DNA of 59,820 nucleotides. Origin: Acidimicrobiia bacterium. GTDB taxonomy: Bacteria; Actinomycetota; Acidimicrobiia; Spongiisociales; ZC4RG35. The stretch's first letter is position 1. The number at the start of each line of letters is the position of its first letter. The stretch spans positions 1 through 59,820 of the forward strand of contig JBGTKD010000044.1 of the NCBI GenBank assembly GCA_041744795.1, in the 5' to 3' direction. The position numbers were made by a program, and so were the translations under genes. Under the pieces are notes generated by a model. The model was not told the DNA's origin. It made no database searches and was given only the letters and a program-made list of their open reading frames with translations. Below are positions 1-59,820 of the stretch, piece after piece.

Positions 1-1358
<1,358 letters not shown>

Positions 1359-1378
1359 CGTGCGAGGGTAGTTGTGAC

Positions 1379-2146
1379 CTAACCCGCCATAGTCAGGCCA
1401 CCGGACACACTCAGCGTCTGGCCGGTGACGAATGCCGCGTCGTCACTCGCAAAGAAACAGATTGCTCCTGGGAGGTCCTCGGGAGTGGCGATTCTGCCCA
1501 AAGGAATTGCTCTCCGGAATGCCTCCCGCAACTTTTCGGGGTTGGCTGCGCCCTCGGTCACGCCATCCAGAAGGGCGGTGTCTGTCGGTCCGGGGCAGAT
1601 CACATTGAACGTGACTCCGTGACGGGCGTGTTCTCGGGCGAGAGTCTTACTGAGTCCGAGCATGGCCGCCTTGCACGCGGCGTAGACCGCTTCGCCGGAC
1701 GAGCCCACTCTGGCGGCATCAGATGCGATCGTTACGACCCTGCCGAAGGACCGCTCGACCATCCCAGGAAGGATGGCGTGATGCATGTTCAACGGACCGA
1801 CAAGATTCACGTCGATCAGCCGCTGCCACTCATCCGCCGTGGTCTGGAGGAACGGCTTGAAGATGTCCCAACCGGCGTTGTTCACGAGCACATCGATCGG
1901 TCCGAGATCTGTTTCGACTTCTGCGACGACACGATCTACTGCCGCACGGTCAGTTATGTCGCATTGGTATGCGCGACTGGTATGGCCCGCTGCCGCGATT
2001 GAGTCGGCCACGACCCTCGCTGATTCGTTGTCGAGATCGAGGACCGCCACCTTCGATCCTTCTTCAGCGAAACGACGGCAAGCGGCCGCTCCGATACCGC
2101 CGCCGCCGCCGGTGACTACGACCACACGCCCCTGTAAACCTCTGAC
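1379..2146 (-). CDS. SDR oxidoreductase, BadH-like (2-hydroxycyclohexanecarboxyl-CoA dehydrogenase family)
   Basis: TGGGGGIG, NNAG, YAACK motifs; SDAARVGSSGEAVY and SVSGGLTM are typical of BadH-like SDRs. First canonical start is GTG 2125, but SD GAGGAGG points to GTC at 2146 (see findings). Confidence 0.85.
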   Translation of the reverse strand, partial: VRGLQGRVVVVTGGGGGIGAAACRRFAEEGSKVAVLDLDNESARVVADSIAAAGHTSRAYQCDITDRAAVDRVVAEVETDLGPIDVLVNNAGWDIFKPFLQTTADEWQRLIDVNLVGPLNMHHAILPGMVERSFGRVVTIASDAARVGSSGEAVYAACKAAMLGLSKTLAREHARHGVTFNVICPGPTDTALLDGVTEGAANPEKLREAFRRAIPLGRIATPEDLPGAICFFASDDAAFVTGQTLSVSGGLTMAG

Positions 2147-2206
2147 CGGTGTCCTCCTCGTCGCCAGTTGAGGCTACATCTCGGCCGGACCATCGGGCGA
2201 TCGATG

Positions 2207-3223
2207 TCAGGAGGGAAGTTCGGTTGGGTCGATGATCCAGACGTTCTCCTCACCCAATTCGTCGCTCAGGGATCGCACCTGTTTGCCGATCATGGCGTCG
2301 ACCCGATTCCAGACAGCCACTGCCTCATTGGCGTGGGCGCGTAGCCAGGCGTCGCGCCTGGCAGCCGCCGCCCCCGCCTGTTGTCGATTGTCCGGAACCT
2401 TCTTCTGCAGAGTGATCACCCGTTCTCCTGCGCTGGACAACCTCCGAAACGTCTCCTGGGAGTCCGGAGTCCAGACCCCCTCGAAGTTTGGGTATGCGAG
2501 CACCGGAATGAATGGGACAGCGACTTCGTCGGCTGCTTCGGCGGCGAGTGTCTCGCTGCCGAGGTTCATCGCGGTGAGGACATGCAGGTCGGGGTGGAGG
2601 GATCGTTTGGCGGCGAAGACGTCCACGAGGCGCTGGCGGATTGCCCGGCTTGCAACGGTGTCGCCGTAGCCGCCGATATCGGGTGGTCGGTGACCTATTG
2701 CGACGATGAATCGGCCCTCTGGTAAGTCCTCGGACGCGGCGCGGCGGATCTTGGGTTCGTCCGCCGGGCCGACCTCGTGTGGCGTCTTTGTGCCCTGACG
2801 TGACTCCTGGGTGGCGGCGGCCTCGACCGCCAGTCGGTCTGCCAGGTCGTTCCACCGGTCTCCCGAGTGACCCTTCACCCACCGGAACGTCAGGTCACGC
2901 TTCTGGTAGCGCTCGACGAGAGGTTCCCAGAGGTCCCGATTGGCCACCGGCTTACGCTGGCTGTTGAGCCAGCCCCGGGCGATCCAGCCTTCCCACCAGC
3001 GATCCCGAAAACAGTTCACGACATAGGTCGAATCGCTGATGATCTCCAGCGGTCCATCGAGCGACCCGACAGCCTCCAAAGTGGCGGTCAGCTCCATCCG
3101 TTGGTTGGTTGTCGGGTTGTCCGCTCCTGCTCCGAACGGTCCGTTAGGCACTATCCAGGCCCAACCGCCTGGCCCTGGGTTCCCCGAGCAAGCCCCGTCG
3201 GTGTAAACGCGTGTTCTGTCCAC
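2207..3223 (-). CDS. rnhA: Ribonuclease HI fused to C-terminal SLOG (YspA/DUF1273-like) domain
   Basis: YTDGACSGNPGPGGW, TNQRMEL, ISDS, NRDLW, WVKGHSG..N..AD give a complete RNase HI active site. C-terminal IGHRP...LGSETLAAEAA...P motif is SLOG-like. Start GTG 3223 preferred over the 3427 ORF start. Confidence 0.85.
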   Translation of the reverse strand: MDRTRVYTDGACSGNPGPGGWAWIVPNGPFGAGADNPTTNQRMELTATLEAVGSLDGPLEIISDSTYVVNCFRDRWWEGWIARGWLNSQRKPVANRDLWEPLVERYQKRDLTFRWVKGHSGDRWNDLADRLAVEAAATQESRQGTKTPHEVGPADEPKIRRAASEDLPEGRFIVAIGHRPPDIGGYGDTVASRAIRQRLVDVFAAKRSLHPDLHVLTAMNLGSETLAAEAADEVAVPFIPVLAYPNFEGVWTPDSQETFRRLSSAGERVITLQKKVPDNRQQAGAAAARRDAWLRAHANEAVAVWNRVDAMIGKQVRSLSDELGEENVWIIDPTELPS

Positions 3224-3253
3224 AGTCCGATCTTGGCATGCGAACATGCTGCG

Positions 3254-4381
3254 GTGTTCGCTCCGATCCGATCTCTCACTGCAGTCGGCCGGGGTGCGCC
3301 GCTGGCCTTGATGTCTTCGGCGGCGATCGTGACGTTCATGTTCTCGGCCACGCCCTTCTTGATCGCCGAGGTTGCCGATCGGTTCGAAATCGGACCAGGA
3401 CAGGCGGGATTGCTTTCTGTTGTCCAAGTGGGTGCGTTCGCAATCGCCAACGTCGTGCTTCCCCGGGTGTTGCAGCCTTCGGCGAGGGTCTTCAGGGTGG
3501 CGGCGATGGTCCTGATGCTGGCTGATGTTGCGAGCATCGTGACGCCCAGTTTCTCGTGGCTATTGGCGTCGAGGGTCTTCAGTGGCGCGGCGGCAGGTGC
3601 GCTTACGTGGTTGGCCTGGTCAGCAGCGATGCGCACAACTGCGGCGTTGTCGTCGATATCGGCTATCGGTCCCGTTGCAGCTCTCGTGTCCGCTCCCATC
3701 CTCGGTGCGTTGATGGTGTTCGGAGACAGAGTGATATTCGGCGTCCTGGCGTTGTCGGTATTGCCGTTGATTTTTGTGAGCCTCCCGAGCTTCGAACGTC
3801 GCCCAAACCTGGGAGAACGGAGCCGGTCGAGGTCGAATCGTGTTTTGTTGGGCGCACTGTTTCTCCTCACAGCAGCGGGAGCCGGCCTCTTCGTGTTCGA
3901 AGCGGTCGTGGCCGTTGAGCGGCTGGGCATGAGCCCTTTCGCCGCGTCGCTGGCGTTCAGCCTCAATGCAGGCGCAGGGTTTCTGGGAGCAAAGCTTGCT
4001 CCGAGGCATCGCCGGCCCGGTATCTGGTTGGCGACATCCGGTCCGGCGGCCGTGCTGACTGTCATCGGCGGAACGCCTCTCTGGTTCTACGTCGGCATGG
4101 CTTGGTGGGGCTTCGCTTTCTGGATGGGCCTGCCCGGCGTCCTGCAAATGCTCGCTGCGCGTTCGTTGCGACCCGATGAACGAGCCGGCGATGCGCAGGG
4201 TCTCATGGCGTTCGGCAGGAGTATCGGACCCGGGGTGGGAGGGGTGATGGTGGATGCAGGAAGCATTGTGACCTTGGCGGTTGTGGCGGGTGTTGGCCTC
4301 ACACTCTCGGGAGTCATCGTCGTCGGTGTTCAGGAAGGCAGGGAGGCATTGCCTCCGACCGACCTCCGTACGCTCACCTAA
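3254..4381 (+). CDS. MFS-type transporter
   Basis: About 12 hydrophobic segments in two halves, with ERAGDAQG loop; likely start GTG 3254, divergent from rnhA across 30 bp. Confidence 0.75.
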   Translation: MFAPIRSLTAVGRGAPLALMSSAAIVTFMFSATPFLIAEVADRFEIGPGQAGLLSVVQVGAFAIANVVLPRVLQPSARVFRVAAMVLMLADVASIVTPSFSWLLASRVFSGAAAGALTWLAWSAAMRTTAALSSISAIGPVAALVSAPILGALMVFGDRVIFGVLALSVLPLIFVSLPSFERRPNLGERSRSRSNRVLLGALFLLTAAGAGLFVFEAVVAVERLGMSPFAASLAFSLNAGAGFLGAKLAPRHRRPGIWLATSGPAAVLTVIGGTPLWFYVGMAWWGFAFWMGLPGVLQMLAARSLRPDERAGDAQGLMAFGRSIGPGVGGVMVDAGSIVTLAVVAGVGLTLSGVIVVGVQEGREALPPTDLRTLT

Positions 4382-4402
4382 ATACACCGGTACCGTTCTG
4401 AC

Positions 4403-5296
4403 ATGCCCGAACTGCCCGACATTGTCGTGTATCTCGAAGCGCTCGGGCGCCGGATCGTTGGCAGGGAGGTGCGGGGATTTCGGGTGGCGTCACCGTCGGT
4501 TTTACGGACCTACGACCCGCCGTACGACGCCGTGGTCGGCCGGACGGTGATCGCACTAGACCGCATCGGCAAGCGGCTGGTCTGGGAGATGACAGGGGGG
4601 CTGCATCTCGTAATCCATCTGATGGTCGCTGGCCGGCTCCGATGGTCCGAGAAGCCTTTGACCCAAGTGCCGAAGAAGGTAGGACTATGCGTCTGGGACT
4701 TCGAGGGGGGCTCGCTCCTTCTCACCGAACAAGGGACGCACAAGCGGGCCGGGGTATGGATCTTTGCCGATCGAGAGTCGGCTTTCGCAGAGGACAGGGG
4801 AGGGGTGGAGCCCTTGGAAGTTTCGCGAGACGCCTTTGCTGCTGCCCTGACCAGGGAGAATCGAACCTTGAAAAGGGCTCTCACCGATCCTCGGATCTTC
4901 TCGGGCATTGGTAACGCGTTTTCCGACGAGATCCTGTGGGAAGCCGGGCTCTCACCGGTCAAGCGAACCAGTCAACTCTCGCATGGTGAAGTCGACCAGC
5001 TCTACAAAGCCACTAGAGACTCGCTGATACGGTGGACAGAGATGCTGAGGGAGTCAGTCGGCGAAGGCTGGCCGGACCGGGTCACAGCCTTCCGGCCCGA
5101 GATGGCGGTCCACGGTAAGTTCGGCGAACCATGCCCACGCTGTGGAGCGAAGGTCCAGCGCATCGTTTACGCATCCAACGAGACCAACTATTGCGCTGTG
5201 TGCCAGACCGGTGGCAGGCTTCTGGCGGACCGCTCGCTCAGCCGCCTCCTCAAAGACGACTGGCCGGCGACCATCGAAGATCTGGAAGACAGGTGA
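4403..5296 (+). CDS. Fpg/Nei family DNA glycosylase/AP lyase
   Basis: N-terminal MPELP, RIGKRL, HLMVAG, H2TH GIGNAFSDEIL, zinc finger CPRC...CAVC; leaderless TACCGT-N6-ATG. Confidence 0.92.
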   Translation: MPELPDIVVYLEALGRRIVGREVRGFRVASPSVLRTYDPPYDAVVGRTVIALDRIGKRLVWEMTGGLHLVIHLMVAGRLRWSEKPLTQVPKKVGLCVWDFEGGSLLLTEQGTHKRAGVWIFADRESAFAEDRGGVEPLEVSRDAFAAALTRENRTLKRALTDPRIFSGIGNAFSDEILWEAGLSPVKRTSQLSHGEVDQLYKATRDSLIRWTEMLRESVGEGWPDRVTAFRPEMAVHGKFGEPCPRCGAKVQRIVYASNETNYCAVCQTGGRLLADRSLSRLLKDDWPATIEDLEDR

Positions 5297-5347
5297 GGGC
5301 TCCATCGACCACGATGGAGCCCTCATCGTGTTCACTACGTCACAGGA

Positions 5348-5650
5348 TCAGTTGTTGACGTAACCGCTGCAGTTGTCGAGGTCGCCAGGTGACCCCTGCA
5401 CCCACATCACCGCTTCTCCACCACGCCAGCCTGGCTGGCCGAGGTGGACGTTGACGTGCAACGGGTGTCTGCGCCCCTCGGCGTACGAGCCGGCGTGGGG
5501 GAGCTCGACCTTGGCTTCGTGGCCTTGGCCTCCCAGGATCACGCATGCTCCGTTGCCGGTGGCCCGCACGTGGGTGTGGGTCGCCCAGGCGGGCGCCGCC
5601 GCCATAAGCACCAGGAGCGCTGCGAGGATCGTCGTTGTCAGTGCCCTCAT
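5348..5650 (-). CDS. Small secreted His-rich protein (100 aa)
   Basis: SD GAAAGGA before ATG 5650; Sec signal MRALTTTILAALLVLMAAAPAWA; mature part has 7 His and 2 Cys; ECF-type promoter upstream. Confidence 0.7.
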   Translation of the reverse strand: MRALTTTILAALLVLMAAAPAWATHTHVRATGNGACVILGGQGHEAKVELPHAGSYAEGRRHPLHVNVHLGQPGWRGGEAVMWVQGSPGDLDNCSGYVNN

Positions 5651-5681
5651 CTCTGTCCTTTCTCGAGGGGTCACTCATACG

Positions 5682-5708
5682 GACGAACACCGACGCCGGA
5701 TGGGTGAC
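5682..5708 (-). promoter_or_regulatory. ECF promoter motif A (GTCACCC-N16-CGTC), copy 1
   Basis: Minus strand GTCACCC ATCCGGCGTCGGTGTT CGTC CGTA; the same motif and spacing occur at 8023-8049 and 12112-12138. Confidence 0.7.
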
Positions 5709-5709
5709 G

Positions 5710-6441
5710 TCAGGAGTCGGAAAGGCCGAGGCCGGCAAGCAGGCCGAGACCGACCAGGGCCTGAACGGCGAGGATGCCGCCGATGATCCAGACGATCATT
5801 CGACCTATACGGGCCGCTCGCACGGCCTGGGGGTCGGGCGGAGATGCAGCCTCTCCGGCCACCGCCCGCGCGTGATCCCGCACGATCGTCCCGTGGACGA
5901 GACCGATGACCGGCAAGACCATGAGGGTGGCGGCATGCAACAAGCCCATAAGCAGGAAGAGCCCTGCAATGCGGTCAAGTAGGAACCGGATCGCTTCACC
6001 GACGTCGGCGGACCCCGACATCTGCCGGTGCCATGAAAGGATGATCACGTAGCCGCCGAAGACCAGGTGGAACGCCACGTCTTGCAGGCGGAGGAAACTC
6101 CTTGCCGTCCTGGGGTCCAGGCGAAACACGTCCGACAGGTAGGCCTGTCCGAAGCGCGGGATGATCCGGTCGAGCACGATGACGGCGGTGGTGAGGATCG
6201 CGAGCTGAGCGACAAACACCGCCCATCCCGAGATCGTGGCTTCTGCCCGATCCGTCGAGGTCCATAGAAAGGCGGCCACGGCCGTCGTTGCGGCGAGGCC
6301 CGCAGCAGTGAAGCGCCTGACACGGCGTCTATGTAGGCGGTCTTGCTGGACGCTTGCCTCGACGCGGGCGAACAGATCCGGCGCGGGCTCGACCCGGTCG
6401 AACTCGGACAGGGCGTCGACGAGACGGTCTTCTACGCTCAT
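5710..6441 (-). CDS. Putative membrane anti-sigma factor (N-terminal cytoplasmic helix plus multi-TM domain)
   Basis: ATGA overlap with the ECF sigma stop; MSVEDRLVDAL...PAPDLFARV...RRRVRR-TM is the typical actinobacterial anti-sigma layout; C-terminal domain is paralogous to 6989-7378. Confidence 0.7.
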   Translation of the reverse strand: MSVEDRLVDALSEFDRVEPAPDLFARVEASVQQDRLHRRRVRRFTAAGLAATTAVAAFLWTSTDRAEATISGWAVFVAQLAILTTAVIVLDRIIPRFGQAYLSDVFRLDPRTARSFLRLQDVAFHLVFGGYVIILSWHRQMSGSADVGEAIRFLLDRIAGLFLLMGLLHAATLMVLPVIGLVHGTIVRDHARAVAGEAASPPDPQAVRAARIGRMIVWIIGGILAVQALVGLGLLAGLGLSDS

Positions 6442-6989
6442 GCTGGCTCAAGCAGTTCCCGCATCGACGCCATGCCTCGCTGGCAATGGGTCTTCACCGA
6501 GTTCGACGAGATGCCGAGGGTCGATCCGATCTCACGCTCGCTCAGGTCGAAGTAGAAGCGGAGGACCAGGCACTCCCGCTGGCGCAGTGACAGGGAGAGC
6601 AGGGCGTCGATCACCTCTGCCTGGCTCTCGGTTCGGACCACCGTGTCGTCGGGGCGGTCGGGGTGACCTGGTAGCTCTGCGGATTGGAGGTGTCTGAGTG
6701 AGAGCAGCCCGCGACGATTGTGATCCCTCGCGAGGTTGAGGACAATCGAACGCAGATACGCCGCCGATTTGGCGCGGTCCTCGATTCGGTGGGCCGATCG
6801 ATACAGCCGGATGAATGCCTCCTGCACCAGGTCTTCGGCAGCGTTCTTATCGTCGGTAAAGATCCGTGCCAATCTGACGAGTGAGGTCGCCTCCCTCTCG
6901 AAGAGTTCGACAACGAACTGACGGCGCCCGGGATCGCCAGTAACACCTTCAGCGATATCAAGAGCTGTGAGCAGCTCGATGCTCAGCAT
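6438..6989 (-). CDS. ECF RNA polymerase sigma factor (actinobacterial SigE-like)
   Basis: Region 2 AAEDLVQEAFIRLY...AYLRSIVLNLARD; region 4 LSLRQRECLVLRFYFDLSEREIGSTLGISSNSVKTHCQRG; ATG 6989 overlaps the upstream TGA. Confidence 0.92.
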   Translation of the reverse strand: MLSIELLTALDIAEGVTGDPGRRQFVVELFEREATSLVRLARIFTDDKNAAEDLVQEAFIRLYRSAHRIEDRAKSAAYLRSIVLNLARDHNRRGLLSLRHLQSAELPGHPDRPDDTVVRTESQAEVIDALLSLSLRQRECLVLRFYFDLSEREIGSTLGISSNSVKTHCQRGMASMRELLEPA

Positions 6990-7378
6990 CAGGTCGCTGG
7001 CGTGTCGGTCTCGAGTTGGCGCGTCAATCCGAGCAGGCGGCCGACGAGCGGAAGGCTTAGGACGTTGAAACCGTGGAGGATGCCCATCAACAGCAGCATC
7101 CCCCCGATCCGGATCAGCTCGGCCTCCACCTGGGTGCCGATGGATGCACTTCGCCATTCGCGCCGTTGTTCGATTGCCACGGTGAAGAGGATGTAGGCGG
7201 TGAAGATCAGGTAGTAGGCGACGTCCATCAGCACCAGGTAGCTCTTGCCGGTCCTCGGGTTGGCGCGAAAGATGTCTCCGGCGTACGCACGGCCAAAGCG
7301 CTTGATCAGAGGCCCGAGCCCGAAAACGATCGACAAGAGGACGACGTTGGTGACGATCTCGACCGCCCACCAACTCAC
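6989..7378 (-). CDS. Small 3-TM membrane protein, paralogue of the anti-sigma membrane domain
   Basis: SD GAGGTGA; three hydrophobic helices; shares RFG.AY..D.FR..PRT..S.L.L.DVA and RI.G..LLMG.LH with 5710-6441. Confidence 0.75.
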   Translation of the reverse strand: MSWWAVEIVTNVVLLSIVFGLGPLIKRFGRAYAGDIFRANPRTGKSYLVLMDVAYYLIFTAYILFTVAIEQRREWRSASIGTQVEAELIRIGGMLLLMGILHGFNVLSLPLVGRLLGLTRQLETDTPAT

Positions 7379-7405
7379 CTTGTCACCTCGACTTTCTCGA
7401 GGGAA

Positions 7406-7993
7406 TCATGGCACCGAGATCAGGTCCGCGTCGACCGGAATAGGTTGCTCCAGCGGGCGCGCCCAGCGATCGGCGAGCCAGGCCCACCCGACCGTCACTC
7501 CGAGGAACATCGGAACGTTCAGGACCGGCCCCGCACCCAGTTCGGTCAGCTCCCGCAAGACCTCGGAGTTGACGAACAGTGGGCCGATCACCACAGCGGT
7601 CAGCCCGGTGACGGCGATCGCCCTTCGGGCCGCGTATGTCCTCGTGATCAGTGTCACCCACGTGGTCGTGATACCGCCGAACATCGCTCCGATCCCCACG
7701 ATGAGAAACATCGTTCCTTCGATCGTGAACTCAGGTGTCCTGGATTCGTCGAGGATTGCCACGATCCTCATCGCCAGCCGGTAACCGGGTCCCAAGACCA
7801 GGACACCGGCCAGCCCGCCTGCGATCGCCGCGCGGAACACGGTGCGCCAGAAGTTCGGAACGTACTTCCATCCGATCGCCACCCCGCCGCCGACGATTAC
7901 CAGCGCCCCGATGGGGCCGAGAAACAGGTCGCCGACGAAGATCGCCGCAGGTCCGGAAGCAGCGGCGAGCAACGCCGCACGTCGGGCAGTCAT
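7406..7993 (-). CDS. Integral membrane protein of unknown function (first gene of the ECF operon)
   Basis: About 6 TM segments; SD GAAAGGA before ATG 7993 (alternative start 8008). Confidence 0.65.
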   Translation of the reverse strand: MTARRAALLAAASGPAAIFVGDLFLGPIGALVIVGGGVAIGWKYVPNFWRTVFRAAIAGGLAGVLVLGPGYRLAMRIVAILDESRTPEFTIEGTMFLIVGIGAMFGGITTTWVTLITRTYAARRAIAVTGLTAVVIGPLFVNSEVLRELTELGAGPVLNVPMFLGVTVGWAWLADRWARPLEQPIPVDADLISVP

Positions 7994-8022
7994 GAGTGTC
8001 CTTTCCATTGCTCACCCCTACC

Positions 8023-8049
8023 GACGAACAAGTGCTCCCATCGGGTGAC
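8023..8049 (-). promoter_or_regulatory. ECF promoter motif A, copy 2 (probable autoregulatory promoter of the sigma operon)
   Basis: Minus strand GTCACCC GATGGGAGCACTTGTT CGTC GGTA. Confidence 0.7.
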
Positions 8050-8063
8050 AAGGGATTTCTGCC

Positions 8064-9173
8064 TTACGCGGAGGCGCCGAGCCGCGTGAACATGAAGGCC
8101 TTGCGGTTTTCTGTCGCGTCGTAGACCTCGACCTCAAATGCGACGTCGAAAGGCGGGTTCTCGAAGTGCAACGTCGCTTCGAATGATCCTGTCTCCGATG
8201 TTGGCACCTTGGTCCAGCCGTAGGCAGAGTTGATCTTGACCCATGAGTTGGGGGCTGCGGTCCCCCAGAAGACGTCGTGTGAGTCATTCGAACTTCCGAA
8301 TTTCTGCTGAACGGCCAGCTCGTAGGACTTCCAGACGAAGTGGTAGGTCTGGTCGAAGCCATGGGAATTTGTGACTCGCACTCCAATAACTGTCCCGGCC
8401 GGGACGTCGAAGTGCACTCGTAGGTACCAGTCGCCTTGTTCGCCGACGATGACCTCAGCGGACCCGTGATCCGAGGTAGCCCTTACGGTTGTGCCCTCCG
8501 GGCCGGTCCCGTAGAACTTCGTCCACGGCTCGGTGTTCTCGGCGTACTTCTGGGCGATAGTCCAGTCGGTCTTCGTTGTCGCCGTGGTCTTTGTGGTGGT
8601 CGTGGTTGCCTTCGCGGCGAGGTGGCTGAAGCTGTAATTGTTGATCCAGCCGGTGGATGTACTCACCGTCACGGCAAACGACGAGCCGGCCGTCGATTTG
8701 AAGGAAATGCCTAGGACCCAGTTCCCCGACTTGTCAATGATGGTCGACGCCGACCCGTGCGGGCTCCTAGCAGTGATCTTCATACCCGGACTTCCGGTTC
8801 CGTAGAACTTTTCGTATGGCGTCTCGCTGGCTGTCACCTTCTGGGTGATCGACCAAACAGGCTGGTCTCCCAACTTTGGGACCTCGACCGTCTCGGACTT
8901 ATCGGCATCCTCGGTTTCGTTCGCAATCTTCGTCGCAATCTTCGTCTCGGTTTTCGTCTCGGACTTTCCGGTTGCCCGGGTTTTCGTCAACGAATCTGAC
9001 TGCGATGTCGTGACGATCCTGTCCGCGGCTGGAAGGTCGACGGTTTGTGTGGCATACGCTGGCCACTCGTCAGGTTCGGTTGATTCCCCGGCCAGAAGAC
9101 CGGTCTGGGCCATCGCCACCCCCGTCAGGGCGACTACCGCGAATCCGGCCACGAACATCAAGACGTGTCTCAT
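8064..9173 (-). CDS. Secreted protein with three ~80-aa beta-rich (Ig-like) repeats
   Basis: Signal peptide ending VAMA; repeats QK...F[YW]GT...S.[HY]G.....G.[WF]...F; Thr/Lys-rich linkers; SD GGAG. Confidence 0.75.
   Translation of the reverse strand: MRHVLMFVAGFAVVALTGVAMAQTGLLAGESTEPDEWPAYATQTVDLPAADRIVTTSQSDSLTKTRATGKSETKTETKIATKIANETEDADKSETVEVPKLGDQPVWSITQKVTASETPYEKFYGTGSPGMKITARSPHGSASTIIDKSGNWVLGISFKSTAGSSFAVTVSTSTGWINNYSFSHLAAKATTTTTKTTATTKTDWTIAQKYAENTEPWTKFYGTGPEGTTVRATSDHGSAEVIVGEQGDWYLRVHFDVPAGTVIGVRVTNSHGFDQTYHFVWKSYELAVQQKFGSSNDSHDVFWGTAAPNSWVKINSAYGWTKVPTSETGSFEATLHFENPPFDVAFEVEVYDATENRKAFMFTRLGASA
8919..8966 (-). repeat. In-frame 12-nt degenerate tandem repeat x4 (KSET-KTET-KIAT-KIAN)
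   Basis: AAGTCCGAGACG AAAACCGAGACG AAGATTGCGACG AAGATTGCGAAC on the minus strand. Confidence 0.6.
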
Positions 9174-9197
9174 TAGTGCTCCGTTCTGTCACGAAGT

Positions 9198-9227
9198 CAC
9201 TCGTCCAAACCCCCGTGCGAGGTTTAC
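9198..9227 (-). promoter_or_regulatory. ECF promoter motif B (GTAAACC-N17-CGAGTG) for the secreted repeat protein
   Basis: Minus strand GTAAACC TCGCACGGGGGTTTGGA CGAGTG ACTTC; mirrors the copy at 9274-9302. Confidence 0.6.
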
Positions 9228-9273
9228 CGCCGTTTCAAGAATGCGATGCCTACGAGAACGGAGAGCCGGTCAA

Positions 9274-9302
9274 GTAAACCTTTCGGGCTGCCGATGCGAG
9301 TA
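9274..9302 (+). promoter_or_regulatory. ECF promoter motif B (GTAAACC-N16-CGAGTA) for the second sigma operon
   Basis: GTAAACC TTTCGGGCTGCCGATG CGAGTA CTTCC, ending 9 nt before ATG 9312. Confidence 0.6.
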
Positions 9303-9311
9303 CTTCCACAG

Positions 9312-9845
9312 ATGAACCGGAGATCCGGCGTGATCGGAGCAACGACAACCGGCGAGCATCTCGTCTGCCTTGAAACCTTCGAGGCCTTTTACCGGCGTGA
9401 GTTCCGCAAGTTGGTCGCGTTCGTGCTTGCCCTCTCGGGCAGTAGGGCAGCAGCCGAGGATCTGGCTCAGGAAGCGCTCATGGTGGCGCACGCCCAGTGG
9501 GAGAGGGTGTCTGTGATGGATCGACCGGATGCATGGGTACGCCGAGTGGCGTCGAACATGGCGGTGAGTATGTATCGCCGGCGCATGGCGGAGTTGAAAG
9601 CGGTCACTCGCCTCGCCGGTCACCGCCAAGACTCCATCGCTCCTATGGAACCTGACGATGAAGCCTTCTGGAAGGCAGTGCGGTCACTACCGAAGAACCA
9701 GGCGACTGCCATCGCTTTGCACTACCTCGAGGACCGCCCGGTTAGCGACATCGCCGAAGTGCTCGACTGCAGCCCGTCCACCGCCAAGGTCCATCTCCAC
9801 CGGGGTCGCAAGGCCCTCGCCGAGAGGTTGGAGGTGAGGTCGTGA
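9312..9845 (+). CDS. ECF RNA polymerase sigma factor (SigE-like), second copy
   Basis: FEAFYRRE, AAEDLAQEAL, PDAWVRRVASN; region 4 LPKNQATAIALHYLEDRPVSDIAEVLDCSPSTAKVHLHRGR. Confidence 0.92.
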   Translation: MNRRSGVIGATTTGEHLVCLETFEAFYRREFRKLVAFVLALSGSRAAAEDLAQEALMVAHAQWERVSVMDRPDAWVRRVASNMAVSMYRRRMAELKAVTRLAGHRQDSIAPMEPDDEAFWKAVRSLPKNQATAIALHYLEDRPVSDIAEVLDCSPSTAKVHLHRGRKALAERLEVRS

Positions 9846-10723
9846 TGGATCTCGACACCCGGGCACGAGATGCGGCCGACGGTTTGCGTCGTTCGGTGGC
9901 CGAATCGAACCTCACCTTGACCGAGCCGCCCTCGGTCCGCACGCGTACTTGGAACCCGGCGTGGGCGATGGCAGCCGGCGCGATCACCGCGTTCGTGCTC
10001 GTATTCGGTATCTGGTCGCTGCGGCCGACCGTGGTGGCGGACGACCTCGAGACAACCACGACGACCATCGAAGTAACGACCACAACCGCTCTGCCAACGA
10101 CGACAACGGCTCCGTTACAGGAGACTTCGGTTGCCCCCGCCCCGGTTCCGGCCGCGCCGGTCGTGTTCATTACGATCGCCTCTCCGGTTGACGGCCAGGT
10201 GTTCACGGAGAGTCACATCACTTTTAGCGGAACAACCGAGCCAGGAGCTCGCGTGTTCGGCGGCCCGTACGAAGCCACAGTCGATGAGACAGGTAACTGG
10301 TCGATCCTGCTGATCCTTTCGGAAGGCTCGAACACAGCCACGTTCACTGCAGTCGATACGGCAGGCAATGAGGTTTCGGCGAGCGTCACCGCTGTCTATC
10401 AACCCGTCAAGGAACCGCCCAAGGAACCTGTCAAAGACCCGCTTAAGGAGCCCGTCAAAGACCCGGCCCCATTCGCGGCTTACGCCATGTTCACCGAGAC
10501 GAATGGAGACCCGGCTTACGGCGAGTACTACGGAACCGGCCAGCCCGGGAGCCTCGTCATGGCAGTCTCGGCCTGGGGGAGTAGCGAGACAGTGGTCAAC
10601 GCGGATGGCAACTGGAATCTGAAGGCAACCTTCAAGAATGCGCCGATCGGGACTCAGTTTGAGGTCAAGGTCAAAGATGATTTCGGCCGTTACGTCTACT
10701 TTCCAATGTCCAGGACTTCTTGA
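9842..10723 (+). CDS. Putative single-TM anti-sigma factor with extracellular Ig-like domains
   Basis: GTGA overlap with the sigma; short N-terminal helix, TM, Thr-rich stalk, Ig-like domain (ITIASP...SGTTEPGA...GSN...AVDTAGN), KEP linker, and a C-terminal domain homologous to the 8064-9173 repeats. Confidence 0.7.
   Translation: MMDLDTRARDAADGLRRSVAESNLTLTEPPSVRTRTWNPAWAMAAGAITAFVLVFGIWSLRPTVVADDLETTTTTIEVTTTTALPTTTTAPLQETSVAPAPVPAAPVVFITIASPVDGQVFTESHITFSGTTEPGARVFGGPYEATVDETGNWSILLILSEGSNTATFTAVDTAGNEVSASVTAVYQPVKEPPKEPVKDPLKEPVKDPAPFAAYAMFTETNGDPAYGEYYGTGQPGSLVMAVSAWGSSETVVNADGNWNLKATFKNAPIGTQFEVKVKDDFGRYVYFPMSRTS
10406..10465 (+). repeat. In-frame 12-nt tandem repeat x5 encoding [VPL]K[ED]P
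   Basis: GTCAAGGAACCG CCCAAGGAACCT GTCAAAGACCCG CTTAAGGAGCCC GTCAAAGACCCG. Confidence 0.7.
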
Positions 10724-10739
10724 CGGTCATCTCGGCTGG

Positions 10740-10765
10740 GGAACCATCGTCTCGACAAGTTCGTC
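10740..10765 (+). promoter_or_regulatory. ECF-type promoter GGAACC-N16-CGTC
   Basis: GGAACC ATCGTCTCGACAAGTT CGTC; same TTCGTC -10 as motif A, with a classical GGAAC -35. Confidence 0.5.
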
Positions 10766-10793
10766 TCACTTCTATCAAGTGAGAGGACTGACA

Positions 10794-12107
10794 ATGACGA
10801 AGTCGTGGAAACTCGCCGCTGTGATAGCGCTGCTGATCAGCGCCTGCACCGGCTCCGGTGACTCCTCCGAATTGTTCAACGTATCCGATGGGTCGCCCGC
10901 TTCCCCAACGACGACGATGGCAGCCGACGACCGCGCGGGTGGCGAAGGCGACGTCGACGAAGAACAACCCTCGTCTGACCTCGAAAGTGGGGGAGTGGTG
11001 GCCACTCCACTGATTCAAACCGCAGCCGATCTGGGTCGAGACATCATTTTCATAGCTGACATGACAGTCGCCGTGAACGACGTTGCCGAAGCCGGGAACG
11101 AGGCCACCCAACGGATTCAAACCCTTGGTGGATTCCTGTTCGGACAGCGCACCACCGCCAGTCCGGACGCGCGCAGCGTCCTCGTGTTCAAGGTCTTCCC
11201 CGAGGACTTTCAGGAGGCTCTCGTCCGGCTCGGCTCGATCGGCGAACTGCGGAGCCAGAACGTGACGGCCGACGACGTGACCGAACGAGTAGTCGATATT
11301 CGCAGCCGTATCACGACCGCCGAGGCGAGCGTCGAGCGGCTCCGCGGGTTCTTGGAAGCTGCCACGGACATCAAGACGATCGCCGATCTCGAGAATCAAC
11401 TCCTTCAGCGCGAGACTCAGTTGGAGACACTCCGCGGTCAGCTCCGAACTTTGGAAGATGCCGTCTCGCTGGCGACGATCACGCTGACGATCACCGAGAA
11501 CACCGTCCGACCCGGCGTGCGCGTCGACGTGACCGCCTATCCGGGCGCCGACGACGAGGGTTTGGCCTGTCCTGGCAGCTCCTCTCTCACTGTCGATCAG
11601 CGGACGGCGGTAACTGTGTGCTTCGAGATCGTGAACGTAGGGGACACCGATCTGACCTCATTCACGCTGCGCGACCCCGTGATTGGCGTTTCCGACGAAG
11701 ACCTCATCCCGGTCTTCGGGGACATGTCTCAGATCCTGGAGCCCGGCCAGTCCATCGTCATGGCAGCCCAGATCATCGCTGATCGCAGTTGGCGAACCCA
11801 GACGAGTGTTACCGCTCTTCCGGTAGACGACGACGGAACAGTCCGTGAAGGCCGGTCGGTGGCAAACGTGGCCACAATGTCGATCAGTGCCGTGGATCCG
11901 GGTGGTGTTCCCGGTTTTGGCGAAGGTCTGGAGCGCAGTTTCGAACTGCTCGTCCTGCTTGCCCAGCTCGCTGTCTACTTACTGGCGGCTCTCCTCCCGT
12001 TCTTCTGGATCCCGCTGGGTATTTGGTGGCTGATGCGCCGACGCCCCCCACAAGTTCCACAAGATGCCGAAGAGAGCGAAGAGTCAGAGCCCGTTACAAC
12101 CGGCTGA
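10794..12107 (+). CDS. DUF4349-domain lipoprotein with extra Ig-like domain and C-terminal TM
   Basis: Lipobox ISAC; IIFIADMTV...DVTERVVD...RL...IADLENQL...LETLRGQ...LATITL coiled-coil pattern of DUF4349; C-terminal LLPF..IPLGIWWL-RRR. Confidence 0.78.
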   Translation: MTKSWKLAAVIALLISACTGSGDSSELFNVSDGSPASPTTTMAADDRAGGEGDVDEEQPSSDLESGGVVATPLIQTAADLGRDIIFIADMTVAVNDVAEAGNEATQRIQTLGGFLFGQRTTASPDARSVLVFKVFPEDFQEALVRLGSIGELRSQNVTADDVTERVVDIRSRITTAEASVERLRGFLEAATDIKTIADLENQLLQRETQLETLRGQLRTLEDAVSLATITLTITENTVRPGVRVDVTAYPGADDEGLACPGSSSLTVDQRTAVTVCFEIVNVGDTDLTSFTLRDPVIGVSDEDLIPVFGDMSQILEPGQSIVMAAQIIADRSWRTQTSVTALPVDDDGTVREGRSVANVATMSISAVDPGGVPGFGEGLERSFELLVLLAQLAVYLLAALLPFFWIPLGIWWLMRRRPPQVPQDAEESEESEPVTTG

Positions 12108-12111
12108 ACGC

Positions 12112-12138
12112 GTCACCCGAATCGCGCCTCCTTTCGTC
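12112..12138 (+). promoter_or_regulatory. ECF promoter motif A, copy 3
   Basis: GTCACCC GAATCGCGCCTCCTTT CGTC TGTA. Confidence 0.7.
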
Positions 12139-12158
12139 TGTAGTTCGAAAGGAGGCGC
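12124..12158 (+). promoter_or_regulatory. 13-bp stem-loop sequestering the SD of the downstream gene
   Basis: GCGCCTCCTTTCG-TCTGTAGTT-CGAAAGGAGGCGC; the right arm contains SD AAAGGAGG. Confidence 0.7.
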
Positions 12159-12160
12159 AA

Positions 12161-12772
12161 ATGACGCAACGAGTAGGTGCCCTGTGCGGGCTGGCATTTG
12201 TCGGACTGCTGGTGTGGTCGTTCTCAATCCACGCCGGTTTCGAGGCTTCTCCGGAGAATTCCGACCTCGTGATCATGGCCGAGATGAGTGATGTGGGAGA
12301 TGACGCGGGTACGGCGACGGTCATCGCCATGTTCTCGATCCCGTTCCTGTTGGCGTTCGGTGGGTTCGTACGTGATCGATTCGCGCGCAGCGGTGTTCCC
12401 GGTTGGCTGGGTGCTGTTTTCCTGTCGGGGTCTGTCCTGCTCGCTGTGGCGCTGATGTTGATCATGGCCATGGGTCAAATGGCCTCGACGGTTGGAGGTA
12501 TCGCTGGTGGCGAAGCCATCGCCCGACTGGTCATTGTCTATGGGTGGAACAGTTCGACGCTATTTGTCCCGGCGCTATTCGCGATTGGTGCCAGCGCCCT
12601 TTTTGCGACGATTGAGGCAGGAGCGCTTCCGCGGCCCGTCGGGTATGGCGCCGCGCTCGTAGCGGTGTCGGCCCTTGCTCCGTGGGTGGGGTTTCTCGTG
12701 CTCTTGGCGTGGATCGCAGTGACCAGCTTGGTGCTGGCGCGCGAACCTGCCGACGAGTTGGTCACCGTGTAA
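12161..12772 (+). CDS. Multi-pass membrane protein (about 6 TM), unknown function
   Basis: Strong SD AAAGGAGG, ATG 12161; hydrophobic throughout. Confidence 0.7.
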   Translation: MTQRVGALCGLAFVGLLVWSFSIHAGFEASPENSDLVIMAEMSDVGDDAGTATVIAMFSIPFLLAFGGFVRDRFARSGVPGWLGAVFLSGSVLLAVALMLIMAMGQMASTVGGIAGGEAIARLVIVYGWNSSTLFVPALFAIGASALFATIEAGALPRPVGYGAALVAVSALAPWVGFLVLLAWIAVTSLVLAREPADELVTV

Positions 12773-12778
12773 AGCATC

Positions 12779-12807
12779 TTGCGTATCGAACACATGTTCG
12801 ATACGGT
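12779..12807 (+). promoter_or_regulatory. Sigma70/SigA promoter with LexA SOS box in the spacer
   Basis: -35 TTGCGT, 17-nt spacer containing TCGAAC-ACAT-GTTCGA (12786-12801), -10 TACGGT; matches the actinobacterial LexA consensus. Confidence 0.9.
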
Positions 12808-12855
12808 GTCTGGTTCCGGGCGCGCTGTCCGGGACCAGACATCAGGAGTGGGTGC

Positions 12856-13527
12856 TTGTCTTCTACGGCGGTTCGAACCGAGGTCCTGGCGGGGACGATG
12901 GATCGATGGGACTTGCGGACGCGCCTACGGGAACGGGATTCCGATCTGCTGGTCCTCCAACCCGGACGACCCGTCGAATTGACCGGCCCGGTCGGGTTCG
13001 GGCTGACCCGGATCGGATATCGCATGCTGGCCGCACCCTCTCTGGCCTCTCCGGTAGTCATCCTCGATGTTCGAGGATGGGCTTCTCCCCAGGCGGCCTG
13101 GGAGACGGGTGTCAGGATGCCGATCATCGTGCGTTGTTCTGATCCGACCGTTTGGCCCAAGGTGGCGGCCGCTCTGTTGGAAGGGGTTCCGGCCATGTAT
13201 GCCGAGATCCCCGGGGGGATCAGGGACCAGGACCTTCGTCGTCTTGCTGCCCTCGTTCGTGCCCGCCAGGGAAGGGTGGTGTTTCGACCGTTGACCGGAG
13301 GGTTGCCAACCGGCGTGGGATACCTGCGTTTGCGCGCCAGCCAGGTTCGCTGGGACGGCCCGGACAGTGGTCATGGACGGTTGATCGAGCGACGTCTCGT
13401 ATTGGAGGCATCCGGAAAAGGCGTGGCCGGAATGAACCGGACAATCGAGGTGAACGATGCCGGAACCCACAATCTGCGTGTGGTGTCCGACCTGGCCGCT
13501 GAGTCGGCCGGACGCTCCTTCGGATAG
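12856..13527 (+). CDS. imuA: ImuA'-like RecA-fold mutasome accessory protein
   Basis: Lies behind the SOS box and directly upstream of imuB; degenerate P-loop (GPVGFGLT), AAALLEG, RRLAALVR, W.G...GHGRL..R motifs of actinobacterial ImuA'; SD AGGAG before TTG 12856. Confidence 0.75.
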   Translation: MSSTAVRTEVLAGTMDRWDLRTRLRERDSDLLVLQPGRPVELTGPVGFGLTRIGYRMLAAPSLASPVVILDVRGWASPQAAWETGVRMPIIVRCSDPTVWPKVAAALLEGVPAMYAEIPGGIRDQDLRRLAALVRARQGRVVFRPLTGGLPTGVGYLRLRASQVRWDGPDSGHGRLIERRLVLEASGKGVAGMNRTIEVNDAGTHNLRVVSDLAAESAGRSFG

Positions 13528-14929
13528 GGCTGTCATAGTCGTTGGTGCTCCCCACAAAGGGGTGTCCCGTGTTGTCGCGGCTGATGAGCTTGCTTCGGGT
13601 GTCACCCGCGGCATGCCTCGCCGGGAGGCGGAGGGATTGTGTCCCGGGGCAACCGTTTTGTTACGTGACCTCGAAGAAGAGGCGCGACGTTTCGAACCCG
13701 TGATTCGCATGATCGAAGAACTCGTACCGCGGGTCGAGGTCGTCGAGCCCGGTCTGATCCTTGTTCCGGTCAGTGGCGCCCTCAGGTATTACGGGGATAG
13801 TCGGGCGGTGGCAGACCTCATCGATGGCAAGTTGCGTGCCGGGGGCATAGACGCCCGGATCGGCTTGGCGGATGGCCCGTTCGCAGCCACCTGGGCGGCA
13901 CGTACGGCATCCGTCGACGGCCCAAACCTGGTTGCCGACACCCGGTCGTTCCTAGCCAACCTCGACATTTCTGTCATCGATCACGACGATCTCGTTGCGA
14001 CCTTCCGCTGGCTGGGAGTCACCACTCTGGGATCGCTCGCCGGGCTGCCGCGGGATGCAGTTGCTTCCCGGTTCGGCGATCTCGGGCTGTCTGTTCATCG
14101 ATTGGCCCACGGCGAGGACCGCCAGATCGACCCTCGCAGGATTCCACCGGAACTGGCGGTCGAATCGAAGTGGGAGGAGCCGCTGGAGTTGTTGGACCAG
14201 GTGGCGTTTGCGGCCCGGGCTCTGGCTGTGAAACTCGTTGCCGGTCTCAGACAGGAGGGAATTGCCCCGCATCGGATCGTCGTCGAGGCAGAGACCGACG
14301 ACGGCGAGACGCGTTCGCGGGTATGGCGCTCGTCGGATCCCTTCACAGAGGATGCGCTGTCGGAGCGAGTCCGTTGGCAGCTTCAGGCCTGGATCGACGA
14401 ACGACGCCGTACCGGCGGGGGAATCGTCCGGTTACGGCTGGATCCATCGGATCTTTCCGGAGAAGGTAGACAGTTGGGTTTCTTCACTGATGAGGCTGCC
14501 AGAGTCGAGGCCGAGCGAGCGTTGGCTCGTGTCCAGACCCTTGTGGGACCGGACGGGGTACTGGAGGCGGTGGCACAGGGCGGCCGGCTGCCAGCGGAAC
14601 AGGTTGCCTGGTACCGATGGCAGGAACAAGCCGTGGTGACCCGCGACCCGATGGCGCCATGGCCAGGGGCAACTCCCGGGCCTTCTCCTGCCCTCGTTCC
14701 GCCCGAACTCCGGCCCCTGGAAGTCGAATGGGACGGCCCGTACCCGGTCAGGGTTCGGCTGGGGACCAGATGGGAACCAGTGCTCAACTGGGCGGGACCG
14801 TGGCGGATGACAGGTTCATGGTGGAAAGGAGACCAGGCCATCGATCGCTACCAGTTGGTGACCTCGGTCGGTGCTTTCCTCTGCGTGGTCCGCAACGGCC
14901 ACACCTTCTTGGCAGGTGTCTACGACTGA
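13457..14929 (+). CDS. imuB: ImuB, inactive Y-family polymerase
   Basis: CVWCPTWP, GVTRGMPRREAEGLCP, EARRFEPV, LGVTTLG, beta-clamp-like QLGFF, PWPG, WAGPW...WW, C-terminal GVYD. Confidence 0.88.
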   Translation: MPEPTICVWCPTWPLSRPDAPSDRAVIVVGAPHKGVSRVVAADELASGVTRGMPRREAEGLCPGATVLLRDLEEEARRFEPVIRMIEELVPRVEVVEPGLILVPVSGALRYYGDSRAVADLIDGKLRAGGIDARIGLADGPFAATWAARTASVDGPNLVADTRSFLANLDISVIDHDDLVATFRWLGVTTLGSLAGLPRDAVASRFGDLGLSVHRLAHGEDRQIDPRRIPPELAVESKWEEPLELLDQVAFAARALAVKLVAGLRQEGIAPHRIVVEAETDDGETRSRVWRSSDPFTEDALSERVRWQLQAWIDERRRTGGGIVRLRLDPSDLSGEGRQLGFFTDEAARVEAERALARVQTLVGPDGVLEAVAQGGRLPAEQVAWYRWQEQAVVTRDPMAPWPGATPGPSPALVPPELRPLEVEWDGPYPVRVRLGTRWEPVLNWAGPWRMTGSWWKGDQAIDRYQLVTSVGAFLCVVRNGHTFLAGVYD

Positions 14930-15669
14930 CGAACGAATTCCGTCAGGTGGCTGGCGATGATGGCATGGGTCTCGATCCGAAGATTGTCCAACTCGGCGGG
15001 CGACAGGCCGTCGGTTTCGATCGCCTTGTCAATGATGACCGTGACGTGTGAGTTGCCTTTGATCCATGGACTATTTGGCTTCCATGCCTCCCACGTCCCA
15101 TGGATGGTCACCGGCAGGATGGGCATACCTGCGGCCGACGCCATGGCGAAGGCCCCCTTCTTGAAGGGTTGAAGATCCCCGTGATAGCTACGAGTCCCTT
15201 CCGGGTAGATGATGAGCGAGTGGCCGCGTTCGATGACCGGCTTCGACTGCAGATTCACCGACGCGATCGCCGCTGCCCGTCCACTGCGATCGACTTCCAC
15301 GATCCCGACAGCGCGCATCGCTTGAGCCAAGATCGGAACATTGAACAACTCCTTTTTGGCGAGGTACCGGATCGGCAGGGGGATAGCGGAGAAGCAAGCA
15401 ACGACATCGAGATTGGAGATGTGGTTCGCGACCACCACGTGCGATCTGTTCGTATCGACATTCTCAGCACCTCTTACCTCCAAGGTGCAACGGGCAGCCT
15501 TCAACCATCGTTGGGCCCACCACTCGATAAGTCTCTCGATTCGAGGATCGCTGGGATTTCTCGACCCGAGGAACCAGGCGACCATGCCGGCGCCGAGCGT
15601 CGTGTAGGCGGCGGTGAACGCGAAGACGAGTGTCCGAGGAACGGTCCTCAAGTACGAGAACATGAACAT
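14920..15669 (-). CDS. plsC: 1-acyl-sn-glycerol-3-phosphate acyltransferase (PlsC family)
   Basis: NHISNLD, AKKEL, VDR, YPEGTRS, FKKGAF motifs; start at 15669 or 15663. Confidence 0.88.
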   Translation of the reverse strand: MFMFSYLRTVPRTLVFAFTAAYTTLGAGMVAWFLGSRNPSDPRIERLIEWWAQRWLKAARCTLEVRGAENVDTNRSHVVVANHISNLDVVACFSAIPLPIRYLAKKELFNVPILAQAMRAVGIVEVDRSGRAAAIASVNLQSKPVIERGHSLIIYPEGTRSYHGDLQPFKKGAFAMASAAGMPILPVTIHGTWEAWKPNSPWIKGNSHVTVIIDKAIETDGLSPAELDNLRIETHAIIASHLTEFVRQS

Positions 15670-15715
15670 GTCAGCGTACAGAGCAGTCCCCGGTGACGCC
15701 GATACCCTGCCTTGC

Positions 15716-16255
15716 ATGACTCACCAGGGAAAGGCCGCACTGCGACGCCAATTACGGGGACGTCCTCCGGTTAGCGCGGAGGAGTCTGCTGCCGTGACAA
15801 CGCAGCTTCGCCGCTGGTTAGCCGACCGACCAGGCAACGTCCTCATATACCTCCCGATGCCAGGCGAGTTGGATGTGACAGGTGTCGTGGACGAGCGTCA
15901 TCGGTGGTTTGTGACGCGTACCCCTCCGGATGACCTGCCGCTGACCGTTCACCCCATCGAAGCGCCGCGCGAGGTGCACCGCTTGGGATATGACCAGCCC
16001 GTGGCAGACAGCGAAACGCTTGACCCGGGTTCTCTGGACATTGTTCTCACACCGTCGCTGTCGCTTGCTCGGGATGGGACCCGCCTCGGGTGGGGAAAGG
16101 GCTATTACGACCGTCTGTTTGCCGCGGCGACGAGCGCGGTGGCGGTCGGTGTCACATTGGAGCGACTGCTCGTCGACTCCCTACCGACTGAAATCCACGA
16201 CCGTCGGATGGACTGGCTGGCCACCGAGAGAGGGGTCGGATCCGTCACCGACTGA
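15716..16255 (+). CDS. 5-formyltetrahydrofolate cyclo-ligase
   Basis: KAALR, GELD, RLGWGKGYYDR, LPTEIHD..MD..ATE; leaderless TACCCT-N7-ATG. Confidence 0.88.
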   Translation: MTHQGKAALRRQLRGRPPVSAEESAAVTTQLRRWLADRPGNVLIYLPMPGELDVTGVVDERHRWFVTRTPPDDLPLTVHPIEAPREVHRLGYDQPVADSETLDPGSLDIVLTPSLSLARDGTRLGWGKGYYDRLFAAATSAVAVGVTLERLLVDSLPTEIHDRRMDWLATERGVGSVTD

Positions 16256-16262
16256 CTGGGTC

Positions 16263-16994
16263 TTAGGATCGATTGACCAGGACCGGCGCAAGAAGTTCAA
16301 AGGCGACTTCGGCCCAGACCTTGTGTCCTTCTTCGTTGGGGTGGAATAAGTCAGGCGCGAACACTGATCGATCCCTGAACCGGGTCGCCGCCCACGCCCA
16401 CTGGTCCGCCACCAGTGCTCCATGACTTTCGGCTACGACGCCATGGATGCGGTTCATGGCTTGTCCTCGACGACGAGCCGCCGTCGAGAGAAGGAGAGGC
16501 AGGCGAGGGACATTTCCGATATCCCCTACGCCACTGAGGGCCACGATCGGGAACTCTGCGGCCAAACGCTCGGTGATCGTTCGGAGGGCTTCTTCGAAGA
16601 CCCGCAGCCCGACACCCCGCAGCGCGTCGTTGCCACCCACGGACACGAGAGCGATGTCGCCGCCACTCGCGATCGCAGGCTCGATCTGATCGCGCACAAG
16701 GTCGACCGCCCGTGAACCTCCAGTTGCAAACGAGACAACCTCGACGCGGAATCCATGAGTCCCCAGGCGCCTGGCGAGCACGCGCACCCAGATGTCACGG
16801 GGATCCGCGATGCCGGAGCCAGTGCAGCTGCTGTCGCCCAATACGACGATGCGCAACGGTTCACCGTCGTCTGGACCCTCGAATCCGCTCGGGTCGAGAT
16901 CAGGAAAAGTAGGTAGCGGTCGCCAGATGGCCCATGCCAACTGACCCGCGATCACCGCCAGCGCGGCTCCGGCCGACCTCGCTGCCAGCCTCAT
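16263..16994 (-). CDS. SGNH/GDSL hydrolase
   Basis: LGDS, G, GGND, DLFHP blocks. Confidence 0.88.
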   Translation of the reverse strand: MRLAARSAGAALAVIAGQLAWAIWRPLPTFPDLDPSGFEGPDDGEPLRIVVLGDSSCTGSGIADPRDIWVRVLARRLGTHGFRVEVVSFATGGSRAVDLVRDQIEPAIASGGDIALVSVGGNDALRGVGLRVFEEALRTITERLAAEFPIVALSGVGDIGNVPRLPLLLSTAARRRGQAMNRIHGVVAESHGALVADQWAWAATRFRDRSVFAPDLFHPNEEGHKVWAEVAFELLAPVLVNRS

Positions 16995-18316
16995 CGCTGT
17001 GTCTCCTCCACCGTCAGGACATATGCACCAGGACCGAACCCAGTTTCGTCAAAGACCGCGACGGCATACGAGCCAGTCTCGGAGGCGGTGTACTCGATCA
17101 TGGCGTCAAACCCTATGACCCCACCTGCGGAGTCGCTGTCGCTCTCGAACGCGCTCCCTGCGATGAAATCGATGAGCAGGGCCGCGTCGATGTTGATCGA
17201 ACTAGCGCGAACGGTCACCGTCTGTCCTTCCTCGAGTTCGAGCAGGAACCAGTCAAGGTCACCTGGGTAGTCCCCATTGCCGGCGACGGACGATCCCACC
17301 GCAACGGGGCGGCCGTGATCACGATCGATCCAGGCGTTCACCTCGACTCCAGACACCGTGACCTCTTCGACCGGACCGCTTTCGGGATAGACCACGATGA
17401 AGTGGGGACCGGCAAGCACGATCTCAGCTTCGAGCACCAGCAAGGTACCGGGCTCGTTGTTGGCGGCTTCGACGAACCCGTCGGGGCCGACGAGGTCGGC
17501 GTTGATGGTCGACGAACCGCGTATCTCAATGGTGATGTTGTCGCCGGGGATGCCGTCGAAGACGAACACTGTCTCATCGAGGATGTGGGCGATCGATCCG
17601 CTCGAACTCGGCCCACCCGTGAGGTCCCCGACGGCACGCAATCCGAGACCATCCGGGTCGCTTCCGTCCGTCATCGCTGAAACTCGCTGCTCCAGGTCGC
17701 TGGCAGCCAACGCCAACGCGAAACCGTCGCCGACGCTCAATCCCGAAATACCGATTATCCGACCTTGCTCGTCGACGAGGGCGCCTCCCGACTGCCCGCC
17801 CGAGATGAGAGCGTCGGACTGAATAAAGGACATTCCCGTCTCTGTCCAGAATCTGGTGCGTGAAACGATGCCCCTGGTTATGGCGGGGGAAGCAGATTGC
17901 TGGTTGTCGGCCGGGTATCCGACCAGGTAGACAGTCGTACCCGGCTCGGCTGGGCGGGTATGGAGCAACGCCGGTGGGGGAAGATCGGTGAGGCCTGACA
18001 CGTCGAGAAGCGCGAGGTCTGCCATCCAGTCGTATGCGATGACGGCCACGACCGCTGATAGACCCCCGGGGAAAGAAATCGTTACTTCTTCGGCCGGCCA
18101 GACAACGTGCGCGTTCGTTACGAGGCCTGCCTCGAGAAGTACTGCACTTCCGCGACCAATCGGCGTCTCGACGAAAGCGAGTGATGCGCTGACTAGTGAG
18201 TAAACGTCTGCCGCTCCGAGGGTGGTCGTCGTTGCCGGTGCGGTAGTGGTTGTAGTAGTCGTCATCGGAGCGGCCGAGCAGGCGACGACGAACAGAAGAA
18301 GGGCCGAGAACCGCAT
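16991..18316 (-). CDS. Trypsin-like serine protease lipoprotein with C-terminal PPC-like domains
   Basis: Lipobox VVAC; catalytic triad VTNAHVV / ADLALL / GQSGGAL; C-terminal D.D.F.LE...G.Y.L.V repeats. Confidence 0.82.
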   Translation of the reverse strand: MRFSALLLFVVACSAAPMTTTTTTTAPATTTTLGAADVYSLVSASLAFVETPIGRGSAVLLEAGLVTNAHVVWPAEEVTISFPGGLSAVVAVIAYDWMADLALLDVSGLTDLPPPALLHTRPAEPGTTVYLVGYPADNQQSASPAITRGIVSRTRFWTETGMSFIQSDALISGGQSGGALVDEQGRIIGISGLSVGDGFALALAASDLEQRVSAMTDGSDPDGLGLRAVGDLTGGPSSSGSIAHILDETVFVFDGIPGDNITIEIRGSSTINADLVGPDGFVEAANNEPGTLLVLEAEIVLAGPHFIVVYPESGPVEEVTVSGVEVNAWIDRDHGRPVAVGSSVAGNGDYPGDLDWFLLELEEGQTVTVRASSINIDAALLIDFIAGSAFESDSDSAGGVIGFDAMIEYTASETGSYAVAVFDETGFGPGAYVLTVEETQR

Positions 18317-18386
18317 GGATGTCAGCCTACGGCCGGGTCGCTGATCTTCTGCGTATGCTGGCGGACCGTCGAGTTACAGGGATCGT

Positions 18387-19946
18387 GTGAACAGCGAAAA
18401 GGCAACGGCCGGCGAACGAGCTGAGGCTCTGCGGCGTATCGGACATTCGCTGCGTACTCCGCTGACCGCCATCACCGGAGCCAGTCGGATCCTCGGAGCG
18501 ACCGAACTAACCCCGGAGCAGCTCGACGGTCTGGACCTAATCGATGCCGCTTCTGAAGCGCTCCTGTCGGCCGTCAACGACCTTCTCGACATCTCCGAGA
18601 TCGACTCAGGGGGCATCAAGCTCCAAAACATCCCTTTTCGCCTGCCCGACGCGATCCGGGAGGCGATACGCCCGGTTCGGTCGCTGGCGGCCGATCGCGG
18701 CATCGAAATCACCCTCCACGGCCTGAGCACCCTCCCGACCGATGTGGTCGGTGATCCGGGACGATTGCGTCAGGTGCTGATGCGCCTCGTCGACAACGCT
18801 GTCAAGTACTCCGACAAGGGAACCGTCCAAGTTGGGGCAGGCTTGGTGGAACACGATCACTCGCGAGTGGTCGTGCGGTTTGCGGTCAGGGATACCGGAA
18901 CCGGCATATCTCCTGATGACATCGAACGAATCTTCGAACCGTTCTCCCAGGCGGCGTCCAGCGGTGCAGCGGTGACCGCCGGCCTAGGGCTCACCATCTC
19001 GCGGGCAGTGGTCAGGGCGATGGGTGGCGAAATTCGGGTTGCGAGCAGACCCGGGCTCGGTTCGACGTTCGACTTCACGGTCTCGTTTTCCCGTCACATC
19101 ATCGACGAGACCGGCAACGCTCCCGGAGCTCTCGGCAACCGCTGGGTCGTGATCGTCGGGGAACGACCGGAGTCGAACCGTGCGTTGGCTGAGGCCCTGC
19201 GTAACGGCGGATTTGAACCTTCGGATTTCACCGAGGCTCCTCTTGCGGCGGCATCCGTTGCTCTGTCCGACGACTCAGCTTTTGCTCCGGTAGCCGTGGT
19301 CGCAGCGCCCACCACTCGTCCGTTTGCTTTTGCTGCCAAGGTCCTGCGCGACCCGCAACTCGCACGCTCCCCTGTGATTCTCGTGCCACCGCAGGGGGAG
19401 AGAGGTGACGGTGAAGAGTGCATCAAACATGGGATCACCGGGTATCTGCCACAGCCAGTGTCACCGGTGGACCTAATCGAAGCGATTCAGCTCCTCGCCT
19501 CCGATTCGGTGAGGCCACCTCTCATCACACGACATTGGCTCCGAGAGAGACGCCAACGCTATCGGATCTTGGTTGTGGACGACTCACCCACCGGGAGGGC
19601 CTTAGTCATGCGTTCCCTTGAGGCAATCGGTCATGAAACTGCCGGGGCCGCGACCGGCAGGGAAGCGATCGACGCGCTTGCCTCCGTCGCCTTCGATTGT
19701 GTGTTCATGGATATGGAGATGCCGGAGATGGATGGCATCGAGGCGACTAAGTCGATTCGGGCAGGAGGATCGAAGGTTCCAATTATCGGCCTATCAGCCC
19801 ATGCGTTCCACGCTGACCGCCAGGCATGTCTCGATGCAGGAATGGACGATCACGTCGTCAAACCGTTTCGAATCGAGACGCTGCAGAGGGCGATGGAGTC
19901 GCTCGTCCACAAGTATCCAACTGACCTGTCGGGTTCAGTCGGTTGA
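18387..19946 (+). CDS. Cytoplasmic hybrid histidine kinase (HisKA-HATPase, pseudo-receiver, receiver) with no input domain
   Basis: GHSLRTPL, DPGRLRQVL..LVDNAVKYS, DTGTGI, FEPF, GLGL; C-terminal VVDD...MDMEMPEMDG...KP. Confidence 0.88.
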   Translation: MNSEKATAGERAEALRRIGHSLRTPLTAITGASRILGATELTPEQLDGLDLIDAASEALLSAVNDLLDISEIDSGGIKLQNIPFRLPDAIREAIRPVRSLAADRGIEITLHGLSTLPTDVVGDPGRLRQVLMRLVDNAVKYSDKGTVQVGAGLVEHDHSRVVVRFAVRDTGTGISPDDIERIFEPFSQAASSGAAVTAGLGLTISRAVVRAMGGEIRVASRPGLGSTFDFTVSFSRHIIDETGNAPGALGNRWVVIVGERPESNRALAEALRNGGFEPSDFTEAPLAAASVALSDDSAFAPVAVVAAPTTRPFAFAAKVLRDPQLARSPVILVPPQGERGDGEECIKHGITGYLPQPVSPVDLIEAIQLLASDSVRPPLITRHWLRERRQRYRILVVDDSPTGRALVMRSLEAIGHETAGAATGREAIDALASVAFDCVFMDMEMPEMDGIEATKSIRAGGSKVPIIGLSAHAFHADRQACLDAGMDDHVVKPFRIETLQRAMESLVHKYPTDLSGSVG

Positions 19947-20288
19947 TTCGTCAGTCGGGGACGAGGCAAGAACGGCGGCCAACTCTTCTTTGGCAGCCTT
20001 GACCTTTGGACCAAGTCCGAACCGGCTCGTGGGTCGCAGGTCGAGGACCGCGCCGATGCCGGTTGCGAACCCGGCGGGATCTTCGGGCTGGAAGGTGTGA
20101 AGAACCTCGTCCAGAGTGAGTTGAAAGCGGAAAACCGTCACTCGTTCACAGTTGACGCTCGCGACCGGCCAGGCGCCGACTCGCTTGTGCTCGTTCCACA
20201 CCCTGACCCACTCGCCGTCGACTGCGATCGTGGCCGTGTAATGGTCGTCGATCCCGTGAGGAAACATCTGCCCCTTGAAATTTTGCAC
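19935..20288 (-). CDS. Hypothetical protein (117 aa)
   Basis: SD GGAGG before GTG; fills the gap between the kinase and icmF; globular composition. Confidence 0.6.
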   Translation of the reverse strand: MQNFKGQMFPHGIDDHYTATIAVDGEWVRVWNEHKRVGAWPVASVNCERVTVFRFQLTLDEVLHTFQPEDPAGFATGIGAVLDLRPTSRFGLGPKVKAAKEELAAVLASSPTDESTD

Positions 20289-20466
20289 TTCCCCAGCCTC
20301 CTGGTCCCAGTCCTCGTGGTCGCCGATCCGGTCTGATCATCGCTCCGATGGTCACCGATTTCACAGTACCCAATGAGCGAACCTTCGTACCGAATTTCGC
20401 CCATTCAGAAGTTTGGCACGAAGAGCGCCGTCCGCAAGGGTCGATCTGGTCGATACGATGAAACAG

Positions 20467-23400
20467 ATGGAGGCATATCGACCGGTCAATCCTGTTCGTT
20501 TCGTTACTGCGACGAACCTTTTCGATGGCCATGACGCCTCGATCAACATCTTCCGTCGGATCCTGCAGGCTTCCGGTGCGGAGGTGATCCATCTCGGGCA
20601 CAACCGGAGTGCCGGCGATGTTGCTGCTGCCGCGGTGCAAGAGGATGCCCAGGCAGTGGCTGTCACTTCGTATCAAGGCGGACACATGGAGTATTTTCGC
20701 TATTTGCGGGAGCTCTTAGATGCTGCTGGTCGGTCCGATGTGAGGATTTTCGGTGGTGGGGGCGGAACGATCCTGCCGTCCGAAGGCGACCAGTTGGAGT
20801 CCGAGGGTGTCGGACGGATCTACTCACCAGACGATGGTCGCACGATGGGTCTGCAGGGAATGATCGATGAGATGCTGCGTCTGGCGGATGTTCCTTCTGG
20901 GGAACTGACCGATGTGGTGCTGGACTCCTTGTCTACTGAATCCAGCACCCTGATTGCCTCGTTGTTGTCGGCGGCGGAGAACCATCCTGACAAGTATCCG
21001 GATATCTTCGAGGCACTCAGGGCGAGAGCTGGCGAGGCTCAGTCCCGCGTGCTGGGAATCACCGGCACCGGGGGTTCGGGCAAGTCGTCACTGACCGACG
21101 AACTCGTGCGTCGCTATCTGATGGACTTCGCCGATCGGACCGTGGCAGTCCTGTCGGTGGATCCGACGAGGCGCCGTTCGGGCGGTGCATTGTTGGGGGA
21201 CCGCATTCGTGTGAATTCGTTGCCCCATGAACGCGGATTCATGCGATCCATGGCCACTCGTCAGGCGCATCGGGCTCTCTCTCAGGCGGTTGCGGACGGT
21301 TTGACGGTCTTTAAGGCGGCGGGCTTTGACATGATCATTTTGGAGACTTCGGGTATCGGCCAATCCGACACCGAGATAACCGACCACGCCGATATCTCGG
21401 TTTACGCGATGACGCCTGAGTACGGGGCGGCCACTCAGCTCGAGAAGATCGACATGCTCGACTATGCCGATCTGATCGTCGTCAACAAAGCGGACAAGCC
21501 GGGGGCCGAAGACGCTGTCCGGGATGTGAAGAAGCAGTACCGCCGGAACCGGAAGTTGTTCGACGCCGAAGACTCTTCCCTTCCCGTGTATGCGACAGTC
21601 GCATCGCAATTCAACGATCCAGGGACGAATCGGTTCTACCGAGCCGTTATGGAAGCGATAGGCGAGAACTCCACTTTGGACCTTCCAGTCGAAGATCGCG
21701 ATGCGCACGTGATCGTCCCGTCTGCGAGATCGCGGTATCTGGCAGAGATCGCCGAGCGAGGCCGGTCCGAGGACGCGCGTATAGAGAGCCAGGCCGGACT
21801 GGCATCCGATCTCCAGGCACTCACAACCGCCGCCGAGCTGACTGGCAACGACTTTTCAGACCCGATCGCCGCTGTGCGGGCCGAAATGGACGCCGAGACA
21901 TCCGATCTGCTGGACGGCTGGAGCGAGAACATGGCTCGCTTCGAAGGCGACGAGTTGGCCTACGACGTGAGGGGCGTCGAGGTCCGGGTGCCGTTGGTCA
22001 GCGAATCGCTGTCGAAGACGAGGATCCCGAAAATTGCCACTCCCAAGTTCACGGGTTGGGGCGATCGGGTGCGTTGGGGACGAAGAGAGAACCTGCCGGG
22101 TTCCTATCCGTACACGGCGGGGATTTATCCGTTGAAGCGGACCGCTGAGGATCCCACCCGGATGTTTGCCGGTGAGGGGCCGCCTGAACAGACAAATCAT
22201 CGGTTCCACTATTTGGCTGCAGGGATGCCCGCCATTCGGTTGTCGACGGCGTTCGACTCGGTCACCCTTTACGGTGAGGACCCGGCCGTGAGACCTGATA
22301 TCTACGGCAAGGTCGGGAACTCAGGGGTTTCGATCGCCACCCTGGACGATGCCAAGAAGCTCTACTCGGGTTTCGATCTCACCGATCCGACCACCTCGGT
22401 GTCGATGACGATCAACGGACCCGCGCCGATGATCCTCGCTTTCTTTCTCAACGCGGCGGTCGACCAGGCATGTGAAAGGCATATTCGCGAGGTCGGTTTG
22501 CAGGCCAGGGTCGATGAAGTGCTCGGCGAGGATCCCCCGAGCTACCACGGGGAGCTTCCCGCCGGTCACGACGGACTCGGATTGATGCTCCTCGGCACCA
22601 CCGGTGACCGCATCCTCGATCCTGAAACCTATGCGCGTATCAAAGCCGAGACGATCAAAGTGGTGCGAGGCACAGTTCAAGCCGACATTCTCAAAGAGGA
22701 CCAAGCCCAGAACACCTGCATCTTCTCGACCGAGTTCGCCCTGCGGATGATGGGCGACATCCAGCAGTGGTTCATCGACAACGAAGTCCGCAACTTCTAT
22801 TCGGTATCCATCTCCGGATATCACATGGCCGAAGCCGGAGCCAACCCGATAACTCAACTGGCCTTCACGCTTGCCAACGGGTTCACGTTCGTCGAGTACT
22901 ACCGGTCCCGGGGGATGGACATTGATGCGTTCGCCCCGAATTTGTCGTTCTTCTTCTCCAACGGAATCGACGCCGAATACGCGGTCATCGGCCGGGTGGC
23001 ACGCCGGATATGGGCTAGGGCGATGCGCAACCTGTACGGCGCCAACGAGCGATCTCAGATGCTCAAGTACCACATCCAGACCTCCGGACGCTCCCTCCAC
23101 GCCCAGGAGATCGGGTTTAACGACATCCGCACGACTCTGCAGGCGCTCTACGCCATCTATGACAACACCAACAGTCTCCACACCAACGCCTACGACGAGG
23201 CAATTACCACGCCCACCGAAGAGTCCGTCCGCCGGGCCATGGCCATCCAACTGATCATCAACCGCGAACTCGGACTCAACAAGAACGAGAATCCCCTGCA
23301 GGGCAGCTTCATCATCGAAGAACTCACCGACCTCGTCGAGGAAGCCGTGTATGCCGAGTTCGAGAGGCTCAACGACAGAGGTGGCGTCCTCGGGGCGATG

Positions 23401-23766
23401 GAACGTCAGTATCAGCGGATGCGCATCCAGGAAGAATCCCTCTATTACGAGAGACTCAAAGAGTCAGGCGAACTGCCCATTGTCGGTGTCAACACATTCC
23501 TCTCCGACGACGGGTCACCCTTCATCATCCCCGACAACCTCGTCAGAGCCTCCGACGAAACCAAGAACCGCCAAATCGATTCGGTCAGCGCCTACCGGCA
23601 ACGGAACGCGGCAGACACACCCGCTGCTCTCGAAGCGCTCCAACGGGCCGCCACCAGCGGTATCAACCTCTTCGACGCCCTCATGGAAACCGCCAAGGTC
23701 GCCAGCCTCGGAGAAATGTCACACGCCCTCTACCAGGTAGGCGGCCGGTACCGCCGCAGCATGTGA
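20467..23766 (+). CDS. icmF: Fused isobutyryl-CoA mutase/MeaB-like GTPase (IcmF)
   Basis: B12-binding DGHDAS/SYQGGH, P-loop [12 protein letters not shown], mutase domain with TRMFAG (Phe specificity position of ICM), [11 protein letters not shown]; start 20467 follows TACGAT. Confidence 0.92.
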
Positions 23767-23777
23767 CCTTGAATATT

Positions 23778-23802
23778 CGAACGAGCGCGGCGCGCTCGTT
23801 CG
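23778..23802. promoter_or_regulatory. Perfect 12-bp inverted repeat (terminator hairpin or operator) followed by -10-like TAGCGT
   Basis: CGAACGAGCGCG-G-CGCGCTCGTTCG, 11 nt after the icmF stop; no U-tract. Confidence 0.5.
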
Positions 23803-23860
23803 GTAGCGTGCTCCCACCGATCTTGAGGCAGTTCTGACCGCGCCCGGATATCGCTCGACG

Positions 23861-25561
23861 TTGATGACCTACCTGCCACCATTGAGGGCGCGGGTAGCGG
23901 TTTTAGCTCTGACCCTGATCGTGGCGACTGCGCTGCAGGTGTTCGTTCCGTTGATCCTGCAGCGGTTTATCGACTCGGCCTTGGCCGCTTCGCCGTTGTC
24001 TGTCCTCACGTCGGCTGGCATCGCATATCTGTTCGTTGGGGTCGTCCAGCAGTTCCTATCGGCTACGTCGACTTTCCTCGGCGCCGACATCGGGTGGCGG
24101 GCCACCAACCGACTGCGAATTGACCTGGCCCGCCATGCCCTCGGCTTGGACATGGGCTTTCACAACGAGACGACGCCTGGCGAGATGATCGAGCGGATCG
24201 ATGGTGATGTGACGGCCGTGTCCAACTTCATCGCCCGTTTCGTTGTCCGTTTGCTCGGAAGCGGCCTGCTGCTGCTTGGAGTCCTCATCGTGTCGACCCG
24301 TCAGGACTGGAGGCTGGGCGCGGCGATGGCCGTCTACGTATTTGGCGTACTCACCCTTCTAGTCCGTATGCGTCATATGGCCGAAAAGGCGTCCGAAGAA
24401 GAGCGTGACACTTCCGCCAAGCTCTATGGGTTCATCGAGGAACGTCTCGACGGACTGGACGACATCCGAGCTAACGGTGCGGGACTGCACACGATGTTCA
24501 TCTTCGTCGATGTGATGCGGGACTTCTATCGACGCACCAGGCGGGCATGGCGCAAACGGACCGTCTTCTGGGTCGCATCCAACACCGCCTATTGGACCGG
24601 TGACGTGATCGCCCTGGCGATGGGTGTTTGGCTGGTGCTGCAGGGCGACATCAGCGTCGGCACCGCTTATCTGATCATTCAGTACGTAGCTCTGGTTCGC
24701 ACGCCTATCGAACAGGTGGCCCAGGAGTTTCAGGAACTTCAGAAGGCGGCGGGTGGCATTCTCAGGATCGACGCCCTTCGTGCCCGGCACTCGCGACTCG
24801 ACGAGTCAGGGACAATTCCCGCTCCGGTCGGCGGTTCGATCCAGTTCGCCGACGTCTCCTTCGCCTATGAGGACCAGCAGGTCCTCGACGGTATCGACTT
24901 CACAATCCCACCCGGGACGTCAGTCGGTCTGCTTGGAAGAACCGGCGGGGGAAAGACGACCATCACGCGTCTCCTGGCGCGTCTCTATGACCCCACCGCT
25001 GGCACCGTGAAGATCGACGGTGTCAACCTTCGGACAATCGATCCGCATGGCATGCGTTCCTTGGTGGGCGTGGTGACTCAGGACGTTCAACTCTTCCAGG
25101 CGACGATTCGCGACAACCTGACGTTCTTCAACCCCGATCACGCTGATGACGCCATCTTCGAGTCGCTCGATGCGGTGGGGCTCGGAGATTGGATACGCGG
25201 TTTGGGTCTCGACACGCGTCTACGGGCGGGCGGCGACGGTCTGTCGGCTGGTGAGAGCCAGTTGCTCGCCTTTGCCAGGGTCTTTCTGCAGAACCCGAAG
25301 GTTGTGATTCTCGACGAGCCGTCATCGCGGCTCGATCCGAGTACCGAAGCCCTGATAGCGACGGCCACCGAGCGGTTGTTCGCCGGGCGGACGGCCGTCA
25401 TCGTCGCTCATCGACTCGAGACGGTCAGATCGGTCGATCGGATCATGGTTGTCCAAGGCGGAAGGGTCGTAGAAGACGGTTCTCGTGACACCTTGGCGGC
25501 CGACCCGGAGAGCAGATACTCCCAATTGCTCATGGCTGGTGCGGGAGACGAGATCGCATGA
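23861..25561 (+). CDS. ABC exporter, fused permease/ATPase (heterodimer subunit 1)
   Basis: TMD plus GRTGGGKT, LSAGESQ, ILDEPSS, AHRL. Confidence 0.9.
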   Translation: MMTYLPPLRARVAVLALTLIVATALQVFVPLILQRFIDSALAASPLSVLTSAGIAYLFVGVVQQFLSATSTFLGADIGWRATNRLRIDLARHALGLDMGFHNETTPGEMIERIDGDVTAVSNFIARFVVRLLGSGLLLLGVLIVSTRQDWRLGAAMAVYVFGVLTLLVRMRHMAEKASEEERDTSAKLYGFIEERLDGLDDIRANGAGLHTMFIFVDVMRDFYRRTRRAWRKRTVFWVASNTAYWTGDVIALAMGVWLVLQGDISVGTAYLIIQYVALVRTPIEQVAQEFQELQKAAGGILRIDALRARHSRLDESGTIPAPVGGSIQFADVSFAYEDQQVLDGIDFTIPPGTSVGLLGRTGGGKTTITRLLARLYDPTAGTVKIDGVNLRTIDPHGMRSLVGVVTQDVQLFQATIRDNLTFFNPDHADDAIFESLDAVGLGDWIRGLGLDTRLRAGGDGLSAGESQLLAFARVFLQNPKVVILDEPSSRLDPSTEALIATATERLFAGRTAVIVAHRLETVRSVDRIMVVQGGRVVEDGSRDTLAADPESRYSQLLMAGAGDEIA

Positions 25562-27333
25562 AGCCTTATGGCGTCTTCCGCCTCGGTTGGGAACTGATTC
25601 GTTACAGACCGGGCAGGTTTGGCCTCTCCTTCGTGCTGTGGACGTTGATCCACGGCATGCCAGTGGCCTTGGGTGTCGCCATCGGCGCCGTGTTCGACCG
25701 TCTCACAGACAGTGAGGCCGTCGGTGAAGGGGTGTGGACAGTCGTTCTCGCGTTCATTGCGATCGTCTATTCGCGACAACTGGTGTTCTGGCTGGGCGAC
25801 ATCCACTGGATCGATCATTGGAACGAGAGTTCACTCCAACTGCGGCGCAACATCCTCCGCTGGCTGGTGACCGCACCGCGCTCCCGCCAGTTGGCCGTGT
25901 CGCCGTCAGAAGCGATCAGCACCTTCCGGGACGACGTCGATGACCTCCTCGAATACATGGAAAATTGGGTCGACCTTGGCGGTGTTCTAGTCTTCGCTGG
26001 CGGAGCGACGTTCGTCATGTTCACCATCGACGCCCGCCTCGCCACGTTCGTCATCATCCCTCTTCTACTCACTCTGGGACTCACTCAGGCCCTCAGCCCG
26101 CAGATCCGCAAGCGGAGAAGAGAGATGCGGGTCGCAACCGAAGAGGTGACCGGGTTTGTGGGTGAGATGTTCGGTGGCGTGCAGGCCATCAAACTGGCGG
26201 ATGCCTCCGAACGGGTGCTGGTCGAGTTCGATCGGATGAACGAGGTGAGACGTAAGAAGGCCTTGCGCGATACGTTCCTCACGGAGCTGCTCCGCTCGAT
26301 CAACACCAATATGGCGACGATCGGTACGGCAATCGTTCTGCTTGTCGCAGCCTCGGACATCCTCGACGGTTCGTTCACGGTCGGAGATCTTGCTGTCTTC
26401 CTCACTTACCTTCCCAGGCTCACCGGTTACATGGCTTTCGCGGGCGACATCGTTGCCCAGCATCGGCGGACCGGAGTGTCGTTCGATCGGATTCGCCGGC
26501 TGGCGGTAGACGCACCCGACTCGGAGTTGCTCGACCGGACCAGGGTGCCGCTCCACGGAGAGGTCATCGAGCCGGTCCCCGTCGGTCTCCAAGATCCGTT
26601 CGAGGTCCTAGAGGCGCGGGATCTTTCTTTCCGATACGAATCCACGGGTGGGGGAGTGGAGGGAGTTTCGCTTGTCGTCCGACGTGGCGAGTTCGTAGTC
26701 GTCACGGGCCGTATCGGGTCCGGCAAGACGACTCTCGTCAGAGCCCTGCTCGGTTTGCTGCCTGCTACGGGTGAGGTCTTCTGGAACGGTCAGCCAGTGG
26801 AGGATCCGGCCTCGTTCCTGGTACCTCCTCGAACGGCGTATACCGCTCAGGTACCAAGACTGTTCTCAGATTCCCTTGCTCGCAACATCGCTCTGGGAAG
26901 TCACGTCACCCACCAGATGATGCGTGACGCCGTCGAACTCGCGATTCTTGCCCCGGATATCGCCGACCTCGAGCGGGGCATCGACACCGCCGTCGGCGCG
27001 CGCGGCGTGAAACTCTCCGGCGGCCAAGTTCAGCGGTCAGCGGCAGCCAGAGCTTTCGCAACCGGTGCCGAGGTCCTCGTTTTCGACGACATCTCTTCGG
27101 CGTTGGACGTCGAGACCGAAGCCAGCCTGTGGGATGGGCTTTTCGCCCAGCGAGATGTTTCGTGTCTGGTGATCTCACACCGCCGGCCGGTGCTGCGACG
27201 AGCCGACCGGATCATCCTGCTCGACGCGGGTCATGTCGTTGCAGAAGGCAAGCTCGATGAACTGGTCGACTCGAGCGAACTGATGCGCCAGCTCTGGGAG
27301 TCTTCGGGTCAGGCGCCTCGGGCCCTGCGGTAG
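25558..27333 (+). CDS. ABC exporter, fused permease/ATPase (heterodimer subunit 2)
   Basis: TMD plus GRIGSGKT, LSGGQ, degenerate Walker B VFDD, SHR; ATGA overlap with subunit 1. Confidence 0.9.
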   Translation: MKPYGVFRLGWELIRYRPGRFGLSFVLWTLIHGMPVALGVAIGAVFDRLTDSEAVGEGVWTVVLAFIAIVYSRQLVFWLGDIHWIDHWNESSLQLRRNILRWLVTAPRSRQLAVSPSEAISTFRDDVDDLLEYMENWVDLGGVLVFAGGATFVMFTIDARLATFVIIPLLLTLGLTQALSPQIRKRRREMRVATEEVTGFVGEMFGGVQAIKLADASERVLVEFDRMNEVRRKKALRDTFLTELLRSINTNMATIGTAIVLLVAASDILDGSFTVGDLAVFLTYLPRLTGYMAFAGDIVAQHRRTGVSFDRIRRLAVDAPDSELLDRTRVPLHGEVIEPVPVGLQDPFEVLEARDLSFRYESTGGGVEGVSLVVRRGEFVVVTGRIGSGKTTLVRALLGLLPATGEVFWNGQPVEDPASFLVPPRTAYTAQVPRLFSDSLARNIALGSHVTHQMMRDAVELAILAPDIADLERGIDTAVGARGVKLSGGQVQRSAAARAFATGAEVLVFDDISSALDVETEASLWDGLFAQRDVSCLVISHRRPVLRRADRIILLDAGHVVAEGKLDELVDSSELMRQLWESSGQAPRALR

Positions 27334-28298
27334 TAGCGGACTTCCTCGTCGAACGAAGAAACGCGAGCACCCGCTCTCAGGTACTCCAGATGCGAAACGG
27401 TTTCGCGGAGTGCCAGTCGCTGTTCCAAAGGGTTGAGATGGGGTCGGAAAGACTCTGCCATGACACTCCACGCGGTGGTCGGTCCGAGCTTCACGACTTC
27501 CAGCATTCCGTCGAGTCGACGTTCGTGGTGCAGGACGATTTGTTCGGCCCTTTGTGAACCTCTTTCGACTATCGAGCCGTGCGCCGGGTAGGTCAGCCCG
27601 AAGCGGTCTCCAGTCAGACGGGTCACAGAGTCCAGGTACATGCCGAGCACGTCGGTGTCGGTTTGGTCCCACATGATTACGGGAGTGATCCTCGGCAGGA
27701 TGTGGTCCCCCGAGAACAGAATTCCGGTCTTGGATTCGACCAAACAGATGTGGCTGTGTTCGTGGCCGGGGGTGTGGAGCACTTCGAAGGTCCGCCTATC
27801 GCCGAGCTCGATAAGGTCGCCGTCGTCCACTAGAACCTCAGGCGGTCCCGCGAACGGCATCCAATCGGGCCGGTCGAGGGCTGCGAAGGCGGCCAGCAGA
27901 TCGTCAGGTACGCCGTGTAGCCGTCCGAAACCGTCCAGCCACCGCTGGGTACCAGGAGTGTCGTTGTAAACGAGGTGGTTTTTCAGGGCACTGCGGTGCA
28001 TCGTGAGCCGCGCCCCTGTCATCTCCACGATGCGCGGCGCCATGCCGACATGATCGGGGTGTAGATGGGAGACGATGAGGGTGTGGATCGAAGCCGGCTC
28101 GATCTCGAGAACGGCCAACCCGTCGAGCAGTCTCGTGAGACCTGGTTCCCAATCGACTCCGCAGTCGATGAGGGTCGCCCCGGTGGAGGTTGTGACGACG
28201 TAGGAGTTGACCCACGCCGGGCTGTCGAACGGCAGCGGCAGAGGGATCACGCCGATCCCGTGACCTAGGTCGGCGATGTCAGGCAGGCGACGACTCAA
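27309..28298 (-). CDS. MBL-fold metallo-hydrolase
   Basis: SHLHPDHVG, TPGH, SGDH, PAHG motifs; C-terminal winged-helix-like ETVSHLEYL. Confidence 0.88.
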   Translation of the reverse strand: MSRRLPDIADLGHGIGVIPLPLPFDSPAWVNSYVVTTSTGATLIDCGVDWEPGLTRLLDGLAVLEIEPASIHTLIVSHLHPDHVGMAPRIVEMTGARLTMHRSALKNHLVYNDTPGTQRWLDGFGRLHGVPDDLLAAFAALDRPDWMPFAGPPEVLVDDGDLIELGDRRTFEVLHTPGHEHSHICLVESKTGILFSGDHILPRITPVIMWDQTDTDVLGMYLDSVTRLTGDRFGLTYPAHGSIVERGSQRAEQIVLHHERRLDGMLEVVKLGPTTAWSVMAESFRPHLNPLEQRLALRETVSHLEYLRAGARVSSFDEEVRYYRRARGA

Positions 28299-28516
28299 CC
28301 GTGGACCGATTCCTTCACTACGAAGGTGATGTCGAGGGTGACCGAGAACTCGGTGGGTACCCCCGAGTCATCGACGGCTCCCCATACATCGACGACGTCG
28401 AAGCGGGTGATTTCGTCGATCGTCGTTGCAGCCCGTGCCAACACGGTGCGGATGGCGTCTTCGATGCTGCGACCCGAACTTCCCGAGAGCCTGACCGACT
28501 TGGTGATCTGCGACAT
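28295..28516 (-). CDS. Dodecin-family small flavin-binding protein
   Basis: MSQITKSVRLSGSS..SIEDAI...RA..TI...F.V...V.L.ITF; leaderless TACGCT-N6-ATG. Confidence 0.8.
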   Translation of the reverse strand: MSQITKSVRLSGSSGRSIEDAIRTVLARAATTIDEITRFDVVDVWGAVDDSGVPTEFSVTLDITFVVKESVHG

Positions 28517-28556
28517 GGTCGGAGCGTAGTGGGCCGACTTGATCGCCACCGCGTGG

Positions 28557-29813
28557 TCAGGACTCGATGATCTGGCGTGCGGCTCTCCGACCCGAGACGA
28601 ACGCCGCGTGGGCCGTCCCGTAGTACTCGGGCACGGTGTGTTCTCCGGCGAACAAGACCCGACGGTCTCCATCTTGGAACGCTCGCATGTCGCTTGCGGT
28701 CGCACCGGCAGAAATGTGGCTGTACGAGCCTCGGGCGTAGGGGTCGTTCGTCCAGTCAGTCACCATCGCCCCGATTGGCTTGGGCCCCTTGCCGAGCATG
28801 CGGTGCAGGACTTCAAGTCCTTGATCCATGCGGGTAGCGGGGTCAGCGGATACGTCACTGAGACTGGGGTTGTGATAGGCGAGCAGAGTGGGAGCACCTA
28901 CATGGGTGGTGAGGTCCATCCAGGCCGGAAAGCGGCGATCCGAGCCCAGGTATACGAGTCGGCGTACGTCTTCGGGCCACCAGCGTTCGCCATATAGGAG
29001 GATGAGCTTTTCTGCGGTTGACATCCGAAGACGGTTGACCGCCCGGTCGATACTCACCGGCCAGCCGGGCATGAAGTGAATCTGGCCACTGCGGAGAACT
29101 CCGAGTGGCACAGTCATCACGACCCGGTCTGCCTGCAGCGATCCCGCGTCGGTCGAGACGATCGCTTGTCGATCGTCGACTTCGACTGCCAGCACTGGCT
29201 GTTCGAGCTGGATGTCGAGCCCGGCGCTCATTCGGTCTACCACCGTCTGATACCCGCCGTTGATGACCACGTTCCCCCCTCCCGGAAGGACATAGGCGGC
29301 CGCACCGGCGGCAGAGATTGCATCTGGATGGGCTCCGATGTTCAGACCGCCTTCGAGCCACTCCAGGCTGAACCTGACTGCTTCCCCCGCTTCACCGGTC
29401 AACTTGCGGTTCTCGAGGTACCAGTCGATTGCCTCCTGGAGGGATGCCTCGCCGCCCAGTCCAGCAACCGCCTCGGCAGGGTCGAAGTCTGCCCACGTCG
29501 CCACTAGGGACGTGGCTGCAAGCTGACTTGTCAGGCTGCCGTCGGCGTTGTGGATCTGCATCCAGGAGCCCCAGGCACCGTCGCTCACCCAGTCGATGTT
29601 CTGAAGAGCGCACCACTCGGCCAGCGGGTTGTCCTGGGTTCCATGGAGCCAGGATCCCCCCAGGTCCACGTGCGTCCCGGCTATCTCGCCCTGCCAGAGT
29701 CGCCCTCCCGTGCGGTCGCGCGCTTCGATCACGGACACATCGATGCCCGCTTGCTGGAGTTCGGAGGCGCAGGTGAGCCCCGCCAGTCCGGCGCCCACCA
29801 CGATGACTCGCAT
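28557..29813 (-). CDS. Flavin-containing amine oxidase family oxidoreductase
   Basis: MRVIVVGAGLAGL, EARDRTGGR, DLGGSW, W..DPYARGSYS, FAGEHT...GTAHAAF.SG; true start is ATG 29813. Confidence 0.88.
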   Translation of the reverse strand: MRVIVVGAGLAGLTCASELQQAGIDVSVIEARDRTGGRLWQGEIAGTHVDLGGSWLHGTQDNPLAEWCALQNIDWVSDGAWGSWMQIHNADGSLTSQLAATSLVATWADFDPAEAVAGLGGEASLQEAIDWYLENRKLTGEAGEAVRFSLEWLEGGLNIGAHPDAISAAGAAAYVLPGGGNVVINGGYQTVVDRMSAGLDIQLEQPVLAVEVDDRQAIVSTDAGSLQADRVVMTVPLGVLRSGQIHFMPGWPVSIDRAVNRLRMSTAEKLILLYGERWWPEDVRRLVYLGSDRRFPAWMDLTTHVGAPTLLAYHNPSLSDVSADPATRMDQGLEVLHRMLGKGPKPIGAMVTDWTNDPYARGSYSHISAGATASDMRAFQDGDRRVLFAGEHTVPEYYGTAHAAFVSGRRAARQIIES

Positions 29814-29841
29814 AACCAGCGAGACTAGATATTCAGCTCGA

Positions 29842-29885
29842 TATACACCATGAATCGAACATACGTTCGATTCATGGTGTATAAT
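29842..29885 (+). promoter_or_regulatory. LexA SOS box within a perfect 19-bp inverted repeat, overlapping -10 TATAAT
   Basis: TATACACCATGAATCGAAC-ATAC-GTTCGATTCATGGTGTATA; TATAAT at 29880-29885, ATG 6 nt later. Confidence 0.9.
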
Positions 29886-29891
29886 GCAGCC

Positions 29892-31046
29892 ATGCGATCC
29901 GCCGTTCTTCTCCTGTCCGATGCACTCTTGCGGGTGGCTTCCGCCGAGCCAATGGATGCGATCGAAAACGATGAACTGCTCGAGCAGGTAGCCACGCTGC
30001 GGGAGGATCTCGACCGGCTGGAAGTGCAATTGCGGCGTCGGGTCAAGTCGATGAACGAGCGATCCGCTCATGGTCGGGACGGGTACTCCTCGGCCACGGC
30101 CTTCCTGAAGTATCGCTGCCGGATGACAGGGGGCAGCGCCCAGCGACTGGTCACCGAGGCCAATTCCTTGGCCGACATGGCGTTGACCGCCAAGTTGGCC
30201 GCCGGCGGCAGGTTGTCCCTCGATCAGGCCCGATTGTTGATCCGAGCCAAGCAACAGCATCCTGAGCAGTTCGAACAGGATGAATCGACTCTGACCGACG
30301 TGGTGCAACAGGCACGGTTCGTCTCCGACGCCAGAGCGATGATCGCCCACTGGTCCCAGGCCGTGTCCGATCACGTCGGGCGAGACGCAGCTTTCGAGCG
30401 ACGGGCGTTGTTCGTTTCTAAGACGTTCGATGGCATGGTCCGATTGGACGGTTGGCTAGATGCCAAGGCGGGGGAGATCGTCATGGATGCTCTCGACTCC
30501 GCCATGCCCCCGCGCGCAGCCGAGGACGTGCGTTCCCCGGCTCAGCGACGCGCCGACGCGCTGGTCGACCTGGTTTCGGGGCGCAGTCGATCGCGGGTGC
30601 CGGAGATCGTCGTCCATGTAGCGGATGAGCGGATGAGCGGCACCGTCGCCGAAACCCAGGGTGGTTCGGTTCTCGACGACGCCTGGTTGGAGCGTCTCGC
30701 TTGTGACTGCACCGTGCATCGGGTGGTGTTCGGCCCCGGGTCGAAGCCGATCGACGTCGGGCGGCGTCATCGACTGGTGACCGGAGCCCAACGACGGGCG
30801 CTGGTAGCCCGGGACCGGCATTGTCGGTTCCGAGGGTGCGATCGTCCGGCCAGATGGACCGATGCCCACCACGTTGTGCCGTGGATGAAAGGTGGTCGAA
30901 CCGACATGGACAACCTCGTTCTCTTGTGTCGCTTCCATCACACTCTGGTGCATGAGGGCGGGTGGAGCCTCACCGGTGTCGCTGATCACCTCGTTTTGCG
31001 GAGACCGGACGGAAGCATCATGGCTGAGGACAAATCGCCCCCGTGA
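29892..31046 (+). CDS. DUF222 (13E12-repeat family) HNH endonuclease
   Basis: RSPAQRRADAL, RLACD, DVGR..R....QRRAL.ARD..CRF.GC, DAHH..W..GG.TD.DNL.LLC..HH...H. Confidence 0.88.
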   Translation: MRSAVLLLSDALLRVASAEPMDAIENDELLEQVATLREDLDRLEVQLRRRVKSMNERSAHGRDGYSSATAFLKYRCRMTGGSAQRLVTEANSLADMALTAKLAAGGRLSLDQARLLIRAKQQHPEQFEQDESTLTDVVQQARFVSDARAMIAHWSQAVSDHVGRDAAFERRALFVSKTFDGMVRLDGWLDAKAGEIVMDALDSAMPPRAAEDVRSPAQRRADALVDLVSGRSRSRVPEIVVHVADERMSGTVAETQGGSVLDDAWLERLACDCTVHRVVFGPGSKPIDVGRRHRLVTGAQRRALVARDRHCRFRGCDRPARWTDAHHVVPWMKGGRTDMDNLVLLCRFHHTLVHEGGWSLTGVADHLVLRRPDGSIMAEDKSPP

Positions 31047-34000
31047 CCGGCGCCGTCCGCTACGCCGAACTCCACTGTCACACCAACTTTTCGTTTCTAG
31101 ATGGGGCTTCCCATCCGCATGAGTTAGTGGCGCGCGCCTCGGAGTTGGGATACTCCGCGCTCGGAGTCACAGACCACGATGGCTTCTACGGGGCGGTCAA
31201 GGTCATGGAGGCCGCTCGCCATCTCGGCATGCCTGTGGTCTACGGGGTAGAGATCGGTCTCGACCAGGACTCCGCCGGTGACCCTGAACCGATCGCCCGA
31301 GCTGAAGCGTGGGATGTCGCCCGCTCCGAACGCGACGATCCGATCCGCAGACGAGGTCGGTCGACGAGCCATTACGGGACCAAACCCGCCGACAGCAAGA
31401 CAGCAGACCATCTGGTCCTTCTCGCCGGATCGCCCGGCGCCTACACCGTTCTTTCCCGACTGGTGACTCGTGCCCAGATGCGAGGCGAAAAAGACAGGGC
31501 CGTCTATTCCTGGCCGGATCTGGCCGAAGCGGCAACTCACGCGGGAGTACATGCCCTGACCGCCTGCTGGCAGGGAGCCGTCCCCCGTGCTGCGGCCCGG
31601 GGTGACCTAGCGGGGGCCCTGACCCGGACGAACGAGCTGCGGGACCTGTTCGGCGACCGTCTGCATCTCGAGATCTGGCATCACGGTGTCCCCGGCGATG
31701 ACGAGCGAAACGACCTGCTGTGGGAGGTGTCTCGTACGCTGCGGGTCTCGACGATTGCCACGAACCAGGTCCATCACGCCGTACGCGGCGACTCCCATCT
31801 GGCGGATGTGCTGTCGGCCGTGGCCGGCAGGAGGGACCTGATTGGCGCAGATGGCTACCTGCCCGGTACTGATGAGCGTTTTCTGAAGTCTCCCGGTGAG
31901 ATGTCTGAGCGGTTCGGTCGATACCCGGGAGCAGTCGAAAGGGCCGCCGATCTGGGCTCTCATCTCTCCTTTGACCTCCGTCTGGTCGGTCCCCAGCTTC
32001 CGCCCTTTCCCATGCCGGGACACTTTCGAGACGAGATGGACTACCTGAGACATTTGACCTGGGAAGGAGCGCGTGACATCTATCCGGGCAACGGGGAGGG
32101 GGCAATCGATCCGTCAGCCAGGAGTCGACTGGAACACGAACTGGGGATCATCGGTCGACTGGGCTTCGCCGGATACTTTCTGGTCGTCAAGGACCTCACC
32201 GATTTCGCCCGCAGCCAGGGCATCTACTGCCAGATCCGAGGCTCGGGAGCGGATTCGGCCGTGTGCCGATGTTTGGGTCTCACCAGGGTCGATCCGATCC
32301 GGCTCGGTCTTCCTTTCGAGCGGTTCCTGTCAGAAGAGCGCGGCCGACCGCCGGACATCGACCTCGATCTGGAGGCTGATCGTCGGGAGGAGGTCATCCA
32401 GTACTGCTACCGGCGCTATGGGAGAGAGCGAGCGGCCATGGTGGCCAACGTCGTCACCTATCGGGCCAGATCGGTACTGCGAGATGTCGGCAAGGTCTTC
32501 GGGATGACACAAGCCCAGGTGGACGGTCTGTCGAAATATGTCGACAGCCGCAATGCCGCCAAGTTGCGGTTGGAGGCGCCCCTCCCTCACGGTCTGACCG
32601 CCGAATACATCTACGACGTCTGCCAACGGCTGGACGGGTTTCCTCGTCATCTCGGGATCCACTCCGGTGGCATGGTCATCGCCGACCGGCCCCTTCATCA
32701 GGTCGTTCCAGTCGAGTGGGGTCGAATGGAGGGAAGGACGGTCCTGCAATGGGACAAGGATGACTGTGCGGCCATCGGAATCGTCAAGTTCGACCTGCTC
32801 GGCCTGGGGATGCTCAACGCTCTTCATCTCGCCACGGATCTGATAGCCGACACCCACGGTGTCGAGGTGGATCTGGCCGCCATCCCCCAGGAACCGGCCA
32901 TATATCGCCAACTCACCGCAGCAGACACTGTCGGGCTCTTTCAGGTGGAGTCCCGGGCTCAGATGGCCACTTTGCCGCGTATGAAGCCGACCACCTTCTA
33001 CGACCTGGCGGTCGAGGTTGCGCTGATTCGCCCCGGTCCGATCCAGGGTGCTTCGGTCCATCCGTATCTCCGACGCCGAAACGGTGAGGAGCCTGTCCGG
33101 TATCCCCATCCCTCAACCGTGTCCATCCTGGAAAAGACCCTGGGTGTTCCGGTGTTCCAGGAGCAGTTGATGGAACTTGCCAGAGTGTGTGCCGGGTTCG
33201 ACGGGGGACAGTCCGATCGACTTCGTCAGGCTATGAGCTCGAAGCGTTCCGAAGAAGCCATGGCGGCGTTGCGTGACGAGGTCTATGCCGGGATGGCGTC
33301 CAAAGGGATCACCGGCCCGGCGGCCGATGAAATCTGGGAGAAGCTGCAAGGCTTTTCCAGTTTTGGCTTTCCGGAGTCCCACTCGGTGAGCTTCGCCTAC
33401 ATCGTGTACATGTCAGCTTGGCTGCGTTTCCACTACCCGGCCGAGTTTCTCGCCGGGTTGCTCAACGCCCAGCCGATGGGTTTTTACAACCCGAACACTC
33501 TTGTTCAAGACGCTCAACGTCACGGGGTCATCGTTGTCGAACCGGATGTGAACGCCTCCTGGCACGACTGCACCATCGAACCGGCCGACGCCGATCCGGA
33601 AGATGTCGTCGAGTATCTGGGAGGCACCTGGAGACGCGGACGGGGTGCGGCAGACGATGCGATTCGTCCTGCGGTGGCGGTACGCATGGGTCTTAGTTAT
33701 GTGCGCAATCTCGGGGAGGCCGAGGTCACTCGGATCGAGGCTGCACGCGTGCTGGGTGGACCTTTCGTCTCGGCTGCCGATCTTGCTCACCGCACCGGCT
33801 TGCCGCTCGATGCACTGGAAGGGTTGGCGGCGGCGGGAGCTTTGGAGTCGGTGGGTCTTGGCAGGAGGGAAGGGTTGTGGGCTGCCGGGGCGCTGGCTGA
33901 GATCGGTCCGGGTCGCCTACCTCTCTCCCCGGGGGTCGACCCGCCGGTGTTGAAAGCGATGGACGAACAAGAACAACACCTGGCCGATCTCTGGGCGGTG

Positions 34001-34363
34001 GGGGCGTCGGTGTCCCATCCGATCCAGTTCGTCAGGGACCGCTTAGAAGACTGTCTGACCGTCAGCGAGGTACTGGCGCTCCGCAAACACACGCGTTCTG
34101 TCACGGTGGGTGGTGTCGTGACTCATCGGCAGCGGCCGAGCACTGCCAATGGGGTGATATTTCTGAACTTGGAGGACGAGACAGGTCTCTTGAACGTCGT
34201 CGTCCTTCCCCCCGTTTGGGAGTCACAGCGCGATGTCGCCCGTCGTAACCCGGCTTTGCGTGTTGAAGGAATGGTTGAGTACCGCGACGGCGTCACGAAC
34301 CTGGTTGCGAGGCGTTTCGAACCGCTTGTCGTGGTGGCAGCACGTTCGCGGGATTTTCGCTGA
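31043..34363 (+). CDS. dnaE2: Error-prone DNA polymerase III alpha subunit
   Basis: PHP YAELHCHTNFSFLDGAS, RGSGADS, PPDIDLD, GFPRHLGIHSGG, LIRPGP, FPESH, OB fold RQRP.TA.GV.F..LEDE.G, and the DnaE2 C-terminal SRDFR. Confidence 0.95.
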   Translation: MTGAVRYAELHCHTNFSFLDGASHPHELVARASELGYSALGVTDHDGFYGAVKVMEAARHLGMPVVYGVEIGLDQDSAGDPEPIARAEAWDVARSERDDPIRRRGRSTSHYGTKPADSKTADHLVLLAGSPGAYTVLSRLVTRAQMRGEKDRAVYSWPDLAEAATHAGVHALTACWQGAVPRAAARGDLAGALTRTNELRDLFGDRLHLEIWHHGVPGDDERNDLLWEVSRTLRVSTIATNQVHHAVRGDSHLADVLSAVAGRRDLIGADGYLPGTDERFLKSPGEMSERFGRYPGAVERAADLGSHLSFDLRLVGPQLPPFPMPGHFRDEMDYLRHLTWEGARDIYPGNGEGAIDPSARSRLEHELGIIGRLGFAGYFLVVKDLTDFARSQGIYCQIRGSGADSAVCRCLGLTRVDPIRLGLPFERFLSEERGRPPDIDLDLEADRREEVIQYCYRRYGRERAAMVANVVTYRARSVLRDVGKVFGMTQAQVDGLSKYVDSRNAAKLRLEAPLPHGLTAEYIYDVCQRLDGFPRHLGIHSGGMVIADRPLHQVVPVEWGRMEGRTVLQWDKDDCAAIGIVKFDLLGLGMLNALHLATDLIADTHGVEVDLAAIPQEPAIYRQLTAADTVGLFQVESRAQMATLPRMKPTTFYDLAVEVALIRPGPIQGASVHPYLRRRNGEEPVRYPHPSTVSILEKTLGVPVFQEQLMELARVCAGFDGGQSDRLRQAMSSKRSEEAMAALRDEVYAGMASKGITGPAADEIWEKLQGFSSFGFPESHSVSFAYIVYMSAWLRFHYPAEFLAGLLNAQPMGFYNPNTLVQDAQRHGVIVVEPDVNASWHDCTIEPADADPEDVVEYLGGTWRRGRGAADDAIRPAVAVRMGLSYVRNLGEAEVTRIEAARVLGGPFVSAADLAHRTGLPLDALEGLAAAGALESVGLGRREGLWAAGALAEIGPGRLPLSPGVDPPVLKAMDEQEQHLADLWAVGASVSHPIQFVRDRLEDCLTVSEVLALRKHTRSVTVGGVVTHRQRPSTANGVIFLNLEDETGLLNVVVLPPVWESQRDVARRNPALRVEGMVEYRDGVTNLVARRFEPLVVVAARSRDFR

Positions 34364-34365
34364 GG

Positions 34366-35412
34366 TCAACGCACCTCGACGGCGACGTGCTGCACGGCGT
34401 TCACTTCGTACCCGCCGACGTTCCAGACCGGCTCGAGCGGTTGGGATCGACCTGTGCTGTCGGTGGCTCGACAAGACAAGTCGTGCATTCCGATGCTTGC
34501 CTGCCATAGAAGAGTCCAACGGTGCCAGGCGTGACGGTCGACAGCGGGTTCTAAGACCGCCGCCAGCCAGGTGCTTCCGCCGTCGGTGCTGACCTCGACA
34601 CGGGTGATCGGGCCGAACCCGGACCAGGCGCGGCCGGAAAGCTCCACCTGACCAGCCTCCACTAGGCGCCGGCGGGTCATGAAGTCAGGTATTCCGGGGG
34701 GTTGGAGCAGACTGCGCGGGAGCATCCTGGTTACCGGACGTCCAGTCTCGTTCTCGTGTTGGCGGAACTGATATGACTGCTTCTGTTGGTAGCCGTCGAA
34801 CGGATCGGTTATCAGACTGATCTTCGATAGCCACTTCACATGAGTCATCCCGTACCAACCGGGGACGAGAAGTCGGGCGGGCGCACCGTGCTGGGGTGTG
34901 AGCGGCTGACCGTTCATTTCGATGGCGACTATCACATCGTCGATTTCGTCCAGCGCAAGACTGCGCTGGTAGTGCTGTTCGATGCCTCCGTCGATTCCAC
35001 GGTCGAGGCCGGTGAAAAGCACTTCTACGGCGCTGGATTGCACTCCGGCCTTCTCAAGCAACCACGACAACGGGACTCCGGTCCAGGCAGCGTTGCCGAC
35101 CGCATGGAGTAGCCACGGTTGGGAGATCGGCCGCGGTTCGAGAAGGGCTCTTCCGTTGCCGGCGCATTCCATGGTGACTGTCCGGGTCCGTAGCGGGCCC
35201 TCGTACAGGGCGCCCAGATCGATCGACACGGGGCGGTCCACTGCTCCGTCGACCTCGAGGCGCCAAGTGTGAGGGTCAACGGCGGGGATGTCGTAATGGA
35301 TGAGTAGATAGTGAAGGCCAACCGGTGTCAGATCCCATTGCAGGGCCTCCAGGGGGAACCCGTGATTTCTGGCAGCCAGACCCAACTCGTCGAAAGTGAT
35401 TACGTCCTTCAC
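34366..35412 (-). CDS. Sulfite oxidase family molybdopterin enzyme
   Basis: ECAGNGR, GNAAWTGV, MNG.PL...HG.P.RL.VPGWYG...VKWL, C-terminal dimerisation domain. Confidence 0.88.
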   Translation of the reverse strand: MKDVITFDELGLAARNHGFPLEALQWDLTPVGLHYLLIHYDIPAVDPHTWRLEVDGAVDRPVSIDLGALYEGPLRTRTVTMECAGNGRALLEPRPISQPWLLHAVGNAAWTGVPLSWLLEKAGVQSSAVEVLFTGLDRGIDGGIEQHYQRSLALDEIDDVIVAIEMNGQPLTPQHGAPARLLVPGWYGMTHVKWLSKISLITDPFDGYQQKQSYQFRQHENETGRPVTRMLPRSLLQPPGIPDFMTRRRLVEAGQVELSGRAWSGFGPITRVEVSTDGGSTWLAAVLEPAVDRHAWHRWTLLWQASIGMHDLSCRATDSTGRSQPLEPVWNVGGYEVNAVQHVAVEVR

Positions 35413-35455
35413 AACATCCCGATCGTATCTGCGGCGAAGGCCGACTGCGATCAGG

Positions 35456-35484
35456 TTGTCTACCTAACGTTTGTTAGGTATCTT
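35456..35484 (+). promoter_or_regulatory. Promoter with palindromic TetR-type operator
   Basis: -35 TTGTCT, 17-nt spacer, -10 TATCTT; operator TACCTAAC-GTTT-GTTAGGTA (35461-35480); ATG 6 nt after the -10. Confidence 0.8.
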
Positions 35485-35490
35485 GATGTG

Positions 35491-36084
35491 ATGGCAACTG
35501 CCCAAGCATCGGCTGACCCCAGCGGTCGGGATCGAATCACCGATGCTGCGGCTGACCTCTTCCTGCGCAACGGCTACGCCCAGACGTCGTTGCGCGACAT
35601 CGCCGCAGCGGTCGGGATCAAGGCAGGGTCCATCTACTACTACTTCGATTCCAAAGAGGCACTGCTCACCGAGATCCTGCACCGTGGAATCGGGGTGATG
35701 GAGGAAGCCTTCTCCGAGGCGGCTGACGCCTCGCGGGACCTCGATGCATCAGAGCGGATCCGAGCTCACGTCCATGCCCACCTTTCGGCGTTGTTCGAGT
35801 TCGGCCCCTACACCACCAACCATGTGTCTGCCTTCCACATTGCGCCGGCATCCGTCAGAGCGGCGATCATCCCGGCGAGGGACGGTTACGAGCGCATGTG
35901 GGTCGAGTTATTCGATGGCTTGGGCCGTGGAGGAGAGATATCCGATGACGTCGACCTTGGGCTCAGCAGGTTGGCGCTGTTCGGTGCCATGAACTTTGCT
36001 GTCGAGTGGTTCGACCCTGCCCGGGGGAATCTCGACGCGCTGGTCGACTCGATATCCCGCCAGTTCTGGTCAGGTGTGCGATGA
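35491..36084 (+). CDS. TetR family regulator (KstR2/AtuR-like C-terminus)
   Basis: AADLF...GY..TSLRDIAAAVGIKAGSIYYYFDSKE; GAMN...EWF.P. Confidence 0.9.
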   Translation: MATAQASADPSGRDRITDAAADLFLRNGYAQTSLRDIAAAVGIKAGSIYYYFDSKEALLTEILHRGIGVMEEAFSEAADASRDLDASERIRAHVHAHLSALFEFGPYTTNHVSAFHIAPASVRAAIIPARDGYERMWVELFDGLGRGGEISDDVDLGLSRLALFGAMNFAVEWFDPARGNLDALVDSISRQFWSGVR

Positions 36085-37697
36085 AAGTCATTCAGTCGGC
36101 GATTGACACAGGATCGGGGGAGTTCGGCGCCAACCGCGAGACATACGAAGGGTTGGTCGCCACGCTGCACGAGCGCATGCGCTGGGTAATCGAAGGTGGC
36201 AGAGACAAGAGCATCGAACGTCACCTCGCCAGAGGAAAGATCATGGTTCGCGACAGGATCGACATGGTGATCGACCCTGGCACCCCATTCGTCGAATTGT
36301 CGACGCTGTCCGGTTACGGCCAGTACGAAGATTCTGCTCCCGGTGCCGGATTGGTTACAGGAGTCGGCCTGGTTCATGGTGTGCCATACGTGTTCATCTG
36401 CAACGACGCCACTGTCAAGGGTGGGTCCTTGTTGCCGGTTTCGATCAAGAAGCATGTTCGAGCCCAGGACATCGCCGAACAGAACGGTTTGGGCGTCATC
36501 TACCTCGTTGACTCCGGCGGTGCCTTTCTCCCGCTACAGGATGAGATCTTTCCGGACAAGGACCACTTCGGTGGCAGCTTCTACCGCCAGGCACGACTCA
36601 GCGCACAGGGCTTGCCGCAACTTTCGGTAGTGCTCGGCGGCTGCACCGCCGGCGGTGCTTACGTCCCTGCACTAAGCGACGAAGTGATCATGGTCGAGGG
36701 CATCGGTCGCATCTTCTTGGGTGGTCCGCCGATCGTGAAGGCGGCACTGGGCGAGATCATCGAGCCAGACGACCTCGGCGGCGCCGCCCTCCATACGCAT
36801 GTTTCCGGGGTCAGCGACTACATGGCTGACGACGAAGCGGAGGCGTACGGACGGCTGAGGGAGATCTGTGAGACGACTTCCCAGCGACGAATCGACGATC
36901 GTCAGAGCTGGATCGACTGGGTCGAACCCGAATCTCCGCTCTACGACCCGGCGGAGATCTACGGAATCATCTCCGCCGATGACCGGGTTCCGTTCGATGC
37001 CACCGAGATCATCGCCCGTCTGGTGGACGGATCTCGTTTCTCGCCGTTCAAACCCGAGTGGGGTGAATCCATAGTCACCGGTTTTGGGAGGATCTGGGGT
37101 CATCTGGTTGGGATCATTGCCAACAACGGCATCATCTTCTCTGAGTCAGCGCTGAAGGCGACGCACTTCATCGAACTGTGTGAACAGCGCCGAGTCCCTC
37201 TTCTCTTTCTTCAGAACACTTCGGGATACATGGTGGGCCGGGACTCGGAGGCAGCCGGAATCGCCAAACACGGAGCGAAGATGGTGAGCGCGGTCGCCAA
37301 TGCCACAGTCCCCAAGTACACGGTGCTCATCGGCGGGTCCTATGGGGCAGGCAACTACGGCATGTGCGGTCGGGGATTCAACCCGAGATTCCTGTTCGCC
37401 TGGCCCAACTCGCGGATCGCCACCATGTCCGCCCAGACCGCCCAAACTGTCCTGGTCGACATCCGGCTGGGAGGGATGAAGGGCGAGGACACTTCTCCTG
37501 AACAGGTTGAGGCCATTCGCCGCGAGGTCGCCGATCAGTACGAAACCCAGTCAGATCCGTACTACGCCACGTCGCGGCTGTGGGATGACGGACTCATTGA
37601 TCCAATCGACACCAGGGACACCCTCGGACTTTGCTTGGCGCTTGCAGCCCGCCAGGACGAGCCCGCCCCCGGGCCGCGCGTCGTGTACCGGATGTGA
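36081..37697 (+). CDS. Acyl-CoA carboxylase carboxyltransferase subunit (MCC/geranyl-CoA carboxylase type)
   Basis: RGK..VRDRI, NDATVKGG, DSGGAFL, GCTAGGAY, GGSYGAGNYGMCGR; ATG 36081 overlaps the TetR stop. Confidence 0.9.
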   Translation: MKVIQSAIDTGSGEFGANRETYEGLVATLHERMRWVIEGGRDKSIERHLARGKIMVRDRIDMVIDPGTPFVELSTLSGYGQYEDSAPGAGLVTGVGLVHGVPYVFICNDATVKGGSLLPVSIKKHVRAQDIAEQNGLGVIYLVDSGGAFLPLQDEIFPDKDHFGGSFYRQARLSAQGLPQLSVVLGGCTAGGAYVPALSDEVIMVEGIGRIFLGGPPIVKAALGEIIEPDDLGGAALHTHVSGVSDYMADDEAEAYGRLREICETTSQRRIDDRQSWIDWVEPESPLYDPAEIYGIISADDRVPFDATEIIARLVDGSRFSPFKPEWGESIVTGFGRIWGHLVGIIANNGIIFSESALKATHFIELCEQRRVPLLFLQNTSGYMVGRDSEAAGIAKHGAKMVSAVANATVPKYTVLIGGSYGAGNYGMCGRGFNPRFLFAWPNSRIATMSAQTAQTVLVDIRLGGMKGEDTSPEQVEAIRREVADQYETQSDPYYATSRLWDDGLIDPIDTRDTLGLCLALAARQDEPAPGPRVVYRM

Positions 37698-39550
37698 GAA
37701 TCCTCATTGCAAACCGGGGCGAGATCGCCCGACGCGTCATCCGGACCGCTCATGGCCTCGGTCACGAGACAGTCGCGGTATTCACCGAACCGGACGCCGA
37801 GAGTCCTTTCGTCAGAGAAGCGAGCCGATCTGTCCTCATCGACGACGGGAGCCCAGTTCAGAGTTATCTATCGATTGAGGCGATCCTGGATGCTGCCAAG
37901 TCGACCGGTGCTGACGCGGTGCATCCCGGTTACGGATTTCTGTCAGAGAACGCCGACTTCGCAGAGGCAGTCCTTGAGGCGGGTCTTGTGTGGATCGGCC
38001 CGCACCCGAACGCGATCAGGGCGATGGGCTCGAAGATCGAAGCGCGTCGAATCGCAGCCGACGCGGGAGTCAGCACGATCCCTGGTTTCGCTGACAGCCA
38101 GGACAGCCAAGTTCTCCAGGAGGCGGCCGACCGCATCGGGTATCCGGTGTTGGTCAAGGCGTCGGCCGGGGGCGGTGGCAAAGGCATACGGATCGTTCAC
38201 GAAGCAGAGGCCTTCCCGGAGGCGCTGGCGTCGGCCAAGGACGAGGCGATGCGATCCTTTTCCGATGACAAGGTGATTGTGGAGAGGTACGTGACGCGGC
38301 CCCGTCACGTCGAGGTCCAACTGATCGGCGACCGGCATGGAACGGTCATCCATCTCGGGACCCGCGAATGTTCGGTCCAACGCCGTTACCAGAAGGTGCT
38401 CGAAGAGGCGCCGGCACCCAATCTCGACCCCGCTACCCGAGAGGGCCTCCATTCGGCTGCAGTCACACTCGCCAAGGCAATCGATTATGACTCGGCCGGA
38501 ACCGTGGAGTTCATCGTGGATGACGACTCCGGTGAGTTCTTCTTTCTCGAGATGAACACCCGGCTCCAGGTAGAGCATCCGGTCACCGAATTCGTTACCG
38601 GGTTGGATCTGGTTGAGCTCCAGATCCGGTCGGCGATGGGTGAGCCACTGGCGATAGGCGACGTGACTGTGAGCGGGCACGCCTTCGAGGCGCGGGTGAA
38701 CGCCGAGGATGCCTGGGCTGGGTTTGCTCCCCAGATCGGCACCGTATCCGACATTGTCGTGCCCGAGGCAGCCAGGTGGGACAGTGGAATCGAGCCAGGA
38801 AACGAGGTCACGTCGCACTTCGACCCGATGGTTGCCAAGCTGATTGTCGGTGGACCAGACCGTGAGACAGCCCGTCTCAGACTCGTCAGAGCGCTGGACG
38901 AGACACTGATCGGCGGTCTTGTCACCAATCTTGGGTTCCATCGCTGGCTGATCGATCAACCACCGGTCGTTGCAGGACGCGTGACGACCCGCTTCCTGGA
39001 TGAGACTGATCTCCCCCCTCAGCCGGATGAGCGGGTGGCGGCTGTCGAAGCGGCAGCGCACTGGGTAGCCGCCCAAGACCGTGACAGGGGTTTGAGCCCC
39101 TGGTACTCGTTACGTCAGTTCCGTGTGACTCCCCTTGTCCCCAAGCGCTTGGTGTACCTGCAGGGCAGGGAGATCCACGACATAGAGGTCACATCTAACG
39201 ATCCGACAAGCCTCGCCGTGGTCGACGGCCGACGCGTCGTCGTTGGCATTGCGGGTCATAGTTTCACGTTCACCGCTCTCACGCAGTCCGAGAGGTGGGC
39301 GCCGGTCCAGACAGGGGCACATGGAGCCGCGACCACAGTCTCCGCGCCCTTCCCTGGAGTAGTTGCTGAAGTTCGGGTTGACGAAGGCCAGGAGGTCTCG
39401 GCTGGAGAGATTTTGGTCGTCGTCGAAGCCATGAAGATGCTTCACCCCGTCGTCGCGCCCGGTGCGGGGACCGTCGACGAAGTGCGGGTGAGGCCAGGAG
39501 ATCGGATAGCGGGGAATCAGGTCCTCGTCACCTTCAAGGAGCAGGAATGA
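37694..39550 (+). CDS. Biotin carboxylase/biotin carrier subunit
   Basis: LIANRGEIA, HPGYGFLSEN, GGGGKG, RECSVQRR, EMNTRLQVEH, biotinylation site EAMKM; GTG 37694. Confidence 0.92.
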   Translation: MRILIANRGEIARRVIRTAHGLGHETVAVFTEPDAESPFVREASRSVLIDDGSPVQSYLSIEAILDAAKSTGADAVHPGYGFLSENADFAEAVLEAGLVWIGPHPNAIRAMGSKIEARRIAADAGVSTIPGFADSQDSQVLQEAADRIGYPVLVKASAGGGGKGIRIVHEAEAFPEALASAKDEAMRSFSDDKVIVERYVTRPRHVEVQLIGDRHGTVIHLGTRECSVQRRYQKVLEEAPAPNLDPATREGLHSAAVTLAKAIDYDSAGTVEFIVDDDSGEFFFLEMNTRLQVEHPVTEFVTGLDLVELQIRSAMGEPLAIGDVTVSGHAFEARVNAEDAWAGFAPQIGTVSDIVVPEAARWDSGIEPGNEVTSHFDPMVAKLIVGGPDRETARLRLVRALDETLIGGLVTNLGFHRWLIDQPPVVAGRVTTRFLDETDLPPQPDERVAAVEAAAHWVAAQDRDRGLSPWYSLRQFRVTPLVPKRLVYLQGREIHDIEVTSNDPTSLAVVDGRRVVVGIAGHSFTFTALTQSERWAPVQTGAHGAATTVSAPFPGVVAEVRVDEGQEVSAGEILVVVEAMKMLHPVVAPGAGTVDEVRVRPGDRIAGNQVLVTFKEQE

Positions 39551-40698
39551 CAAATCGAAACATCTACATGACCGATGAACTCCAAGCGATCTATGACCAG
39601 ACGGTCGGATTCGTCCAGAAGGAGGTCATGCCGCACGGAGACTCCTGGGAAGAGGCCGGTCGGGTACCGCGCGACGTGCTGCTCAAGATGGGTGAGCTGG
39701 GAATGCTCGGTTTGAGGGTGCCGGAGCGGTGGGGCGGTTTGGGCCTTGGCCCTCTGGCATCGGCAACGTTCTCCGAAGCTCTCGGAGCTTCGACATACGC
39801 GGGCTTCGATGTGACGGTCCTCGTGCACACCGATATGGCAGGGCCGCACTTGATCAATTCGGGCACAGATGCACAGTTGGAGAAGTGGATGCCGGGCGTG
39901 CTGTCGGGTCAGACAGTGTTATCGATTGCCGTCAGCGAGCCAGACGCCGGTTCGGACGTGGCGGGGATCAGGACACGAGCCGAGAAGGATGGCCAAGGAT
40001 GGCGGATCAACGGCACGAAGACTTTCATTACGAACTCTGTCTACGGGGACCTTTCGATCGTCGCCGCCCGCACCGACACCGATACCAAGTATGGGATTTC
40101 GATGTTCCTGGTTCCGAAGGAGACAGAGGGTTTCAGTGTTTCCAAGAAACTCGACAAGCACGGCTGGAGGTGTTCAGACACGGGAGAGCTCGTGCTCGAC
40201 GACGTCTGGGTGGCTGACGATCAGCTGTTGGGTACGCCCCACAGAGGGTTTTACGAGACGATGCGCAACTTCCAGAACGAACGGATGGTGCTGGTCGGCA
40301 TGGGCGTGGGTGCGGCTCAGGTGGCAATCGACTTGACCCTGGCCTACACCCAGGAGCGCAAAGCTTTTGACGGGACCCTCTTCGACCTGGGTGCAATCCG
40401 TCAGCGGATGGCAATGAATCAGTCGAAGATCGATGCTGTGCGGGCTTCGATGTATCACGCCGCCTGGCTCGGAGAGCAGGGTTTCGACAACGTCAGGGAG
40501 ATGTCGGGGGTAAAGGCGTTTGGGGCTGAGGTCGTTAACCAGGTCATGTATGACTGTGTGCAGTTCCACGGCGGGATGGGCTACATGCGGGAGTCTTCGA
40601 TCGAGCGGATGGCAAGGGATGCTCGCATATTGCCCATCGGTGGCGGAGCTACAGAGGTCATGTTGGAAGAGGTTGCCAAGCGGCTAATCCACCAATGA
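39547..40698 (+). CDS. Acyl-CoA dehydrogenase
   Basis: SEPDAGSD, INGTKTFITN, SDTGEL, QFHGGMGY, RDAR...IGGGATE. Confidence 0.92.
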   Translation: MTNRNIYMTDELQAIYDQTVGFVQKEVMPHGDSWEEAGRVPRDVLLKMGELGMLGLRVPERWGGLGLGPLASATFSEALGASTYAGFDVTVLVHTDMAGPHLINSGTDAQLEKWMPGVLSGQTVLSIAVSEPDAGSDVAGIRTRAEKDGQGWRINGTKTFITNSVYGDLSIVAARTDTDTKYGISMFLVPKETEGFSVSKKLDKHGWRCSDTGELVLDDVWVADDQLLGTPHRGFYETMRNFQNERMVLVGMGVGAAQVAIDLTLAYTQERKAFDGTLFDLGAIRQRMAMNQSKIDAVRASMYHAAWLGEQGFDNVREMSGVKAFGAEVVNQVMYDCVQFHGGMGYMRESSIERMARDARILPIGGGATEVMLEEVAKRLIHQ

Positions 40699-40725
40699 AG
40701 AATTCCGATCTGACATGCTGAGACG

Positions 40726-41562
40726 ATGATGCGTCTCCGGAGCCTCCTGTTCGCGCCTGCGGTGCGCCCCGACCTGTTGACCAAGTTGCCGCGGGCAGGG
40801 GCGGATGCCGTGATCATCGATTGCGAGGACGCCACGCCCGCCGACTTGAAGGCTGAAGGTCGTGACAACGCACGTCGCCTAGGCGGAGAACTCGTTGCAG
40901 GCGGAGCCAGTGTCTTCGTTCGGGTCAACGGCGTCGGTACCGAGTGGTTTGAGGAAGATATCAAGAAGGCAGTGCCTGAAGGGGCGGCGGGGATCCTCGT
41001 ACCGATGGTCGAGACGGTGCACCAACTCGACTTGGTCGGGGACGCCCTTGAACACAGCGCCCACGACGGATTGACCGTCATCATCGGCCTCGAGACCGCC
41101 CGGGGCGTGGCCGCCGCTCGCGAGCTGCTCGCACACGACGCGGCATCCGCGGGCTATTTCGGGGCGGAGGATTTCATCGCAGACATGGGCGGAGCACGCA
41201 CCGAGTCGAACATCGAAGTGCTCTACGCCCGTTCCGAAGTTGCCCTGGCAGGTCGTCTCGCCAGGGTGCCAGTGGTAGATCAGGTCGTAGTTGCTTTCGC
41301 TGACCTCACCCGGTTTGTCCGAGAGGCTGGCGAGGCGCGAGCACTCGGCTACTCGGGCAAGATGTGCATTCACCCCGGTCAGGTCGCCCCGGCCAATGCC
41401 GCTTTCACCCCCAATAGTTCAGAAGTCGCCGCGGCTCGCCAGCTCATCGAGGCCTACGAGGCCGCCGAGCGGGAAGGTAAATCGGTCATCGTCGTCGAGG
41501 GCCGGATGATTGACGGACCCCTGGTAGCCCAGGCCCGCAAAGTTCTGGCGTCGGCCGACTAG
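40726..41562 (+). CDS. CitE/HpcH-like acyl-CoA lyase
   Basis: RSLLFAP, DCEDA, VRVN, LETA.G, GAEDF, GKMCIHP.Q, GRMIDGP. Confidence 0.88.
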   Translation: MMRLRSLLFAPAVRPDLLTKLPRAGADAVIIDCEDATPADLKAEGRDNARRLGGELVAGGASVFVRVNGVGTEWFEEDIKKAVPEGAAGILVPMVETVHQLDLVGDALEHSAHDGLTVIIGLETARGVAAARELLAHDAASAGYFGAEDFIADMGGARTESNIEVLYARSEVALAGRLARVPVVDQVVVAFADLTRFVREAGEARALGYSGKMCIHPGQVAPANAAFTPNSSEVAAARQLIEAYEAAEREGKSVIVVEGRMIDGPLVAQARKVLASAD

Positions 41563-41569
41563 AGGCTGT

Positions 41570-42037
41570 TTACACCGGCCGGCGGTGCATCAACGCGTTG
41601 CGTACTGCCCGACAGACGAGCACATCGCCCTGCTTGATACCGCGATGCTCGAGTTTCACGATGCCCTGCGTCGGGCGCGAATCCGAGGGGCGCGTTTCGA
41701 GAACCTCAGTCTGAACTCTGATCGTGTCGCCGTGAAAGACGGGTGAAGGAAAGGTGACTTCCTCGAACCCGAGGTTGGCCACGGTCGTGCCGAAGGTCAG
41801 TTCGTGGATGCTCAATCCGATCACCAGGGCCAAGGTGAACATCGAGTTGACGAGCGGCTGGCCGAATTCGGTTTCAGCCGCGTACTCGAAGTCGAGGTGG
41901 AGCGCGGCCGGGTTCATCGTCACCGCTGAAAAAAAGACGTTGTCGGATTCGGTGACGGTTCGTCGAATGGCGTGGTCGAGCACCATGCCCGGTTCCAGAT
42001 CCTCGAACCACTTGCCCGTGACAGGGCGTTCGGTCAC
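41570..42037 (-). CDS. MaoC-family (R)-hydratase/dehydratase
   Basis: [37 protein letters not shown]; GTG 42037 overlaps the upstream TGA. Confidence 0.88.
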
Positions 42038-42645
42038 GGGGAGCAGTCCCAGTGGCTCCAGCCTCCGGGAAGCGAGTAGAGCATCCACGCCGCGACCGCG
42101 GCGTTGGTATCAGGATCGAAGATCGAACCACCGGGCCGCTCGGCGCCAGTTGAGCGCTCGGCCCAATACTCGGGGAGGTGTTGGAACAATCCCGATGCGC
42201 CGGAAGCGGGGTTGACGGCAGCGGGGTTGAAGGAGGACTCACACCAGGCGATTCGGATCGCCCGGTTCACGTCCGCGGTCTGGAAGTACTTGCTGATGAT
42301 GGCCCTGACTTCAGTTTCGGTCAGGTAGCCGCTGCGAACGTAGACCCCTCCTTGCTTGCCGGACGGAGTGGTCGTCACCGAAGTCAGACGTCCGGATACC
42401 AGGTCGTTCTCCAGGTCGACGAAATCGAGTCCCGAGTTCGAAGTCGTCGTCTGACCCACGAAGGAAAGGGCCGAGACGGCTCCGACCGTTCTGCCGAGAT
42501 CCGAGCCCAGCACGGCCCCTTGCGCACCGCCAGCTACCTCGTCATCGGCTGAGAAGGCCGCAAAACCTGCAACCACCAGCATCGAGACAAGGATCCAGCC
42601 GACCAGAAGGCCGACACGAGCGATACGCATACGATCAAATGCCAC
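42034..42645 (-). CDS. Secreted/membrane-anchored lysozyme-like lytic transglycosylase (SLT) protein
   Basis: N-terminal hydrophobic segment; CES (catalytic Glu), [18 protein letters not shown]. Confidence 0.8.
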
Positions 42646-42757
42646 TTTGAGACTCTGCCCCTAGGAAGTCGTCCGCCCAGCTCGGGGACGCCCAGTGAGC
42701 CTATCCCCGGCAAGGGAGTACAAGCAAGCCGGAATGGGGGTGTTGATTCGAGCCGGG

Positions 42758-43879
42758 TCAGTCGCCGAGATGCGCCGCGATGGCGTCTGCGACCTCAAGC
42801 CAGGCTGGATCGGACGGCTCGAGGAAGTCGAAGTGCCCGGCGGTCGGGAGTTCGCTGAGTCGGGCATCGGGGTTGGCGTGAGCGTACGCCCGGGCCTGAG
42901 AGATGGGTACCCGGTCGTCGTTGGTTCCGTGGAATACAAGGGCTTCTCCTGCGGCGGTCATACGCGTCGGAGATGCTGGTGCGGCGTCTGCCCCGTTGAG
43001 GAACGCCGCAGCCCCATGGTTTCCGATGCCGTCAACAACTGCGGCTTCGAGATCCAGGATGCCCGCGAGCGATACCGGCAGGTAAGGCGTATCGACCAGA
43101 GAGCTAGCGATGAAGGCGAGGTGACCACCGGCAGAGTGACCGACGACCGCTATGGGGCGGCCGATACCCTCGAACTGGGCGACCGACTCAATGGCTCGCC
43201 CGACGTCTTCGACCGTCTGCGGCCAACCCCCACCCGCGCCGACGCGGCGGTACTCGATGTTCGCCGTGATGAACCCTCGTCGAACGAGATCAACTGCGAG
43301 TCCGTCCATCGTGTCGCTAGTCCACATGTGCCTCCAGAAGCCGCCATGAACAAGAACCACAGCAGGTCGCGGCCCTGGTGCGGCGGGACGACGCAGGTCG
43401 ATCGTCGCGTCAGCGTGCTCGTCGTAACTCAGTGTCTCCACGGGCCAGCCGCTTAGGTGGTGGAGGTACCGCATTGCCCATCGGTACCCGTCGATACCCC
43501 GTCCGTAGATCGTGTAGTCAACCGCAGGACGGACGACGGATTGCTTTCGCCAGGCCTCGCGTTCCTCGACGTTGGAGATGTGAACTTCGACGGTCGGTAT
43601 GCCGATCGCCTCGATGGCGTCGTGGAGTGCGTAGGACGTGTGGGTGTAGGCGCCCGGGTTGAACACGACGCCGTCAGCCGTGTCACGCGCCTCGTGAAGA
43701 ATGTCGATCAGCTCGCCTTCATGGTTCGACTGCGCGGTCCGAATCGAAGCCCCCAGCTCGTTCCCCCAGTCACGACACATGTCCTCGAGGTCGCCCAGGG
43801 TCGTGGACCCGTAGATCTCGGGCTGGCGGGTCCCGAGCAGATTGAGATTCGGGCCGTTGAGGACGAGGTATCGCTGCAC
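42758..43879 (-). CDS. aroQ: Type II 3-dehydroquinate dehydratase fused to an alpha/beta hydrolase
   Basis: LNGPNLNLLGTRQPEIYG, QSNHEG, NPGAYTHTS, EVHISN...RE, then in frame HGGFW, EYRR, GHSAGG, HG..D..VP, GHF. Confidence 0.88.
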   Translation of the reverse strand: MQRYLVLNGPNLNLLGTRQPEIYGSTTLGDLEDMCRDWGNELGASIRTAQSNHEGELIDILHEARDTADGVVFNPGAYTHTSYALHDAIEAIGIPTVEVHISNVEEREAWRKQSVVRPAVDYTIYGRGIDGYRWAMRYLHHLSGWPVETLSYDEHADATIDLRRPAAPGPRPAVVLVHGGFWRHMWTSDTMDGLAVDLVRRGFITANIEYRRVGAGGGWPQTVEDVGRAIESVAQFEGIGRPIAVVGHSAGGHLAFIASSLVDTPYLPVSLAGILDLEAAVVDGIGNHGAAAFLNGADAAPASPTRMTAAGEALVFHGTNDDRVPISQARAYAHANPDARLSELPTAGHFDFLEPSDPAWLEVADAIAAHLGD

Positions 43880-43956
43880 CAGGCGACGTTACAACCGATC
43901 GCGATGTCGTACTCGCCGCCCCCTGTAACCTCCATCGTCCCGACCGGGAGCAGCCC

Positions 43957-45861
43957 ATCTTCCACTCCGGTGGTTGGTACACCTACCTGCAATATGACGA
44001 AGAGAACGACCGTCCCTCCGTAGACCGCAACCTCCTGCGCAGGGTGTGGTCTTACGGGCTGCCTTACCGAGGCGCGCTGCTGGGTGTCTTGGCGACTGTG
44101 ATTGTGATCTCGGGATTGACCGTCATCCCTCCGATCATCACGCGGGAGATCGTGGATGTGGCGCTCGTCGAACGCGACCTGACACTGTTGACCTGGCTCG
44201 GTGCTGGGATGGTGGCGGTTCCCCTTATCAACTCGGTGATTGGCCTCGCCCAGCGCTATTGGTCTTCGCGCGTCGGAGAGGGAATCATCTTCGACCTGCG
44301 TCGTGAGCTCTACGAGCACCTGCAGTCGATGTCGCTGCGCTTCTTCACAGCCACCAAGACAGGCGAACTCATCTCACGTCTCAACAGCGATGTTGTCGGG
44401 GCCCAACAGGCGATCACCGGGACCTTCGTTTCGATCCTCTCGAACGTCGTCTCCGTCGTGTTCATCCTGATCGTGATGATCCAGGCTGACCTCATGCTCA
44501 CGGTGTTGGCCGTTTCCGCCCTCCCATTGTTCATCCTCCCCGCCCGACGAGTCGCCAAGGTCCTTCGTTCGATCACCGAACGACAGATGGAACACAACGC
44601 CTCGATGTCGGCGATCCTCCAGGAGACGTTCAACGTCAGCGGAGCCCTGTTGGTCAAGCTCTTCAACCGGACTTCGACCGAATCGGCCAAGTTCTCGAAC
44701 GAGGCCGCCGCAGTACGGGATCTCGGCGTGCGCCGGGCGATGATCGGACGATGGTTCTTCGCTGGGCTCGGCCTCGTGAGCGCGGTGGGAACGGCTGTCG
44801 TCTGGTGGGTCGGCGGCTACCTCGTGATCACCGAACCCGACAGGGTGACCGTTGGGACCCTCGTCATGTTCGCGGGACTCCTGGCCCAGCTATACGGCCC
44901 GCTCTCTGCCATTTCCAACAGTCGGGTGGAATTCGCCACCTCGCTTGTCAGTTTCGAGCGGGTATTCGAAGTCCTCGACCTGGCGACCGATCTGCCGCAG
45001 GCAGCCGACGCCGTTGACCTGGGCGACGCCCGCGGGTCTGTCGAATTCGACCATGTGTTCTTCACCTACCGCTCCGACGGCCCTGAGGGCTTAGAAGCTG
45101 TCAAACGGTTGCGGAGATCGGGTCGGTCCACTTTCGAGGATGCACCCGTTGCGATGAGTTCGACGAGAGAATGGGCGATAGAAGATTTGACCTTCCAGGT
45201 CGAGCCCGGCCAGTTGGTGGCCCTCGTCGGTCCTTCGGGAGCGGGAAAGACCACGATCTCCTATCTCCTTCCGCGGCTCTACGACGTTACGCGGGGCCGA
45301 GTCCTCGTCGACGGACACGACGTCCGCCACATAACTCTCGGGTCGTTGGCTGATGCCATTGGTGTGGTGACACAGGAGACGTATCTGTTTCATGACACGA
45401 TCGCGGCCAACCTGCGCTACGCCCGGCCGGATGCAACTCTGGAAGAACTCGAGGAAGCGGCCCGAGCCGCCAACATCCACGACTTTGTCGCGAGCCTGGA
45501 CAGTGGGTACGAGACCGTGGTCGGCGAACGCGGCTATCGGTTGTCTGGCGGCGAAAAGCAGCGGATAGCTATTGCCAGGGTCATCCTGAAAGACCCAAGA
45601 ATCCTCGTCTTGGACGAGGCAACGAGCCACTTGGATACGATGTCTGAGGCCCTGATTCAGGATGCCCTGGAAAGGCTCATGGTCGATCGCACGTCGCTGG
45701 TGATCGCCCACCGTCTGTCCACTGTTCAGCGGGCTGATCGGATCCTGGTCATCGATGATGGCCGTCTGGTCGAATCGGGCAGTCATGACGAACTCCTCGC
45801 CAAAGGCGGTCTGTACGACACATTGCACCGCACCCAATTCCGAGGGACCACAGCCAAATGA
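43957..45861 (+). CDS. ABC exporter, fused permease/ATPase
   Basis: TMD plus GPSGAGKT, LSGGEKQR, LDEATS, AHRLST; first canonical start is GTG 44044, but SD GGGAG and the open frame point to ATC 43957. Confidence 0.88.
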   Translation: MFHSGGWYTYLQYDEENDRPSVDRNLLRRVWSYGLPYRGALLGVLATVIVISGLTVIPPIITREIVDVALVERDLTLLTWLGAGMVAVPLINSVIGLAQRYWSSRVGEGIIFDLRRELYEHLQSMSLRFFTATKTGELISRLNSDVVGAQQAITGTFVSILSNVVSVVFILIVMIQADLMLTVLAVSALPLFILPARRVAKVLRSITERQMEHNASMSAILQETFNVSGALLVKLFNRTSTESAKFSNEAAAVRDLGVRRAMIGRWFFAGLGLVSAVGTAVVWWVGGYLVITEPDRVTVGTLVMFAGLLAQLYGPLSAISNSRVEFATSLVSFERVFEVLDLATDLPQAADAVDLGDARGSVEFDHVFFTYRSDGPEGLEAVKRLRRSGRSTFEDAPVAMSSTREWAIEDLTFQVEPGQLVALVGPSGAGKTTISYLLPRLYDVTRGRVLVDGHDVRHITLGSLADAIGVVTQETYLFHDTIAANLRYARPDATLEELEEAARAANIHDFVASLDSGYETVVGERGYRLSGGEKQRIAIARVILKDPRILVLDEATSHLDTMSEALIQDALERLMVDRTSLVIAHRLSTVQRADRILVIDDGRLVESGSHDELLAKGGLYDTLHRTQFRGTTAK

Positions 45862-46775
45862 ATCCAGTCATGATCGAAGCGGCCGCTCGCCGAATCGAGG
45901 GAAGGGTCAGGCGCACACCGATTCTGACGACCGAGATCGACGGCCGGCGAGTCCATCTGAAGCTCGAGCTCCTTCAGCACACGGGGTCTTTCAAGCCGCG
46001 CGGCGCATTCAATCGTGTGCTCGGTGCGGCCACCATTCCCCAAGCAGGCGTCCTCGCCGCCTCGGGCGGCAACCACGGCGCCGCCCTCGCCTATGTTGCG
46101 AACCAACTAGGTATCCCATGTGAGATCTTCGTCGCCGAGGTGACTCCGGAGATCAAGCGCCAGAACATCATGCGCTACGGCGCGCAGGTCACTGTTGGCG
46201 GTCCCCAATACTCAGATGCGCTCGAAGCCTCACTCGAAAGGGCGCAGGTGACCGGCGCCCTCGAAATCCACGCCTATGACCATCCCGAGACGGTAGCTGG
46301 CCAGGGAACCATGGCTCTCGAACTGGACGGCCAGATTTCGGACATCGGCACGGTCTTGATCGCTGCTGGCGGGGGAGGCTTCGTCGCCGGAGCGGCAGCC
46401 TGGTGGGAAGGCCGGATTGATCTCGTTGTCGTCGAACCGGAGGGGGCCCCCACAGTGCATGCTGCGTTGGCCGCTGGCAAACCGGTGGCCGTCGACGTCG
46501 ACTCCCTGGCGGCGGACAGCCTCGGTTCGAAGATCGTCGGACAGGCGCCGTTCGAAGCCATCGCCCGGGGGGTGACTCACAGCGTCCTGGTCGCCGACGA
46601 TGACATCCGCGAGGCTCAGCGTTACCTGTGGGACGAGTTTCGTTTGGTAGCCGAACCCGGCGGTGCGGCCGCACTCGCCAGCCTGATGTCAGGAGCCTTT
46701 GAGCCCTCGTCTCCCGGCGAGATTGTCGTGGTCGTGTGCGGGTCGAATTGCGACCCAAGAACGGTCACGAACTAG
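45858..46775 (+). CDS. Threonine/serine dehydratase family PLP enzyme
   Basis: KLE..Q.TGSFKPRGA, SGGNHG, GQGT, AGGGG, EPGGA. Confidence 0.88.
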   Translation: MNPVMIEAAARRIEGRVRRTPILTTEIDGRRVHLKLELLQHTGSFKPRGAFNRVLGAATIPQAGVLAASGGNHGAALAYVANQLGIPCEIFVAEVTPEIKRQNIMRYGAQVTVGGPQYSDALEASLERAQVTGALEIHAYDHPETVAGQGTMALELDGQISDIGTVLIAAGGGGFVAGAAAWWEGRIDLVVVEPEGAPTVHAALAAGKPVAVDVDSLAADSLGSKIVGQAPFEAIARGVTHSVLVADDDIREAQRYLWDEFRLVAEPGGAAALASLMSGAFEPSSPGEIVVVVCGSNCDPRTVTN

Positions 46776-48297
46776 CGGGGGCCTCGTCGCCGAGCTCGGA
46801 ACCATCCGAATCCAGGCGCTTGAGGGGTCGCGTGGCAGGGCCTTCGAGCACTTCGCCGTCGATAGAGAAACGGGATCCGTGGCACGGGCAATCCCAGGTG
46901 TTTTCCGCGTCGTTCCATTGAACGGTGCATGCCAAGTGGGTGCAAGTCAACGAAACGACATGCAGGCCGCCGCCAGGATCTCGATACGCCCCAACGGTGG
47001 CATCGCCCGCGTCGACCATTCCCCCTTGTCCCTCTCGAAGTTCCCCTATATCTGGGGCGCGGAAGCGCGCGGAGTGGCCGGTGACGAACTCGATTCCCAC
47101 TTTGGCGTTGTCGATGAGCGCCTTGGCCACACCCCGCCGATCGGGTAACCGCGTCGCTGAGAAGGTGGATAGCCACGGGTTGGACTTGCCAGTGATGGAG
47201 TCCGCCAGCATTCTGCCTGCCGCCGTACCGTTCGTGAGCCCCCACTTGTTGAATCCGGTCGCCACGCTCACGTGTCGGCTCCGGGGGGATCTGCCGACGT
47301 AGGGGAGACCATCGATTGAGGCGTAGTCCTGTCCTGACCAGCGGTAAGCAAACTCGGCGACGTCGAAGTGTGCCCTGGACCACTGCTCCAGGGCACCCCA
47401 CCGTTGCGGGCTTGCATCGCCAGACACGGTGGGGTGGCCCCCGCCCACCACAATGAGACCGCGGTCGCCCCAGGGCCGCAGGGAGCGGGTTGGGTCGTCC
47501 AATGAGAGGTACATGCCTTCCGGAGGGCGCTGGTTGAGGCGCAAGGCGAGTCCGTACCCTCGCACTGGGCGAGTCTTGGCGAAAAAGCCGCCTCGGTCGA
47601 CGAATGGCAGCAGCGTTGCGACCACGACCTCTTTGGTAACAACGTCACCGCGGTCGGTACGTACGATCGTCCCGCCATCGGTCTCCTCCACCCCCAGCGC
47701 CCTCGTTCTCTCGAAGATGGCCCCGCCTTCGGTTTGAACGAGGCTCGCAAGGCCCGCGCCGTAACGACCGGGATGAATGTGGGCCTGGTCAGAGAACCGT
47801 ATGGCCATCTTGAAGTCGAACGGCAACGCGCTCTCGTGGGTGAGTTCGGAGGGGAGCCCAAGACTGATGGCTGCCGCATGCTCGGCCTCGAGGAGATGGC
47901 GTTTGTCCGGTTCAAGTGTGTAGACGAAAGCGGACGCTCGGTGGAACTCGACTGCCGGTCCGACCTGCTTGGCAACCTCAGAGACGAATTCGATGGCCCA
48001 CTGGTTGGCGTCCGCGTAGTTCTGGGCGACCCGTGTCCCGTGACGATCGATGAGTTTCCGGTAGATGAGACCGTGCTGGGACGTGATCTTGCCGGTGGTA
48101 TGACCGGTCGTTCCTGCCGCGATGTGGCGGGCTTCGATGACCGCAACGCTCATCCCGCCCCGTAGCAGCAAGAGTGCGGCTGTCAGCCCCGTGATACCCG
48201 CGCCGATCACGACCACGTCCACGCGTGGGGTCGAGTCGAGGGGTGGGTATTCCACAGTTTCTGTGGTGTCGATCCACACTGAACGTCGTTGCGACAC
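46765..48297 (-). CDS. FAD-dependent oxidoreductase with C-terminal Rieske domain
   Basis: GAGITG, GTTGHTTGK, GFNKWG; Rieske CTHLAC...CPCHGS. Confidence 0.9.
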   Translation of the reverse strand: MSQRRSVWIDTTETVEYPPLDSTPRVDVVVIGAGITGLTAALLLLRGGMSVAVIEARHIAAGTTGHTTGKITSQHGLIYRKLIDRHGTRVAQNYADANQWAIEFVSEVAKQVGPAVEFHRASAFVYTLEPDKRHLLEAEHAAAISLGLPSELTHESALPFDFKMAIRFSDQAHIHPGRYGAGLASLVQTEGGAIFERTRALGVEETDGGTIVRTDRGDVVTKEVVVATLLPFVDRGGFFAKTRPVRGYGLALRLNQRPPEGMYLSLDDPTRSLRPWGDRGLIVVGGGHPTVSGDASPQRWGALEQWSRAHFDVAEFAYRWSGQDYASIDGLPYVGRSPRSRHVSVATGFNKWGLTNGTAAGRMLADSITGKSNPWLSTFSATRLPDRRGVAKALIDNAKVGIEFVTGHSARFRAPDIGELREGQGGMVDAGDATVGAYRDPGGGLHVVSLTCTHLACTVQWNDAENTWDCPCHGSRFSIDGEVLEGPATRPLKRLDSDGSELGDEAPASS

Positions 48298-48365
48298 GCA
48301 GAGATTTTCTCACAAGCTCCCCCCTACACGACTTCGACGTTTCAGACCGCCGTACCGTGTCTGAC

Positions 48366-48734
48366 TTAGGCGGGGGCTTCGTATTCGAGGGCGACGGGTG
48401 ACACGAGTAAGTGGCGGCCGTCATGGCTGATGGCAAGTCCTGGGGCGGCTTCCAGCCAGGTGCGCGGCGGGAGAGCCTTGAGGAGGTCTCGAGAAGCGCC
48501 ACGCGGCGCCTTGTAGAGCATCACCTCTGGTCCGGGCGCACTCACTCCTGGCAGGGTTGCGACAAGGTCGAACATCCCGAATACTTCTGCCATGCCGTCG
48601 AACGCCTGGATTGCCGCACCGTGGCGGAACCAGTCAAGTGTGCCGCAGTCGGCACACGCCGCTACTTGGATATCTGCCGTGACGTGATGCAGAACGTGGG
48701 TGCAGTCGATCGAGGAGCGGTCTTTCGTGTCCAT
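48366..48734 (-). CDS. Hypothetical protein (122 aa) with CxxC
   Basis: Leaderless ATG 6 nt after TACGTT; C.H..H...CADC; fills the intergenic gap. Confidence 0.65.
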   Translation of the reverse strand: MDTKDRSSIDCTHVLHHVTADIQVAACADCGTLDWFRHGAAIQAFDGMAEVFGMFDLVATLPGVSAPGPEVMLYKAPRGASRDLLKALPPRTWLEAAPGLAISHDGRHLLVSPVALEYEAPA

Positions 48735-48740
48735 GCCCCC

Positions 48741-48762
48741 AACGTACGAGAGGGGTACGACA
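48741..48762 (-). promoter_or_regulatory. PafBC/RecA-NDp-like promoter (TGTCG-type upstream element, N10, TAnnnT)
   Basis: Minus strand TGTCGT ACCCCTCTCG TACGTT GGGGGC ATG. Confidence 0.6.
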
Positions 48763-48782
48763 GAATCGCGATCCTGAGCCGT

Positions 48783-49286
48783 CTAGCTGTCTTCGCGGTC
48801 GGTGTCCTCGGTGCGGGAGGCGGGCACCAGCACGAGAGGACAGTGGGTGCGCTCCATGACCCTGGCCGAGACGCTCGTCCACGCCTGCTCGGTGAACAGC
48901 CGGCGGGTAGCCCCCATCATGATGATGCCGGCATTGAGATCGAGTGCCGTCGTAACTATTGCGTCCACCGGGTCGGGACCTTCGACGAACGTGATGTGAG
49001 GTTCGATGCCTCTGGCGCGTAGAGCGGCGACGACCGGTTCCACCGCCCGGCGACCGCGTTCTTCGAGGTATGTGAGGGTTTTCATCTCGGCGGTATCCGT
49101 CTGCCAGTCGCCCTGGTCCAGAAACGAGCGGCGCTCGTCCTCGTCCATCGATTCGAGAAACATCCTGGGGACCTGGATGACGGTCATGACTGTCACTTTG
49201 TCATCTTCGACCGTCACAAACTGGCGACAGAGGTCGGCGCTTGATCCCGGCGGGAGCACCCCGGTCGTGGCGATGAGGACGTGCAC
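48783..49286 (-). CDS. Universal stress protein
   Basis: VLIATTG, G.DPVDAI, IIMMGA, SVSARV...HCPLVLVP; leaderless TAATCT. Confidence 0.85.
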   Translation of the reverse strand: MHVLIATTGVLPPGSSADLCRQFVTVEDDKVTVMTVIQVPRMFLESMDEDERRSFLDQGDWQTDTAEMKTLTYLEERGRRAVEPVVAALRARGIEPHITFVEGPDPVDAIVTTALDLNAGIIMMGATRRLFTEQAWTSVSARVMERTHCPLVLVPASRTEDTDREDS

Positions 49287-49342
49287 GCCTGGCAGATTAG
49301 GCCTTTGTGGTCCTAAGGGTCTCTCCGCCTACCCTCGACCGA

Positions 49343-49840
49343 ATGGATGACGCCACCGTCAACAAAGTCACCTGGAAGATCCCGAACGCGCTGGCCCTTG
49401 TTGGTGCCAGGGCCGGCGACGAGTGGAACGCGATGACGACCTCTTGGATCACCCAGCTTTCGATGGAACCAGTGCTTGTTGGTATCGGAGTGGACAATTC
49501 TGCACTGACTCACCGCCTGATCACCGACGGTGGATCCTTCACCGTGAACTTGTGGTCGGCGGAGGACACTCGAACGTTTGTGAAGTTTTCCAAGCCGGCC
49601 ACCAAAGACGGAATGACCCTCAACGAGAGACCTATCCGCGAAGGCGTGACGGGCGCACCCATCTTCGAGGAGGCGATCGCCTGGATGGAATGTGAGGTGC
49701 GGTCGAGCCATGACTTCGGCACCCACACGTTGTTCGCCGGCGAGATTGTCGACGCCGGAGTCATCGACGAGGATCAAAGGGCCGCAGCCGTGAGTGATAC
49801 ACGAATGAAATATGGCGGCGTCAAGCGCGGCGGACACTGA
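49343..49840 (+). CDS. Flavin reductase-like protein
   Basis: NAMTTSWITQ.S.EP, TGAP....AIAW.EC, GTHTLF.GE; leaderless TACCCT-N7-ATG. Confidence 0.85.
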   Translation: MDDATVNKVTWKIPNALALVGARAGDEWNAMTTSWITQLSMEPVLVGIGVDNSALTHRLITDGGSFTVNLWSAEDTRTFVKFSKPATKDGMTLNERPIREGVTGAPIFEEAIAWMECEVRSSHDFGTHTLFAGEIVDAGVIDEDQRAAAVSDTRMKYGGVKRGGH

Positions 49841-49855
49841 GAGATTCGAGGGCTG

Positions 49856-50623
49856 ATGCAGTTAACCGTCACCGACAAGATCGCAATCGTCACGGGGGCA
49901 ACAAGAGGCATCGGCTTGGCCACTGCCCGTATGTTCCTGGAGAGTGGCGCGAACGGTGTGACGATCACCTCTCGTCGGCCAGAGAACGTCGAGGCGGCGG
50001 CGTCCGAGCTCGAAGAATTCGGCGAGGGTCGGGTCCTAGCGCTGGCTGCCAGAGCCGACGACGACGAGGAGGCTGAGCGCACCGTCACAGCCACTCTCGA
50101 TCGCTTCGGGAGTCTCGACATCCTTGTGAACAACGCAGGGACCAACCCTTCCGGCGGTCCGATCACAGATGTCGATATGGGCGCAATCGACAAGACATGG
50201 CTCGTGAATCAGCGAGCACCGCTTGTCTGGTCCCGTCTCGCCTATCACGCCTGGATGGCCCAGAACGGGGGCGCCATCGTCAACGTGGCTTCCGTTGGGG
50301 GACTAAGACCCAGTCCTTTCATCGGGGCTTATAACGTTTCGAAGGCGGCGCTCATCCATCTGACTCACCAATTGGCATTGGAACTTGCACCGAAGGTGAG
50401 GGTCAACGCGGTGGCGCCCGGGGTGGTCAAAACCAAACTCTCTGAAGCGTTGTGGGCCGACGAGGCCGCTGCCGCCCGCGCTCATCCTTTAGCTCGGCTG
50501 GGTGTGCCCGATGACGTAGCGACCGCGATCACGTTCCTCGCCTCGGATCAAGCCAGCTGGCTCACAGGTGTCGTGTTGCCGGTGGACGGCGGAGTGTCTG
50601 GCGCGAGCGGTTCGCTTGCGTGA
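49856..50623 (+). CDS. SDR oxidoreductase
   Basis: TGATRGIG, NNAG, YNVSK, VDGG. Confidence 0.9.
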   Translation: MQLTVTDKIAIVTGATRGIGLATARMFLESGANGVTITSRRPENVEAAASELEEFGEGRVLALAARADDDEEAERTVTATLDRFGSLDILVNNAGTNPSGGPITDVDMGAIDKTWLVNQRAPLVWSRLAYHAWMAQNGGAIVNVASVGGLRPSPFIGAYNVSKAALIHLTHQLALELAPKVRVNAVAPGVVKTKLSEALWADEAAAARAHPLARLGVPDDVATAITFLASDQASWLTGVVLPVDGGVSGASGSLA

Positions 50624-50648
50624 GATCTGACGCTGATACGGTTCGGCG

Positions 50649-51788
50649 ATGACTGTGCACGCTCCGCCTGACCGCGAGCAAGCTATTGCCTATCTCGACG
50701 GGAAGATCGAGGCCGGTCCGTTGTTCGCTGAGGCGACGAGGCTCCGTCACCTTGGACACGGGGACATCGTGACCTACAGCCGCAAGGTCTTCATCCCTCT
50801 CACGACGCTATGTCGCGACGTCTGCACCTATTGCACGTTTGCCAAGCCACCCGGAGCCGGCGGCATGTACCTCGAACCGGCGGACGTCCTCGCCATTGCT
50901 CGGGCGGGGGACGAGAGAGGATGTACAGAAGCCCTATTCACCCTGGGAGACCGCCCTGAGGACCGCTGGCCCCAGGCGCGCGAATTCCTTGCCGCCCACG
51001 GTCATGACACAACTCTGGGATACGTGGAAGAGATGTCCCGTCTAGTGGTTTCTGAAACAGGACTGTTTCCGCATGCCAATCCCGGTGTCATGTCGGCGGC
51101 CGAGATCCGCATGTTGCGGCCGTCCAACGTGTCGATGGGGATGATGCTCGAGAACATCTCGCCGCGTCTGACCGAACCGGGGATGCCCCATTGCGGAAGC
51201 CCCGACAAAGAACCGCACGTCAGGGTGAAGACCATCGAGGCGGCCGGCCAGGAGAGAGTGCCCTTCACGACGGGCATCCTCGTCGGGATCGGCGAGACGA
51301 ACACCGAGATCGTCGACTCTCTAATAGCCCTCGCTTCACTCCATGAGTCGGGCAGACACATCCAGGAGGTGATCGTCCAGAACTTCCGGGCGAAAGCCGA
51401 CACCCGGATGCGTGGTCACGCCGAGCCGATTCCTGCCTGGTTCGCCAGGGTTGTTGCGGTCGCCCGCTGGATTCTGGGTCCTGAGATGAACATTCAGGTA
51501 CCCCCGAATCTGACCGAGAGGTTCGAGCCGTATCTCGACGCCGGGATCAACGACTGGGGGGGCGTTTCGCCTCTCACGATCGACTTCGTCAATCCCGAGG
51601 CGCCATGGCCTCATCTCGACGAACTGGCGGCCAGAACCGAAGGGGCGGGGTATCGCCTTCTCCCACGCCTTCCTGTCTATCCCGAATTCATGGGCGACGA
51701 ATGGATCGACCCCGGACTGAGGCGCAAGCTGGAAGGCTCGATAGACGACGAGGGCTATGCCCTTTCCTTGGAAGGATCCACCCGATGA
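50649..51788 (+). CDS. cofG: FO synthase subunit CofG (radical SAM)
   Basis: VTYSRKVFIPLT, CRDVCTYC, EALFTLGD, PHANPG, PFTTGILVGIGE, QEVIVQNF, AGINDWGGVSP.T.D.VNPE.PWP. Confidence 0.92.
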   Translation: MTVHAPPDREQAIAYLDGKIEAGPLFAEATRLRHLGHGDIVTYSRKVFIPLTTLCRDVCTYCTFAKPPGAGGMYLEPADVLAIARAGDERGCTEALFTLGDRPEDRWPQAREFLAAHGHDTTLGYVEEMSRLVVSETGLFPHANPGVMSAAEIRMLRPSNVSMGMMLENISPRLTEPGMPHCGSPDKEPHVRVKTIEAAGQERVPFTTGILVGIGETNTEIVDSLIALASLHESGRHIQEVIVQNFRAKADTRMRGHAEPIPAWFARVVAVARWILGPEMNIQVPPNLTERFEPYLDAGINDWGGVSPLTIDFVNPEAPWPHLDELAARTEGAGYRLLPRLPVYPEFMGDEWIDPGLRRKLEGSIDDEGYALSLEGSTR

Positions 51789-53629
51789 AAGTCACCTTCG
51801 TTCGCTCTCGACCGGCCACAGACATCAGTTCGATCTCCGCCGCCACCCGTCGGAGGGAAGGCACGACCGTCGTCGAGATCGATCAACCGAGCGAGGCGGC
51901 TATCTCGGAAGCTGCAGCCGAGCGGCTGTTGGTGGCATCAGGTTCAGCCGGTCATCCCGCTCCAGCGTTTGTGATCAAGCCTTCTCAGGCGCCCGCTCTA
52001 GAACGGGCATCGATCAGCGGATGGCGGGTGACCGTGCTGGCGGATGAATCGTGGGAATCCACACTCGATGCGGTCGCTCGGCTGAGAGCAGCCTATTTGC
52101 GGGTCGGCCGGTCCTCGGTTGCCGATTGGGTCAAGCGCACTGAGCTTCCCGGACTGAACACGACGGTTTCGGTCTTCGTGGACGACGTTGCCCAGGCGCT
52201 GGCCGCGGTCGAGGCAGGTGCGCGGGACCTTGTCCTTCGGGATTGGAGCGGCGAGCGAATCGGCGAGTTGCGCGAGGTGCTGGACGGGCTGGTTGAGCGA
52301 ACCGCCTTCCCGTTGGGCGTCGAGATCGACAGCGCTCGCGCTGATTTGAGTTCGGGATGGTTCACGGCATGGCTGCAGCAGGTCGACGCTTCAGGGGCGG
52401 CGCGACCGCGATACTCGTGGGCGCCCGGCAAGGACGAGAGTCCGCCGGTGCCCGCTGGCCGAATCTCCGCAGAATGGTCGGACAGTCTTTGGATTGATGG
52501 GTCGGCTCCCCAACAACTCGATGGCGCAGGCGACCTCCGTCCGATCCTGGAGAGGTCGCTGGCTGGCAATCGTCCGACGGTGGTCGAGCTTGAGGCGCTT
52601 TTCGGCGCCAGAGGAGACCAGGTGGATGCTGTGGCCTGGACTGCGGACTCGCTCCGGCGCAGAGTGTGCGGCGACGATGTCAGCTACGTCATCAATCGCA
52701 ACATCAACTACACCAACATGTGCTATTTCCGTTGTGGATTCTGCGCGTTCTCCAAGGGTCCTCGCAGCCTGAACCTGCGGGGCGACCCCTATCTGATGGG
52801 CATCCCCGAGATCGTCGAGTGGTCCCAGGAAGCCTGGGATCGGGGAGCGACAGAGGTCACTTTGCAAGGCGGGATTCATCCGGAATTCACAGGTGACTTC
52901 TACGTCGGTGTCGTCGAAGCGATCAAGGCGCGGCTCCCGGAGATGCACATCCACGGGTTCACCCCGCTTGAGGTGTGGCAGGGGGCAGAAACGCTTGGCG
53001 TTCCCGTCAAGGATTTTCTACAAAGGCTCCACGCGGCCGGTCTTGGTTCTCTGCCTGGCACAGCAGCCGAGATCCTGGACGATGACGTCAGGGTGTTTCT
53101 CTGCCCAGACAAGATCAGGACGTCGCAGTGGGCTGAGGTGATGATCACCGCTCATGAGATGGGTTTGCGAGCGACGGCCACCGTCATGTTCGGCCACATC
53201 GATCACCCCCGGTCGTGGGCCAACCATTACGAGGTCATCCGAAAGATCCAACAACGAACCGGGGGTTTCACCGAGTTCGTACCTCTGCCTTTCGTCCACA
53301 TGGGCTCTCCCATCTTTTTGCGAGGTCTCTCACGCCCAGGCCCAACCTGGGATGAGACCGTCCTGATCCACTCCGTAGCTCGTATCGCTTTTGATGGTCT
53401 CATCGACAACATCCAGGCTTCCTGGGTGAAGCTCGGACTAGACGGCGGAGCTCGTTTGTTGGATGCGGGCTGCAACGATCTGGGCGGAACGCTCATGGGT
53501 GAGATCATCACCCGGGCCGCCGGGGCCTCGCACGGCCAGGAGATGTCGCCGGCGGAGTTCGAATCCGCCATCCGCGGGGCGGGTCGGACGCCGGTCCTTC
53601 GCAACACCATCTATGCCCGAGTCGACTGA
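51785..53629 (+). CDS. cofH: FO synthase subunit CofH with a ~240-aa N-terminal degenerate CofG-like extension
   Basis: NRNINYTNMCYFRCGFC, QGGIHP, PGTAAEILDD, NIQASWVKLG, NDLGGTLM.E.I.RAAG; ATGA overlap with cofG. Confidence 0.9.
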   Translation: MKVTFVRSRPATDISSISAATRRREGTTVVEIDQPSEAAISEAAAERLLVASGSAGHPAPAFVIKPSQAPALERASISGWRVTVLADESWESTLDAVARLRAAYLRVGRSSVADWVKRTELPGLNTTVSVFVDDVAQALAAVEAGARDLVLRDWSGERIGELREVLDGLVERTAFPLGVEIDSARADLSSGWFTAWLQQVDASGAARPRYSWAPGKDESPPVPAGRISAEWSDSLWIDGSAPQQLDGAGDLRPILERSLAGNRPTVVELEALFGARGDQVDAVAWTADSLRRRVCGDDVSYVINRNINYTNMCYFRCGFCAFSKGPRSLNLRGDPYLMGIPEIVEWSQEAWDRGATEVTLQGGIHPEFTGDFYVGVVEAIKARLPEMHIHGFTPLEVWQGAETLGVPVKDFLQRLHAAGLGSLPGTAAEILDDDVRVFLCPDKIRTSQWAEVMITAHEMGLRATATVMFGHIDHPRSWANHYEVIRKIQQRTGGFTEFVPLPFVHMGSPIFLRGLSRPGPTWDETVLIHSVARIAFDGLIDNIQASWVKLGLDGGARLLDAGCNDLGGTLMGEIITRAAGASHGQEMSPAEFESAIRGAGRTPVLRNTIYARVD

Positions 53630-54195
53630 TGGGCTCTGTACTCGACCGCATCGACGATGATCTACGTGTCTGGATCGAGAGCCAGCCGGTGTTCTTCGTC
53701 GCTAGCGCTCCCTTGTCCGCTGACGGCCACGTCAACGTCTCTCCGAAGGGACTCAACTCCCTCCGCGTGACCGACGATCACACTGTTCGGTATCTCGATC
53801 TGACCGGAAGTGGCGCCGAGACCGTCGCCCACCTCAGAGAGAATGGCCGTCTGACGTTGATGTTCTGTGCGTTTGAGGGCAACCCTCGCATCATTCGGCT
53901 GTATGGCACCGGGGTGGCTCATCTCATTGACTCAGAGGGATTCGAAGCGCGAGTCGGCTCCTTTGAGGAAGTTCCACATTCGACTCGGGCGATCGTCGAG
54001 GTGGCCGTGTCCCGGATACAGAACTCATGCGGTTTCGGTGTCCCGCTCATGGGCCTCGTGGAGCCCCGCGACCGGCTCACCCAGTGGGGTGCGGCGAGAA
54101 CGGCAGATCAGCTTGTGGCTTACCGAGAAAACAAGAACTCGGTCTCGATCGACGGCTTGCCGTCAATTGGCGCTCAGTCGGAAGCGAGCGGGTAG
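53629..54195 (+). CDS. Pyridoxamine 5'-phosphate oxidase-like flavin-binding protein
   Basis: FFVASAP...NVSPKG, YLDLTGSG.ET.AH, MFCAF, SCGFGVP, SIDGLP. Confidence 0.85.
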   Translation: MGSVLDRIDDDLRVWIESQPVFFVASAPLSADGHVNVSPKGLNSLRVTDDHTVRYLDLTGSGAETVAHLRENGRLTLMFCAFEGNPRIIRLYGTGVAHLIDSEGFEARVGSFEEVPHSTRAIVEVAVSRIQNSCGFGVPLMGLVEPRDRLTQWGAARTADQLVAYRENKNSVSIDGLPSIGAQSEASG

Positions 54196-55379
54196 CCGGG
54201 GCGTCCGCGAGAAACCCAGTCGTCCCAAGCTGCTTCGATTCCGACGTCATGGCCGAAACCTTCGGACATGACGTAGCGGTGCAACAGCAGGTCACAGTAA
54301 GCCTGAATCGGATCGACAACGCCCGGAATTTGCCTGATCCGTTCCAGCATCGGCTCGAACACCGAGACTCGCCATTGGACCGCTGCAACGTTCTTGGCGG
54401 TGGCCGTCTTTCCGCCCTGATTCGCCTGGAAGTAATACAGGTCTGACAAGAGTTGTTTTGCTTGGTGTTCGAGGGCATCTATCCCAGTGAGCTCCTTCAG
54501 ACGGTTGGCGTGGAAGGTTCGACCGCCGACTTTGAGTTTGAGCTTCAAGCGCGACCCGCCTGCATCCTGCGGGATCAAGTCGATCTCTTCGACGTGGAAT
54601 CCCAAGTCGTTGAGCCGTTCGATTCTGTTGCCAATCCGATAGCGCTCATCCACCGCAATGGTCGGTTCTGCCGTGAGTTCGGTCCACAGCCCGTGGTACC
54701 GCTCAGCGATGTCTTCGCCGAGGGCGAGGTCTGCGTAGTCGATGTCGACTCCGTGGGAAGCGGCGATGTCTGCCATGCCCCCCGCCACGTTGATGATCAT
54801 GATCTCGATGTCCTCGTGCCGTCTTCCGTCGGTAATCATCCCCTCTTCGAACACGACTGCGGTTTCCGCGTCAACCATCACCGTCTCGATCGCCTCAGCA
54901 TCGAAGCGGTAGAGGACGTTCGAGAGGGAACAATCACCCCAGAACACCCCGGCGAGGTGTAGTTCGACGAGTAGTCCGGCGAAGGCATCGAGCATTTGAG
55001 CCCGCCTCGCTCCGAAACCCGAACCCTCGACCAGTTCGCGGTAGGAGAACGAGAATGGCTCATACGCGGTGATCAGAGCGGCGGAACGCTCGGAGTAACG
55101 GTCGGGATCCCTCTTCTCGACCAGTCCGACGGGTCGCACTGCAGGTCCGCCGAATGACTCCAGTGAACGCAGGACTGTGTAGTCCTGGCGGGCGGCACGA
55201 GTCGGCAGTTCCTTGATGGCGTAGATGCCCGTGGGAAACTCGACGAACCGGACCTCATGTCGCGATATGCCCTTGGGCAGTTCGACGAAATTGTCGATCT
55301 CCCATTCGGACAGGGAGATATCCCAAGGAAGTTCGAGAAAGTCGGGGTGGCCCGCTCGGATCGTCAGTTCTGGCGGCAT
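54174..55379 (-). CDS. DUF4032 / Kdo-WaaP kinase-like protein
   Basis: LPW...L.EW, GISRH.VRF, YAIKE, FWGDCSLSN.L, VDAET, RI.RLN.LGF. Confidence 0.82.
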   Translation of the reverse strand: MPPELTIRAGHPDFLELPWDISLSEWEIDNFVELPKGISRHEVRFVEFPTGIYAIKELPTRAARQDYTVLRSLESFGGPAVRPVGLVEKRDPDRYSERSAALITAYEPFSFSYRELVEGSGFGARRAQMLDAFAGLLVELHLAGVFWGDCSLSNVLYRFDAEAIETVMVDAETAVVFEEGMITDGRRHEDIEIMIINVAGGMADIAASHGVDIDYADLALGEDIAERYHGLWTELTAEPTIAVDERYRIGNRIERLNDLGFHVEEIDLIPQDAGGSRLKLKLKVGGRTFHANRLKELTGIDALEHQAKQLLSDLYYFQANQGGKTATAKNVAAVQWRVSVFEPMLERIRQIPGVVDPIQAYCDLLLHRYVMSEGFGHDVGIEAAWDDWVSRGRPGYPLASD

Positions 55380-55398
55380 CGCGAGGGAACGCTAACCC

Positions 55399-56076
55399 TC
55401 ACAACATCGCGTAGTCGTCGTCAGCGGCGAGAGCCCATTCAGGATGGTTATCAAGCGCTGCGCGGATTTGGGCAGCGTGCGCACTTACAGAAACGATTGG
55501 CGGGGCGGGGTAAGGGCCAACGGAGAGAATCGTTCGAAGTCGGTCCGGCATGTGGGCATCGAGGATGGTCGAGTCGATGATCGCGCAGTCAGCCGACCCG
55601 TCAGCCACCATCTCGGTGGATGCCAGGTGGGACCCGGAAGCGACTGTCGAGGCGAAGAAGGACAAGTCGCGTCCGGTGGCGACCAGATGGTCCAGCATCA
55701 TGTGAAAACCCGATAGCGAGCTCTCCTCGTTGTAGGCGAACACGCTGTCCGCCAGGTCGTCGAACGAATTGTGGGGAGAGTCTGTGTGGACGATCACATC
55801 TCCGAAGTAGACGGGCATTCCTTCGAATCCCCCCCGATGCGAGCGAGGAGCAGCCACCGCCTCAAATTGCCAGTTCTCGGACCGGGAAAGATTCATGTGC
55901 AGGAAGCCGCACAGCCAGCCGACCCCGACCGCACCGCTCCGCAGCGCATCAAGACGATCCTCCCAGGGACCGCCGATCACTTCGGAATCCATGCCAGCAC
56001 TGACGAGGTCAGCGACAAGTCGACGAGCCTGTGGATCGGATGCGGACGACACGAGGGAAGTGAACCTGACGCTCAC
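55399..56076 (-). CDS. PhnD/phosphonate-binding-like protein lacking a signal peptide
   Basis: WLCG, PVYF..V.V, AYN...SLSG, GSH..S...V..G.AD.A.IDS, GPYPAPP; GTGA overlap with the upstream gene. Confidence 0.7.
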   Translation of the reverse strand: MSVRFTSLVSSASDPQARRLVADLVSAGMDSEVIGGPWEDRLDALRSGAVGVGWLCGFLHMNLSRSENWQFEAVAAPRSHRGGFEGMPVYFGDVIVHTDSPHNSFDDLADSVFAYNEESSLSGFHMMLDHLVATGRDLSFFASTVASGSHLASTEMVADGSADCAIIDSTILDAHMPDRLRTILSVGPYPAPPIVSVSAHAAQIRAALDNHPEWALAADDDYAML

Positions 56077-56711
56077 ACCAGTTCCCGCTGGGCTTTCCAT
56101 GTGGGGTCCGAGCGGTAGTCCCAGTATTTGACACGGGTGAGTTTCACGGCGCCTTCGGTGGCGATGTCGGCCACAGAGATCGAACCGTGGTAGATGCGCA
56201 CGAACGCGTAGTACTGCTTCGACAGATCGCCGGCGGCTACCGGGTGGGGAGGAATGTCCCTCCACAAACTGATTGTGTCTTGGGATCTCAACATCACGAG
56301 ATTGGCGTAGTTCAACTCGTCGGCGAGAAGATGGGTCGAGTACGCCAGGACGCCCTCCACCTGGGGGATGAGGTTGTCGAGTGCGTCGCTCATCTCAAGG
56401 ATGCCCTGGGCCACTTCTAGAGAAACCAGGTCCCGGCGTCTACCGAAAAACCCGACGACCGTGACTGTCTCGTACTTCGCCAACTCGCCAGGGCGGGGCA
56501 CGATGACGTGGCGGTACCAGTTCTCAACCGATGGGATCCACTCGTCGATCGGTCCGTTGGCGGCTTCTATGCGACGGTGCACGTCGCGGACCAGAAAGCA
56601 GAGGGTGGAGCGGTCCGCCGGGACATGATCCGGGTGGGCAAACAGCCGGTCTTCGACTACTTCATCGGGTGCCAAAACCACAGGGGCCGTGGCCACGCCG
56701 TTCTCCATCAA
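56073..56711 (-). CDS. Hypothetical protein, possibly a dimeric alpha+beta barrel (ABM-like)
   Basis: SD GAGGAGG; VGFFG.RR, G.LAYS, NYANLV, W...P.H..A, YY..VRI..G pattern. Confidence 0.6.
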   Translation of the reverse strand: MMENGVATAPVVLAPDEVVEDRLFAHPDHVPADRSTLCFLVRDVHRRIEAANGPIDEWIPSVENWYRHVIVPRPGELAKYETVTVVGFFGRRRDLVSLEVAQGILEMSDALDNLIPQVEGVLAYSTHLLADELNYANLVMLRSQDTISLWRDIPPHPVAAGDLSKQYYAFVRIYHGSISVADIATEGAVKLTRVKYWDYRSDPTWKAQRELV

Positions 56712-56734
56712 TCCTCCTCGGGACCGTCGAAGGG

Positions 56735-57349
56735 TCAGAGTAGGGCGCTGAGACTCGGGGGGATAGAGAAAGCCGTGACCGGTCGCATGGCCCGGGCGGC
56801 AATCCCATGAAGTGTGCCGGTGGCAGCTATCTCGACGAAAGCCTCAACTACCAGTGGGTCGAATTGGGTCCCGGCGCAACGGGCGATCTCTTCGAGTGCC
56901 CAATCGACCGGAAGTGCGGGCTGGTATGAACGGTGCGAAGTGATGGCGTCAAAGGCGTCGGCCACGAGCACCACCCTGGATAGCAGGGGGATTTCGTCTT
57001 TGGACAAACCGTATGGGTATCCGCTCCCGTCGTAACGCTCATGGTGGTGGAGGATGGATTCGGCGACGGCGCGATCAAAGAGGTCAACGGTCATCGCAAA
57101 CCCGAATTCGGGATGACGGCGCATGCGGGTCTGTTCGGCGGCGTCGAGCGGGCCCGGTTTGGCGATGATCGCCGGGTCTACATGGATCTTGCCGACGTCG
57201 TGGAGGACACCGACAGTCGTCAATCGATCGACATCTGACTCCTCGAGTCCCATGTGGCGTCCGAGAGTGGCGGCGACGGCGCTTACGCGATGGACGTGGC
57301 CGTATAAGTCCTCAACCGTGCTTTCCATTGCTGCGAGCAGCGTGTCCAT
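56735..57349 (-). CDS. Stand-alone HD-GYP phosphodiesterase
   Basis: GHVHRV, LHDVGKI, HP..G, HHERYDGSGYP.GL, ADAFDA, GTQFDP; SD GAAGGA before ATG 57349. Confidence 0.88.
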   Translation of the reverse strand: MDTLLAAMESTVEDLYGHVHRVSAVAATLGRHMGLEESDVDRLTTVGVLHDVGKIHVDPAIIAKPGPLDAAEQTRMRRHPEFGFAMTVDLFDRAVAESILHHHERYDGSGYPYGLSKDEIPLLSRVVLVADAFDAITSHRSYQPALPVDWALEEIARCAGTQFDPLVVEAFVEIAATGTLHGIAARAMRPVTAFSIPPSLSALL

Positions 57350-57488
57350 AGTGTCCTTCGCCCGTCGGATAGTCAGTCCCCGCCGAACATGGTTCGTTAC
57401 GCCCTTGTGGATAACCATAAGTCCATCGACCTAATTTGAGGGAACTGTAGGCGGCTTTGGTTACGGGATGGGCATCAGTGGTGGAGCC

Positions 57489-58283
57489 TCAACGTGCTTG
57501 AAGCCGCTGTATGTACGTCTCGACAGCTTCAAGATGTGCCGGCGTGGCGTGGGCGATTGCCTGGATGGCGGCTGTGAGATCGAGAAACCCAGCCAGATCC
57601 ATTGTCCGGGAGTGACGGAGCAGTCGCTTTGTAAGACGAAGTGAATGGGTGGGCTTCGAGGCGATCTCGTTCGCCAACGTATCTACTCGGGCAGTCAGGT
57701 CCTGTGGGGTGACAACTTCGAGCAGCACGCCGATCTCGCGTGCTTCCTCCGCATCGATCATCCGAGCTGTGAAGGCGAGCTCTGCGGCCTTCTGCCAACC
57801 GACTACGCGGGGAAGCAACCACGCTCCACCGTCGCCCGGAATGATCCCCAGATCCACAAAGGTGTGGGCGAAGCGGGCGTCGGTGGAGCCGATACGCAGG
57901 TCACAACCGAGAACCATGTCGAATCCTGCGCCTACTGCAGGCCCGTTGACGGAGGCGATCGTCACAAGATCGGTCGACGCAAGAGTCGTGGTCAGCGTCT
58001 GGATCGAATCCCGATAACGCTCTGCGATTTGTTCAGGATTACCAGCGAACATGCCGGAGCGGTTGGCCATGTCCTTGACATTGCCCCCCGCGGAGAACGC
58101 GGGACCTTCAGCGTCGAGGACGAGAACGGTTACGACCGGATCTGCTTTGGCTTGGGCGAAGGCGTCCCGGATCTCTTGGAGGATGCGATCGCCCGACAAG
58201 GCGTTGCGAATCTCAGGACGGGCCAATGTCAGTCTGGCGATGGCACCGTCAATCCGGAACCGGGTGTCATGGCGCTGAGTCAG
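57489..58283 (-). CDS. Enoyl-CoA hydratase/isomerase family protein
   Basis: DGAIARLTLARPEIRNAL, AFSAGG, VNGPAVGAG, GIIPGDGG; the conserved N-terminus extends past TTG 58226 to CTG 58283. Confidence 0.88.
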   Translation of the reverse strand: MTQRHDTRFRIDGAIARLTLARPEIRNALSGDRILQEIRDAFAQAKADPVVTVLVLDAEGPAFSAGGNVKDMANRSGMFAGNPEQIAERYRDSIQTLTTTLASTDLVTIASVNGPAVGAGFDMVLGCDLRIGSTDARFAHTFVDLGIIPGDGGAWLLPRVVGWQKAAELAFTARMIDAEEAREIGVLLEVVTPQDLTARVDTLANEIASKPTHSLRLTKRLLRHSRTMDLAGFLDLTAAIQAIAHATPAHLEAVETYIQRLQAR

Positions 58284-59017
58284 AGATAAGCCTTGACGAG
58301 CTCGAGTGCCCGTTGAGCGCTTTCGCCGGTGGCCTTAAGACGCGTCTTGTCCGGGGTGGTGCGACGAACGGCCAGCCTGGCCCAATCCGAGGCGTTGCCT
58401 TTGATCAGGTTCTCGGCCTCTGGGGGCCCGTAGGTCCACTTCACGTAGCCGGGGCCGATCACTTCCACCCGTACCGGGGCGAAATCCTCGCCAGCGGACT
58501 TGAAGGCATAGGGGAGGGCCTTCCAACCGAGGAAGCAGATATGGCGGATGCGGGGGGTGTCTTCGACTTCCTCGCCGATGGTGGCGTAGATGTCGAGTCC
58601 GTGCGCCCAAGTCTCCATGAGTCGGAGCGTGGCGAGGGTCTTGGCACTCATGTCACCCTGGATCCATTCGACCCTCTCTGTCTCTCTCATATGGGAGAGG
58701 GGTTCGACCACCGTCGCCCGTCCGCCTCGCCACCATTCGATCACGTCTTGGGGTCGCATGTGGCGTCCCCTTACGACGGCTTCTTGGCGGAGAGCGTCGA
58801 GGTCGGGTGCCGATCGGTAACGCGAGAGGTCGGCGGTGCCGGCTATCACCTGGCTGGCGAGTTCCTCGTAATCGGCGAGGTGTGAAATGGTGTCGCGGAT
58901 CGACCAACCTTTGGCTGAAGTCGGGCGATCCCAGTCTTTGAGCGAGATTCGTTGCAGGTACTGGTCGAGAAACTGCTGTTCGGCGACCAGGTCGGAGAGG
59001 ATTTCGCGCACGGTCAC
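58280..59017 (-). CDS. Mycothiol-dependent maleylpyruvate isomerase (MDMPI) family metalloprotein
   Basis: DL.AE, W..PT...GWSIRD.ISHLA, RLMETWAHG.D, RIRHI. Confidence 0.85.
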   Translation of the reverse strand: MTVREILSDLVAEQQFLDQYLQRISLKDWDRPTSAKGWSIRDTISHLADYEELASQVIAGTADLSRYRSAPDLDALRQEAVVRGRHMRPQDVIEWWRGGRATVVEPLSHMRETERVEWIQGDMSAKTLATLRLMETWAHGLDIYATIGEEVEDTPRIRHICFLGWKALPYAFKSAGEDFAPVRVEVIGPGYVKWTYGPPEAENLIKGNASDWARLAVRRTTPDKTRLKATGESAQRALELVKAYL

Positions 59018-59119
59018 CGGATTTTAGTGCGAGATTTCACCCTCACGTTCGTCGAGGGCCGGATTCTGCGGTTTGGGGCCACTTTGCTGGTTGCCGAGCG
59101 GGCTGGCGACGAGGCCGGT

Positions 59120-59820
59120 TCACCACTCCCGATCGGCTTGTTCGTCGGTGAATGGGGCGGGCGGGTGGACCTCGCCGACGGGGGGAGCGTGTTCGTTGAG
59201 GCGATTGATCAGCAGACGGAGTGCGCCGAACTGGCGACGATCGAAGTGGAGCGACAAACGCTGCATGTCTAGTGCATCGCCGTCGCGAATCTCTGCGGGC
59301 GTTGGCTCGATCGCCTCAATACGTCCCGTGACGACGATGTCTGAGAACTCATCGTTCAACTCTTCGATGAGTTCTGACGGTGGGACCGCTGCCATTCGGA
59401 GCACCAGCCTGCCGTCCACGTATCGCTGGGAGTGATAGTTCGCATAGAAGCGACAGATCTCCTCGGCGGCTGCTTCTGGGTCTGTGGTGAATGAGAACAG
59501 ATTTAAATCCAGGGGAGAGATCAGTCCCTTGTCGACGAGCACTTCGGAAGCGAAATCAAGGATTGGCTGCCAGTAGCCCGATCCCTCTGCCTCGATCATC
59601 ACGATCGGGTGAAGGTCGCTCTTGCCTGTCTGGATGAGGGTGAGAAGTTCGAACGTCTCGTCGAGGGTGCCGAATCCTCCAGGGAAGAGGGCAAATGCGT
59701 GTGACTCCTTGACGAACCCGAGTTTGCGCGTGAAGAAGTACTTGAAGTTGACGGTTCGTTGGGGGAGGAGGTATTCGTTGGCGGCCGCCTCGAACGGCAA
59801 GCGGATGTTCACCCCGTAGC
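59120..59820 (-). CDS. LOG/SLOG family protein (5' end outside the window)
   Basis: NI.LPFE...N, FKYFFTRK, FPGGFGTLDE.FE.LTL.QTGK. Confidence 0.9.
   Translation of the reverse strand, partial: YGVNIRLPFEAAANEYLLPQRTVNFKYFFTRKLGFVKESHAFALFPGGFGTLDETFELLTLIQTGKSDLHPIVMIEAEGSGYWQPILDFASEVLVDKGLISPLDLNLFSFTTDPEAAAEEICRFYANYHSQRYVDGRLVLRMAAVPPSELIEELNDEFSDIVVTGRIEAIEPTPAEIRDGDALDMQRLSLHFDRRQFGALRLLINRLNEHAPPVGEVHPPAPFTDEQADREW

Follow-up and report, generated by a model that had tools for sequence, protein, structure and literature searches.

Two ECF sigma modules of an Acidimicrobiia genome with stand-alone copies of their putative anti-sigma domains

Two described systems come closest to the arrangement reported here. 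SigM of Bacillus subtilis has a two-protein membrane anti-sigma, YhdL-YhdK (PMC11081497), which is thought to control it allosterically and not by proteolysis (PMC11081497, PMC6827917). In C. thermocellum the RsgI sensors contain CBM3 or GH10 modules, and genes for GH10 xylanase and for CBM3-bearing proteins are switched on by sigma-I6 (PMC4711584). RsgI of B. subtilis and the wall synthase PBP1 of that species have disordered regions that are interchangeable (PMC9732909). A sensor domain common to an anti-sigma and the products of its regulon is already known from sigma-I/RsgI. The initial annotation of the locus considered here, which took its design to be undescribed, therefore needs qualifying, because both this module sharing and the two-protein membrane anti-sigma of SigM are known; the claim is true only in part.

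The window, the whole stretch of DNA analysed, is 59,820 nucleotides long and contains two ECF sigma/putative anti-sigma pairs, at 5710-6989 on the minus strand and 9312-10723 on the plus strand. The gene map and homology confirm that they are adjacent and that each has a stand-alone copy of an anti-sigma domain nearby. What was observed directly is homology, the order of the genes, the promoter motifs and how far these are conserved. Judged from sequence, the layout is real and conserved and in part resembles known systems, whereas the mechanism is one that we infer. The locus would then consist of two independent self-activating modules that reached this layout by different routes.

Sigma 1 (183 aa; 6438-6989, minus strand; Pfam, NCBIfam and translation) and sigma 2 (177 aa; 9312-9845, plus strand; Pfam and NCBIfam) each contain Sigma70_r2 and Sigma70_r4_2. 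The top NCBIfam match of both is TIGR02983 (SigE family), with 137.9 bits for sigma 1 and 125.7 bits for sigma 2, where the curated cut-off is 141.55 and neither reaches it. The ECF superfamily model TIGR02937 is passed by both. A 311-aa ORF at 6438-7373 was rejected as sigma 1, being over-extended, and the start was placed at 6989, where it overlaps the stop of the preceding gene, M129, by 1 nt. The start of anti-sigma 1 overlaps the sigma-1 stop (ATGA), and these 1-nt and 4-nt overlaps suggest that the cassette-1 genes are translationally coupled. The anti-sigma 2 start likewise overlaps the sigma-2 stop (GTGA). For sigma 2 an earlier ATG, at 9246, precedes the promoter and was discarded in favour of that at 9312; the orthologue in the same-genus genome G001 begins at the equivalent Met.

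The pairs had been called twin cassettes, a description that is not supported. The two sigmas are only 27% identical, and the anti-sigma families have no profile similarity to each other (hhalign probability 1.9%). In all relatives having both cassettes they lie on different contigs. Moreover, cassette 1 is a 2.76-kb insertion that is missing from an otherwise collinear same-genus contig. Homology to that contig ends at 5293, on the left side of the cassette, and a G+C-rich hairpin at 5297..5322, recognized by reading the sequence, lies at the left edge of the insertion. The junctions with the flanks are provisional: contigs of two runs diverge at 8051 and contigs of two runs at about 5329-5346.

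What is copied in cassette 1 is a membrane domain. Putative anti-sigma 1 (243 aa; 5710-6441, minus strand; ORF, homology and hydropathy) consists of a short N-terminal cytoplasmic segment, a TM helix, a diverged M domain (residues ~70-184) and, at its C-terminal end, one TM helix more; topology, and with it the placing of a segment or loop in the cytoplasm, was derived by script from hydropathy together with the positive-inside rule. The stand-alone three-helix membrane protein M129 (129 aa; 6989-7378, minus strand; homology) aligns with anti-sigma 1 residues 70-184 over 117 aa at 39% identity (E 3e-26), and these are the only two genes with an M domain in the 2.6-Mb genome. Pfam matches no family in anti-sigma 1 or in any of 2209 M129 homologues. 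The best AlphaFold2 model of M129 has a pLDDT of 85.6 (66-73 for the other four of five), and a fold search with the M129 model gave no informative match.

The order M129, sigma, anti-sigma with M domain occurs in 12 of 60 relatives and in 22 of 301 genomes of the class, all within the window's order; the genome of the window is among these 22, as is the unpublished G289 (21 without G289). The relatives compared are linked by descent and thus not independent samples, and the majority of genomes are metagenome bins. In other orders, every one of 14 genomes bearing the M domain holds a single copy, and at all 12 loci fetched it is fused to the anti-sigma beside a sigma gene. None of the genomes searched has the stand-alone form without an adjoining anti-sigma copy. 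In a tree of M domains, the long branches of which can mislead, stand-alone domains fall together with fused type-B domains in a slow cluster, and type-A anti-sigma copies make up a separate fast group (support 83/90), with branch lengths of 1-6 against about 0.2 in the slow cluster. Averaged over alignment columns, identity is 76% among stand-alone domains and 50% among type-A anti-sigmas. A core of 23 positions is kept across all three classes, and 20 further positions, many in the loop at 26-46, are shared by the stand-alone and fused type-B forms but not by type-A copies. M129 thus looks like a conserved ancestral module split off the anti-sigma, and as such would more likely be a co-anti-sigma or sensor subunit than a decoy.

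What is copied in cassette 2 is extracytoplasmic. Putative anti-sigma 2 (293 aa; 9842-10723, plus strand; Pfam, homology and hydropathy) has a conserved N-terminal peptide, a TM helix and a Thr/Pro linker, followed by an Ig-like domain (Glucodextran_B/Big_6, residues 110-184), a Pro/Lys linker and a Crep domain (~210-293). The divergent neighbouring gene (8064-9173, minus strand; homology and a weak Big_6 match) encodes a secreted protein of 369 aa with a signal peptide, a low-complexity linker and three Ig-like Crep repeats. These repeats are 33-40% identical to residues ~221-282 of anti-sigma 2 (E 1e-9, 4e-9 and 3e-5), so that similarity within the paired domains is significant in both cassettes. 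Genome-wide, the Crep repeat is confined to these two genes, bar one weak, stop-containing match (E 0.0058). The Crep domain of anti-sigma 2 is predicted with high confidence as a seven-strand model. It is a generic Ig-like sandwich, with Big_6 matched in 21 of 35 members, and among the structures closest to it are carbohydrate esterase ancillary domains (TMq 0.63) and BIg domains of adhesins; the fold search gave no match at E <= 0.001. The anti-sigma Crep domains form one clade (support 89/91), which argues that the paralogy is old and maintained. The divergent paralogue/sigma/anti-sigma arrangement was found at 7 of 20 loci fetched. Downstream, a DUF4349 lipoprotein gene (10794-12107, plus strand; Pfam DUF4349, 7.6e-39; C-terminal TM helix in the product) is probably co-transcribed with cassette 2. 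It adjoins the cassette only in G001 (1 of 20 loci fetched) and is not a conserved part of it.

Each cassette was also said to have its own repeated promoter motif. This is borne out by genome motif scans, and both gene order and cassette-specific promoters recur in relatives. GTCACCC-N16-CGTCNGT has exactly three sites in the 2.6-Mb genome, all at the locus (reversed-pattern control, 0). They are GTCACCC-N16-CGTCCGT ahead of sec108 (5679..5708, minus strand), TGTCACCC-N16-CGTCGGT 11 nt before the memb200 start (8020..8050, minus strand) and GTCACCC-N16-CGTCTGT, a site of the same type, ahead of memb12 (12112..12141, plus strand). The sigma-1 motif lies directly 5' of M129 in seven genomes, of memb200 in three and of the sigma gene itself at nine type-B loci. 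The sigma-2 motif has two window sites, back to back: GTAAACC-N17-CGAGT ahead of the secreted paralogue (9199..9227, minus strand) and GTAAACC-N16-CGAGT 10 nt before the sigma-2 ATG (9274..9301, plus strand). At least two such sites occurred in none of 100 shuffles. These are the only ones genome-wide, and both lie in the common intergenic region in this genome and in all five further genomes checked. The predicted regulons of both sigmas rest on exact matches; with one mismatch allowed, the sigma-2 motif has 42 further sites in the genome, about background. The motif precedes the secreted paralogue at 17 of 20 loci, including 10 of 13 without an adjacent sigma 2.

Three further genes of the locus thus stand behind a sigma-1-type motif, and none of their products matches a Pfam family. 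The predicted sigma-1 target sec108 (5348-5650, minus strand; ORF and translation) encodes a small secreted protein that is rich in His, contains two Cys and has a signal peptide, with one hydrophobic segment at the N-terminus, and the hairpin separates it from a convergent left-flank gene with its stop at 5296. Its homologue in G040 is 60% identical and likewise preceded by the motif. The multi-pass membrane protein gene memb200 (200 aa; 7406-8008, minus strand; ORF and hydropathy) is the first gene of the sigma-1 operon in the window's clade, and homologues keep this place in G010, G011 and G024. The third, memb12 (203 aa, multi-pass; 12161-12772, plus strand; ORF and hydropathy), lies beyond cassette 2, but its sigma-1-type promoter assigns it to the predicted sigma-1 set and not to that cassette. 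Its homologues in G001 and G002 also have the motif. In another order, the sigma-1 motif precedes a Cu/Zn superoxide dismutase gene as well.

How might such modules work? We consider it moderately probable that both are self-activating and that each promoter also drives a free paralogue of the anti-sigma domain, with M129 as a co-anti-sigma and sigma 2 in a closed loop. The ancestor of cassette 1 would have been a sigma with an anti-sigma bearing a highly conserved three-helix M domain, a form that spans the class. Within the window's order the domain may have been duplicated, the conserved copy becoming a separate gene that heads the sigma operon or stands behind its own copy of the sigma-1 promoter. 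Anti-sigma 1 would have retained the fast-evolving copy and acquired one extra TM helix. M129 would then pair with this degenerate copy, and the two proteins would form a membrane anti-sigma/sensor as YhdL-YhdK do for SigM. By exact motif, the predicted sigma-2 outputs are only its own operon and the secreted copy of the anti-sigma ectodomain, suggestive of a closed homeostatic loop. Perhaps the tethered Ig-like domains report a ligand on the wall or surface, one bound by the free protein too, or else they report the free protein. In this reading the binding of each sigma by its +1 protein is inferred, as are the contact of paralogues with each other and the nature of the signals.

Other explanations deserve consideration. 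One, on the whole unlikely, is that the anti-sigma bears the binding module of the output to sense the output's substrate or surface, and the paralogues never touch. This is the logic of RsgI in cellulolytic clostridia, where CBM3/GH10 sensors match the GH10 xylanase and CBM3 genes of sigma-I6 (PMC4711584), and it suits a Crep domain close to esterase ancillary and adhesin domains, as well as anti-sigma and secreted clades that are old, distinct and without sign of concerted evolution. However, the fold search gave no match at E <= 0.001, and the secreted protein of most relatives repeats the entire architecture of the ectodomain and has no enzyme domain. Cassette 1 would be left unexplained, the same module being fused to the anti-sigma in other orders. 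For cassette 2, nevertheless, shared-ligand logic without paralogue contact would account for the data equally well. Less probable still is the decoy or feedback sink first proposed, in which an induced copy competes with the anti-sigma domain for ligand or protease and damps the response. Both paralogues stand behind the sigma's own promoter, so that their level would rise with sigma activity, and sigma 2 has no other exact-motif target. Yet the proposal fits cassette 1 poorly, since M129 is far more constrained than the sensor copy (76% vs 50% column identity) and groups with the ancestral fused domain of other orders, the opposite of what is expected of a mere competitor.

Perhaps there is no functional link at all, and the stand-alone genes are ordinary envelope proteins, local duplicates that belong to the regulon like any other member. 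Local duplication is the simplest origin of neighbouring paralogues, and small envelope genes with no such relationship (sec108, memb12 and, elsewhere, the dismutase) stand behind the sigma-1 motif too. This we regard as quite improbable, because the pairings last across several families, the motif is kept even where the genes are unlinked in some genomes, both domains are confined to their paired genes, and the fused and split M forms are alternatives, the stand-alone one never occurring without its anti-sigma counterpart in the genomes searched. The least probable idea, to which we give very little credence, is that the products of the +1 genes are regulon members anchored in the membrane, with control of the sigmas exerted by other means. 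Neither +1 protein contains a Pfam anti-sigma domain, and the N-terminal stretch in the cytoplasm is just some 40 aa long in each. However, most putative anti-sigmas in the ECF reclassification match no such domain, and the +1 position, overlapping stop and start codons and conserved N-terminal peptides followed by a TM helix fit its working definition of a putative anti-sigma (PMC7826278).

How, then, does our preferred reading of two self-activating modules compare with known systems? The actinobacterial SigE family (TIGR02983), the best family match of both sigmas, likewise comprises ECF sigmas of two domains whose +1 gene encodes a membrane protein. The ECF38/39/51/222 clade has a common anti-sigma type (PMC7826278); equating it with TIGR02983, under the cut-off of which both sigmas score, is an assumption. 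The main text of PMC7826278, the group descriptions of which are in supplements, does not contain 'DUF4349', 'Acidimicrobi', 'decoy' or 'same domain'. With SigM the locus shares an autoregulated ECF operon and a gene for a small multi-pass membrane protein beside the anti-sigma gene. YhdK and YhdL form one complex that keeps SigM at the membrane, as M129 and anti-sigma 1 may do. The M domain, however, matches neither a Pfam family nor, informatively, a known fold, and the gene order differs (sigM-yhdL-yhdK in B. subtilis, M129-sigma-anti-sigma in the window). In the parts of PMC11081497 and PMC6827917 drawn on here, YhdK is not described as a paralogue of the YhdL membrane part. With sigma-I/RsgI the likeness lies in the sensor, the CBM3/GH10 module of RsgI being of the type found in the controlled cipA, cel9V and xyn10 genes (PMC4711584). 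However, those are sigma-I factors whereas the window has ECF sigmas, and Pfam gives only Ig-like families in anti-sigma 2. Their outputs are enzymes and scaffolds that have other domains too, whereas cassette 2 puts out little more than the sensor ectodomain in free form, which by exact motif is its sole output.

On the reverse strand the locus encodes memb200 (7406-8008), M129 (6989-7378), sigma 1 (6438-6989), anti-sigma 1 (5710-6441) and sec108 (5348-5650), together with the 369-aa secreted protein of cassette 2 (8064-9173). Sigma 2 (9312-9845), anti-sigma 2 (9842-10723), a DUF4349 lipoprotein (10794-12107) and memb12 (12161-12772) lie on the forward strand. All of these come from ORF listing and translation. 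A 311-aa ORF at 6438-7373 (-), which extends sigma 1 through M129 in another frame, was dismissed as a high-G+C artefact; the true sigma 1 start is at 6989, coupled to the M129 stop codon. Pfam finds only Sigma70_r2 and Sigma70_r4_2 in both sigmas, with region 3 absent. This is the composition that defines ECF (group IV) sigma-70 factors (sigma-2 and sigma-4 regions only, about 180-200 aa), and both exceed the TIGR02937 cut-off of 42.9 bits (81.4 and 66.6 bits). The best NCBIfam match of each is the SigE family TIGR02983, at 137.9 bits for sigma 1 and 125.7 bits for sigma 2. Both scores lie under the curated cut-off of 141.55 bits, so the sigmas are described as SigE-family-like only.

The product of the gene directly after each sigma (the +1 protein) matches no anti-sigma family in Pfam or NCBIfam at E <= 0.1. 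The start of each +1 gene overlaps the stop of its sigma, and each +1 protein has a short conserved N-terminal peptide followed by a transmembrane helix, consistent with the layout of a membrane anti-sigma (+1 gene, cytoplasmic N-terminus, transmembrane helix). For these reasons the two proteins are named putative anti-sigmas, which would bind and inhibit their sigmas. A gap of 70 bp separates anti-sigma 2 from the gene of the DUF4349 lipoprotein, which has a C-terminal transmembrane helix as well as a weak DUF7507-like region. Its position after anti-sigma 2 is conserved only in the same genus (G001). No Rfam family was found in 5000-13000.

The domain carried by each putative anti-sigma recurs in a neighboring gene. 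This pairing had been noticed in the initial annotation, and the comparisons bear it out and extend it. M129, a 129-aa three-helix membrane protein, shares 39% identity with residues 70-184 of anti-sigma 1 (the M domain; E 3e-26). The last ~60-80 residues of anti-sigma 2 have counterparts in all three repeats of the 369-aa protein, with identities of 33-40% and E values from 1e-9 to 3e-5. Neither paired domain is found outside its two genes in this 2.6-Mb genome, which is 90% complete, the one exception being a weak Ig-like-repeat match that contains a stop. A word-index homologue search with the C-terminal domain of anti-sigma 2 matched the window's own protein alone.

The claim that each cassette has its own repeated promoter motif also holds, and all exact sites of both motifs in the genome fall within the locus. 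The sigma-2 motif (GTAAACC-N16/17-CGAGT) has two sites, set back to back in the spacer that separates sigma 2 from the secreted-protein gene, and is absent from the rest of the genome; none of 100 shuffles reaches two sites. The sigma-1 motif (GTCACCC-N16-CGTCNGT) has three, before memb200, sec108 and memb12, and the reversed control has none. Despite its position beyond cassette 2, memb12 is placed in the sigma-1 set because the motif precedes it. In both cassettes the sigma operon and the predicted targets share a -35/-10 motif, which would make both sigmas autoregulated, and co-regulation of the paralogues with their sigmas is well supported in silico. The gap from motif to start codon is 11 nt for memb200 and 10 nt for sigma 2. 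Sigma-70-type promoters at the locus show no excess over chance. An 11-mer, CCTCGAGAAAG, occurs exactly at 7392-7402 and 5658-5668 (-), a short way ahead of the start codons of M129 and sec108, and at 7392-7408 it is part of a short hairpin covering the ribosome-binding site. As a signal it is at chance level, because 20 of 100 shuffles match its count at <=1 mismatch.

Conservation of neighborhood, which had been put forward as a check, is found for both cassettes. For cassette 2, 7 of the 20 loci fetched from relatives have a secreted protein with Big and Crep domains (Crep being the Ig-like repeat) divergent from sigma 2, which is followed by anti-sigma 2 (N-terminus, Big, Crep). The sigma-2 motif is present on both strands of the spacer in 8/8 loci, the window included, with CGAGT or CGTGT as the -10. 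Of the 13 loci that lack a neighboring sigma 2, 10 keep the motif before the secreted gene. Each of five further genomes has just two exact sites (5/5), both of them in that spacer. Crep is present in 40 of 301 genomes of the class, 35 of the 40 in the window's order, and a close divergent Crep pair is found in 11 genomes; the check for a sigma between such a pair covered the genomes other than G251, G255, G157, G143 and G150. The secreted protein of most relatives has the full ectodomain plan of one Big and one to three Crep domains; that of the window has three Crep and no Big. Among 41 Crep domains, the eight from anti-sigmas form one clade (89/91), and none of 500 label shuffles is as clustered. 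This single clade argues that the paralogy is old and maintained, and not a recent copy.

Cassette 1 is found in two forms. Type A, with M129 followed by sigma and an anti-sigma that also carries the M domain, is present in 12 of 60 relatives. Type B, with sigma followed by an anti-sigma that has the only M domain, is present in 10, and one more has a 28-residue fragment. For 12 of the 60, M129 belongs to the operon or follows a sigma-1 motif of its own. Across the class the M domain occurs in 45 of 301 genomes. Two copies are present in 22, counting G289 (unpublished) and the genome of the window; every one of these is from the window's order, and the domain-bearing genomes of other orders are all single-copy (14/14). 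Loci fetched from other orders are type B without exception (12/12), seven with the strict motif before sigma. In seven type-A genomes the sigma-1 motif stands ~30 nt before M129; in nine type-B loci it stands 7 nt before the start of sigma. The latter spacing, with the motif ending 7 nt before the start (L099-L110, L021, L023), suggests leaderless or near-leaderless transcripts. In one genome, G048, M129 and sigma have separate copies of the motif, and the second copy makes M129 a separate transcription unit there. Homologues of memb200, memb12 and sec108 have the motif in front of them too. The memb12 gene (with L044 7524-8186 and L089) keeps both position and motif in the same-genus G001, where the sigma-1 homologue is on another contig.

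How did the two forms arise? In a tree of M domains that carries long-branch warnings, the stand-alone domains and every type-B domain fall into a single slow cluster, and the fast-evolving type-A anti-sigma copies make up a separate group (support 83/90). Column identity is 76% in the stand-alone set versus 50% in the type-A anti-sigmas. The three M-domain classes have 23 positions in common, including E7, D52 and H102 in hydrophobic helices, and 20 more, many in the 26-46 loop, are kept in the stand-alone and type-B forms alone, K26, R30, N40 and K45 among them. Our reading is that the fused form would be ancestral. In the window's order the conserved M module would have been set free as a separate subunit, M129, and the type-A anti-sigma would have retained M as a degenerate copy and gained one extra helix. 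As the same module appears to work whether it is joined to the sigma-binding segment or separate from it, the simplest inference is a heteromeric M129/anti-sigma unit. It is from this fused-versus-split distribution that we infer a physical complex of M129 with anti-sigma 1.

Could one cassette be a duplicate of the other, as the word 'twin' in the initial annotation might suggest? The sigmas are 27% identical, the two anti-sigma families, at 1.9% probability when their profiles are compared, are unrelated, and in relatives the two systems sit on different contigs. Mutual duplication is rejected. The interpretation offered in that annotation is supported in part. Cassette 1 gives the impression of a self-contained module that was inserted recently. 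A contig of the same genus (G001:C204) is collinear with the window over 84-5293 and 8058-18125, with ~90 bp replacing 5297-8057, and this gap points to a 2.76-kb module inserted beside cassette 2 in this lineage. The closest cassette 1 copies, G010 and G011 (M129 94% and 92% identical), contain nothing that matches the secreted protein, and the G010 flanks do not match the window. Genus-mates have type B at other sites, and no second set of cassette 1 domain copies was found in the 90%-complete own genome. Contigs of two sequencing runs diverge at 8051 and those of two at 5329-5346, with no bridging piece among those listed. The closest cassette 1 copy (82-94% aa identity) belongs to another genus.

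Crep is modeled as a seven-strand sandwich (pLDDT 97.1). Its nearest solved structures are Ig-like sandwiches, namely macromomycin (TMq 0.69), an esterase ancillary domain (0.63) and SiiE BIg (0.53), the best E being 3.2e-3 and none <= 0.001. With E <= 1 as the limit, 21 of 35 Crep members match Big_6, and even the best match (7.6e-5) scores under the gathering threshold. The Crep profile matches the Ig-like tandem repeats of PDB 4p99, weakly per repeat, and phmmer of both cassette-2 proteins against PDB gave nothing significant. M129 is modeled as three long helices (best pLDDT 85.6, four others 66-73). Its fold searches were uninformative with Foldseek (best E 0.72) and, with VIA, gave generic helical bundles at a best Z of 9.5, below the tool's meaningful level for helical proteins. 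The 2209 homologues of M129 have no Pfam family, are hypothetical where named and from Acidimicrobiia where a taxon is given, and they define a membrane-protein family without annotation. Against 1.84 billion representatives the M129 profile finds only 495 proteins. One homologue (P0042, 76% identical) has no named family in Atlas, and its only strong structural neighbor is a 204-aa actinobacterial hypothetical protein, most likely a fused form of the M domain.

A metal or oxidative theme for sigma 1 is possible. In G323, a genome of another order, a divergent gene behind a sigma-1-type motif (L106 2923-3525) encodes a Cu/Zn superoxide dismutase (Pfam Sod_Cu, 1.3e-20), and it is the one Sod_Cu among the motif-preceded genes. 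Two proteins are His-rich, sec108 and a 166-aa secreted protein between M129 and sigma in G048 (L016 1989-2489, family f2). Pfam and BLASTP do not support either as Cu/Zn-SOD-like, so the metal signal is a weak lead.

ECF sigma factors rank with the most common signaling devices of bacteria, and for most groups the signal and the sensing mechanism are, to our knowledge, unknown. Here are two compact, conserved and apparently minimal regulons from the poorly studied Acidimicrobiia, in each of which the output copies the sensor. Perhaps both modules act as self-measuring switches whose anti-sigma bears the sigma's product in tethered form, and represent a general, unnamed product-feedback route for ECF evolution. 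We consider this rather improbable. If it were true, the sole job of sigma 2 would be to set the level of the secreted Ig-like surface protein, with occupancy read through like-with-like contacts between free and tethered domains. In cassette 1 the sensing module, once part of the anti-sigma, would now be a separate, more abundant subunit, and anti-sigma 1 would monitor the released M129 through its own degenerate copy. Cassette 1 presents one sensor module in a natural series of fused and split forms, cassette 2 has a predicted one-product regulon, and the sensing logic of both could be tested directly with small reporter sets. The two orthogonal sigma/promoter pairs are possible parts for synthetic circuits.

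Literature searches gave nothing relevant by title on ECF or anti-sigma factors of Acidimicrobiia, and a phrase search gave, among the titles listed, no account of a stand-alone membrane anti-sigma paralogue as a regulon member. The main text of the ECF reclassification does not contain 'DUF4349', 'Acidimicrobi', 'decoy' or 'same domain' (PMC7826278). Judged from sequence, the locus is a new, conserved variant of ECF signaling, for which the physical mechanism is proposed. Cassette 1 most likely works like the SigM system, in which SigM is held at the membrane by a YhdL-YhdK complex encoded in sigM's own operon (PMC11081497; PMC6827917). The likeness is that cassette 1 encodes a small multi-pass membrane partner together with sigma and anti-sigma behind the same promoter. 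For cassette 2 the comparison is with RsgI. CBM3 or GH10 modules are common to RsgI sensors and sigma-I-dependent genes (PMC4711584), and interchangeable disordered regions occur on RsgI and PBP1 (PMC9732909). The same kind of module sharing is seen here, Crep being present in anti-sigma 2 as well as in the secreted protein whose gene the motif precedes. The window's sigmas differ in scoring as ECF and not as sigma-I, and Pfam gives anti-sigma 2 Ig-like families only. RsgI/sigma-I and RsgI/PBP1 are the precedent for cassette 2.
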